From Isurus oxyrinchus (lineage: Eukaryota), in NCBI GenBank assembly GCA_026770705.1, contig JANJGN010000038.1:2356001-2420000 (forward strand): a stretch of DNA of 64,000 nt, given 5' to 3'. The stretch's first letter is position 1; each line of letters starts with the position of its first letter. A program made the translations under genes and the position numbers. Under the pieces are notes generated by a model. The model did not search any database, was not told the origin of the DNA, and was given only the letters and a program-made list of their open reading frames with translations. Below are positions 1-64,000 of the stretch, one piece after another.

Positions 1-795
1 ATGAGTTCTGTGGGGCAGGAGCAAGCTGAGACGATCGGTCTACCAGGGCAGTTCTGTTTGTGGATTTTGGGTAGGAGATAGAAGCGGGCCGTCCGAGGTT
101 GGGCGACTATCAGGTTGGAAGCTGTGGGAGGGAGATCCCCAGAGGAGATGAGGTCAGTGACAGTCCTGGAAACAATGGCTTGATGTTCAGTGGTGGGGTC
201 ATGGTCGAGGGAGAGGTAGGAGGAAGTGTCTGCGAGTTGACGCTCAGCCTCCGCGAGGTAGAGGTCAGTGCGCCAGACAACAACAGCACCACCCTTGTCA
301 GCGGGTTTGATGACAATGTCAGGGTTGGACCTGAGAGAATGGAGTGCAGTAAGTTCAGAGAGAGACAGGTTAGAATGGGTGAGAGGAGTAGAGAAATTGA
401 GACGACTAATGTCGCGCCGACAGTTCTCAATGAAAAGATCAAGAGAAGGTAAGAATCCAGAGGGAGGGGTCCAGGTGGAGGGAGAATATTGGAGATGGGT
501 AAAAGGATCTGTTGAACTGGGAGAGGACTCCTGCCCAAAGAAGTGAGCCCGGAGACGAAGACGGCGAAAGAAGAGTTCAGCATCATGCCGAGCCCGAAAT
601 TCATTGAGGTGAGGGCGTAAGGGTATGAAACTAAGTCCTTTGCTGAGCACTGAACGTTCAGCATCGGAGAGGGGAAGGTCAGGGGGTATAGTGAATACAC
701 GGCTGGGGCTGGGATTGGAAGATGGGGTGGGGACGGAGGGACAGGCTGGGGTGGAGGGTCCTAGATGGGTGTTGGTGTCGATGAGTTGTTGGAGC
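1..795 (-). mobile_element. Penelope-like retroelement, N-terminal/RT region, running off the window start
   Basis: The minus-strand frame (absent from the ORF track because it exits the window) reads ...SVLSKGLSFIPLRP...IVIKPADKGGAVVVW...[30 protein letters not shown]. The KPADKG and PKIHK..PGRPIVS motifs are typical of Penelope-like RTs. Confidence 0.9.
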
Positions 796-808
796 GCATT
801 TGTTGGAA

Positions 809-878
809 ATGCATGGATCACCAAAAGACCTTCTGTCTGCCATTTATTATCCAGTCCTTGCAGCTCTCGGGGTTCCAG
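809..878 (+). pseudogene. GPR139-like GPCR copy A, exon 1 (MHGSPKDLLSAIYYPVLAALGVP)
   Basis: 70-nt exon from ATG (809) to the phase-1 donor G|gtaaag. Same length and motif as exon 1 of copies B and E. Confidence 0.88.
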
Positions 879-939
879 GTAAAGTATTGTAATTAGTATT
901 TTGATACGGAAATCGGTTATCTGCAGGAATTCTACCTTT

Positions 940-1400
940 TAAAAGCATTGTATATCCATAACGTTATACCTATTCTCCCATTTCGCCCTTTATCTGTACA
1001 ATTCTCCCCATTAATGGAGCAATTTCCCTCTTTTAACAAGTATATTTTACCCCTCTAAAAGAACATTTTCCCCACTTTATAGGTATAATGTCTGAATTTT
1101 GACAATATAATTTGTTCCCTTTGTCTAAAATTCTCACCGCCAATGGCTTAATAATATGCTATTAAAGGTGCAATTCTTCGCTGTTAGTGGCATAATATAA
1201 CCTTGTTAAAAACAAAACTTCACAATTTAAGTGCTATCATATCACCCTGCAAAGTGTGCAATTTCTCGCTGTTAATGGAAAAATATTACCCTGTTCAGGG
1301 TGAAATTTCTCGCTGTTAGCGGTATAATATCCCACTTATAAGGGCGTAATTTTTCGTTGTAAGTGGTATTATATTACCGTCTTCAACGGTGTTTTGCACC
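940..1400. repeat. Degenerate ~22/44-bp tandem repeat in the intron of copy A
   Basis: Recurring units such as atttctcgctgttaatggaaaaatattaccctgttcagggtgaa (44 bp, two ~22-bp halves). Confidence 0.6.
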
Positions 1401-1404
1401 ATTT

Positions 1405-1850
1405 AGTACTGGTGTATTTTCACACTGTTATCCCAGTGCAATTGCCTTTCCATTCTGTTACTGGCATTGTTGCTGAAGGAGAATTATCACATTGTAATCA
1501 CGGTGCAAGGGTAATTGTCTTCTGTTACTGCAGGTGTATTTGAACAGTGACATTACAGTCAAAATGTTTTTCCATTGTGTTTCCGGTATCGTTACTGAAG
1601 GTGAATTATCACATCGTAATCACGGTGTGAATATGATCACCTTCTGTTACTGACAGTCTAACTGTGGTTGAGTGATCACACTTTAATCACAGTATGAATA
1701 TGTTCGTGTTCTGTTACTGACAGTCGAACTGTGGTTATGTTATCACACTTTAAACACACTGTGAAATGGATCATCTTATGTTACTGACAGTCGAACTGTG
1801 GATGAGCTATCACACTGTTTTCACGGTGCAAATGTAAATCTGTTGTGTTG
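1405..1850. repeat. 67-bp minisatellite in the intron of copy A
   Basis: The atcaca...ctgttactgacagtcgaactgtgg unit recurs at 1608, 1675, 1742 and 1809 (67-bp spacing), with related units at ~1410-1600. Confidence 0.85.
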
Positions 1851-3038
1851 TTCACATTGACAATGATCGAACAATTCCCACGAATGTTTCATTGATAGAG
1901 AGCAATGTAACATTCAATATTCCCCCAATGAATTTGATGGAAGGACATCATGAGCACCCAGTTTTTGACAGATGTATGAACAATGTAATAATAGACTTTT
2001 GATGAATATTCTACATTAGCACCACGATCACAGAGGTGTGTTTCTGCTCTCAGTCTCCAACACTAATTGGTTCTTCAACTGCTGCTGACGCTTCGACTTG
2101 ACCACTGTTGACGCCGGAATTTCCTTCTGCTGATATCACCGAGCAATGTCCCACATTTTCCCGTCTCCGCTGTTTGTCCATATTGAATGAGGCTGCCTAC
2201 TTGGCTGCATCTTTCACAGCTCAGGCGCAATGCTTTGATTTGAAATATCCATTACAGGACAACGTTGATAGTTGATCCTGAAAGTGCAGTGCAGTACGGA
2301 GTCAGTGCTGCATTGCAGGAGGGACCTCACTCGGAAGGAGACTTCAGTTTCCGCCAATTCCAAAGGTTCAGATCGACACTGATCTTCCAGTTGACTATAT
2401 GTGAGGAGCTAGGATGTATCTTCACATGCAGGCAAACACCCTGTCTGGAAGATCAGAACTCATTCATTGCCCCTTTACTCCTCGTTTTATGTCGATATTT
2501 TTGAGCAGGTTTAATTCCCAAAGTTCACAACAACGAATAATTTTCAATAATTATTGCCAATTATTATATAGGAAAAGAACTATATTGATATTCAGTGAGA
2601 TATAATCCGCGCCCTTGTTAGTTTCCACACTTCTTGTTGCTTGTTTTGTTACTTACCATCGTCATTATTTCCTGCAATGCCTTGCAGATGCTTACACTTT
2701 CTTCTTGCTTATACAAAAATTCTATGTTGGTTTCTCAGTGTTAACGATGTCTTTTGTTCTCCATTAGTTTTTATTAAAATATTTGACATTCATACAACTT
2801 TGACCTGACCTATATTGAATTAAGATTTCAATTTACAAAGCTGAATCACTTGCCCATTGCAATTGCGCAACTGGGGAACACATCTGAAAGGTACAAATTC
2901 ATGCAGAATCCTATACAATTGTTGATTTGTTTATAGTTTGAGCAGTAACTTTCCTGTATTCGTTCTCTCCCAAACTCACACACACACAAACTCAGTCTCT
3001 TTCCAACTTCTCTCTTTCTCTCTCTCTCTTTATTGCAG

Positions 3039-3949
3039 CTAACCTGGCGGTGATTGTGATCCTTTCTCGAGTGAAATGCGGTATCTCCACCTGTATAACC
3101 TTTTATTTACAATCCCTGGCGGTATCAGAACTCCTGCTCATTATAACGGCTGTGATATTGAACCAGATTGCTGGTATTTATTTCCCACTCAGTTTCCTGT
3201 CAATCACACCAGTATGCAGTCTCCGTGAAGCCCTAATATATTCAGCAATAGACAGCTCTGCGTGGTTAACTACAGCTTTCACCTTTGATCGATTTGTGGC
3301 CATTTGATGCCCGAATCTGAAAGTAAAATGTTGTTCCAAAAAAACGGCGGCATGGGTTATAGGGACAATCCGCGCAATCAGCTGTGTCAAAAACACCTTC
3401 CAGTATTTTATATACGAATCTTTGTACATAATTGACAATGTGCCCTGGTTCTGCGATGTAAAAGTGATATTTTATACCTCACTTGCATGGATCGCCTATG
3501 ACTGCATTCATCACATTTTAACCGCTTGTCTCCCATTCATTCTGATTTTACTGCTCAATGTCCTGACAGTCAGACACATTCTCGCAGCCAGTAGAGCTCG
3601 CAGGAGACTCCAGACCCGGAGAAATGGAGACAATCAGCGTGACCCTGAGATGGAGAAGCGGACAATGTCCATCATTTTACTCTTCTGTGTATCGGGAAGT
3701 TTCATCCTGTTATACTTGTTACATTTTATAACTTTCCTCTATGTGCAAATTGGAAATGTTAAATACTTATCAAGCTCTGAAATCAATCTTTCAACATTCA
3801 TTCTTGAGGAAAAAGCATATATGCTTCAGTTTTTGAGTTCCTGCGTCAACCCGTTTATTTATGCAGGGACCCAGAGTAAATTCAGAGAAGAGTTAAAGAA
3901 TGGGGTGAAATATCCACTACTTGAAATTGTTAAATTATTTGGACGATAA
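3039..3949 (+). pseudogene. GPR139-like GPCR copy A, exon 2 (7TM body), with a single in-frame stop at 3305-3307
   Basis: Acceptor tattgcag|ct aac. ORFs 3050-3307 and 3422-3949 share a frame. Motifs FTFDRFVAI, PFILILLLN and NPFIYAGTQSKFREELK are present. TGA replaces the first Cys of the conserved AICC. The exon is 911 nt, identical in length to copy B. Confidence 0.92.
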
Positions 3950-4659
3950 GGACAGCAGAATCCAACTTCAACTGTACACAAGATTCCATCCTTTCCCCTT
4001 CTTGTCGATGCCACGCATTGTTCTCCATTCTAGTTCACAGTCACTCAGTTTGAAAATAAGACTGTTAAAGGCGCAATACATCCGAGCACAATTAAGTGTC
4101 AGTATCTGTTCTCTGGTAGTTAAATGTTCTCTTGCCCATATTTTCTCTGGTCTGTCTTATTCCCATCAGAATCCAGGGTCCTTGTAGTCCTCGTAGTATC
4201 TCTACGTTCATGTGGACGGCAAAGTGTCGTATATCTGATTTGTTACCACATTCCAAGATGAACTATTGATAAAGCAACCACAATCTCCCCGCGTCCCGCC
4301 CCAGTAATGATTCTGATCTTGATGGTTGAATACGCTTCGAAATGGGTGCACATACTAATCTCAGGAATTATTCTCCACTGACCAAGCACCGCTTTACAGC
4401 AAACACCTGAGCCCCTAAATATACAAACAGCGGACTATGGGATTGCGATGGCAAAATACCATCAATTCATCTTCTGCACTTTCCGTTGGCCAATTGGGAA
4501 GAGTCCCATCTCTAAAGGGGCCCCAAAAATGGCAAACAAAATCATTTTTTAAAAAGTTAGAAAACTGCATAAGGACATTATCTTCATTTATCATTTATAA
4601 ATCTTCAGCCGATTTCGTTTCCTACTGTCCTGTTAGCCACGTTGATAAAGGTAGAAGGG

Positions 4660-4948
4660 ATTTTTTTATTCATTCAATCGCTAAATGCTCTTGTTCAGAG
4701 AGCATTTAAGAGTCACATAGAGGCCAGACAGCAGATGCTCTTTCCTGCAGGAAATAATTAAACCAAATGGGCTTTTACAGCAATTAGCAATGGTTTCATG
4801 ATCATCATCAGACGCTTAATTAAAGATTTTTATTGAATTCAAATTGCCCAACCTTCCACGGTGAGATGTGAACTTCGGTCCCCAGAGAATTAGGTTGGGC
4901 CTTATGCAATGTTAACCTGGTCATAATGCTGCTACACCACCACCTCCC
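4660..4948 (-). mobile_element. tRNA-derived SINE (degenerate, DeuSINE/SacSINE-like)
   Basis: tRNA-like head on the minus strand (gggaggtggtggtgtagc...gaagttcacatctcacc). Related bodies occur at ~15760-16000, ~31150-31400 and ~40200-40500. Confidence 0.55.
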
Positions 4949-6919
4949 ATCAGTAGTTAACCGGTCCTACCAATTTATCTTCACAGTTATTCGACAACAG
5001 GCCCAGACGTGATCAACTATAATGTCAGTGGATAGCTTCAATATTCGGGGCGCGAAATTAGTTGTAGCAGTGGTACCGATATTTAGCTGTGGTTTGCTGA
5101 GGCACGCTCTACCATGACCCAGAATTCCATTTGTGAAAGAGGCCTGTGGGAGTATGCCCCGTATTTGCCTGAAAGAGGTGAATCGATGTTACACTGAAGT
5201 CACACATCCTGACGACTGAAGTGATGGCAGTATACCGAATGTGGAGTAGAAAACGCATTAATACATCATTCGGCAAACAGAAGCTCCAGTTCTGCAAAAC
5301 TGACACTCCACCAGTATTTCACAATGGGCTTGGTACCTTAATATCATGGAATTTAATTTGGAGGAGTTCTCCTGTCACAAACTATTTGGTGTTATTAAGG
5401 CTTGTTTTTGGAGGCCTTGTGGTTGGTTTCTGGATTTCCCAGATGACTGTTCTGCAGCCTGTGAGGAGAGGCAGCAGATCTGATGATGTGTCCACGGGGC
5501 CAGCGATGCCTCTGGACCAGCAACGTTACAGCTGAAATGCAGTGTCGGCTATGAAGAGACGATGTTCTGGCAAATGCAATCTGTTCAAATGGAGCCAGAC
5601 TCTTTAATGCTCCTTGACAGCGGCAGGAGTTGCCATTGCATTGTATGAACCAATATTAAGAATCTCACTCTATCTTCTGACAATACTCAATAGAACCATT
5701 TATCAATGATCTAGTGGGCAGGATTTTGGGGTGTGCATAGCGTGAAATGCAAGCGAGTTTAGTTGACACTTAATGGATTCCAGAGAATAACAGGATGTTA
5801 GTGCTGCAGTGTTGCTTTGTAATGCAGCAGGGGCCTACAACTCGGCAATTTGGGCTGATTGGCGAGACGTTCCATTCGTTTTCATTTTGGGTGGATGCTG
5901 GATGACACTGACACTGCTCAGGAGCACATTCGTCTTTCGAAAGGCAGGTACAGAAAGAATTTGACGAATTTATTAGTCGGGTTGTCTCGTTATTTCCGTT
6001 GCAGCAATTAATCCATTGTAATTCCCAATAAGATCAGTCGTTATTTTTTTCATGTTCTCCTTTACAAACTAGATTTTTAAAAAACTTATTCAACAGGAAA
6101 CATTAGCCCCATGATATCTTACAATATCTTTAAAAGTTGCACTTTTCTCACGTTATGATGTTGAATGTTAATGAAGCATGTTGACATTGAATGTCACATG
6201 ACAATCTAGAAGCCCCCATGCATATTCACCACAGAGACATTTCCTATCCTGTGTGAAAATCATTGCTGCATTACAATCCGTCAGCCTAACATTGCCGCCA
6301 GGTGAACGTCCAGTGAGCAGAATCGGGGCAATTTTAATGGTGAATTTGAAGATTTTCGGTTAATAACCGACAGCTAACATGGATTTGTAATAAGGCAAAA
6401 TAGACAAACTTGACTGAACTTTTCTCTGAAGTAATAGACTGGATGGTATTCGTGGGTCCCAATGGTTTTGCATCTTGAAGCAAGTTAACACAGTGTCCCA
6501 CAAGTATCGGTGTCAATTGTCATTTGTGATATCTGTTAGTCATATGGACACGGGAACAAAGGGTAAAAATTTAAGCTTTGCCGATAGCACAAGACATGGA
6601 TCTGGAGAAAACTGTGTGCAGGCTAGTTGACATAATTCAGGAAAGACAGCTGGAATGCCAGGCGCATGAGATATGGAATTTACTGCACAAAATATGATTT
6701 GGAATGCTTTAATTGGAAATAAATCGAGTTGGGAAGCAACATAACCCAACAGGCTAGAACCTTCGGTGATGCCAGTACAGTGGTGTATATTCTGGAAGGA
6801 GGGCCTTGGGAGTTCTCAACATCTGCTGTGGAATCCATCAAGTCTCATGACATCAGAGAACATCAAATCAAACATGGATAAGGAAAACTACTGCTATTAG
6901 ATATCAGACATCCAGAATC

Positions 6920-8460
6920 CAATTTTCCAGGATTGGGGATGGAGGTGATTGGCCGCTGGGGGAGAGGGTGGGGGGCAGTGTTGGAATCATCGGGTGTGTC
7001 CAGGGTTGTTACATTTGGATACCAGGAGAGAATTCGGCGTGGTTGCGATGGTTGTCGAGGTGTTAGAGTGATACCCTGGGCTGTACAGGGGGCTGGAAGG
7101 CTTATGAGGTAATGAGGGGTCTGCAGGGTGTTTGGAGAATCGGGGGAGATTGTCGATGTCATGCTTGGCGAGTACTCGATGTGTTGGGAGGGTGTTTGGC
7201 AGGTTATCAGGAGTATTTGCGAGGTTGGTAGGGTCCTAACTGGGTGAGGGTGCAGTCGGGTGCTTGTGGATCGTCGATTATTGGGAGGACAGCCTGGGGG
7301 TGGGAGGGTCGTCGGGGTTGGGGAAGGAAATGGGGCGTTGTCATGTGCGGTTTGAGAGGATAGGCGGGGGAGTTTCAGCAGTCGGGGAGGTGGGAGATAT
7401 ATTTGAGGTTTCCAGTGGGGGGGTCGGGGTTCTCATTTCTATCGTGACCCAGGAGTTAGAAGCGATTTTCGTTCTTCGCACTCCTCCTGGGAAACTATTC
7501 TGCCGGGACAGGCATAACGAACTGAAGTTTCCCATTTAAATCCACATGTCGGATGGTTTGGATGGTTCCTGATGTTCTTCAGAAGTTTGAATTTTCCGGT
7601 CAATACCCATACAGCCCTCATATGGGGGCTTCCGGACCGGGGGCGGATGGTGGAGGTTGTGCTTCTCCCACAGCATCTTTGGGGTGCCTCATGGCTGCGG
7701 CCCTACGGAGATCAGAATGTATTTTCAATATGTCCCAGATCTGACCAGTGGATGGCCTGACCCCGAGGTACCAGAGAGATGCAATGTTCGATCCCTTGTA
7801 AGTCCCCACTTCAGGACTGCCCGGCAACTTCCCCCGGATTTTCCACATCCTTTGGGCAATTAGTACTGCATCTGGAACATTCCAGAACCCTGAGTCAGAT
7901 TTGGAGGAGTTGGATTGTCCCGGCATACTTAGCAGAATAGGTACCCAGGAAACGTGAGAAGGATTAATACCAGTTCCAGCTCCTGAGTAACCAGAATTAA
8001 GATCTCCAACTCTGAAATGGACACCCCAATTACTGTCCAGACAGCCCGAGTGTGCCCCAGGACCCCGACTACCATCCAAAACCCAATTACCCATACCCTG
8101 ACCAATACATTGAAACTTCAACTGCTGCCGAGACGACGGGGACAACACCCATCCCCAAACTAATACCCCACATTCCCATTACACCCAACCCCCGAATACC
8201 CAAGAGAACACCCTAATCTCCCCCTACCCCAGACAACCCTCCAGATAATCCAAACGCTACCCACACCCCCACCACACACTGCCTACTCAGCACCTGAACA
8301 CCCACCCACTAACCACCCCCCCGTCTAATTGTCTAGACCCCTCCCCCCACTAAATGTCGACAACCTCGAACTCCCTGATATCCCTCGAACTACCCTATTC
8401 CCTCACCCCTTTACTTGCCACCCGACGACCTGACCCTGCTGTCTGGCACACTGAACTTCT
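6920..8460. repeat. Large imperfect inverted repeat: G-rich arm, core, mirrored C-rich arm
   Basis: 7430-7570 aligns with the reverse complement of 7860-8010 (ccaggagttagaa...cctgggaaactattctgc versus caggagctggaa...cctgggtacctattctgc). Strand skew flips from G-rich (6920-7430) to C-rich (8080-8450). Confidence 0.6.
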
Positions 8461-9371
8461 GTCTGCGCTGTGTCAATCTGGTTTTGGAATCATTAAAGCT
8501 ACTGCTAAACGGTAGCTAGAGCTACAGAAATGCTCTGGCTCAGCTTTCCCCGACATTCCTGTACGAGGAAGGAGGACTTTACACCTCACTGTTCCCTTGA
8601 AACCCTGTTCTGAAGTGCAGGTGAGAAATGTGGAGCTGCGGGGCAGGGAACGGTGAAAATGGCGGAATGGCCATCCAAAGCTGATTACCACTTCCGGGCC
8701 ATCGTGTTTCATATACCGCAGCTGATGAAAGCTTCCTTTATAAATCTTCAAACCATCAACATGAATATCGTTAGTTTTTGGTGAGACGGGATTCCCCTGT
8801 CAGATCCATCCTGTCTGCGCAGAATCTAACATTCACACATTCTGTCCTTGAAAGAGCTGCAATCAGAGAAATCATTGTCTACCTCTTTCTGGAATGTGCT
8901 TTTGGGAGAAGGTCTGGAAAATGATGGTCCAGCTTCATCCCGATCAGCTCCATAAAACAGGATTTTGTTCTCTCCGGGCCGAGATTATAATCCTTTGTTT
9001 GTACTTAACAGTTATATCCTCCAATAATACTTCCAATAACATGCACGCCCTGCAAATACATTGAAACAACGCTCTCACTTAGAAACTGAGTTAAGTGAAT
9101 GATTTTCCAAGCATTTCCATCACAAATTATGAAAGAAGATGAGATTCCCCAACTGATCACATAAGTGATAAGACCCAGAGCCTGCAATTAGTAGCCATAA
9201 GTACCTGTCGTTAAAATAACCGTTTTGAACTAGTAATTTTCCTGCGCTATCCAGTAATAGGTCATATGAAATTGATCCAAAACACACTGGCACTGATTCT
9301 TTAAAAATACAATGTACTGATACGGACAGCATGTGGAATGTAAAGCAAGAACGGCTGTGGTGTTAGTAACC

Positions 9372-10400
9372 TCTTTTACAGTTTAAGTGATCGGTTGATT
9401 TTCGGACCTCCTTGGCTGTTCCTCAGTTGTTTATTGAGATCTCTGTATTATGACTTTAAAATATGTTCTCCTGGTGACGCTAACAGTGAAATGTCTTCAT
9501 TTTATGATTCTGAATCTGTAATTGAGACATTCGTGGACAGTATTTCCGCCTTTCTGTCTGAAATGCACGAGATAATTATTATTTTAAAATAACTGTCGCT
9601 TATAATTTCACTATAGCTTGAATTGCATTTGTAAATATGTCTTTTCTTTCGCTGTTATCCCCTTCCCTTTATGCTAAATTTCTGTTTTCTCTTTCTGGCC
9701 TATGTTACACTTCTACTTACAGTTGGCAGCTCAGAGCATATGGGGTTGTCTCAATGTGACGCTCAAACGATAAATTCACTTTTGTGACCTTTAAATGAAC
9801 TATTTCTACAAAACATGCTCTGAAATTGTTAATAAATCTTGAATGATAATTGCATCAAGTATGACTTTGCTGAATTCATTTCTCCTCGCTTCATCGAAAT
9901 GGCTGCTTTTTCCCGATTTCACGTTTTCCTCCTTTCCCGACTGGTATTTATCACGATTCCTGTCTGCGAAGTGTTTGAACTCGAGGCCCTTCAGTCAAAG
10001 CGCGATTCACCACACATCGCCCCACCCGTGTAAAGAAATGTTTACCCCTTCCCTTTTATGGTAAAAACCAGAAGCAGAATGATGGAACGGCGAAGAGCAA
10101 CTCAGTGACGTCTCTGATCTGTCACAGTCAGCGTCGGGTCGTTCTAAATAATAAAGGCACTCTTCCTCAGAGGTTAATGCAGCACAATGTTTGAGGAAGA
10201 ATACGTTCTTTACATATCACACAAAATATTCCCAGGCCTCTACAGCTCTGGTTAGGCGCGGAGTAAACTGCCCCCACCCACGCCACCACCGCCACCCCCC
10301 CGCACCCCCCCCCCCACCCCCACCCCCTCTCCCCCTCCCGCACTGTCCGGCTAAACACTTACAAAGCAGAGCAGTTGCAGAGCCGATATATAACACTGAT
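9372..10400 (+). pseudogene. Relic of an IgH TM2 exon (tttaagtga, 9382-9390) plus 3'UTR/downstream sequence
   Basis: Colinear with 45583-46530 (ttttacag|NNNaagtgatcggttga...ggacctc...gtgaaatgtcttca...gaatctgtaa). AATAAA at 10150. No TM1 is recognisable upstream. Confidence 0.7.
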
Positions 10401-12229
10401 ATTGCCGTTGGCACAACCATAGGCTAATTCCTAGAGGCCAGGAAATATATGGCACATAAACACCATCGAGACAAAATCTTGTCGGCCTTCTTATGATGAA
10501 CCGGGCAAAAAAACATGAGAACGATTCTGAGAGATTGGGACCAATGCAGATCTGATATAGACATACTATTGAACAGAAATTCTACAAGCTTTCGCTAGAA
10601 TTTGTATTCCCTCAGGCTTGAGAGGGAGCAGAACCCGTTGGACATTGGGGCCTCGATGACACAAAAAGGAAATCAGCCTAAACAAAGTGATGTGGCCCAA
10701 AAACCTGGGCCTGTCTAATACACAAACCCTAATGCCTTCTCTGGCACTTTTAGCTTCTTTGATCTGGAAGCTGCATGACTGCTTGAACCCCTTATGAAGA
10801 CAACTGCAGATAGTACGTCCACACCATGAAAAGCTGCCTATTCTTTAAGGATTTCACACTGGCAGATCTGGCCTCTTTATGCAGGCATGGATTATCCAGT
10901 GAATTGTAATTATTGTTTACCCACTACACAAATCCATGCTTCCCCACATCAACTATTATTACTGACACTAAAAGAAAACACGAGTTACCAGATTGGCTAG
11001 TCACAACACTTGATATCATGCGAATTGTCAAAACTAGCATGAATTACGGCTTGATTGAAAGAATGAAACGAGGGCTGAGAGTTAAAATTTCGCATCAGGT
11101 TTTGGAAAATTCACGTGTCCACTGGTCGAGAACAGCTATAGAGGCGGAGATTAGAAGTGAAGGAAAGGGGTGAGATGGGCTGTGCTAATGCACAATGCAC
11201 AAAAAGTTAACTGACTAAAGATGGTGGTGTAAGGCTGAATATGGGTTGCAATGGGACAGATGTTTCTGCTTGCTGTTTACACAGATACACACATTACTCC
11301 TGATCAACCGATCACAACTGACCTTTGAAAACAGCACTCCAGGCCGGAGTTGTTTCTTCACTGCAACAAATGGTGCAACTCCCCCAGGTTTACAACTCGT
11401 TTTGTGTTGCAAAGTGCAGAGTGCCTAATTTCAAAATGAGAATACAAATATTACAACTTTGATTTTAAACATTGAATCATGGAACAGATACTGAGTATAG
11501 TTGTTTGAATTTGCATGGTATTACTAATGATTGAGTAAAAGTAGTTATACATTTGGATATTTGCTGCACATTGACTCTAACATCCTGAAATTCATTTCAA
11601 GCTGAGGCACCAGGCGGAAACCAGAAGTTGTCCTGCTGTAATAACTGGCATGGTGCCTGAGTCTAAATATTAAAACCTTCTAAGCATTCTGGTAGATCAG
11701 TGCCGGCCTGCTTCTAGACCAATGTTTATCATTTCTAATGTTCCGTTCCCAGAACTATACAAGTAATCCAGCATGTAATCTAACCAGGGATTTGTACAGC
11801 TGTAGCAAAGCTTTTCTCCTTTTCTGTTACAGCCTCAGTTCATGGTACAGTAAATAGACTTACATTGTGCATATCCATTCAGAGTAATGAAAACCATCTT
11901 GATCAGTAAAAACGACTTTTGGTTCTTTTGCACGCTTAAACACTGCATATGTCAAAAACTGTATAAGAATCACAAGCCCAACTCTTCGTGACTTTCCATC
12001 AGGAAAGTTTGTTTATTCAGGCAATCTGTGCGAGCACACCGCAGAAAATCCTTCAAAATTGGTCAATTACTTACAAGAGGATATGGAGCCCAAAACATGT
12101 GGTCATTCAACGTATTTGACCAAAGCATCATTTACTCCGTCAATGTTAGAGTCGGATATCAATACTTCGTCACAATTAGGCACAATATCAATTAAAAAGT
12201 CAAAGGGTAAAGTGATGCTTCTGTAACAG

Positions 12230-12875
12230 TTTTTTTATTCATTCATGGATGTGGGTGTCCCAGGTCCAGTCAGCATTTAATGCCCACCCGTAATTGCCCT
12301 TGAGAACATGATGTTACTGACCTGCTTTCTTGAACTGCTGTGGTCCATGTAGTGTAGGTACACCTATGTTTCTGTTAGGGAGGGAGTTCCAGGATATCGA
12401 CCCAGAGACATTGAAGGAACAGCGACATATTTCCAAGTCAGTATGATGAGTGACCTGGAGGGGAAATTCCAGTTGTTGGAGTTCCCATATATCTGCTGCC
12501 CTTGTCATTCAAGAAGGTAGTGGCCGTAAGTTTGGAAGGTGCTGTCTCAGGTGAATTCCTGCAGTGCATCTTGTAGATGGCAAATAGTGCTGCCACTGTG
12601 CACCGGTGGTGGAGGGAGTGAATATTTGTGGATGGGGGTGTCAATCCCGCGGGTTGCTTTCTCCTGGATGGTGTCAAGCTTCGTGAGCGCTGTTGGAGCA
12701 ACACTCATCCAGGCAAGTGGGAAGTACTTAATTACACTCTTGACTTGTAACTTGGTGGGCAGGCTTTGGGGAATCAGGAGGTGAGTTAACTGACGCAGGA
12801 TACTTAGCCTCTTACCTGCTCTTGTAGCCACAGTGTTTAGATGGCTAGCCCAGTTCAGTTTCTAGTCAATGGATG
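12230..12875 (-). mobile_element. CR1/L2-group LINE, 3' fragment (RT C-terminus and tail)
   Basis: ATRAGKRLSILRQLTHLL..QVKSVIKYFPLAWMS..LDTIQ, then IYKMHCRNSP. Same family as 51950-53180. Confidence 0.85.
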
Positions 12876-12879
12876 TGTC

Positions 12880-14000
12880 AGGGGAAGAGTAGATCAGGAT
12901 TCGAAAAGCCGGCGTGAGGTAGGATGCTTTGAACTGACAGAATGTGTAAGGTGTTGTGAACAGTTGACGTAGTGTAACTTGTGTCAGGAATAGGTTTCGT
13001 TGGCAGTTGAGGAATGGTCGGGCTTGTAGTCCAGTTCAAGTGGGCAGGATTGCTCGGGGCAGAAATGTTCGGACGGGTTGGCTGGCAGAGGCTGTCTGTT
13101 GGGTCGGGGAGGTAGAGTGGGTAGTATAGGTCGAGTGGGTTAGAATAGTCCAGACTGTAGGATAGTCCTTGGAGGCAGGATGGGTTGAGGGGGGTAGGTT
13201 GGGCTAGGAGAATCGGGTGCTTCAGGGTATGATACTTGGAGTGCTGTATGATGGGTTGGAGGTAGGACGGGATGAGTGGGGTTGGGTGTGCCATTCGGGA
13301 TGGATGGATCAGGGGTAGAATGGTGAAGTATGGTAGGATGATTCAGTGATGTAATCTGTGGCTGGCTGGTTGGATGAGTTGAGTGGGGCAGTATGGGTCA
13401 GGGGCATAGGATGGTCCCGGGTTTAGTGTTGGTGGAATGGGATAGGAAGGGTAGGGTGGTAGCATCGTTCAGGGGAATAGGATACGTCGGGATTAGGATA
13501 GGTGGAGTAGGTAGGATGGGTCGGAGGGGGTAGAATTAGTCCAGGGGTATTTTGTGTCTGCGGGTGTCAGTCGAGGCATAGGTGAGACGATTTGTGGAGG
13601 GAGGAATAATCGGGTGGTGTTTTTTTAGTCGGGTTATTCACGGGGGTGGGGTAGGAAGGTAGTCGGGCTGTCAGGAGGATAATCAGGGCAACCGAGTGAG
13701 GAATGGTGGAGTGGAATATTCGGGGTCAAGTGGGGAATCGGGAAGTAGGAAATTATTTCAAATCCCCTAACTTTTCCTGGATACCTATTCTGCTAAGAGT
13801 GGTGGAGCTATGTATGCTCTGCAATTTAAATTTGATTTCCAGATGATTCCAAGGCATCCAGGATAATTTCCCATCGGAAGTTTGAAGTTCCTGCGCAATA
13901 TCTGTGTAATGTTTACATGAGAAATTCCTGTGGGGGCCCGGGTGCATCTTCTGGGGCACTTACTGCGCACAACCCCTCCCACCCCCACGTACCGAATTCG
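12880..14000. repeat. G-rich repeat arm plus core of the same family as 6920-8460
   Basis: G-rich low-complexity tract followed by ttttcctggatacctattctgctaag (13772-13797), matching the core at ~7930-7950 in reverse complement. Confidence 0.55.
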
Positions 14001-14051
14001 TAAGTTCGGTGCGAATGACAATGGCTCCCCGAATATAGTCTGCTCTGACGC

Positions 14052-14284
14052 TAAATACAATGCTCTCTGCCCTGTAACTGGAATGATCTCTGTCCCCTAA
14101 TACAATTTTCACTGTCCCCTAAAACAATGACCACTGTCCCATAACCATAATGATCACTAGCTGCTAAATACAATCTTTAAATGTCCCCTAACTACAATGA
14201 TCATCTTCTCCTAAATTCAATCATTAATGTCCCCTGAATGCAATATTCATTGTCCCCTAAAAATAATGTTGATTCCCCCGTAAA
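14052..14284. repeat. ~24-bp minisatellite
   Basis: About ten degenerate units of taaatacaatgatcactgtcccc. Confidence 0.8.
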
Positions 14285-17200
14285 TGGAACAATGCGCTCT
14301 CTGCAGGGAACATTTGTCAGAGCTCTGCAAGGGATTATTTAGACGTTTACTAGAAAAGCATCATATCACCGCTGCTTTAAATGTTATTTATGGAGAATTA
14401 TTTTAAAATAGACTCGGCACAGTCACAGACCCCTGTGTATTGTACCCAGTTCGGTGAGTCTGCTTTTGTCAGGGAGCTAGTGATAACTTCCAATGTTTTT
14501 TCTTTTTGTTTCTTTATGAGATTTTCAGATTTATTTCCATGTTACATAGTTGCCTTTGAATTACTTTCATCTTTTTCAGCTTGTGATTACTGGCTCTAAT
14601 GGCTTAATTACAGTATCACTTTTTACAACCTATGCTTTGTTCAAATATCTTAAGTGTAAAAATTAAAGTAATCAGGGATTCAAGCATATCATTCAACCGA
14701 GATGAGATACGGACCAAGTTGTGGCCTAAAACAGAGCAATTCTATTTCATTGATTTATTCACCTGTGTTTGCTTTTCTACATATAATTTCCAATCCCTGT
14801 TTTGTAGATTCCAGCCGATCATAGAAAACACACTAATTTAAATCATGAAGTCTTCTTAATTTCACAAAGCTCAAATGAACATGTAATTAAGAAAATACTT
14901 TGAAATGGAAGTCGATCTGTAAGTTTACTAAGCTTGAAATCGGGCATTGTTGTTTACGTGTCGTCTCAGAGGTGAAACACAATTGTTACATTTAACTGCT
15001 AACCAGACCTCCACTTTAATAGCAATTTCTCAAAATGCACAAATCCAACCAAGAGGATAATTACTTTTTATTTTAAGTTTCAGCTTCTTGTTCCATCGCC
15101 AGAACTCTCCTTTTTAAAAAATTCTTATATATTTGTAACAAAGTGTGACACAATGTTTTGTGATGGGTGTCCTGCAACATAAATGCATTGGCTCCAAGAC
15201 TAACTGCAAATATGCAAACGTAAATGATAGGTTGTTTGATAGTGACAGAGAAACTAACCAATCAATAGAGACATTCATTTTGAGTGGAAAGGTTCGGCTC
15301 TTTTAAAGATAACAAGTTTACTTAATGTCAGGAGACCTAATTGTTCTAAATAAACATCAAAGAGGTATTTGAACTTAATCATTATTTAATTGTCATTGGG
15401 CCAGTTTGGTGCAGGACACTTTCTAGTTGTGGACAAAAACGCCCAACACTGTAAGATTTTTTTTCGCGGTATGGCCGAACCTAACTCTGAATGGTGATAG
15501 AAACCTGGAATATTGGCGGAACGGTACGATTCGAAATATGATTATGTCAGCCTGTTGCCTGACTGCTCTCTGGGGCAGATCTCATGCATCCACATGTGTG
15601 TGAAGAAGACTTTACAGGATCGACAGAGCTGACTGTCATTTTGTTTTTTCTGGTGCTTAGCTCGATGCCGGTGTTCCATCGCTTCTATTTTCAAACATTT
15701 GCTCCCGCTTGCAAGGCCAGTTAAGGGGGCAGTTGTCACTCCACTGCACCTCCCTGGGCGTAGCGTCACATAGAGGCCAAACTTGGGAAAGACAACTGAA
15801 TTCCTTCACGAAAGTATATGAATGAAACGGATTGTGCTAATTCATGAGAATGCTGTAGTTTCATGGTCATCATTCATGATTGCTCTTTTTTTAATTTTCA
15901 GCTTACTTTCGTGAACTGAACTTATGTTCATCAATTGACGTGGTGGGATGTACATTTTCGTCCCTGAATCACTAACCTTGCCTTCAGATTTACTAGACCA
16001 TGAACATGATCTCTATTCCAACATACACCAAGGCAATTGTCTACCAACGAGATATAGAGACTAGGGTTCAATTGAAAATATCAAAACTAAGATTGATAGG
16101 ATTCGGTACCAACTGCTTTAAACTAAGGTGTCCAAATGGAGACATTCTGCATATTATCAGTGCACTAACTGAAGGACAGGGAAGATTCCAGGACCAGAAT
16201 ATCCTTCTCCATTTGCTATGGGTCAACAACTTCGGGATAGGATCCAAAATTGCACTGGTAAATGCATAACTGAAACCAGAAACCAGCTATAGTCAGCAAT
16301 TTCTGCAAAGCAGCGAGAAGGGAACAAGGAGGCGTAGAACAGAACCAAGCAGATTGGAAAAATGGTCCCCAGTATAGTAAGTATGACTATATTTCAATAG
16401 TCAGTGTGACAGCAAAAAGAATGTGATGCACACTGGGCAGAGAGTGCTCCAATGCAATGGATGTGGACAAAGTTTTCACTAGTTAGCACAGCATGAATAA
16501 ATAAACGCATCGCACCATTCACAGTGGGGAGAGGTCTTGCACGTTTTCAATGACTGGACGAAGTTTCAACAAATCATCCAACGTCAGTAGCACAAGGATG
16601 CGGTATACTGCGAAACATTGCAAATGAGGACACTGCAGGACGGGACTTGCTTCCTCAGCCCGACTGCAAATTTATCAATATATTCCCACTGAGAAGATGT
16701 CGTTCACATGCTGCATGGAGTAGGGAAGATGTTAACAGTTGTTTCTTCTTCTCGCAGTCCGTTATGTTCAAGAGGTAGACGTGGGAAAAACCTTTCAAAT
16801 GATATGTAGTTGGCGAGTGACTCAGTCGTGCATTTCAATTGCTGACAGATGAGTGAAATTTCAAGTAGCAGCAGAATTTCAATTATGTTCTTACTAATGA
16901 TGTTAATCACATCTGGGGTTATTTAATAATCTGGACAAAGGGCATATAAAGCGAAGGCTAATGGATCAGTTTCGGCCTGACATTGAAAGACCTATCGAGG
17001 TATAACAAGTAATTACTTCCTTACTCACGATCTTCCGCTGGCAACAGTGACAAATATTGAGACCTGTGCCGCATTTTGCATTTGGGGAGCAGGAGAACTG
17101 CCATACCCCAAGCGCATGTGCAATACTCACCCGAGATTGGGATAATGATTTGTTGCAATGAGTACCCCATAATATCTCTGGCGTGACATTTTGTGGCTAT

Positions 17201-17968
17201 CAGGATGGCAAGAAATGTGTTTGTGCATGGTCAGTGGGGAGTGGCAGTGCTGTAAAATGTGGCGAGTCATTCAAAAGCTCATTGGCATTTGCAGAACCCA
17301 AAAATCTCGCCGCCGAGAGGGGCCATTAAATTCTGAATTTGCCATTACATTTGATGAGTTATTTTTAATAATTCTGTTGTTCATGATTGATGCCCATTGA
17401 CATTAAGACACTGTTGTTAGACTCGATTTATGTTGTTTGATAACACTGGAAATGTCATCATAATTGTCCGATTGAAAGTGTAGAAGGCGAATTACTGTTG
17501 TTCATTTTTTCCTGCCCCTTATTCCTATGTTCAATGACAAGGGATAGCGAGTGTGAAGCGGTGACTAGTGAGTTGAGAACAATGCATGGGAGCAGCATTT
17601 GTTACCATTTCAGAACGCCTTTTACCTCTAAGGTATAAACTACACAAAGCAATAACATTGAGGTTCCTACCTTAATTTGTTAAATTTTGGTATCCAATAT
17701 CAGATCTAAGTCGGAGTCTCTGTCTCCCACATGGATTTACAAGGCCCTGGGGGCTAGTAGGGATGTACCAGGCCCCTGCTAGCACGAGGAAGACAACTAA
17801 AAACTAACGGGGAGCAGGCAACGTTCTTTATACATTGTTAAATTCACACAGAGGAAAAGGGACTCAAAGCAAATGACGCTGCTTCCGGGAGACTAGACTT
17901 GGTGTGAGATAAACAAAAGCAGCAATGGATGGAACACAAATTATGACTCATGTTGGATTTTATTGTTA

Positions 17969-18879
17969 TCATCTTTTAAATAATTTAACAAGCAGATTCA
18001 GTGGGAATTTCACACCATTCTTTAACTCTTCTCTGAATTTACTCTGGGTCCCTGCATAAATAAACGGATTGATGCAAGAACTCAGGAGCTGAAGCATACG
18101 TGCGCTTTCCTCCATAAGTAAATTTGATTCATTGATATTGGAAGAGTCTACATAGTTAAGATTCGCAATTCGCACATAGAGGAAGTTTATAAGTCTTAAC
18201 AAATATAACAGGATGAAACTGCCCGAGATACAGAAGAGCAAAACCATGGACTTCCTTCTCTTCTGTATCTCTGGGTCACTTTGATTCTCTCCATTGCTCA
18301 GGATCCGGAGTCTCCTGCGGGCTCGACTGGCCGCTACAATGTGTCTGATGGTCAGAGCATTGAGTAGTAAAATAAGGACGAATGAGAGGCAGAGGGTTAA
18401 CACGGCGATTATGCTTTCATAAGCGACCCATGCAGGTGACGTATAAAATATTGATTTTGCCTTGCATTGCAAGGGTATATTGCCAATGATAAAGGCAGGC
18501 TCACACATAAAATACAAGGGGATGCTTTTAACACAGTTCAGTGCACAGACAGTTCCTATCACTACAGCCGCCATTTTCTCAGTGCAATATTTAGTTTTCA
18601 GCTTCTGGCAGCAAATGGCTACAAATCGGTCAAAGGTGAAAGCCACTGTTACACAGACAGAAGAATCGATGACACAATAAATTAGCACAAGTCTGAGGCT
18701 GAAGACCGGAGTGATGGACAAGAGACTGAATGGGAAATAAATACCTATAACCCGGTTTAATAACACAACTGTGATCCCGACAAGGAGATCCGTCACGGCC
18801 ATGGACATCAGGTAGTAAGTGATACATTTTGAGAGACCGCATCTTCCTCGAGGCAGTATCAGAATCACTGCCAGATTAG
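17969..18879 (-). CDS. GPR139-like class A GPCR copy B, exon 2 (intact; 326 aa when spliced to exon 1)
   Basis: Acceptor gtcacag|ctaat. Open frame with RGRCGLSKCITYYLMSMAVTDLL, FTFDRFVAICC, LLLNALTIRHI and NPFIYAGTQSKFREELK. 911+70 nt = 327 codons including the stop. Confidence 0.93.
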
Positions 18880-20125
18880 CTGTGACAGCGAAACGCAGCC
18901 AGTGAATATCAGATGTTGAGAAATAAATTTATAACATAAAATGTTGGAAATGCTCATTCAAGCAGCAGTTGAAAAGAGAGGAACAAGTTAGCATGTCAGA
19001 GAAATGATCTAGAGGAAAATAACCTAAAACACAGCAATCTGTTCTGTACTGTCAGCAACACTAAGGGCTCACCCAAGGTGAACATTGAACGTCCTGGATT
19101 GTGACTCTGAAATACAATCAATGTTGTTCTCATCTAATGTTTAGCGACGGGAAAATATAATAATACTCTGAAACATTGGAAAATCGAAGGTTAACAAATA
19201 CTTTACAGAGCTTGAAAAAAGTTCAGCAAAAAAAAAAGCTAGTACTTAACTGAAAAGATGATGAAGGAGATCTGATGCATCTTAGCTGCAACAATTCGAA
19301 GTTAAAGGAACAAGGCTTCACAGCCACGAGTAAAGCAGATCATGCTTACTATGGATCAGGTGTGGCTCAATTTGTAACAATCTCACTTTTGATTCAAAAG
19401 GTTTAGCAGTCAAGCCCAACTGATGGACTTCAGCAACGTTGCACTGCCGGATATGCTATATTTCAGGTAAAACAAAAGACTGAGGAACGAATACCAAATC
19501 TAACTTAAGAAATAGCTGTTATTCACATTCCAGCGCAAGGAGCAATATATGCACATGGCAAAGTGAGGTAATTCAATAGCTGTGAAAATAACACAATAGA
19601 GCTACATTTACAGCATAATAAATCATCCATGGTGACAGTGCCAATAATACAATTGATCTACATTGCACTGTGATATTAGTGTGCTAAATACTTCGCCCAC
19701 ATTAATAATGACAATAACAACATCTAATTTCACTTAGACTGAGAGACTGCACTGCTAAGTGGGAGAAAATTTTTAATTAAAGAGATAAAAAGGCATTGGT
19801 GAAGCAAACATAGTAATCCCTGAAATGGAAGTAAGTATACTGGCAATGGGAAGAAACTGTTCTCGTGTAGGGGAGAAATGATACCCTTAAAGTGGAGAAA
19901 AGAGACCAGTAATGAGCAGTAATATTGCGAGGAAAGGGAAGGTTTAATATCATTTAAAAGAAGAATGCACTAAACGTAGAGATAAGGATACTGCAAAAAA
20001 GGGAAAACATTATAAATAACAAATTATCCTGTTAATGGGGTGAACCATAGAGAAGCAGTACAGCTAAATTAAAGAAGTGATAGAAAAATGATTCTGGTAA
20101 CTGGTAACTAACCCTAATACTTTAC

Positions 20126-20195
20126 CTGGAATACCGATAGCTGCAAGAACGGGATAGTAAATGGCAAACACCAGACCTTCTGGTATCCCATGCAT
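20126..20195 (-). CDS. GPR139-like GPCR copy B, exon 1 (MHGIPEGLVFAIYYPVLAAIGIP)
   Basis: ATG at 20195, 70-nt exon, phase-1 donor G|gtaaag, 1246-bp intron. Confidence 0.9.
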
Positions 20196-20245
20196 TTCTC
20201 TCAAAAGCTCCAAGTGTGCTCTGTGCTACACCGAAAGACTGTTAC

Positions 20246-20252
20246 ATTTATA
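20246..20252 (-). promoter_or_regulatory. TATA box of copy B
   Basis: TATAAAT ending 51 nt before the ATG. Copy E has TATATAT at the identical spacing and in a similar context. Confidence 0.6.
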
Positions 20253-20609
20253 CATGATGTCGGCCTCTAGGGAGACAAAGGGAAGGTTTGGCCTTTTACA
20301 TTAATTACACTAACTGAAAAAAAACATTTTAGTGCAGCTGCTGCCGCGCTCACATTTATGTTTTTGATGGAATAGAATCTGTTTTCAAGCACACTGGCGC
20401 GGCTCCAAATTGAAATAATCTGATAGGAGAGTACGGTCCAAGTTGCATTTTTTCCTAAAATTTAAATAACAAGCCAAATAAGCCATTGTAATTGTGAAAG
20501 TGAGAACTGTGCACGAGCATCCATGGCTTTAAACCCCGCAGGAAAACATCACAAAGTTCTCACTCTTGATCATTTTTCAGGCCGTGTGAACACGGATCAC
20601 GTGTAATGT

Positions 20610-22255
20610 GGCTCCCTTTCCCTTCTGGAATGAGGAACCAATCAGTAGCCATCCACCCTCAGCCTCTCTGCCTGCTTGGACGTCAACTCACGACGAAAAG
20701 CGTCTCAATTAACTCCGTAAATGAAACGCCAATGCTATGGGTATTGGCTTGTGTCCTATTTCTGTTTGGCTTTTAGATGGATTGTAGCAGAATCATTGTT
20801 CCAGGCCCACTCAGGCACCTCCATCACACTTCTTCCTGGTATATTCATGACCAGATCAGTGTTGATTTCATTCAACCCCTGAACTGGAAAATGAGGTTAC
20901 GTTTGCTTTGGAATGTAACCCTCCCCATGCCCTTATTTGCTCCATGTTTGAAATTTATATTTTCTTCTGCCACTTTGATGTGGACACATCGGGGAATTGG
21001 CTATGGCCCAATATTCAACAGAAGCTCACCAACAACCAACTGTCTTGAATACACATCCATGCACCTCGCTTACTGGAAAGGCTCTTTTCCGTTCTCTCAG
21101 AATCTCAGTTTCTGCTGAATATGTTCGATTATCCCTTCTAGCTTTCTCCAATAGAGCTTCCAATTACGTCAGCCGAGTATTTCCAGCGCACCGTGGTTGA
21201 CAGAACCCAGCGCCGTGCGTGTAACAAGTCTCAGACTTCTGCTTTCACACCTTCTCCCCCTCCAAGATCCACAATAGGCTTCTCCTTGCCCTTGCCTACC
21301 ATTCCACACATCTCTAGTCTCATTTGGTCCACCTCTGCATTTTCAAACTCCTCCGGTACGTTGTCACCACCCAATATGTCCAACTCGCCTCTACTCTTTA
21401 ACATTGAGAATGGGTCATTTGCTCCACTCTGCACTTATCTCCTCCTCAATCAATTCAACCCTTCCTTTTCCGAAGAGCTTTCCCATGCACACAATGGACA
21501 TGCAACACCAGCTCCTGTCTCTTTGCCCTTCTCTTTTTCCTATGTCCCAAACACAGCTTCAAAATGGAAAATCGATTTGTTTGAACTTCTGTCCATTGAG
21601 TATACCCTGTTCACTGCTCAATATGCAGCCTGCTCTACATTCTGGAGGTTAAATGTAGATCGGTGATCATTTCTCAGGTACATCCATTCAGTCCACAAGT
21701 GTGATCTTCTGGTAGTTTGTCACCCTAATTATCTGTTCCGCTCTCACTTTGACATGACTGTGATTGAACCCTCCTGCTGCTTCAAGGAAATGGACCTGTG
21801 CTCCAGGTTTAAAATCTCATATTTCCTTAACGCACTTTCTTGGCTTTTGGATTTTCCATACATTTCCACATTCGTGATCACACCAACTGCATTTTTCTTC
21901 CTTCTTTGCTCTTTGTTGTTGCGTTGGGAAAACATTTGTTGATTTTGATTCTGTTATATGCAGTTTGCCGTCTTTTCAACATTCCTCTTCTGCTTTTCCT
22001 TGTTACACGTTGACTTCCGCCATCACTGCTTTTGTCATTTGATTTCTCCTGTTTTCCCCTTTACCAGAAGCATCTCCTTTTGATCCCTTTCCCCCACATC
22101 CGTTTTTTGCTTCTATACTTGCATGAAAACTGTTCCGTCTGTTACTTTTGCCAACTCTGATAAATGGTCCCGGCCCTGAAACGGTTTCTGTTTCTCTCTC
22201 TTCGTACATGCTGCCGGATATCTTGAGTATTTCCATCGTTTCCTGTTTAATTCCA
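20610..22255 (+). mobile_element. Degenerate Penelope-like element (RT, GIY-YIG endonuclease and tail)
   Basis: Remnants include WYIHD (YIDD), LEYTSMHL..KGSFPFSQ, TSAFTPSPPP and a Cys-rich/LYI GIY-YIG region near 21500-21690. The tail reads ctctgataaatggtcc..ctgaaacg..atgctgcc..gagtatttcc. Confidence 0.8.
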
Positions 22256-23183
22256 TTCAGGGTGCTTACATTCAATGTAGAAATGTGCAGCTCAGCACGG
22301 TTATATTCACAGTGTGCACACCTAGTTTGGCACAGTTACTTCCATTGTGGACTAGTTCAAATCAGTTAGTGTAGCCATGTCGATCCCGGCAATAACGAAT
22401 GTGCACTGGTGTGTGAATTTACTTTTTGTGTGGCAAGATCCAGTTCATGACGTGTGTGCTTGGTGCTTTCAGGCTAAGCTCAGTGCTCTCACATGCAGAG
22501 AACACAACCTCCTCTTGAGCACAATGTGCATCATTAAATTAATGGTGGAGCGCTCCAGGTCGACATGGTTATATGCCATGTAAAGTGTCCCGTTCAGCCC
22601 GCTTGCAATCACTGTTTAGTGGAAAACCAGTTTAGGGATAAATCATACCGTTGTGACTGTCCAGTTCAGTAAATTGCATTCACTGCATTCAGGTTAAATT
22701 GTGCACAGCTGCACTCAGTACAAACAGGCCAATTTCTATCCTGTTACACTGAATGTACATAAACGAATTTTTGCCCGGTTATTGTCAACTTTGTCCGGTG
22801 GAACACAACAACATACCATGTGCACAGCCCCGGCTGTGAACACTTTCTATCGATGGAGACAGGACCGGCTGAGCATGGTTTTGTTTCGTGCAGACTTATC
22901 AAAGTCTGCTCGGTGCTAATAAGTGTGTACAAGGACATTTGCATTCAGACTGGACTGGTTTAGTTCTGCATTCTTACTTTTAATGTGAGCTTCTGAAGTT
23001 CATTGTCGTGGGCAGTCCCAATTGATCACTGTTACTGCCAGCATGAACATTTTAACTTCCCAGCAGCTATGCTTCTTGTGCAGTTGGTTTGATCAATGAG
23101 CTTACATTCAATTTGGACAATTACAGTTCTGCAGAATGATTTTCAGTGAAGACTGATCTCGGCCGGAGAGATTTTATTTATTG

Positions 23184-23255
23184 TGATTTTCCATGACAAA
23201 ATCCAGGTCTATTGTTAATGATAAAGGAAGGCTCATAGGGAAAGTACCAGGGGAT
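23184..23255 (-). pseudogene. Isolated fragment of a GPR139-like TM4/ECL2 region
   Basis: Translates IPWYFPYEPSFIINNRPGFCHGKS, matching copy B IPLYFMCEPAFIIGNIPLQCKAKS. Confidence 0.7.
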
Positions 23256-23529
23256 GAGGAGGTTCCAGAGACTTTGAAATTGTCTGCTACAGAAAACAAG
23301 AGGCGGCAGGGGCACTAAATATATGCAAGGCATCGTTAGACAAATTATTGATCGACAGGAGATCCAATGGTTACTCAGTCTGACAGGAAAACGGAGTTAA
23401 AGCCAGGATCACATCAGTCATGAATTTACTGTATGTTGGAGCTGGAATGTTGGGCCGAAACGCTTACACCGACTCTCATTTCTTGTGATCGCAAAGACTT
23501 CAAATAACTATCCCGCCATTGTCACAGTT

Positions 23530-24427
23530 TGTGCCATTTGGCAATAGATTGAAAGAATATTTAAACGCCCTTTTCAGCTCCGCTTTGTATTTCGTCTGGG
23601 TCCCTGCATATATAAATGTATTGCTACAGGGTCTAAGGAGTTAAAAAACTATCAGCTTTGCTGCAGAATATATTTTGTGTCAATGGAAATGGAACTGATA
23701 GATCAGCTATTTCCCATACTTTGTGCAAACAGGAAACGTACAATATGCGTTAAGACCAGCTGGAGGAAACTGCCTGAGATGGAGAAGAGTACAACAATAG
23801 ACTTGCTGTGGCTCTTCATCTCGGAGACACTCTGATTCTCTCCATTCCTTTGGGATCAGAGTCTGCTGCAGGATCTACTTGCCAGTAGAATATTTCAGAA
23901 AGTCTCAATATCAAGCAGCAAAATCAGGAGAAAGGAGAGACATGGAGTTAGAATACAGTCCAGCCAGTCAAATATTCTCCATGGAAATGAAATATAAAAT
24001 GCATCATCTATGAGAGAGCACCGAGTTACATTGTTAACGATATAAATAGGTTCATTTATGAAATAAAAAGGGTGTTTATCAAAGTGGACAGCACACAGAT
24101 CATTCCTGAATTTCCAGTTGCTGTTTTCTAACTGCAGTATTCCATTTCCAGCTCCTGGTGACAAATGGCCAGGAAGCAGTAAAAGGTGAATTTGAAGGTT
24201 GACCAGAGAGTACAACATTTGGAACCAAAGTTTAAAGCAACAAGGACGACATAGAGGAATGCTGGACAGAAAACTGACTGGAAAATAAACAGCCGGAAAT
24301 GAGCTTAATGTCACGATAATGCTAATGACAAGGAAATCTGTCACCACCATGGATACCAGATACTGCGTGATACATCAGGAGAGACCACATATTCCTCTGG
24401 AAAAGATCACAATCATTAGAAAGTTAG
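23530..24427 (-). pseudogene. GPR139-like GPCR copy C, exon 2, multiply frameshifted
   Basis: Acceptor ccttacag|ctaac after a (CT)n tract. Pieces ANFLMIVIFSRGICGLS, MVVTDFLVI..YFPVSFLS, DWLDCILTPCLSFLLILLL and CSNTFIYAGTQTKYKAELK lie in different frames. Confidence 0.88.
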
Positions 24428-24431
24428 CTGT

Positions 24432-24474
<43 letters not shown>

Positions 24475-27400
24475 AGAACAGAATTAGTGCCGAAACTCTC
24501 AGCTACACCTGCAGTTTGGTGGGAGAATGGTAAGGAATTTGTATCATGAATACTTGATTCAACGCTGGAACTGATTAATTTAGCAAAGTAGTACGGCTGG
24601 TTTTTTTTATTAATATTGTCCCAAATAAATTGGAAGTTGGAACATGAAATAACGCAAAACACTTATTTTCTGATTCTTGTAAAGTTTATGCAATCTAGAA
24701 GTAGAAGGAATTGAACAAGGCTAACGTATTAAATTGACAAAAGGGCAGCCTGAAGATGGCATAACGTACAGATAATAAATCAATACATTTACTCGTTTAA
24801 AATGCGGTAAATAATAACGTTATGAAATGTTATGGAACCGCTATAATACTTAAAGCAATAGAATGACAGGAAATAAGATATGGATAATAACTCATTCCAA
24901 GTAAATAAATGAGGGAACCACGGGACCATGGAAAATAAAGTTGAGCGAACGCCATTGATTCAATTCGGGTTTTGTTCCTGTGGAAACAGGGCAAGGAGCA
25001 TGAGCGGTTTTTTTGCAGCTCAATGATTGCTGTAGTGCGAGATTAGTTCTCGCATTATTAGTGAAGATTTTCAATTGAAGAAGCAGAAAGACCTCCACTG
25101 ATTAAAAGTGCGACAGAGCAAATAGTGCTGTCCTTCCTCAGGAGTATGCAGCTAGGTTAGGAACTCGAGATCGGGAGTAGGGCTCAAACCCAGTGCTTGA
25201 ACGCTGATATTTCAAAATTTAGATCCCCGAAATAAAGCGGCTATGAGCATAATAAATGCCGGCTCCGATGGGTATCACACAGCCTTGACAACAAAATACA
25301 TTTTAGGAGAATTGAATGGAGCAGTTAATAGCAGCAACAGAGTTAAAAAAAAGTCTTCATAACAGTTCATCGATAGCAACTATTTGATAAATTTACGAAT
25401 AAACATGTGGAGGGTAAACAAAAATATAGAAAAATACATACCACTAATATTTATGGTTTCCCGCCAATTGGAAAATATGCTGATCCCTAATGGCTAAGCT
25501 CAAAGCGCCACAAAAAACACCCTTCCATAAATTATATTCCTTCTCCCACAGTTTGCTCATTCAGTTATCCAACAACAACCCTGCGCAATGTCCTCTTCTT
25601 AACCAAAATATTTACTGTGCCACATGGCTTATTTTCGGCAGCAATTTGGATACGAAACTTACTGTTGCCTCATTTTTTAACCTCCTAAATGCGGTGAAAA
25701 GCTGAGACCCAAATACAAATCGTGCGAATCAGCTGTCACCCCCTGTCAGTTGAACTGTATTCACAGTATCCATCAACAAATTAGATGAACATTGCATATA
25801 CCACAGCCATCGTGACTTAAATTTACATCGATATCACTGTAAATTAACATCTAGGCAAGTACAATAAACGACCTGTTTAACTAAGAAATTCAAGAAATAA
25901 TGACATTAATGAAGTAACAATTAAACTACATTGTGCAGCATTTGTATCATTGCCAAAAAGTCCGTCAACACACGACACAGAAATCGCAGGAACACATTAA
26001 GCAATCTTGAATCTTTTACTGTTGGAGAGCAGCCAAACATCCGGTAGAAGCTAGACAGTAAACATCTGACCCTCAAGCCTTCACAGTTAAACAAAGATTG
26101 AAAAGACCTAATTCCGGAAAAAAATACGTAGAATACAATGAATTCAGATTTAGAATGTTTCTGTCTCGTCTTTTGAGTGGCTCAGAAAACTGACTGGAAA
26201 ATAAACAGCCGAACACCGGCTTAATACCAGTGTAATGATAATAACATGGAGATCTGTCACCGCCATGGATACTGCGTATCTGGAAAGACTACATCTTCCT
26301 CGGGAACGGATCACGATAGTCAGAAAATTAGCTGCAAGCGAGAGAGAGAGAGAGAGAGAGAAAGAGATGACAGAGAAGGGAAGAATTAGTGCTGAATCTC
26401 CCAGCTACAATGTCCGTTTGGCGGGAGAATGGTATGGCACATGGGCCATCGATACTTCATTCAACGCTGGAACTGATTAGTTTACCAATGCATTAATTCT
26501 GGTCCATTTTTTATTTATATTGTCTCAGATAAAGTGGAAGTCGGAATACAAAATGACACAAAACTGTTACTTTCCGATTCATGTACATTTTATGTAATCT
26601 AGAAGGAGAAGGAATTGATCTTCACTAACGTATTAAATTGGCAAAAGGACAACCTGAAAATGGCATAAAATACAGATAAAAGCTCAATACATTTATTCAT
26701 TTATAAATACAGTAAATAATAACGTTATGAAACTTTAAATCACTATAATAAAGAAACCAATCGAATGACAGGAAATAAGGTATGGGTAATAACGAAATCC
26801 TAATAAATATCAGAAGGAACCAATGTACGTTGAAAAAGAAAATCTAAGCGAACACCATTGATTCAACTTGGGTTTTGTCCCTGTGGAAGCAAGACAAAGC
26901 GCATCAAAGGCTTTTATTCAGTTCAGTGACTGCTGTAGTGGGAGATTAGGTCTCGCAGCAGTAGTGAGGATTTTCAACTGATAAAGCAGAAAGACCTCGG
27001 TTTACAGCCTCGTCGGAAGGACCACAGAGTAGACAGTGCTGGACTTCCTCAGCGGCATGGAGCTGGGCTACAGACACCAGTTCGGAAGTAGGGAACAAAC
27101 CCAGGGCTTTCCGAATGAACACTGAGATTTCAAAATTTAGTTGAGCTAAATAAAGTGGCTACGAATATAATTATTTCCGGCTCCGAAGGGTATCTCACAG
27201 CCTTGAAAACAAAGTGCACTTCTAAAGAGAATTGAATGCAGTTGTTAACAGCAGCAACAGAGTTAAAAATGGTCTTCATAACAGTTCATCGACTGCAATG
27301 ATTGATGTTAAAGTTACGCAATGCAAATCGAACACCAATAAACATGTGGCGGGTGAACAAAAACATGGAAAATACTTACCACTATCATTTATAGTTTCAC

Positions 27401-27950
27401 GCTAATTAGAAAATATGGTGACGTGCAATGGTTAAGCTTAAAGCGCCAGAGAAAAATACCTTTCCACAAATTGTATTCCTTCTCCCACAGTTTGCTCATT
27501 CAGTTATCCAACAACAACCCTTCGCAATGTCCTGTTCTTCTCTAAACTATTTACTGTACCACATGGCTTATTTTCTGCAGCAATTTGGATACGAAACTTA
27601 CTGTTGCTTCATTTTGATCCTTCTAAATGCGGTGAAAAGCTGAGGCCCGCATACAAATCCTGCGAATCAGCTGTCACTCCCTGTCAATTCAACTGTATTT
27701 GCATGATCCATCAACAAATTAGATGAGCTTTGTACACACCGCAACCATCGTGAGTTAAATTTACATCGATATCAATGTAAAATTAACATCTAAGCATATA
27801 AAATAAATGACCCGTTTAATGAAGAAATTGAGGTGTAAATTACAATATTGAAGTATCAATTAAACTATATCATGCAGCATCCGTATCATTGCCAATAATC
27901 CTGTCAACACAAGAAACAGAATGCCTGGGAACTCATAAATCAACCTTCAT
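24267..27950. repeat. ~1.9-kb direct tandem duplication (24267-26010 versus 26183-27950)
   Basis: Colinear similarity throughout, for example gaattagtgc..aacgctggaactgatta (24481 vs 26383) and ctaaatgcggtgaaaagctgag (~25686 vs ~27623). Confidence 0.9.
26181..26331 (-). pseudogene. GPR139-like GPCR copy D, truncated exon 2 (TM1-TM2 only)
   Basis: Acceptor gcttgcag|ctaat. Translates ANFLTIVIRSRGRCSLSRYAVSMAVTDLHVIIITLVLSRCSAVYFPVSFL, then homology ends. Confidence 0.85.
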
Positions 27951-28029
27951 GCGTTCCTTAAAACGTTGCACCCAAGCAACTTTACGATTGGTAACTGGGA
28001 ACATATTTTCTGCTGTCGACCTTATCTCA

Positions 28030-28560
28030 ACCCGTTTAATCTAGGAAGTTTCTACCAAACATCTCATCAATTCCCTTTCCTCCGATGAGAACAACCCAAG
28101 CTCCACTCACAGAATATTGCTGCCAAGGAGCTGCATCCCTGTTAACATTCGAGTAAATCTCCTCTACACTGCATAAAGGACACAAACATTTTACCTGGTG
28201 CATGGTGACCAGAAACGGACGCAGCAATTTAATTATGGTCTAACCAGAGTGTAAATTGTTTCAACACAGCTTCCTCGTATTTATGCTCACTTTCTCGATT
28301 TATGAACTCGAAAATTCCAAAGCCTGTTGTAACGATACTTTCAACATGTCATGGCACCTTTGAATATCAATTTACATGGACCCTCAGGTCCCTCTGTCCT
28401 TAAGCACTGTTTAGAACCTTATCATTAAATGGATGTTGTTCCTCACTGGCCATTTTACTAAATCTAGCATTTCCTGGGTTAAGTCCCATCTGCCACTTTT
28501 ATTCAGATGTTGTAGACTTTTGAAATCGGAAGTCCTCTTCCTAACTGTTTCCAACATTCT
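28030..28560 (-). mobile_element. Old CR1 LINE 3' fragment
   Basis: The reverse complement resembles CR1 RT C-terminal coding sequence (ggtctaaccagag, catctgccac, ccctcaggtccctctg) as seen in other CR1 copies here. Confidence 0.5.
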
Positions 28561-29329
28561 GATATGTCAGAGTTCTCGTAGTATTGTCTATGAAAAAGGT
28601 TAAATGTTGCGTTTCCAGTTTTATTTGAAACTAGCATTGCCTTCTTCATGTTGTTTCTTCCTTTTATTTCAATAATTGGGCGAGCACAGGCTTGGCTAAT
28701 TTAGTTTAAATTATTCGCAACTACACTAGCTGTGCAACATTACTGGTCGCAGCTCTGTTGTTTTGCACAAAGTCCCTATTGAACAAGTGCCTCCAGCTGA
28801 TTACCCCCCCCCCCCACCCCACATGACCACCTGCTCCCCTTCCCATACTTCCCTGAAGAATCAGTGCTGCTCCATGTTGAATGCCACTTGCAAGAAAGAC
28901 TAAGAGTTGCAAGGTCGCAGAATGATCTCAGGGGGCTTCAGTGTCCATCACCAAGCGTGTCTCCGAAGCACCAATAAAAATTGACCTGGCTGCATGCCTA
29001 TGGACGTTGCCTGTAGGAGGTGGTGAGAGAGCCAAAGAGAGGAAAGAACACACCTTACCTGATCATAAGTAAACTACCTGTAGCAGATGTAGATGCACCT
29101 GTCCACCATAGTATTGGGAGAAGCCTCCAGTACGCATTCTATGTAAACTTGAAAACTGTCACACTGTCATGCTGTGTGGCGCTACCATTGTGCTAAATCA
29201 AATCAAGAAAATCAAAGCCGGATTTCCATTAGGTGCAGTGAGCCATCAGCAGCTATAGCATTTAATCAAATGTTAGTTTGTAAACTCATGGCCCGTTATA
29301 TCCCTCACTTGGACATTACGAACATATGA

Positions 29330-30030
29330 AGGGATCAATTCTGATAAAGTGAATGGTGTCGGACAGCATGCCAAGGCCTGCACCCACCGGACCTAAAAAG
29401 GAGGTTTCGACCTGGTGAAGTAAAAAAACAGAAACCTGTGCAATCCAAGCAACTGAAAAAGCATGTGATTGACAGCACTAAGATATCCCACAAAAAATTG
29501 GTCAAACCAAAGATCTGCAATCCTTCCACATCCAATCATGAATAGCGGTGGACAATAGAAGAATAAAGAGAAAGAGGGTATTCCAAAAATATCCCTAACC
29601 CTAAAGATGGGGGAGTCCAGCATACCGGTGCAAAAAGAGATGGCTGAAGTATTTTAATCCACATTCAGCCAGAACTTCCGAGTGGAAGATCCATCTCAGA
29701 CTCCTCCTGAGGTCTCTATCGTCCCAGGGTTCTGTCCTCACCCAATTCGATTGTTTCCATTTAATATAAAAGACGATTGAGTACAAAATATGCCACAAAG
29801 GCAACGGGCCCGATAAAAGAGCCGGCTGTAGAATTGAAGATTAGTGCTTCAGAATGAGCTGACTCTATTTCCGACTTCTGCACATCTGAGAAAGCTGGCA
29901 ATGACTCAAATAATTGGAAGCTGCCAAAATACGGCCTGTCCAGAAAAGGAAGGAAAAATCCATTCCGGTCAAATATTGCCACATTAGTCTACATTGCATT
30001 ACAAGCAAAGTGATGGAAAGTCTCCCCATT
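29330..30030 (+). mobile_element. CR1/L2-group LINE internal fragment (upstream of the RT core)
   Basis: Degenerate KQHVID..., DGG.QH..AK..AE.F, KATGPD and WKLP..PVQK-type motifs. Confidence 0.6.
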
Positions 30031-30829
30031 TTTGTTAATGGTTGGTCAAAATCTTTCATGTGAATGGCGCTGTGCTTCACGAAGAGTTTCGTGGTATCTT
30101 TGTAATGTTTCCTTGTCCTTCCCTGGAACGTTGGCCACTTAAGTGATGGAAAATTTGGAGCATGTGGTGTGGGGTCGATTTCCTTGAGGCATGAGCATAA
30201 ATTTAAAATGAATAATAGTTCATTGCAGTATTAATGGAGAGCTGCGCTGTTGAAGTTCGGCCAATCGGGTGGCATCTAAAACTTAAGCCATTTTCACGAT
30301 CCCAGGTGCATGCAAGAAACATCATGTGGAGCAATTTGGCTTGGAGGGGCTTTATATGAATTAAAAATATCCCTATTTTTGTCCATAGCTTCGGTCACAT
30401 TGAGCAAAACGGTGTTGCTGTGGACTGTGCGTTGACCCAAGTAATTTATTAATACTGAGACATACACAGAAGTATCGGAGTGCATGTGCTTAAAAGTACA
30501 AAGATTGGTCAAAGGGGAATATGATATTCTAACGATAATAGAAATCTGCCACAATATGTGGGGTGATTGAAAGTTTCATATTCCTGTTTGCAATGCATTT
30601 TTGAATCATTCTTTTTAACTCTTTGCAAAGTAAACATCTCTCATCTTCCCACTGTTCTGCGTCCGATGGAACATCCCAGGTAATGTGGCAGCTCAAGTGC
30701 GATTTATCAGCTCCCAGCAGTTGGGTTATTTGTTTGATATGAGGAAGACATTCTTACTAGGACTGCAATATTGTCTCCACTCAATACTGATACCACCTTT
30801 TCTATTTATCCCTGCAATATGGCCCTAGG

Positions 30830-31420
30830 TGGCAAGGTCAATCTTTATTGCGAATTGCTAATTTTCTTTAGAATTTCGTGGTGAGCTGCCTTCTTGAGCC
30901 CCTTCAGTCCATGTGCGCTATCTTCATCCATAATGCTGCAAGGCAGGAAGTTTCACAGTTTGACCAAGTGACGAAAAATATTTTCAAGTTTCGAGCGTGA
31001 GTGAGATGCAGCTGCTGGTGTTTCCATGTGCCTGTTACCTTTGTTTTCCAAGACAGTAAAACCCGGACTTTGGAAGGTGCAGTTACAGAATACTGATAAC
31101 TTGATTTTTTTGCCCCATGGGATGTGGGCAGCGCGCAGAAGGCCATATTTGTCATCAATTTGAGCACAGTTAAGAGGCAGACATTTTACTGTGGGTCTGC
31201 AGCCACATGTAGGCCAGATCGTGTAAGGACGGCACATTGTCTTCCCTAAAGGACATTAGTGAAGCAGATGGGTGTTTGTAACAATCGATGACCGTTTTTT
31301 GTGGGCACAGTTACCGAGACGAGCTTGATAATCTAGTCGCATTAAATGAATTAGCTGCCATGTTATGATTTAAAACAATGTCACAAAGGTATGTGCCTCG
31401 GCCTCAGGATCACACTATCA
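30830..31420 (-). mobile_element. LINE 3' tail plus SINE fragment
   Basis: gagctgccttcttgag...ccatgtgcctgttacctttg..ttggaaggtgc matches the 12300-12545 LINE tail and is followed by a SINE body similar to 4700-4950. Confidence 0.55.
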
Positions 31421-32004
31421 CGCTGCCCCGAATGTTGATGTAGGGGGTTCGACTATCGCAATTACATTAAATTCCAAGGGGAAGTTGTTTGACGTCCTCA
31501 TCCTGGAATTGGTAACATTCTGCTGTATCCTTCCTGAATACATTCTGCATACCTGGATCTCTTGATACAGATTAGAATCACAAAATACTGTTCATTGTCA
31601 CGATAAACATATAATACTGCTGAAAAAGACCAGTCCAGAATAGTAGGTATTGCTCACAACTGGACCGGCACACACTGAATGTAACCGTACTGAAGAGGCA
31701 ATGTGCACACTAAACCTAACTACGATGATTTTAAGGAGGTCTCGTTGCTTGCAATACTGATGATTTGGGATTTTTAACATTGAATCTAATGAGGTTGAAC
31801 TGGAGCAGCCCACGCCACAAGTAACAGTGTATAACTGAACCAGTCCTCTTTGAACACCGGTGTCGAGAAATGAGATGTGGACGTTGAGAATTACTGTGCA
31901 GACCTGAGTCATTTCACACTCATTATAGACCAGCAGGCCCCATCTCTGTGGAAAACAATCATACAAAATTGAGTATTTCACCCTTGAAGGAAACCATGTC
32001 GATG

Positions 32005-33165
32005 AAATCAGTGCGAGAGTGAAAGAGGGATATTGGCTTAGAAAATCTAGATGTAGATGCAACCTGGGTGGAGCTAAGAAGCAACAATGAGTGGAAAAGA
32101 TCACTTATCTGTAGAACTCCAGACAGCAGTGTCGACATAGGGGACGGCATAAAATAGGAATTTGGACGTGCATGTGACAAGGGTGCTCCAGAAATCATGG
32201 ATGACTTTTAGCTACATAATATATATATATCAATGATTTGCATGACGCAACAAAAGGCAATACTTCCAATTTTTGATGACACGAAACTTGGTGAGGATGT
32301 GAGCGATGAGGCGAGTGTTCAGACGCTTCAAGGCGACTTAGGCAGGTTGAGTGATTGGGAAAATAAGTGTGAACTTATCTACTATGGCAGGAAAAGCAGA
32401 TTGGCAGAATATTATTTAACTGGTGATAAATTTGGAAATGTTGATGTGCAAAGGGACCGAGATGGCCTTGCGCAGCAATCACTGAAAGCAAGCATGCTGG
32501 TGCAGCAAGCACTTAAGGACGTAAATGATACGTTGACCTTTATTGCGATAGGATTTGAGAGCAGCAGCAACGATGTCTTACTGCAGCTGTGCATGGTCAT
32601 TGTGAGATCACACCTGGAGTAGAGTGTGCAGTTCTGGTCTCCTTACCTAAGAAAGGATATATTTGCCGTAGAGGGAGTTCAGCAAATGTCCGCCACGCTG
32701 ATTTCTGGGCTGGTAGAATTGTCGTATGAGGAGAGATTGGGCGGGCAAGGCCTTTATTCATTGGAGCTCAGAAGAATGAGAGGCGATCGCATTGAAACAT
32801 ATGAAACTCTGACAGGGATCTACAGGCTGGTGCAGGGATGATATTTCCTCTGACTCGAGCGTCTAGAACAAGGGGTCACAGACTCAGGATACGGGGTAGA
32901 CCATCTAGGACTGAAATGACGAGAAACGTCTTCAATCAGAAGGTGGCGAACCTGTGGAATTCTCTAGCACAGAAAGCTGTGGAGGTCAAGTCACTGGATA
33001 TATTTAAGAAGTAAATAAATAGACTTCTAGCCTTCAAATGCATCAAGGGGTATGGAGAGAGTGCAGGACTAAGGTGTTGAGATAGAGGATCAGCCATCAT
33101 CAAACTGAATGGCGGAGCAAGCTCGAAGGGCTCGAAGGAGTAATCCTACTCCTATTTTCAATATT
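32005..33165 (+). mobile_element. CR1 LINE fragments (endonuclease piece plus RT 3' end)
   Basis: FDDTKLG (FADDTKL), LQGDLGRLSDW, VRSHLE, QFWSPYLRKD, LSYEERL and a CR1 tail ending cctactcctatttt. Confidence 0.88.
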
Positions 33166-33764
33166 TTGGTGGATAATTTTTTCCGGACACTGAAAGAAAG
33201 TATGAGGAATTAACTATCTGTGCAAGATTTATAACACTGCTTCACATGTGCACATTGAAGATAGCAGTTAAAATGGGGCCTGTCCATATTCAATGCAACA
33301 TGACTGAACTGGGCCTTTGCAGACTTAGTGCAGCTGTGCATAATCTGGCCTGGTGCCACGGAAAGCGATTTACGGGAAAAGGACGTGCACACTTACCCTT
33401 CCTTATCCGTCATGAATTAATGTAACGTGGCAGAAATGGAGCCTCGACACATCACATAACCATACCGAACTGGAACGGTCCACATTAACTAGAATCGTGC
33501 TCAACTGGACCTCCGTTTACGGAATTTAAGCGTACTCTCTATAATTATGCATAATTAACGCATTAGCGCCTGATTGCATCTGACCAAGTAAAACGTAGCC
33601 GTTCACAGCTACACACCTATGCACACTCACTACAGCTGGATTTGACATGTCTGCAATGAATTTAACTGATGTGGAATAATCTACACTGCAAGAAGCCGTA
33701 CAGAAGTTTTGAGTACTTTAAAGCTAAATAAAGGTGATGAGTTGAACATTTCCATACCAAATGC

Positions 33765-33980
33765 GAACAGAATGAGACAAAAATGCTGGAAATACACAAT
33801 AGACCGTTCAGCATCTGTGCAGAGAAAACGGTAAAAGGTTCAGATCCATGACTTTACATCGAAGTTGGGGAATAGGTAGCAATGGAAGAGTTTTTGTTTT
33901 CACTATAGCGGCGGGAAACGGTTGTGATAAAGGGCTGATGATAAAGAAACATCAATGTAGGTTTGTGTTAATGTGGAAGA
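33765..33980 (-). mobile_element. Penelope-like tail fragment (counterpart of ~22000-22255)
   Basis: aaaatgctggaaatacac..cagcatctgtgcagag is the reverse complement of the PLE tail. Confidence 0.6.
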
Positions 33981-34135
33981 CAGAAGGGCACTTTGTGAGG
34001 ATGTTCCTCCAGAACAATGTCAGTGACCTTGAAGAGCTTTCTACTCCGTCAAAACAAAAATAATTTCCTGTCAATTAGCGTAATGATTGCAAAAGATCAA
34101 AGCGTCTAATTGTCTCCCTGGAGGCTGGCGTGAGA

Positions 34136-34142
34136 TATATAT
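34136..34142 (+). promoter_or_regulatory. TATA-like box of copy E
   Basis: TATATAT ending 51 nt before the ATG at 34193, the same spacing as in copy B. Confidence 0.55.
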
Positions 34143-34192
34143 GTGACTGTCTTTAGTTCTGGTGCAGAACACACTCGCAGCTGGTGACAGAA

Positions 34193-34262
34193 ATGCACGG
34201 ATTGCCAAAAGGTCTTATTTTCATCATATATTATCCCGTCATTGCAGCGATCGGGATTCCAG
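34193..34262 (+). pseudogene. GPR139-like GPCR copy E, exon 1 (MHGLPKGLIFIIYYPVIAAIGIP)
   Basis: 70-nt exon, phase-1 donor G|gttaag, 1390-bp intron. Confidence 0.88.
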
Positions 34263-35652
34263 GTTAAGTATTTTGGTTTGCTATGCTATTGAAATCATTG
34301 TTTAATCACTTCTCTTTGGTTTGCTTTCATTTTAGTGAATCATTGTTCGTATTTAGGAGCTTTGCTTCTACATGGTACGATATTCTTTCTCCCATTAAAC
34401 AGAACAATCTATCAACATTACGGCGACATCGTCCCAATTTATCACGCTAGACAATGTCACTTTTTTCCACTTCAAGGGAAATGCTTAATTTAATTCTCCA
34501 TTTTAGCAACACAATTGTTTTCTTTTACTGACATGATTAGTCGTCATCACATGCCGAGTCGCTCAAGTTTGTCTTTGCCATTTCTTCCCTTGAACATAGT
34601 TTCTCCCCAATACAAGAATAATAGTTCAGCAGTAACAATGCACTATCTTCCGTGAGCTAGTAACATTTAGTCAGTTTAATTGGATACTTTCATCTGTTTA
34701 CCGCCACCGTTCGAGGTTTTAGATGTTCTTTTATTTTATTCTTGGTATTTTTAAAAAGCGTAATGTATAACGCTGTTACCACTGAGGAAATGTTTTTCTA
34801 TTGTTTCAACGGCATTGTCACCGTGGGTGAATTATTACAGAGGAACTGTATCTGTACTATGCACTATCTCATTCTTTTCCCTTTAACCTTTCGTTGGAAT
34901 ATAAACAGTATTTATCTGATAAATCTGTGCAGAATATTAAATGACTGGCCCAGGGTTTCTTACCTTAGCGGAAACCTGGCACCCTGAGCAGCGAAGAATT
35001 CTCAGGGAGCTGAAGTTGGACTTTAATCCAGGACATTTTGACTCTAAAGCTTGACGTCTTTCAATTTAACAGCAAGTGAACCTTAAACTGTGTGTGGATT
35101 TCCACCCTGCTGTGAAGGACAGTTGTGTTTGCTGCACGTCATCATAACTCAGGAGTTCTAGTTACCCTTTATTTCCTTCCAAAGGAGTTTTTTTTTCCAT
35201 TCTTTCTGTTCTCATTTGCTGGATTATGCCCACAAGAGTAACACTTTGTATTTAATTCCATTCAACGCCATCTACTCAGTTTCTGTCAAATTCTTAGGTC
35301 GATTTAACATTGTGTACCTTTCTTTTTCCAATGTCCTAGCCTGTTCTTCTCTAAACAACAAGCAAGAGGATACTATACTGTTTTTCATTTAACTGAGTAA
35401 CAATGCAGCAATTTGAATATTCACTATAGGACTGAGCCCCCATTCTTCCTGTAAATCAGCACAGTATTGACAATTTGCTGCATTTTGGAATGAGTCTTTC
35501 TTTCTCCGCTGGAGCATATAAGTCATAGGACTGAAATGGGAACATTGCTCTCTTTTCATGACCAATGCTGTATTTGTGAGTTTCTCAACATTTTCTGTTC
35601 TATATTCATTTGTCCCCACCGCAAACTTACTGGTTATATTCCTCTCCCACAG

Positions 35653-36556
35653 CTAATTTGGCAGTAACTGTGATCCTGTCTCGAGGAAGATGCGGTCTCA
35701 TTGGATGTATCACATACTACCTGATGTCCATGGCCGTGACGGATCTCCTGATCATGATCCTTGCTCTGATGTTAAACCGGATTGTAGGTACATATTTCCC
35801 ATTCAGTTTCCTCTCCATCACTCCGGCCTTTGCTCTCAGTCTTGTGTTCATATATGGCGTCAGGGATTCTTCTGTCTGGGTGACAGTTGCTTTCACCTTT
35901 GATCGATTTGTAGCCATTTGTTGTCAGCAGCTGAAAACCAAATATTGCACCAAGAAATCAGCAGCTGTGGTCATAGGAACTGTCTGCGTTGTGCATTGTG
36001 CTAAAAGAATACCCTTGTACTTTGCTTGTGAACCTTCTGTTACCACGGACAATACACCCTGGTACTGCAAACTGAAGCCAATATATTATTTGTCACCCGG
36101 ATGGGTGGTATATGACAGCATGAATGCCGTTTTAACCCCTTGTCTCCCATTCGTTCTTATTTTGCTGCTCAATGTTCTGACGGTCAGGCACATTGTTGTG
36201 GCCAGTCGAGCCCGCAGAAGACTGCGAGCCTACAGCAAGAGCGAGAAACAAAGTGACCCAGAGATGGAGAAGAGGAGAAAGTCCATCGTTTTACTCTTTG
36301 CCATCTCGGAAGTTTCATCCTGTTATATTTCCTCGCTCTTAAAACTTTCCTCTACGCACGAATTGCCAGCGTTAGTTATTTCGATGGCTCGAATTTCAAT
36401 CAATCAAATATAATAATGGAGGAATGTGGACTTATGCTGCATCTTTTAAGTTCCTGCATCAACCCCTTTATTTATGCAGGTACCCAGAGTAAATTCAGAG
36501 AGGAGTTAAAGAATGGTGTGAAATATCCATTGAGTCTGATTGTTATTTTTTTTTAA
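35653..36556 (+). pseudogene. GPR139-like GPCR copy E, exon 2, with a 1-nt deletion at ~36308 (could be an assembly error)
   Basis: Acceptor cccacag|ctaat. Open to LLFAIS, where tcggaagt replaces tcgggaagt. The shifted frame continues SFILLYFLALK..NPFIYAGTQSKFREELKNGVKYPLSLIVIFF to a stop. Confidence 0.88.
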
Positions 36557-37514
36557 ATGATGAAAGCAGTGAAATCCAACATGAATTCTACATTATACCC
36601 CACCCATTGCTGTTGCTCTACATGTTACATATGGCTTCAACCCGCAGAAACAGAGTTACCTCCTGTCCGAGGTGTGAATTCAGAATTATATAACTAACTC
36701 TGCATTTTCCCAGTTAGTTTTTATTTTTTGTCCCCTTTCCAGAGCGGGCCTGGTACATTCCCAACTGTCCCTAAGGTCCCGGGGTGTCTCGACGTTCATG
36801 TAGGAGACAAAGTGTCCGACAAAAATGTATAACTTGGCAACAAAGTTTCACTATTAAATGTAGGAACCTTGCTATCTCCCCTTCCTATGTTTTGGAACTT
36901 GATGGTAGATGGCGCCCTGAAATGGAAACGGACACTGTCCCCACCCATTGATCTATATTGAGCAGGCTCCGCTTCACACTTGAACTCTTTTTCCCATAAA
37001 CATAGCAAGAGGGAACTGGAATATTACAGACACAGATAAAGGAAACATTTTGTTCGCCTTTTCCATTTGGCAATGGAGGTGAAATCCGCAGAGTCATCAT
37101 ACAATATAAGTTACACTGGCAACAATCTCCCCTTTTAAATGATTACAAATCGCAACTGGCCAGAACAAAAAAAAACAAATTTAATGGAAACATTATCTTC
37201 ACCATCCACAATGCATTATAAAAGTTTATTGCCATCCTGATACAGAAACAGTAATTAGAATGGAATTGTGGGTTACGCTTCACAATGACCCCCTTTCCCA
37301 ATCGTGGATAAATACCACACACTTGCTGTTATTTGGAATTTCCCGTGTCGTGACTTACAGCCACACCGAAAGTCTCAGGACTCAGCATTGATCTCAGCAG
37401 AAAATGCAATCCAAGGCATTCATGCTGTGTACATATTATCATTTGTTATGTCTTCCGATGTTAATTGAAACAAACCGATTGCTCTGCACTTTATAAGGGA
37501 TTTGTCTAAAGGAT

Positions 37515-37925
37515 TAAGTAGCAGAAAAATGCACATGTTGTAGAAGCTTATGCTCTTGTACTTATCAGGACAATTTGCAAGAGTAACGCCGATTTCAACT
37601 GAACAAAGGACGGGAGAGCCTGTCTCTGGCTCATGGCTTCATGAAATGTCTTGACCAATCAGAGTCAACATACTTGATTTGAATGTAAACAACGGTTGAC
37701 AGTTAACTTCCATTCATCAGGTCATTATCGCATTCTCTATTGCAACGCCACGAGTAATCCATTTTCACTCGCCCATCAATCATCACTCTCTTCTCATGAC
37801 GTTTTAAGTGTTGTTCCCTTTGATTTTTTTGTTACTCTTGCGAATTGTCCTGATGAGTCCAAGGTGAAAAGTTTCGAAAGCATGTGTCTTTGATCAGCAC
37901 TCTCACATTCTGTTCTACCGAACAA
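37515..37925. mobile_element. Penelope-like 3' end with inverted terminal copies carrying hammerhead-like cores
   Basis: 37531-37587 is the reverse complement of 37831-37887. CTGATGA..GAAA..TC core at 37850-37875. The body matches 62130-62385 and the reverse of 41850-42030. Confidence 0.7.
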
Positions 37926-37934
37926 CGAGTGAGT

Positions 37935-39310
37935 CCCACGTCAGTGGTCCGGAAACTATTGGAGAAAATTCTGAAGGAAAGAATCTGTCTTAACTTGGAG
38001 AGAGAAGGTTTGATAAGAGATATTCAGCATTGATTCTTTAGAGGTAGGTCATGCCTAAAAAATTTGACTGAATTTTTGAGGAGGTGACCAGGTGTGTACA
38101 TGATGGTAGTGCAGTTGATGTAGTTAATATGGATTTCAGAAAAGCCTTTGACAAGGTCCCATATGGCAGCCTTATAAATAAGGCAAATACACATGGGATA
38201 CAGGGTAATTTGAAAAGGTGGATTATAAATTGGCTTAGTTGTAGGAGACAGAATGTAATGATAGAAGGCTGCTTTGGTGACTGAAAACCCGAGTCCTGTG
38301 GTGTACCACAGAGATCTGTGCTGGGTTGCCTATTATTCATTATTTATATAAATGACATAGATGACTATGTGGGGAGTAGGAATAGTAAGTTTGCGGATGA
38401 CACAAAGATTGGCCGGTTGGTTTACAGTGAGGTTGAGAGGCTTGGGCTGGAGGAAAATATTGGCGTGGTGGTCAAATGGGCAGATAAGTGGCAGATGGAA
38501 TTTACCACTGAAAAGCATGAGGTTATACACTTTGGAAGGAGTAATTTGACAAGGAAGTATTCAATGAACGGCATGAGACTAGGAAGATCTGACGAACAAA
38601 GGGACCTTGGTGCATGTGTCCATAAATCTCTGAAGGCAGAGGGGTATGATAGTGGGGTGGTGAAAAAGGCATTTGGGACAATTGCCTTTCTCAATCAAGG
38701 CACAAATTACAAAAGTAGATGGGTCATGTTGGAGTTGTATAGAACCTTGGTGAGACCGCAGCTGGAGTGCTCTGTGCAGTTTTGATCGCCAAATGATAGG
38801 AAGGATGTGATTGTGCTAGAGGCGGTGTAGAGGAAGTACACGTGGATGCAGCCTGGGATGAACCATTTAAGTTATAAAGAGTGGTTGGATAGAGTTGGGC
38901 TTTTTTCGGCAAAGACTGGGGAGCGGCCAGTTCAAGGTGTACAAGCTTGTGAGGGGTATTGAAGGGGTGGATAGGGACAGCTGTTCCCCTTAGTCGAAGG
39001 CTCAGTCACGAGGGAACACAAGTTCAAGGTGAGGGGCAGGAGGTTTCGTGGGGATGTGAGGGAAAACTTTTTTAACCCAGGTATTGGGGACGGTCTGGAA
39101 TGCGCTGCCTGGGACAGTGGTGGAGGCGGGTTGCCTCACGTCCTTTATAAAGTGTCTAGATGAATACCTGGCACGTCCTAACATTCAAGGTTGTGGGCCA
39201 AGTGCTGGTCAATGGGATTAGTTAGGTAGGTCAGGTGTTTCTCACGTGTCAGTACAGACTCGATGGGCCGAAGGGCCTCTTCTGCACTGTGCGATCCTTT
39301 GATTCTGTGA
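37935..39310 (+). mobile_element. CR1 LINE, 5'-truncated RT to 3' tail
   Basis: AVDVVNMDFRKAFDKVP, YINDID..KFADDTK, LYRTLVRPQLE, and a 3' tail gatgggccgaagggcctcttctgcactgt..gattctgtga. Confidence 0.93.
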
Positions 39311-40579
39311 CTACTTATTAAATTTTCAATGAAATGATTGTCATGATTATAAACAGCAGAATCAAATCTCTAAATTCGCTGACCTATCAACAATTGAAGC
39401 GAATGACTGACTCTCTTCTCGCCTAAACATCGTTTTAATCATTTTATTATCTGAGTGAATGCACTTGAATTTGAAAGAATGGGACAACTGGCAATATGCT
39501 TCCTCGCTGATGGTGCAGGTGAACGATTTATTACCTGTGGAAACATTTCAATAAATCTCCAGCTGGGGTGGGCAAACGAATCCCTTTCTATGGTCCAGGT
39601 ATTGTCAAGGTTTGCTTCTGTAGAGTACGTCCTGTCTCTGCCCAGGTTGGTAATCCATTGAAATCTATTCCACAGACAGAAATGTTGCAGGGTCTCTCCC
39701 CATTGCAAATGCTGCAACTTCAATTGTAATTCTATGGAAGTGATTGCAGATCTTTGCATCGTCATTCCATTAGAAAACTCTCAGTTGGGTGCGTGTTTTA
39801 TTGTGCTTCCAGCAACACTGGCCTTTGAAATTAAATTCCACTGTCTGTATTGGCAAATATTGCTCCTTTTTTTTGTTTTACTTTCTGTTCTCCATTTGCG
39901 GGATCCCCTCTCGCTGTCGCCTGAAAGAATTGCTTTTGGATGGTTTTTAGTTTTGCATTTACCCAACAGCCTTGGAGGTCCTCTCCTGAAGATGTTGACT
40001 CAGAGGAAAAGCAGGATACATCCAGCTGCTCTAATATTTCCTATAATTCAGTTAGATCATGGATAATCTATATATAACTTGCATCTACCCACTTTAGTTT
40101 TATTCTCTTTCAATGGTTTTCCTGAAAGTAGTCATTCTATCTCATTTTCACATGTTCGATTGACTCCGATTCTCTTTGAATCTTTAGGAGAAAATGGTGC
40201 AGGGGCATGGTAACACAGTAATTATTTTAATGGACTCAAACACGAAATCCATTTTATTGATTCGCGACATAATTTAAGATCCCACAGCAGTGGCTAAAGT
40301 AGTTGAAATAAGTTCTCTAAATGCAACTGAAATTAAGAAGGCAAAGAAAAAGAAAAATGACACATCACGAATAATGACCATGAAAGTATATTCTTATCAA
40401 GAAGGAAAAAATTGCGTTCTGTTTCATTAATGCATCTTAGTGCAAGGATTGTGCTTTAGTTCCCCTGCTTGGAGAACATGTGATTCCAGACCCATGGAGA
40501 TGTATTTAAGTGATAACCATTGTCTGAAATGGTCGAGCAAGCCGCTATGAAACAAAAAAAGAAAAGTAACAGTGTGAGG

Positions 40580-41200
40580 TTCTTAAATACAGGGGCCGAA
40601 AGCGTTCACAGCACTCCAGGTGGGGCCCCACCGAATCCTGCATATTTGTAACAAGACCTCTCTATTTTTTAAACTGTAACCCCCTAGCAACACAGACCAA
40701 AATGCCATTTGCCTTCTTAATTACTTGTTACATTTGCATGTTAACGTTTTGTGCTTCGTACACAGGAACAATCAGAGTCTGCACGTTTTTGAAGTCTCTC
40801 TCCATTTTAATAATAGTCTGTCTTTTGATTCTTCCTACAAAAGTGAATGACCTCACACTTTCCAGCATTAAACTCCATCTGCCAAGTGTTTTTGCTCACT
40901 CACTCAACCTATCTACAACACCTTTTACATTCCTTATGTCCTTTCACAACATGTCTTCTCACCTATTGCTGTAGCATCAGCAAATTTGGATACATCACAC
41001 TCTGTCCGCTCCTCCAAGTCATTGCAATAGCTAATAAATAGTTGAGGTGCTAGGACTGATACTGTGGCACTCCATTTGTTGCGTCTTTCCAACGCTTCTG
41101 AAAAGGACCCATTAATCCAGACTCTTTGTCTCCTCTCTGTTATCCAATCCTCAATCCATGCTACTACATTTCTCTCAATACCACGGGCTCTTAACTTGTG
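40580..41200 (-). mobile_element. CR1 LINE RT fragment
   Basis: KLRARGIERNVVAWIEDWITERRQRVWINGSFS and VSKFADAT. Confidence 0.85.
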
Positions 41201-41204
41201 CAAT

Positions 41205-41328
41205 AAGTTCTGTCAAGTTCCCTCAAGTTCTGTCGAAGGGTCATGAGGACTCGAAACGTCAACTCTTTTCTTCTCCGCCGATGCTGCCAGACCTGCTGAG
41301 TTTTTCCAGGTAATTCTGTTTTTGTTTT
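41205..41328 (+). mobile_element. Short, young Penelope-tail insertion with a minimal hammerhead-like motif
   Basis: agtt-CTGTCGA-agggtcatgaggactc-GAAACGTC-aact followed by gatgctgccagacctgctgagtttttccag. Flanked by ttaacttgt on both sides. Confidence 0.7.
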
Positions 41329-41849
41329 TAACTTGTAACAGATGTTCCTCATCCCTGTCATTATTTCGAAAGCTATAAATTCCTTGCAAAATGTTCTTCC
41401 CAGAACTGGACTCAAATGCTCCAGCTGAGCCAAAACGTTCTTGTGTTTTTATCCTAGGTTGCTACTTATAGAATCAAACATCCTGTATGCCGATTTATAA
41501 ACATATGGGACATGTATTTTGCTCCTGCAATCCCATTACCATCATATCCTTTAATCGAGTTTTCTTATCCTTATTCTTCATTCAAAGATGATCCACTTGA
41601 CAGATAGCTACGTTAAAGTTAATCTACCAACTTGTATGCCCATTTTATAAATCTGTTTATGGCTTTTGGAAGTTCAGCACCCTCGTCACATTGGTTTGCA
41701 ATATTTCCAAGTTTTGTCACATCTGTAAGCTTTGAAATTATGTCACGTACACCCAAGTCAAAGCCATTATATATATCCAGAAAAAGGGTGCTGACACCAA
41801 CTCCTGGCGAAATCTTCCTCCAATTAGAAACATTTTTTGACTCGTAAGG

Positions 41850-42360
41850 TCACTTTTTAAGAATACCGATGTAAGAGGAAAACAGCAATTTATACTGCAT
41901 GTGAAGAGAGTGCTGATTGCTTGGCAAGTGGACTCCAGCAGAGGAATTGTCATGGAGAATGCACCAATTATGGCGACTGAAAGTTAACTCCCAAGCTTTG
42001 TTTGAAATTTTAGCTAGGCAGCTTGGCCTTGATTAGTCAATGCATTGCCTTGAGGAATGAGTCAGCGAATGGCTGTCACTTATTGTGTTTAGCTGAACCA
42101 GGCACAATGTGTGTGCATGTCTTTTCTGCTTGCAAAGAACAGGGCCCTGTGTATTAAAATATGCAGCGTCCAAATACATGCAAATGCAACATTCTGCAAG
42201 CCCAAATGATAATCTAAATTGGTTGTCAGCGTTATTCTTAGTGCAATTCATTTTTTTTAACAAATGTTCTCGAGTTCTGGAATCGCATCCAATGTTGAAC
42301 ACTGTAATTTGAGCTTTACCAGCATGGCCCGGCCGGTTGGATATGTTCTGTACTTTGCCC
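41850..42360 (-). mobile_element. Penelope-like element 3' end (GIY-YIG C-terminus)
   Basis: EHLL..NCTKNNADNQF....LDAAYFNTQGPVLCKQK resembles the C-terminal GIY-YIG segment of PLEs. Confidence 0.7.
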
Positions 42361-42361
42361 G

Positions 42362-42855
42362 TTTCGAGGTTCATTGAGCAGCAACATTTGGATGATTTAC
42401 GCCATTTAGAAACATTATATTTCCCTTTCTTACCGCCAAAGTGCACAACTTCACATTTGTGCACTTTGGGCTCCGATAGGAAGTCCATCTGTTGCCCTCT
42501 CCCTTAAGCTTTCGACATCAACTTTCAGCCTCCTTGTGTTCACCTCACAGCTTGCACCCGCACCTAGCATTGAATCGTCAGCAACTCAATTATTTTCCAG
42601 GTCTTTTCCGAAGTGATTAATGCAAATTGTAGCTGAGGCCATCATTGAAAGTTGCGGCACTCCACTGGTGACAGCCTGCCAGCCTGAAAGTGCCCAGTAA
42701 ACCGTATTATTTGCTTCCTCGACATTGACCGATCTTCTACTCATGCTAATGTATTCACTTCAAACCCATGAGTTATCATCTTACGAACTAACCTTTGTGT
42801 GGAATCTTGAGGGATTTAAGTTCGAAGTCCAAGTCTATGACATCAACTGGTATCT
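42362..42855 (-). mobile_element. Old CR1 LINE RT fragment
   Basis: KCEVVHFGGK in ORF 42033-42488. The reverse of gtccaagtctatgacatcaactgg encodes VDVIDLD. Confidence 0.65.
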
Positions 42856-45324
42856 AAAAGGGGGCAAAAACGATGTCACTATCATAACCCATGAAGATCC
42901 TCCCCAATCATAGCATAAATCTATTAATGAGTTGTTCAGAATTCTTAACAATCGATTCCCACAGTTCCTGGTGACCGAAGAAAGGCTCACTGTATTTCTG
43001 GTCGACATGTGGCATTTGTTTTTACCATCTCTCTCTGTTGAAGTGCAAATAATGTCTGTCTCTCCAATTCCAAACATCTTCCTACAGCTTATCTTCTTCA
43101 GGTTTTGCAGTCGACCATCTTCAACAGCTTTGTTTCCTCCACAAATTCGGCCATTGTTGTTTTGTCATCGAGCTTCGGGTAATTATTAACGGCATTAAAA
43201 AAAGGTTCAAATAAGGAGACTGTAGGATATCCACTTTAACAGCCCCTCAGGCCAATTCATCTCTGTATCCATGCCTTATAGGCACTATGCATCAACATGC
43301 TAGTAACCCCTTGAAAAATATATCCACTGATTCCAGCAACTGATTCCTTGATGAACTACGTACAAGGACTAAAAAAGCCAAGGGTATCACATCTATTAAA
43401 TGGACCCTACCTAGTGAAGTTTAATGATACAGACTCCCTTTCATGAACATATATCGACTATATATTGAGATAACTTTACATCCTTCTGTTCCATGGCTTT
43501 ATTTGCAGCAACGGTTGCACAGCATTACACACTCTGAACATCAAACTCATTACTTTGTACTTTCCTGGATCAAATTTGCATCTGCTTTTCTGGAGCACCA
43601 ACCACTCTTTAATAGTCAGGGCTTTCTCTTTGATTTGTGTGCGGCACCCTGCAGGTTGCTTACGTATTTGCATAAGGAAGCTCGATTAAATTTAAGTGGC
43701 CACTTAGGTCGACGAATCAGAATTGAATTTTGGACAGCTGTTCATCAACCATGTTGATCGCAATGTGACCTGAGTCACAACGATTCTCTGACACGCTCTA
43801 TAAAAAAAAGTCATTTTTTTAATCCATGGAGATGTTTTAAATATCTGCACGAAATTCGCCTATTCCCACTTCTCTACTAACAGTGAAAGAATATATTTCT
43901 GGGTCGCAATTACTTTTGATTGAAAATTTGTCTGTCTCAATATTCCACACCAATAACATGAAAAAAATACAGTATCAATTTATTGTGCTCTCTTCGGAGA
44001 GTGTTTCTATATGCACGAGGAAATGCTGGACACATTTCCTCGGCTGGATAACATCTCGGGATTGAGAACAAAAAAACAGTTAACTGTTTCAGGTCGATGA
44101 GCTATCAACGAAACTGAAAAGTGTTAGGGGAGTTTTATGGACGTGCTGATTGGACTTTCAGTCAACATGCGTGGACTATTCAGTGGACATATTCGTGAAA
44201 AATTTATCTTGGAACATTTAATCAGTTGAAATTTCCCAATCATCTGCAAATGTTGCGGCATTTATCTCAATGGGAATTCCTTGATTTTTGAAGCACGACC
44301 ATTCTGGATGACCCCGAGTCTTAATCTCATTTAAGATAATAATTTCCAACCAGTAGATTTCCTCGGCTTAATCTTCCTACCAAATTACACCACTTCAATC
44401 TTGTTCAGAATCAAATTACTTTGCCATTTATCCTCACGAGTTTTTGATATTCTTGCATTTGGTCACATTTATCCTTAGCATAAGCAAAACCTCAGCCCTT
44501 CCTAAATGAGCGTGGTACGCAAATGTTTTATACTATACTTCCCAACACTGAGATCAGCTCATTCAAGTCCATTGTGGTAAATGGTGGCTAAAGTTGCTAT
44601 CCCCATGGGTTATCGCTCCTACTTGGCACCCGTAGTAATAACTATATTCAATTCCTGCGCTCGGCTTTTCTTTTCTGTTTGTTTTATTTTGGTGGGAGCG
44701 GTTAAAAAACCACTGGGGATATCTGGACTTTTTAAGTAAGTTATTCATGGTGACCTGTGTATGCACAAGCTGAACACGTGGTAGAAGCAGACTGGATAAT
44801 ATTTCTTCCAAAAACGAATCACTATTTAGAAAGGAAAATAAATTACTATGAGAAAGAGCATTGGAACCGGACAAATGGAATAGCACTTTCAGGAACAGGA
44901 ATAATGCGTGTACTGGCCTCCATCTGTGCAGTGCAATGCTAAGCTTTGTTATCCATTTAGCTACCGCAAAACTGAAATAAAATATTAATAATTTTATCCT
45001 CAATTAAATAAACGGCTATAAAATGGTAGGCAAACGTGCACAAGTCAAAAAAGCAATGGCCTAAACATAACAAAAGGCACTGGATGCTGAAGACGTGAAT
45101 GTTCCGATGAAATGGCGTCGCCGTGACACCTTGGCTTTCCATCTTTCTCCTCGTGAGTGTTATCTGTTTCTATGTAATAACAGGTACTTTCACATGGATA
45201 AATTCCAGCTTTATTCTGACATCACATAATTTTTAATGTATTATCTGATTTCTTGTCGTTATTTTTTTTTTGCTGAGATTAATTGAGGTTCCCATTGGCC
45301 AACCCCTCGGTAATATCCGTGTAG

Positions 45325-45452
45325 ATTCCACAGACCACATCTGGATTGAAGGCTATGAGGACGATAACGGAAACATCTGGACAAAATCTCTAACATTCAT
45401 CGTCCTGTTCTTCCTGAGCATTTTCGACAGCATTGCCGTCACTCTGGTAAAG
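45325..45452 (+). pseudogene. Orphan immunoglobulin heavy-chain transmembrane exon TM1
   Basis: Acceptor gtgtag|at and donor aag|gtgaga. Encodes DSTDHIWIEGYEDDNGNIWTKSLTFIVLFFLSIFDSIAVTLVK, matching the membrane-Ig pattern (acidic spacer, N.W...STFI.LF.LS.FYS..VTL.KVK). The conserved Tyr is replaced by Asp. Isotype (IgM/IgW/IgNAR) is unresolved. Confidence 0.88.
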
Positions 45453-45592
45453 GTGAGAAGATTCAATCCACTCATGCTACAATCTGACAGAAGCGGTCTG
45501 AAAATTTTCTAAACATTTCAACAATTAAAAGTAATAACATAAATGCACCTGATCATAAATATCTGCTTCATTATTGTCTCCTTCTTTTACAG

Positions 45593-45601
45593 ATGAAGTG
45601 A
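45593..45601 (+). pseudogene. IgH TM2 exon (MK*) followed by 3'UTR
   Basis: Acceptor cttcttttacag|atgaagtga, 140 nt after TM1, giving a KMK* tail equivalent to the canonical KVK*. Confidence 0.8.
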
Positions 45602-47046
45602 TCGGTTGAATTTGGACCTCGTAGCTTTTCCTCAGCTGTTTTTTCAGGTCTCTCTATTCCAATATAAAATCTGTTCTCTTGGTGATTCTAAAGGTGAAAT
45701 GTCTTCACTTTGTGATCCCGAATCTGTAACCGAACCTGTAGCAGTATTTCCGATTTCATGTATGAAAGGTGTGAGATGAAAATGGTTGTAATGTAATTGT
45801 AGCATCTAATTTCCCTGGAGTTAGGATTTGAATTGTAATTAAGTAACGTTTTCATTCGTTATTCGTTATTACCCCCTTCCCTTTCCTTTAAGCCTCAGTT
45901 TTCTCTTTCTGATCTATGTTCCAGTGGTACATACAATTTACCAAATCAGAGCGCATGTGTTCTGTTCCCAACGTGACCTCAGGCATTATATTCACTTCTG
46001 TTAACTTTAAAATAAACTTTCTTGTGAAATATTCTCTGATATTACTAATAAAATGGAATGAAAAGTGGACTAACTGTGACTTTGCTGGATTCCTTTCTCC
46101 AAGGCCCATTCACACCGCTCCATTTTCCCTATTACACATTTCTCCCAGTTTTACCAGTCTTGTCTGGGATCTGTTTGCACCGAAGACCTCATTGGGCCAC
46201 CCATCGCTCCATCCGTGTAAGGAGACCTTTACCTCTGCCTGTTTCTGGCTATTGCCCGAGGTGGAATGATTGAACAGGGAGGGTCACCTCGGTGACTTCA
46301 CTCTGGGCGGTCACAGACACATGTCTGGCAATTCTAAACTGTAGGGTTCGGCTTCAAAGGAGGCTGATATAGGACAGGAAATTGGAGCAGAAAACATCCT
46401 GTAAAATACCCCATCAAACACTCCCACCGTTGGTGCAATCAGGGTCAGAAAATTGTTCAAGATCCCTCTGCAATGTCCGATTAAACACTTTGAAGTGGGG
46501 ATGCCACAGGCTAGATATATAACACAGGCAGAATACGGAGCACAAACCAAGGGATGTTTCCAGGGGCTGGGGCGTGTCTGGCACTGCTGTATTATTAAGT
46601 ACAAATCCTGCAAATTATTACATAGCATTAGGTCTATTGGACATACGGGGGTGGGGGGTGGGGGGGGGGGGGGGGGGGGTGCGGGGTGGGGGGGGGGGGG
46701 GGGGTTCAAAACCGCCAAAATACTCAAAGATGGGGTCCAACTTTATGCTGCAAGTAACCATAAACATGGGGCTTGTTCACAGATCCTGGGGCCGATCGGA
46801 TACTGAGACACTGGCTTTCCATTTTCTCTTAAATACACAAACAGACGCAGCCTGCACCTCGCCCTGCCACACCCCTTTCCGTTCAGCATATACATGGTCC
46901 TTATTCCAGTAAACACAGGCCGACTCTCCACTTCCACCTTTTCTGTTAAATCCATTAGCGCTGTCATTCTCCCTTCTGCTTTGATAATGAACTGTATTCC
47001 TGATCAGCTCATTCCTACTGATACCATCTCCCTGAACTCGCTGGAC

Positions 47047-47277
47047 ATCACCCCAGGGGTGAAAACAGAAAACGCTGGAAATATCAGCAGGTCTGATAGA
47101 ATCTGCAGAGGCAGAAACAGATTCTCGATTCGGTATGACCCTTCCTCAGCTGAACTCGAAAGGTCAACTCTGTTGCTCTCTCCTCAGATGCTGTCAGGCC
47201 TGCTGAGTTTTTCCAGCAATTTTATTTTTGTTTCAGAGTTCCAGCATCCGCAGTATTTTGCATTTATCACCCCAGGG
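47047..47277. mobile_element. Palindromic mini-element made of two inverted Penelope tails, with a 12-bp target-site duplication
   Basis: atcaccccaggg at 47047-47058 and 47266-47277. The left arm aacagaaaacgctggaaatatcagcaggtctg mirrors the right arm caggcctgctgagtttttccagc. Confidence 0.8.
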
Positions 47278-47599
47278 ATTTCGTTCTACCTGCCTCATCG
47301 TTTCGTCAGACGAAACTTCAGAGCCTCCCGATCACGGGAATAACAGCAGAAGTTTCTCTTCATATCTTGCTATCTTCCAATATCATCCATCTGAAACTGC
47401 GCCACTTTTCTCCAATTCCTCAGAGTTCAGGCGTGAGGTTCCATGTTGTTGAATAAAGGAAGGGTTAGGCAGAGAAAAATTACCTACACATCTTCAAGAC
47501 TCGGAATGATATTTATGAATGAGTGGAGTTTTTGCTTAAACCCTGTCTCTCTCCCAATCTCTCTCCCTTCCTCTACCGCAAAGCCCATCAGGACATCTG

Positions 47600-47845
47600 A
47601 ATCAACAACAGAAAAAGTTGGAAAATCTCAACAGTTCATAAAGCATCTGTGAAGAAAACCACAGGGTTAACGTTTCGAGCCCGCATGATTCTACTTCGGA
47701 GTCTTCTTATCTGAACAAAAGTCATAAAGACTCAAAACGTTAATCCTGTCTTTATCTCCACAGGTGATGTTGGACATGCTGAGGTTTTGCAGCATTTTCT
47801 CTTTTAGTTTTAGATTTCCAGAAACCGCAATATTTAGCTTTTACT
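47600..47845. mobile_element. Second palindromic Penelope-tail mini-element
   Basis: The left arm acagggttaacgtttcgag mirrors the right arm ctcaaaacgttaatcctgt. Same architecture as 47059-47265. Confidence 0.7.
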
Positions 47846-47959
47846 GTTCAGGACTTCCCTCCTCTCATGGCTGCATTTTTTTTAACCGCTGTCATTGCAC
47901 ATGGGATTTGGGAGTGGCTTATTGATGCAATATAATGGGGATAAAACAGTAAGGCAGAT

Positions 47960-48840
47960 TATTATTTAGAAATCTGCCATTCTCTGCTTTAAACATACTC
48001 AATGATTGTACTTCCACAGCTCTCCGGGATGCAGAAATACAAACATTCGCAAACCACTGAGTAAAAAACAATTCTCCTCATGTCAGTCCTAGTGGCTTTA
48101 CCCTTATTTTGAAATTGTGTCCCCTGTTTCTAGATTCCCCGACCAGGGGAAACATCTGACCTTCATTTACACTTTCTTCCATTCAGGTGTTTTGTTTGTT
48201 ATAATGAGATCTTTTTGCTCATGTTTGGAAACTCTGGAGAAAACAGGTCCAGTGTCCCCAATCCTTCTTCACAGGACAGTCACGCCATCCCTGATGCAAA
48301 TCTGGTGAGCCTTCGATTCACTCCCTCAATAACATTGACTCCCTTCCGAATGTAAGGGGGCCACACCTGCACATTGTACCCCAGGGGTGGCCTAACCAAG
48401 ATTATATACAAAGGAAATGAGAATTCACTATGGCTGTATTCAAATCCACTTGTGAGAGAAGCTAACATTCTTTTCGCCTTCCTAAATGCTTCATATGTAT
48501 GCCAGGTTTCAGAGACTTATTGATGAGGGTACACAGGCCCCCTTGTACAGCTACATTTTCCAGGCTCTCACGTTTTATGAAATAATCTGCACCTCTGTTG
48601 ATCCTACCAAGCTGGTTAACCTCACATTCTTCCACGTTAAATTTCATCTTTCCTGTTCTGTCCCCCTCACCAAGTCTGTCCAAATCGCCTTGAAACCGTT
48701 TTTCACCTTCCTCACAATACGCGTTCCCACCAAGCTTTGTGTCATCCTCGAACTTGGAAATATTACATTTGGCGCTCATATCCAAATCATTCATGTGTTG
48801 TGAACAGCTGGCTCTCAAGTAGTGAGCCTTCCAATTGCCC
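47960..48840 (-). mobile_element. CR1 LINE 3' fragment
   Basis: ISKFEDDTKLGG, FQGDLDRL, LVRPPLGY.VQVWPPYIRK. Confidence 0.88.
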
Positions 48841-49758
48841 ACTGGCCAGATGCTGACAAAGTTTGATATTTCACTCTATACTCCATCACCCCCACCACCC
48901 CCACCCCCACAACAAAAAACACACACGTAGGTCGCCGGCGCCCCTCACCCCACACCTCACACTTTGAAATGACATGCTTCAGTTACTGCTGCAGCAGCAG
49001 GAGTCCTTTGGATCACGTAAGAGTGTCACAACACTGATGGAAGCCCTTGAAGCATTAGTCTGTTTCTCGCTACACAAAAGTAGCGAGGGCTGCTGATTAT
49101 TCCCAGCATTGCTGTTTTTTATTTCAGTTCCGAGCACATTGGCCTCCCCTCTCTCTCCTCTCCTGAACATACTTTTTCCAGATGAATTCAGGGGACATTT
49201 GAATTGACGAATTTCACTGGAACATAACTTGTGCAGTGGAAATAAATCTTTATTTGAAACGAGGAGACTTCCCGCTCCGAGATACTGTGACTGTTCAGCT
49301 CTAAAAACACTGGAATAAAATCACAGAAAGATTTTGAAAAGCTGCAATCACTGACTTTCGAACCTCTGAAACCCACCCTCCCATCTGCAGGTTGGTCTGA
49401 AATGTTTTGAACAAGATTTCCCTGTGATGCTGGAGACACTGCAGCATGTCCGCCCCTGGACTGTCACCTGCCCAAGTGGCCTTATCCTCCAAAGCCCCTT
49501 TCGATAATGACATGGAACTCGAGCCTGGTGGGTGGGAATTTCACACACCAGGCCCAAGGACAACAGGAGAGTTGGAATAGCCAGGAAACCAGCAGGACAA
49601 ACAGGACTGAGGTAAATTACTTCCCAAATGCACCGTTTCTGTTAGTCATTGAATCCTGGCGGTGAAAGATGAAAACTGGCCTCACCCTGTGCTCATCACC
49701 GAGGTGAAGAGATTGGGAATAAAACAGGGTCAACTCGTATTGATAATGGATATTCTTG

Positions 49759-50660
49759 TCACTGTTTAATACATTTAAAAATTACAGAAAAGGGATATTT
49801 CACCACATTCTTCAGCTCATTTCTGAATTGAGTCTGGGTCACTGCATAAATGGCCGTGTTAGTGCAACAACTCAGGAGCTGAAATATAAATCCCAGTTCC
49901 TGCACAAACCTAGGAAGGTATACAGGAATAGCATCTAACACATATAGCCTATTACAAACAGAATTTATCATAAAAACTAACCACAACAGGATAAAATTCC
50001 CCGATATAGCAAACAGTAAAATGATGGATTTCCTGCGTTTCTCCATCTGTGGGTCCCTGGGTCTCTCCCCACTGCAGTGAGCCCGGAGTCTCCTGCGGGC
50101 TCTGCTCGACACTAAAATATATCTGACAGTTAAAGCGTTCAACATCAAAATCAAAACAAATGGCACAAATGGTGTTAAAATATAATGAAGACATTCGATT
50201 GCTGCCCACATTGATGAGAATTCAGCATCCGTCACTAATGTGCAAAACCAAGGAGCATTGGAAAGCGAATAATGACCTACATACATAATATACCAGAATG
50301 AATCCTTCACACAGAATAGCAGACTGACTGTTCCGAGAACCACAGCCGCCGTATGCTGGGTGCAATATTTTGTTTTCAACTTCTGGGAACAAATAGCCAG
50401 AAATCTATCAAAGGTGAAAGAGACTGTGAACCAGACAGAACAATCTGTGGCTGCATAAAGCAGGACTGCATGGATATTACACACTTTAAACCTCCACATG
50501 AACTGAAACTGAGCCCAGTAAAGAATAGCAATTTGCCTGAATATGAGATCAAGGATAACGACCAGTAGATCCGCGGTTGCCATGGACACCAGGTAAAGGG
50601 AAACACATTTTGAGAGACCGCACCTTCCCCGAGACAGTGTCACAATAGTCAGTATGTTCC
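49759..50660 (-). CDS. GPR139-like class A GPCR copy F, exon 2 (intact; 332 aa with exon 1)
   Basis: Acceptor ccttacag|ggaac. Open frame with RGRCGLSKCVSLYLVSMATADLL, CSVWFTVSFTFDRFLAIC, LTPFVPFVLILMLN and CTNTAIYAVTQTQFRNEL. Confidence 0.93.
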
Positions 50661-51399
50661 CTGTAAGGAAGAGAAAGGCAGGATAGTTATTTAACTTAGA
50701 GCAAATGTTACAGACTGATGGAGTGACATTTGAACAGAGTTATCCAAGGTCAGAATCTAATTACTTTACCAATGTTTGAGCTTTACGCTGGAGGGAGTGT
50801 TTCGAGTTAAACACCATCCTGTTGTAGCAGGAAACCAAATCCTGCAGCAGGTCTCATCGCCACTTCCCTAAATTATTCATGGAATTCGGAGTGAAAATCA
50901 CTCACCCCATTATTAGTCCTGCTCAATATCCCATGAACATGCTGCAAACTGCATCACAACGATATGTAAGAAGGGCTGTGATTTGTACTGAAGGAAAGTG
51001 GTTCATTTATTTTTGAGAAGACATTTGAGTGGAACATTAAGGTTGTGTAAAGAAGTAAATACAGATTTGAATTCAGAAATTGTATTTCAAATCAGGATGT
51101 CCAAATGTGCCTTCCTGATAATTATTGCCTTCGCCAAAAGGCACAATGAACGTTTAGACTGTATCCCAGTAACAAATAGACTCTCGAAAAGAAATAAAGA
51201 ACAGGGAGGTAAATGGATCGCTAGACTGAAGAAAATAAATTAGAGATTGAATCAGAGCTGGCCAACACGAAGGAACAGCAGAGAGTGGCAGCACCCAAAA
51301 TTCAGGCTGGCTAGCAGGAGAGAATTTACCAATGGATCTAATGTCTGTGTTTTGGGCCAGGAATTAAATGGGCCAGTGGTTGGGAAATGAAGTTGTTAC

Positions 51400-51900
51400 A
51401 TAAGAATGCAAGAACTAGGAGCAAGAGCAAGCCATATTTCTCTTTGGTCAACTCTAATGTTCATTAAACCCATGGCCGTTCTTCGAATTCTACTATCCAA
51501 AACTATCCCCATTTATCTTAATGGCCTTAGAGCACAAAAATCTACCGACCAACAGCCCTCGAGAGTTAATAATTCCGACGTTTCTCCACTTTCTCAGTGA
51601 AGAAGATTCTCTTCATCTCAATTCCAAATGGCCAACATTTTATCTCAGGGATCGAGTTCTCGACTCCCCACCTAAGGGAAACATTCTCTCAGCATCAATG
51701 CTATGAGGACACTAAATTATTTTGTATGACTCGATGAGATAATCACACATCCTCTAAATTTAAGAAGATGCATGTCAAATTTGATTGATTGATTGATTAC
51801 TTAAGTATATTTTTCCTTAGGCAAGAAGGCCAAAACTGTACACATTAATCGATATGTTTTCTCACCAATCACATGCATAATTCTATCAAAAGTTCCTTAC
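51400..51900 (-). mobile_element. Old CR1 3' fragment inside the copy F intron
   Basis: cataagaatgcaagaactaggagcaagagcaagcc is a reversed CR1 tail, followed by degenerate CR1 sequence. Confidence 0.55.
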
Positions 51901-51949
51901 TCGAATACAGGGAAGACTGCCATTTATTATCCTATTCACTTGCTATATT

Positions 51950-53180
51950 GCTGTATCCTAACCTCATTACAGCTTTGTTTCAAACATGGAAAAAGGAGCT
52001 GAACTCCCGGGGGGAGGTGAGAGCGGCTGCCCTTGACATCAAGGCAACATTTGGCAGAGTGTGGCATCAAGGGCCCCTAGCAAACCTGGAGTCAATGGGA
52101 ATCAGGGGGGAAATCTCTGCTGCTTCGAACCATACCTAGCAGAAAGGATGATGGTTGTGTTTGTTGGGGGTCGATCATCTCAGCGCTAGGACTTCACTGC
52201 AGCATTCCTTCAGGGTACTGTCCTCGGCCCAACCATCTTCAGCTGCTTCATCAATGACCTTCCTTCCATCACATAGTCAGAAGTGGGATGTTCGCTACTG
52301 ATTTCACAATGTTCAGCGCCATTAACGACTCCTCAGGTACTGAAGTAGCCCATGCTCAAATGCAGCAAGAGCTGGACAATTAGCAGGCTTGCGCTGACAT
52401 GTGGCAAGTATCTTGTGCACCGCTCAAGTGTCAGGCAATGACCATCTCCAACAAGGGAGAACCCAACCATCGCCCTTTGTCATTCAATGGCATTAACATC
52501 ACTGAATCCCCCACTATCAAATCCTGGGGTTTACTATTGACCAGAAACGGAACTGAACAAGCCATATAAATACTATGGCTACAAGAGCAGATTAGAGGCA
52601 AGGAATAGTGCGACGTGTAACTCACCTCCTCACCGCCAAAGCCTGTCCACCATCTGCAAGGCACAAGTCAGGAGTGTAGTGGAATGCTCCTCGCTTGCTT
52701 GGATGGGCGCAGCTCCCAGAACGCTCAAGAAGCTTGACACCATTCAGGGCAATGCATCTCGCTGGATTGGTAGCACATCCAAAAATATTTACACACTCCA
52801 CCACTGTTGCATAGTAGCACCAGTGGGTGCCATCTACAAGATGCACTGCAGGAACTCATCAAGGCTCTTTCAGCTGCACGTTCAAACCCCGACCACTACC
52901 ATCTAGAAGGAGAAGGGGAGCAGACAGATGTGAACACCACCAAACGGAAGTTCCCCTTCAAGTCACTCACCATTTTGACCTGGAAATATATCGCCGTTCC
53001 TTCTCTGTCGCTGGGCCAAAATCCTGGAATTCCCTTCAGAACAGCACTCTGGGTGCGCCTACACCCCGAAGACTGTAGCAGTTCAAGAAGGCAGCTCAGC
53101 ACCACCTTCACAAAGGCAACTAGTGATGGGTAATAAATTCTGGCCCAGCCAACGAAGCCCATTTCCCATGAATGGATAAT
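51950..53180 (+). mobile_element. CR1/L2-group LINE RT fragment with 3' tail (in the copy F intron)
   Basis: ALDIKATFGRVWHQG, QGTVLGPTIFSCFINDL, LDTIQG, IYKMHCRNS, and a tail ending cccatgaatggataataataa. Confidence 0.9.
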
Positions 53181-55921
53181 AATAACACATATTGCATGTT
53201 AGCTTTCTCTAGATTGTGTACCCGAGCAGCCAAATTATGAAAATTTACAATTTTTACCAGTTTCTCGACTGTTTAAACGCTGGATGAGGATAGAATGAAA
53301 CTCGTCTGTGTTATTATCTCAGGGAAACTGAAGATTCTGGTGCAATATTAACACAGGGCTTTGATGCATGTTTAAATTAATATGTCAGATAATTCATAAA
53401 ATTAATGGTCCTGGCCTCCTATTTGGTGGCGATACTTGGATAATCAGCGCTGATTGTAAATGTAATTAAAGCCGTATCTTTTTCCACCCTTGCAGCTTGT
53501 TTTTCTTGCCTCCATAGCGGGGTGGGGGAAATGAGCTGTGTACGAGGTGCGTAGATGGCGGGTGGTCAGCAGTTGGGATGGGGATGGGTGAGTAGTTAAT
53601 GTGCTTTGCAGTCGGTTGGGGGTTGAATGGACGGGCGATGGCTAGTGAGAGCTGTGCAAGTGGATCGAGGGGAAGGCAATCGAGTCAGATTAGATATTCT
53701 GGGGTCAGTAGTTGGGGGTGTTGTGGGTTGTTGTGTGTGGGATGAATGTGGGAGTTCTGTAGGTGGGGGTTGGGCGTGCATGGGCTTTGCTTGAAAGTTA
53801 TTCACTGACACATGCTAGAAATTAATAGCGGGAAAATACTACGCCAAGCATCTGTCACACAACAGGCACAACAGTCCAACACTAAAGTCAGTATTGGAGT
53901 CATTGTTAGAGGGGCCTGGGCAATACAAATCTGCCCATCTGAAGTTTAAAGTTCATGGGAAATTACCATGCATGCTCCTGGATCAAGATTTCAGATCGGT
54001 CCTGATATGCAGAGCAGCAGACATTGCAATATTCACCACTGTTGGCATCAGGAGTTCCGGTTAATGATATAGTCAGTATTAATTTCACGGCAATGGACTC
54101 CAGACACTAGCTGCAGATAGAGGGAAATTACACAAGAGCGAAATGGAGATCAGGTCAAAGAAGGCTGGCTTAGGGTGAATAACAATAAAGAACACATTTT
54201 AAGAATTATCTTAAAGGATGATAAGTTTGTGGCGAGGACAAAGGATTTAGGAGGAAATTCAGAACATGAAACTCTTAATACTTCATTGTGGTCACCCATG
54301 CCAAAGGCTGCAGACATGTCGACAAAAGGGAGGAGAGGCAGCTCGACATTAGCAGAGTCACATAAGATATAATTTGTGCCTTTGCTAAGGACGGTGTAAG
54401 AGTTGTAATAAGGTAGAAAAATGGTTAGAAAGATTTAAGCATGGTGTCCCTGGAAGATGGGGCAGAAACGTGGGGGGTAGCAGCAGGGACAAGGAATTTG
54501 TAGAGGAAAGAGAGGTTAGAGATGGAGTGTTTGCTTACAAAGACTGAGGCAACAGGGGTTGCTTATTTACAAGGGCAGGGGTAATGACTACAGAATGGAG
54601 CAGCAAAGAACAGTGGCTAAGCAGATGGAACTATTAACTATATCAGCAACTGAGGAACATGATGAGGAAGTTCGGTGTTCAGCAGTTTGGTGGGAGTACG
54701 GTGAACCAGTCCGCACCAGCAGCCACCCCTCCACCCACACCCTACACCATGCCTCCCACCAACCCAATCAAACGCCTGGAAATCTCACATCTGAAACATA
54801 ATGGAATGCTCACTACTCATCAGTATGGTTATCAGAGCAACACCCAATAAGCAGAATCCCCTTCAATAATTGAATAGATTTTCCATCAGTGTCCGTCCAT
54901 CATTAAACTTGCTATTTCTCCACCTCCACCTCTGTGGATGAAGGAAGAATGTCTACAGAATCAACTACAACAACACACCGGGGCTACTTCGACAGCACGT
55001 ACCAGCACAGCAAAATGCAGAAGGTGTGCAATGCCGTGAGATTGACCTTCTCTAACGCACCATCCTGACTTGGAACGGTAACATCTCCCTTCATCAGCGT
55101 TCCGGAATTCCCTAACAGCAGTTAGGAGCACAGTCAGCAGAGGGAATACTTCAGCTCAGCAAGAAGACTCAGCACCAACTTCTCAGCTCACTTCCGGATG
55201 GGTAATAAATGGAAGTTTGTCACAAGCATCCATTTCCCAAGGACACATTTTGAAAAAAAAACTTTGAGAGGGGGATAATGATTTGCAGCTCTAAATAACG
55301 TCATGCAGAGACAAGGGAAGGGAATTAGGTCTGTGGACAGAAATGGGAACGGAGCCAATTGTTGGTGAGGGGAGCAAATATTGTTGAACAATTATTACAT
55401 TTTAAATTCTCTCCTAAATATCTAAATTTGGTTATTGTTAGGCAAAGCGGGAGATGGTGGAACGGAATTTGCCTGGAGCTGAATTATTATGTGAGATCTT
55501 CCCTCGTTCCTGTCTGCCCTAATTTCCGCAGATCAGTGCAAATTACTATCTGCGTCGCACTGCAAAACCAATACCTGCGCAACATATTCTGCTCAGATAT
55601 TGGGGTTCAGTTTAAACAGCAGACTGCAGCTGTTCAATAGCTATAATTCATCACTAATATTTATTGCATAAAATATTATACCAGCCAAATTCTGAAGAAA
55701 AAAATCATTTGAAGCAAGTCTTGAGATATACAAACGGTCCAATGAACTGTGAACAGTGAATCAGCAACTGCTGAAATGCTACTTCACAGAAGCACAGGGC
55801 ATTACATGTCACAGGACACAAGAATTACAGAGAATAAAATTAATTAACTTACGTTAAGGGCAAGGACAACAAACATGGTGAAAGATGTTTTATAAAATAA
55901 GTTTCTAAAATAATCACTCAC

Positions 55922-56018
55922 CAGAAATGCCAACAGCAGCGAGGAGCGGATAGTAAATCGTTTGCAAATCATAAATCACCCAGACAATCCGAAGTTCAGT
56001 TGGAATTTCAAAGAACAT
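55922..56018 (-). CDS. GPR139-like GPCR copy F, exon 1 (MFFEIPTELRIVWVIYDLQTIYYPLLAAVGIS)
   Basis: IYYPLLAA motif and phase-1 donor G|gtgagt, joining in frame to 50660 (GGG AAC). 5261-bp intron. The start is uncertain; the first in-frame ATG was used. Confidence 0.82.
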
Positions 56019-56281
56019 GATCTCATTTGCTGTGAGATCCAATGATCGCTGTTTATACTGGCGACCACACTCTGTCAAACACTGATATACACATTGAAAA
56101 CATTGCCTAGATATAGGCGGAGGAGAGTCCTGGTGATTCAATTAAACAATACACTGGCTGGCATTAATTACAGTCACTTAACAAACAAGATGCCTTAACC
56201 CTTTCATCCCATCACTTTGTATGGAAAAAATATACTAAAAACTACATGGCATTCCTGTCAAGATAATTTATTCAAAGCAAG

Positions 56282-56293
56282 CACGTGACGTCA
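56282..56293. promoter_or_regulatory. Overlapping E-box (CACGTG) and full CRE (TGACGTCA)
   Basis: cacgtgacgtca about 265 bp upstream of the copy F ATG. Motif match only. Confidence 0.35.
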
Positions 56294-56599
56294 GCCACTT
56301 TTGTGATAAACAGGTTATGGAATTCTGCAGGCTTGCAGCACAGATAAGAAAAGAAAAACAGACTCAAATCCAGAGCTTTGATTATTCCGGAGATAAAATG
56401 CTGCCAAACAATTTCATGGTTTCAATTAATTTCTCAGGGGATGAACACAAGTGCCAGAGTATGGTCAGAAGCAGTAACTGTCCAAAAGGATGCATAGTTG
56501 ATCATTGTCTAGTGATCAGAAAGGGAAATAGTAGACTGATGATTTGAAACTGCTTGGTTTAACAGTAAACGTAAAACTGATGCTATGGATCAACAATTA

Positions 56600-57160
56600 C
56601 CATGGAAATGATATGAGAGTTTAACTTTAAAGCTGACCTGGAAAATGATGCCCCGTTGTAACTAAACCCTGTAATTGAAATCCATGGAATATTAGTGTCC
56701 ATGTGAATGACACTACACAATCTAAAATGACTTTGTACCTGATACCACGGACTTACAGTGACCATGCAACTAATACCTGGTCATACAGTGCTCATTTGAA
56801 TTATGCATAGGTCCATCAGTGGGCTTCCTACAGATACTGTTGTCAAACGGTGACCATGGGATTGAAATGTGGTATCCTATTCGCCTTGTACCCGAAACTT
56901 CGCTGTAACTGATAATCGAGTACAACAGTGACGTTGTAACTGATATCCCAATCTTACATTGACCATGTACATGACATTCCAGTCTATCAGTGCTATTCTA
57001 ACTGATAATTCAGTCTAACAGTGGCTTTGTACCGGATACCCCAATTTGAACGTGAATATGTACCTGACGCCCCGGTCTAACTCTGACCTTGGAACTGGTA
57101 TACCAGTTTAATAGTAAATTTGTACCTGATACTGCGGTGAAAAATTCACCTTCTGTTACC
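56600..57160. repeat. 31-bp degenerate minisatellite
   Basis: Units such as gtaactgatatcccaatcttacattgaccat repeat at 31-bp spacing, clearest at 56905-57150. Confidence 0.85.
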
Positions 57161-58169
57161 CATGGCTAGTGTCATAACTCAGCTGATTTTCAATCCAATT
57201 GTTAGTTTTAGGAATTAAAGATTTAACTGTAGGCAGAGGGGATATCTGGTGGCAAAAACTGGTAAAAGCAGCCGTAAATTAAATGCAATTTAACCAACTT
57301 TGAAGTTTATTATTCTTAAAAGTTTGGAGCCATGTTGACCTAAGAGGCTCACAGCTAAAATTACAAGATCATGATAATGTGGGCGCTTTTAATTAGCTAA
57401 GGACAAGGAGGCAGGACCTTTGAAGTTATTCCAGTAAATAAAAAGCTTGTTACGTAGTTTCCCAAGATTAAGGTAAGTTTTGGAGCTAACAGGTAGTTAA
57501 ATTGCATTTCTCAGTGGTAACAGACCTTGTGTATCACTTGAGGATCGGTGAAGCTCAGTTGAGATTTTAGAACAAGGTGGAGTGAAGGAAACGTATTTGT
57601 CATCAGAATTCAGTTCAAATTCTGGGTGTTTGCTTAAAGAATTAAATCTTTTGTCATCTTCAGAGTTTTTTCAACGCTGATTTAAATGTCTGGAATGGCC
57701 AAGCTAAGGGAGCAGAGAAGGAATGATTTATAGATACACCCCTCCATAGTCGGAGATGACCACAGCAAGGGGACCCCTGGCTGGAGGCCGCTACGTCGCC
57801 AGAGACAGCGATGTTGAAAGGTGTGGGGGTCCTCTGCCAGTCCGTGGCCTCTCAATGTTGTTACGGGCTGCCTTCTCCTGAAAGCACAGAGGAGCATTCA
57901 TTAGTCCACATCCAACATGCAGCGCCATTACAGCCTGGCGAACCCCAGCATTGGGGCGCCTTGCAGGCCACATCCATATCATGGCCGGTGATTCGCATGG
58001 CACTCAGTCAAAGCAGCCAAAACTCAGCAACTTGGCCTGAGCCGGAGTGATTGACAGTTAGGACTCAGGTCCTGACACGCTGAACTGCAAGGGGAGGGCG
58101 GCTAGTTCAAAACAATTCCACACACTGACTGATGCCAACACAGCAATCATCTTTTCCGAGTGTAGCAGG

Positions 58170-58690
58170 TCAATCAAACGCCTCTGGAACTGCACCCAGG
58201 TATGCATTATGGCTGTTCACCGAGGCTGCCACTTCCTCCCAATGCTTCTTTGTGAGGTTTGGAGGTGTCCTCCTTCCATCTCTTCGGACAAGGGTGTCCC
58301 TTCCGGCAGCCACGCCCTCCATGAGGTCAGCGAGGCACACCTCAGTAAAACTGGGGGCCGAGTGCCCAAACAACATGCCCTCCCGCCTGGTGTTTGCTGC
58401 CGCACAGGAGTCTATCTTTGCAACAGCAGACAGACGTCATTCTCCAGCAGCCTTCCTGGGGCTGCCTGGGCCGTTTTCAAACTGGCGGCCGGATCGCCAT
58501 TGGACCCGGTGGCCGAGAGGCTCCCATTCCCGCTCGGCCCCTCCAACCTGTCACCAGCTGAGTTTCACGCGGGGTGGCCCTTAATTGACCTGCCAGCGTG
58601 AAATCGCTTTCCGGCCCTGTTCACGGGCTGGCAGTCGCGTTCCGGAAAGCTCCTGTCCACCTCTCTGTGCCCGCCCGATGAGGACAAAAC
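58170..58690 (-). mobile_element. PIF/Harbinger-type transposon fragment encoding a Myb/SANT-like domain
   Basis: APSFTEVCLADLMEGVAAGRDTLVRRDGRRTPPNLTKKHWEEVAASVNS resembles the Harbinger Myb-like protein N-terminus. GC-rich terminal region at 58450-58690. Confidence 0.65.
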
Positions 58691-60404
58691 TCCTCCCTTT
58701 GACCTAGTGGCCATTGGTAAAACCCCCATCTCTTTCATCATAAACTGCACTGTCTATAGCGTGATGGAGAATTGAGAGTTTAATTTGAGTCCATTTTGCT
58801 TTGGAAATGGGTTCAGACTTCGTGACCTGCTGAGAAACCTATAAGTCCACACCTGGGCTGTGTAATTAGCCTGCCATGTGTGCAGGAGAGAATTCACCTA
58901 CTGTCCAACCTGCTGAGATTCTAGTGGCTCTATGCAGACCAAGCGATGAGGCTTAATTGCTTAATCACCATTTAGATCCAAGTTCACTCACACGTTCCAC
59001 CAATGAAGGCATAATTGCATTCAGGTACAGTAAGAGCAAGAACTGCCCCTCCTCAATACTGTCTCATACATACAACCACACCGGTGAGTAGCTGTTACCC
59101 ACTCCCAATGACTTCAATCTTCCATTTCACTTGGTGACTCATTGACACAGCGATACCAAAGAGTGGACATGCAACAGTCCGGGCTGTGGCCAGGCGTTAC
59201 TTTCTGCTTATGCACTAGAGTATTCACATTGTTAAGAGGTCAAATATCTGTTTGGCGTTTCTGTGGGATTTCAACCAGCAAATATCACTGCGAAAGGGAT
59301 ATCATGCACCTGTTCCAGCTCTGAGATGGGCTGTGCATAGTTGCCCTTCACAATGAGACACGAACGTCCTTGAGTAATGGGGGGAGAGCACTGGAATATA
59401 TAGATATATTTTTTCAGAATATCTCTTAGAGAGAAAAAAATGCCTGATCTATAATTTACATCATTATATGACTCTAGAAAAAGAGGATATAGAACGTTTT
59501 GAAAATTGACTCATGGGAATTTGAAGTCCTTCCTGTGCTGTTAGGTCACTATTGTGTCACATAGTTTGAGCTATCGAAGTCTTAGAGCAATTTCGGACCT
59601 CAATTGGTTGCTTATCGAAAATATTACAATAGCTTCCAGAAAGAAACAGAATTGGCATCGAATTTGCAAACACGAAAATAGTTTCAAGCCCCTGGAAGAG
59701 TAACGATTGGTGTTTAGAATTAAAATTATTCTAGGATCTATCCAGTTTACTATATTTATTTTTGAGTGACATGAGTTGAAAGATGCTGTTCAGAGTCTGG
59801 AGATTTGCAAGCATTTTTAAATTATGTAAATTGAGGATTTCCCTCACCATCCATTGCTCCTTGTTCATGCCTGTACTGGTATCTTCTATTAAACTAACTT
59901 AGCCAGCCGTCACGTGTAGCTAATTGTGGACACAGATGTGACTGGCAACTGATCAGTCACTGGACCAAAGAGTAATAGATAGTCGTTGAGCAGGTGACCT
60001 TGATATTCATCACCAAGCGGTATATAAAAGATCAACTTAATACTGTTGTGTGTGCCTTCTGAAATGTTAGGCATAAAAGCCTGTGTTTGGGGATCCTTAT
60101 GGTCTTGGTAACTGCTTGAATGTAAACGTTTGTTAAGTGAATATGAACCTGAACTGTTTGAGGGAACAACTGCAGCGCCACCACTAGCGATACACGGTGG
60201 TGGTGGTATCACGGGTGTATGAGCAATGTTTACTCCCCTCCTCCTTGCACCCTGACAGTGTTGTTGGGTTCTCCATTTTGATAGACTGTGCATTAATAAA
60301 ATAAGTCAAAATAGCAGCCAATGTTCTTGCAGTTTGTCCGCCTCTATTTCCATTTAAAACGACATAAAATATATACAGATACATACGTGTTGATGTCGAA
60401 ATGC

Positions 60405-60520
60405 ATGTGGTTGTGTGGGTACGTGCGTGTTTGCGTGTGTGCAAGTGCGCCGATGTGTGTACGTGTGTGTGTTTGTTTGTGTAGCCTCTTTGACAAGTGC
60501 CTGTGCGCATGCCTGCCTGT
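60405..60520. repeat. Degenerate (TG)n microsatellite
   Basis: gtgtgggtacgtgcgtgtttgcgtgtgtg... Confidence 0.7.
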
Positions 60521-62129
60521 GTTATTATAGTTCAGATCTTCAACATTTTTTTTGACCAAGAGTCTGTTTATCTCCGCCTTGATGCCAGGTTATTTTAATC
60601 TGGCTCTTCCTATGCAAGGAGGTGGGAATGTGACACATAAGTTTTCGTTTAACGTTTTGTGGTCTACGGTTAAACTATGTCATCAAGTAGCAGATGACAA
60701 GATTCACTGGAGCAGGAAGCATGATTTATGCTGCCTGAGAGTAACTGAGAGCTGTTAATTACCTTTGATCATAGATCCGTTGGTTTCTCTGACAATAAAC
60801 TAAGAAGCGGGTATCCAACGACCCCTCCAGCTTGCAGCAGTTATAATCATTCAAAGGATTTCATTATAATTGTTTAACTTCCTTAACTTCTCCTTGCGCT
60901 TTTAGAACATAAAAAATTAAACATCTTATTGATCGGAGAATGCTTACAGGCCTGATTCTTTGTTCCAAATTTCTGTGAATTTCATGCTGTACGAGTGAAA
61001 TTTTAACAGAGCAGAAGTTGAAAATTCAAAAGACCTTTACATCTCCTGGATCTTCATCAAGCATCGTAAATACATGGAAAGAAAAAATCACGTTTATATC
61101 TCTTTCTTAAGATGTTATTTAAACAGATTCTGTATTTTCCTCTAACTCTATCACTAGATTAAAGGAGTGACTATACTTCACTAGATACGCCCTTGTCGTT
61201 AAGCAACCTGGGACACTCTGAACTATTGAAGGACTTTATATAATTTCAGAAGGTGCTGTCTCCCAGTAACTATGAATGAATAATGAGATGGAATTGTGAA
61301 ATGAATGTACAGCTTCTTTCCACTAATTGTCAGTTTCTATGCCTGTTTCCCTTTCCTTTGTCTAGGACTCTCCTTCAATTTATCTCTGTCTATTTGACTC
61401 TGTCTCTATCCTTAGCTCTTTTTTTTCTCATTTGCTCGCCTTGATCTCTCTGTGTGATGAATATTCTCGCTCTTGCTCTGGTTAATTAGGCCAGGGTTGT
61501 TTCTTGATCGATTATTGCTCTGACATGGAATTCATAGCTGTGCAATGGATTAGCTCCGATTCAATACAATGAAGACTAAATCTATCCCTCACTTTTAATT
61601 CAGTACTCGGAGGAACATAGTGTTTTTTTCAGTTGCCATTTTGTATCTATAGCTCTCTGTCAGTCTTCGAATTAAATACGTACAGAGAGAAAGGGAAAAG
61701 CCAAAAATATGCAGGAGAACAACGTCTTTATGTTTTTTTTTCTCAGTTCAAACTGGTTAAAAACAAAGACTAATCAACAGTGTTTGTGAAGCCGTCGCAA
61801 GAGGTTTGGATAAGGAGTGTAACGAAGCTTTGCTGCAAATATATAAGATTTTGCTAACAACACATTTGGAGAACTGTGCTCAGTTTTGGTCCACCTAACT
61901 GGGGCTGGGTAGCTCTGCCATAGATTGGTGCAACCAGATTCACCAGTCTCATTACAGCACGGAGCCGGAAAGGAGGGGAGGGGGGCGCTGTGGTGGCGGG
62001 GTTGGGGGGGGGGCGGAATGGTGGGGGCGGGGAGGGAGGCATTCGACATACACAGTCTTTGCCGGACCTCCGGAGAGCAAACCAGTTAGATCAGCAATAT
62101 CATCTTCATCTTCTTCTTCATCATCATGA

Positions 62130-62385
62130 GAACCGAGTCAGCCTGAACCTATCAGGGTCAAGCTGTCTGGCTTAAATTTCAAACAATTCTTGGCAGTTAA
62201 CTGTCCTTCGCCATAGGTGGTGCATTATTCAGGGAAATGCCACTTGCCAACCAATCATCATTCTCCTCACATACAGTATAAATTGTGCTCCCCCCTCCCA
62301 TGTATTTTTATTCTTGCAAGTTTCCTGATGAGTGCAGGGTGATAAGCTGAGACCTGTCTCTTTTTCAGAAATACTCAAGTTCTGT
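62130..62385 (+). mobile_element. Penelope-like 3' tail with a degenerate hammerhead core
   Basis: Homologous to 37650-37915. cCTGATGAgtgcagggtgataagct at 62324-62348. Confidence 0.6.
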
Positions 62386-63269
62386 CCGAACAAAAACCAA
62401 AGTGTATTCTTTCTGCATTGAATAACAATGCGCAGTGTTGATTGTTATATGAGTGTCCATGACACCAATGTTATATTGGTTTCCATCACACAACTTGCAT
62501 CTGGTAAGGAACAGCATTTATTGGAGTCAATGAAATATTAAAGATCAATTGTGTCTATTAACTAACAAATGCCATTGATGTACCTCGATATTGAGGCCGG
62601 GCTATAGATATGAATTTGGATTTTTTAAATTTTGATTCGTTGCCTTTGTTTGTCTGCCCCACCCCTGCCAGCATCGCACCTATCGGCTGGTGGAAGACAT
62701 CAAACTGAGGAAACTTCCATTTGCAATTTTTGTGTTGTTTGTAAATCTCGGAGTCATACTCATGTGCAGCTAAACGTGGTGGTAGGATGTAACAAATGTC
62801 TTGAATATACATCACATACTTCCGTACAGCATGGAATTCTGACACAGGATACAACTTCAACATGTCTTCTGATCGCCAGTGTGTCTCCTGGACAAGAATA
62901 ATATTCGTCAAAGTGTTCCTTTTCCTCATAAATGTTCAACCAAGTAAGTATTTCATGCGATTGTAACGCTTTTATTTTGTTAACTGTATTGTTATTTTTC
63001 CTCCAATTTTTCTTCACTCCATTGGTGAAGTCAGCTTCCTCGACTTCGCTCACTGGTCAGTGAGTGTTCGTACAGTATCTAAATTAGTCACAAGCTGACC
63101 TGTCACTGTCTCAGCGGGCCGGAGAAGGGCTTCTCTATTTCCAGCAGAAACGGTAGCCTTGGCTGAACACTGCCAGAAGGAAATTACACCGATGATGGCC
63201 TGGGATCAGTTAACTGAGGGGTGAAATCGCTGAAGCTCCCTGTTTTTGTTGTTGTCGTTCACACTCGAA

Positions 63270-63306
63270 ATGCAGTCAACCGTTGTATTGAAGGGAATGA
63301 TTTAAC
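63270..63306 (+). pseudogene. Leader exon of the TCR V segment, with an in-frame TAA
   Basis: ATGCAGTCAACCGTTGTATTGAAGGGAATGATTTAAC|gtgag = MQSTVVLKGMI*. Phase-1 donor and a 106-bp intron to the V exon. Confidence 0.65.
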
Positions 63307-63412
63307 GTGAGCCCGTGTGTGTGCGCGTGTGCGTGTGCATTGGAAAGCCTATTTTGTCCAAATGAAAAAAATCTAAAAGTTGCATTGATAACATTCTGTT
63401 ATTGTTTTCCAG

Positions 63413-63720
63413 AATACGGCCAACAGGAGAGACTTTCCCAAACACCCTCAATTGTAGCAGTGAGTGAAGGTGATACTGCGGTGTTGTCCTGTATCTACCC
63501 AGCGACATACACAGCTGCTTACCTATTCTGGTACGTACAGTACTCGGGAAAAGGCCTTCAGTATATGCTGCTCAGACACACGGCTGGGAATGAAGAGAAT
63601 GCACCAGCTTTTGCAAAGCGCTTTTCAGCCGTACAGGATAGGAGCAACACAAACATCCCTTTGAACATCACAGACACCCAGCTCTCTGACTCAGCCGTGT
63701 ATTACTGCGCGGCTATGAAG
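63413..63720 (+). CDS. T-cell receptor alpha/delta variable gene segment (V exon open; leader defective)
   Basis: Acceptor ttttccag|aa. Encodes YGQQERLSQTPSIVAVSEGDTAVLSC..YLFWYVQYSGKGLQYML..RFSA..LNITDTQLSDSAVYYCAAMK, with canonical Ig V-set Cys/Trp/Cys residues and TCR alpha/delta-like frameworks. Confidence 0.92.
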
Positions 63721-63759
63721 CACCATGTTACATAAATCCTTACCACTGGTACAAAAACT
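63721..63759 (+). other. V(D)J recombination signal sequence, 23-bp spacer
   Basis: Heptamer CACCATG (63721-63727), 23-nt spacer, nonamer ACAAAAACT (63751-63759). Confidence 0.92.
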
Positions 63760-63837
63760 ATCAGCTCCAGTTGTTGTGAATTCTCTGAATTCCCTGCTTC
63801 AATCAGCCGTCACACTGCTGTTATTCCTTTACAGATT

Positions 63838-64000
63838 TGTGGATCAGTGGTGGCACTCAGGCCTCAGAATCAGAAAATGTTATTTTAAGTCCCAGTCTGG
63901 AGATTGTGTTTTTAATGTAGACTGGCATTTTGGTGTACACCTGTGGGAGCTTTCGAATGTATTGTACTGAAGCACGGTTTGCTTCCTCTGTTACACATAA
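63838..64000 (+). mobile_element. tRNA-derived SINE head (degenerate)
   Basis: gtggatcagtggtggcactc..cctcagaatcagaaa..ttttaagtccca shows a tRNA-like A/B box arrangement. Similar heads occur at ~19360-19430 and (minus) ~25170-25200 and ~27080-27110. Confidence 0.5.

Follow-up and report, generated by a model that had tools for sequence, protein, structure and literature searches.

The closest described systems to the locus analyzed here are the TM1 and TM2 exons of elasmobranch IgM miniclusters, of which horn shark membrane IgM (P0004), a bamboo shark sequence (P0005) and a cluster from the same genome (G000:C38:2574198-2592938) are examples. Sharks also have IgM pseudogenes, and the number of their clusters can reach about 200 (PMC5192425, available part). 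According to the accessible portion of PMC12227049, elasmobranch IgH clusters are in linkage with TCR alpha/delta and are interspersed with V exons of the TCR type. In rabbit, an IgD (C-delta) remnant carries non-functional TM exons with potential splice sites; this single locus has decayed in situ and shows a frameshift as well as remains of CH2/CH3 (PMC5568218, text available in part). As for the TM residues, Y18 and S19 are placed in the mIg homodimer interface and not in direct contact with CD79, and Y18F disrupted assembly with CD79 (BCR), as far as the available text of PMC9860311 goes.

Here, we consider an orphan TM1-TM2 pair in a 64-kb stretch of shark DNA (the whole stretch analyzed, referred to as the window). 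Like the IgM minicluster, the orphan has a 128-nt phase-1 exon, a 140-nt intron, a two-codon TM2, a 3' UTR and a poly(A) signal. Unlike the minicluster, it is without V, D, J and C exons, the IgM intron gives way to other sequence 20 nt ahead of the exon, Y18 is changed to Asp and the exon is not conserved relative to its flanks. As in the rabbit IgD remnant, the heavy-chain gene is lost and the TM exons are largely intact (PMC5568218, in the part available); what sets the orphan apart from the rabbit case is a sharp truncation, its amplification and a frame that has stayed open in 30 of 33 copies. As in the complex described in the available text of PMC12227049, IgM and IgNAR-type clusters with interspersed TCR-type V exons are found around the window. 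Neither 'orphan' nor 'pseudogene' is used anywhere in that paper's main text, and its available parts make no mention of orphan TM exons. Among the papers listed in literature searches, none was found to describe IgM TM exons stranded in this way in sharks.

We consider it very probable that the pair is a relic without function, left behind by a single deletion or rearrangement, that was multiplied as a passenger of segmental duplication and now drifts neutrally. It should be noted that IgM pseudogenes and remnant TM exons as such were already known (PMC5192425 and PMC5568218, in their available parts); what is added here is a probable IgM TM relic that was amplified by segmental duplication. 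The features are collected in Table 1.

Table 1 Positions of the features in the window, and breakpoints of the other orphan TM classes.
Feature	Position	Strand	Remarks
GPCR-rich segmental duplication carrying the exons	3063..62113		83-97% identical blocks on C20, C26, C38
Nearest same-strand gene: rhodopsin-family GPCR exon	35650..36553	+	Frameshifted here
Non-IgM upstream flank	41330..45305		Searched parts full-length only in the 33 units
Candidate ATG-to-phase-1-donor mini-exon, 46 nt	45107..45152	+	In frame with TM1; not hydrophobic
Invariant block, 35 nt	45135..45169		Identical in 33/33 copies; spans candidate donor
Entire IgM-derived segment	45306..47108	+	83% identical to C38 IgM TM region
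TM1 exon, IgM-derived	45325..45452	+	Phase 1, 128 nt, open, 42 codons
TM1-TM2 intron	45453..45592	+	140 nt as in IgM, GT..AG
TM2 coding part	45593..45601	+	Met-Lys-stop; Ile-Lys-stop in IgM and most copies
Poly(A) signal AATAAA, IgM-inherited	46011..46016	+	Present in 32/33 copies
Orphan TM classes, breakpoints	L116-L118 about -480; L115 -560; L100 -2550

Identity of the exon pair

An earlier note on this DNA had described orphan IgH TM1 and TM2 exons with intact splice sites, and this description holds: an acceptor AG (45323-24) and a donor GT (45453) enclose TM1, a second AG precedes TM2 across the 140-nt intron, and the translated tail reads K-M-K-stop. The changes of FYS to FDS (Tyr to Asp) and of TAST to KSLT that it reported are also present. 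In the residue numbering of PMC9860311, TM1 differs from IgM by Y18D, T4K, A5S and S6L and retains S15, S19 and T23. The polar core of a functional IgM minicluster (S15/Y18/S19/T23) is incomplete here, with residue 18 being Asp in 32 of the 33 copies and Asn in the remaining one. The suggestion that these polar residues act in CD79 association can be kept in part: the Y18F effect speaks for it, but Y18 and S19 point towards the mIg homodimer and not towards CD79 itself (PMC9860311, available text). As even Y18F still disrupted BCR assembly in that study, the Asp variant would probably be defective.

The similarity to Ig TM exons on which the earlier reading stood or fell is there, as the best six PDB matches of the TM1 peptide are all membrane IgM (best E 3.4e-4). 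Pfam gave no family assignment for TM1 and a word-indexed protein search with it returned two candidates, neither of them significant. The full representative protein search yielded five matches, four of which are the shark IgH sequences P0005, P0020, P0022 and P0023; the Asp substitution is absent from these four. Compared with the C-linked IgM TM1 at G000:C38:2592813, protein identity is 81% and 114/128 nucleotides are identical. Local alignment gave a score of 168 against IgM, versus 51 and 53 against the IgW/IgNAR-type TM exons of the other sampled heavy-chain clusters. A TM-exon phylogeny, which the earlier note had proposed for assigning the isotype, places the orphan exon among the IgM TMs: with 9 of the 33 copies included and a midpoint root only, these nine group in a single clade (100/100) whose sister is C38-type IgM (99/96). 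The reference C38 cluster (V-CH1-CH4-TM), located 173-192 kb downstream of the orphan exons, was itself typed as IgM on the basis of CH4, which matches named shark IgM chains with 83-89% identity. The orphan also has the architecture of IgM-type descent, namely a phase-1 TM1, a short intron and a two-codon TM2 followed by a stop. Judged from sequence, the isotype of the orphan pair is IgM.

Truncation ahead of TM1

A stretch of 464 kb around the window (G000:C38:2156001-2620000) was assembled and scanned, reading through stops, with C1 and V profiles made from the same genome. In agreement with the earlier note, no C exon was found in the 64-kb window (C1 profile, best E 2.6), and neither V nor C exons were found on the + strand over 245 kb upstream. 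Within that distance, the V-D-D-J and CH1-CH4 that precede the TM exons of a functional IgM minicluster on the same strand were thus not found. Elsewhere, the C1 profile detected decayed, frameshifted and partial C exons (E 7e-11, 8e-7).

IgM homology breaks off 19-22 nt (about 20) ahead of TM1. In the other direction, it continues for ~1.8 kb downstream, ~1 kb beyond the poly(A) signal. When two parts of the upstream flank (44300-45300 and 45020-45300) were searched genome-wide, full-length matches were restricted to the 33 units and no parent locus of the flank was found. The junction is also crossed, with 94-97% identity, by DNA contigs from organism A (runs X1 and X3) and is thus not an assembly artefact. 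The extent of the IgM homology indicates that the truncation arose at the DNA level. A processed (retroposed) pseudogene was considered and rejected, because the intron and ~1 kb beyond the poly(A) signal have been retained.

The earlier note's decayed IgH cluster can therefore be accepted as to the IgH relic, which is IgM, but not as to decay in place: there is a sharp cut 20 nt before the acceptor, and the orphan exons are the outcome of this truncation followed by segmental amplification. We propose that a single DNA-level event removed V-D-J-C and joined the IgM TM cassette to unrelated DNA, as the shared junction and the single clade would suggest. Segmental duplication then multiplied the cassette together with the GPCR-rich block.

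Copies and the duplication block

Among the best 40 of 230 candidates scored for the exon region, 33 are full-length genomic matches (86-100% identity). The upstream 1 kb was found in the same 33 places (36/36 candidates scored), and the 45020-45300 query also gave 33 full-length matches (33/33 scored). The copies are mutually 90.1-99.96% identical over 2.7 kb and form 28 groups at 99.5% identity, so a few copies may be allelic. All 33 assembled copies have the same IgM/non-IgM junction. The long flanks of six other copies consist of blocks of window 3063-62113 (86-97% identity), and no C exon was found in the flanks read for these six. The duplication block is located in the IgH/TCR region.

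These 33 copies were overlooked in the earlier reading, as was the fact that its KMK tail, a variant of the IgM KIK, occurs in only 5/33 and its KSLT in 13/33. The other alleles at the TAST position are KSPT (3 copies) and IAPT or TAPT (16 copies), and the stretch is lost in one copy. The GPCR and LINE (RT) neighbours that had been reported are indeed present. Of the six copies examined for the nearest same-strand GPCR exon, one has it fully open, and in its behaviour the duplication block as a whole resembles duplicated DNA in decay. Related rhodopsin-family GPCR exons, several of them broken, are found among the TM relics at 3032-3946, 17972-18928, 23542-26332, 35650-36553 and 49762-50739; we take this array to resemble the GPR139 group.

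Variation among the copies

In the 33 orphan copies, 34 of 128 exon sites are variable, as compared to 301 of 1026 sites in the intron and 3' flank (OR 0.87, p=0.54); the exon is thus not more conserved than its flanks, as that of a functional minicluster would be. For 13 C-linked IgM loci, the corresponding numbers are 23/128 and 442/975 (OR 0.26, p=1e-9), where it should be considered that this control covers deeper divergence than do the orphan copies and was taken without L108, which is decayed and has a broken acceptor. With CpG-aware flank rates, 23 non-synonymous changes were counted versus 28.7 expected (P 0.17), and 14 synonymous changes versus 10.7 (P 0.19). Across the copies, TM1 shows one stop (about 1.1 expected) and two indels (2.1-2.8 expected), and 3/33 copies are broken.

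Some points argue against a relic, namely an N/S ratio below 1, the open frame of 30/33 copies and the unchanged splice dinucleotides, and the invariant block and the X7 contig described below also count on that side. The ratio is 0.55-0.65 at kappa 2-4 (p 0.09-0.20) and 0.46 at kappa 1 (p=0.026), the flank kappa being about 2.6. The IgM-linked set, however, yields the same ratio, and the test is thus weak in power. All of these selection measures are pairwise and variant counts and, as the copies are related, the counts are not independent. The survival of splice sites and frame is probably owed to the low divergence of the copies, at 0-10%. The intact splice sites, offered earlier as a sign that an upstream gene could capture the exons, thus provide no such evidence, as 0 changes at 6 positions across 33 copies compare with 1.4 expected (P=0.24). 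No upstream gene with an extracellular domain that could make use of the exons was found, and we give such capture low odds.

The presence of Asp in 32/33 copies would be accounted for by one early single-base change; the Tyr-to-Asp substitution may have occurred once, on the stem, and been inherited thereafter. Since C domains are missing and Y18 is lost, a passing transcript that splices into the exons would likely give a product that is sterile or unable to form a BCR. The shared junction, the long homologous flanks, the neutral-level variation and the broken copies are the marks of a relic, and the IgM identity, the copy number and the single clade are equally matters of observation. At the resolution of the variation tests, the TM copies drift.

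If so, shark IgM miniclusters would repeatedly lose their V-to-C sequence with the TM exons left behind, and TM pieces would spread with large duplications in the IgH/TCR region. Counting TM exons then overestimates the number of IgM genes, with 33 copies from one class alone, and in young duplicates an open frame and intact splice sites should not be read as evidence of function.

Transcripts and alternative explanations

Contigs of presumed RNA came from five runs (X6-X10) of organism B, which may or may not be the source species. Among the contigs listed over TM1, IgM alleles are carried, and one contig is joined to the end of CH4. In one X7 contig (presumed RNA), an IgM-type TM1 is joined at its acceptor to a non-Ig exon whose donor is canonical; immediately before the joint, there is an in-frame stop. 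The non-Ig exon type has 99 genomic matches (canonical donor in 5/5 copies viewed) and is likely a non-coding first exon of neighbouring C2H2 zinc-finger genes; one exon of this type lies at L097:7292-7317 (G000:C38:2323292). The contig raises the possibility, in our view a very unlikely one, that the TM1-TM2-poly(A) unit serves as a terminal-exon trap for read-through from neighbouring zinc-finger or GPCR genes, the resulting transcripts being non-coding and having no selected function. The nearest same-strand copy of the exon, beside C2H2 zinc-finger exons, lies 78 kb ahead of the orphan TM1 but closer (26 kb) to a second orphan, L100, and no genomic copy was found that matches the exact TM1 start of this single contig, so that its class is not assignable. 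As this contig demonstrates, foreign exons can be caught by certain TM acceptors, with a predicted non-coding product. Such trapping is compatible with the relic model rather than a replacement for it.

A bolder alternative, which we consider very unlikely, is that the deletion created a fusion of an ATG mini-exon with the IgM TM, that is, a micropeptide gene of ~30 copies that modulates BCR or TCR assembly. Spliced to TM1-TM2, the mini-exon would encode a 60-residue single-pass micropeptide with an intramembrane Asp, perhaps a TM partner or decoy of antigen receptors. Indeed, the in-frame upstream donor that a captured anchor calls for is found here: the candidate GT at 45153, 172 nt upstream of TM1, gives a joined 60-codon frame, and the three-exon frame is open in 28/33 copies. 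By chance, however, about 4% of window positions have such a donor within the 60-500 nt ahead of them. The block over the donor is the longest invariant run in the 2.6-kb alignment (next-longest 21 nt; scan-wide p=0.014) and, in a genome-wide search, its motif is confined to the 33 units, but it reaches 17 nt into the intron, beyond the needs of splicing. Retention of Asp and of the poly(A) signal, each in 32/33 copies, would fit a micropeptide, yet TM1 is unconstrained and the mini-exon has six amino-acid-changing codon variants (one being a stop, in 2 copies) versus two silent ones. Purifying selection on the joined mini-exon/TM1 frame was not detected, the power being limited.

The 15 codons plus one base of the mini-exon correspond to the geometry of a V-gene leader exon, but the mini-exon is not hydrophobic and its best score against 67 V-exon upstream regions was 44, with a null maximum of 54. 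Its reading as a V-leader relic, supported by geometry alone, was rejected. A low-depth X5 contig spans the candidate donor unspliced. Among the X6-X10 contigs listed, no junction from 45152 was found, which does not speak for silence of the exons. If true, the micropeptide explanation would mean that a gene family was born from an antibody membrane anchor, and its effects on receptor assembly would be directly testable.

That the exons anchor a distant Ig/TCR-like gene, or a rearranged V placed upstream by tandem duplication, is hardly credible. The region does mix IgM and IgNAR-type clusters with TCR-type V exons, and in 2/33 copies a same-strand TCR-like V is found at a distance of 33-35 kb upstream. 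Against this, the 245 kb ahead of the present copy are free of V and C exons on this strand, the upstream sequence read in six further copies contains no C exon, the V is downstream in 23/33 copies and the TM exon is without constraint.

Other orphan TM classes and neighbouring immune loci

Besides the relic considered above, three or more further orphan TM families were found, each with its own breakpoint (Table 1). L100, a second orphan IgM TM1, is located at G000:C38:2349576, 6.4 kb ahead of the window. It is sister to L108 (100/99), in which decayed CH1-CH4 are still present and are followed by sequence homologous to the window start, and the two form a natural before-and-after pair. A further orphan TM1 is present on C20 and C26 and was deleted from the window at about 9370, where its 3' flank remains (9370-10275).

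At L152 (G000:C26:32312490-32314440), a leader-VH(stop)-J is joined about 560 nt ahead of an IgM TM1-TM2, with all C exons deleted. This locus lies within a TCR V array, and similar TM matches were found at three other places. Contigs of the presumed-RNA run X6 contain the L152 intron end and a TM1-to-TM2 splice that matches the L152 TM2.

The + strand of the window has, at 63415-63759, a TCR alpha/delta-like V exon that is open and bears a 23-spacer RSS. We take its RSS heptamer to be two bases off the consensus. The exon has 24 copies (95-100%) and lies 15-21 kb downstream of the TM unit in 23/33 copies; an intact leader was not seen by eye. A second V, which is broken, follows after another 3 kb. 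On the opposite strand, 140 kb ahead of the window, L086 (G000:C38:2211789-2216003) carries a light-chain-like pair, namely a V exon whose leader is intact and, 4 kb beyond it, a single C1 exon with a frameshift.

Among the database sequences, the bamboo shark gene model P0022 reads V-CH1-TM, suggesting that internally deleted IgM clusters occur in other sharks as well. P0011, entered under a bacterial name, is 91% identical to shark IgM CH4, and its bacterial label likely reflects contamination.
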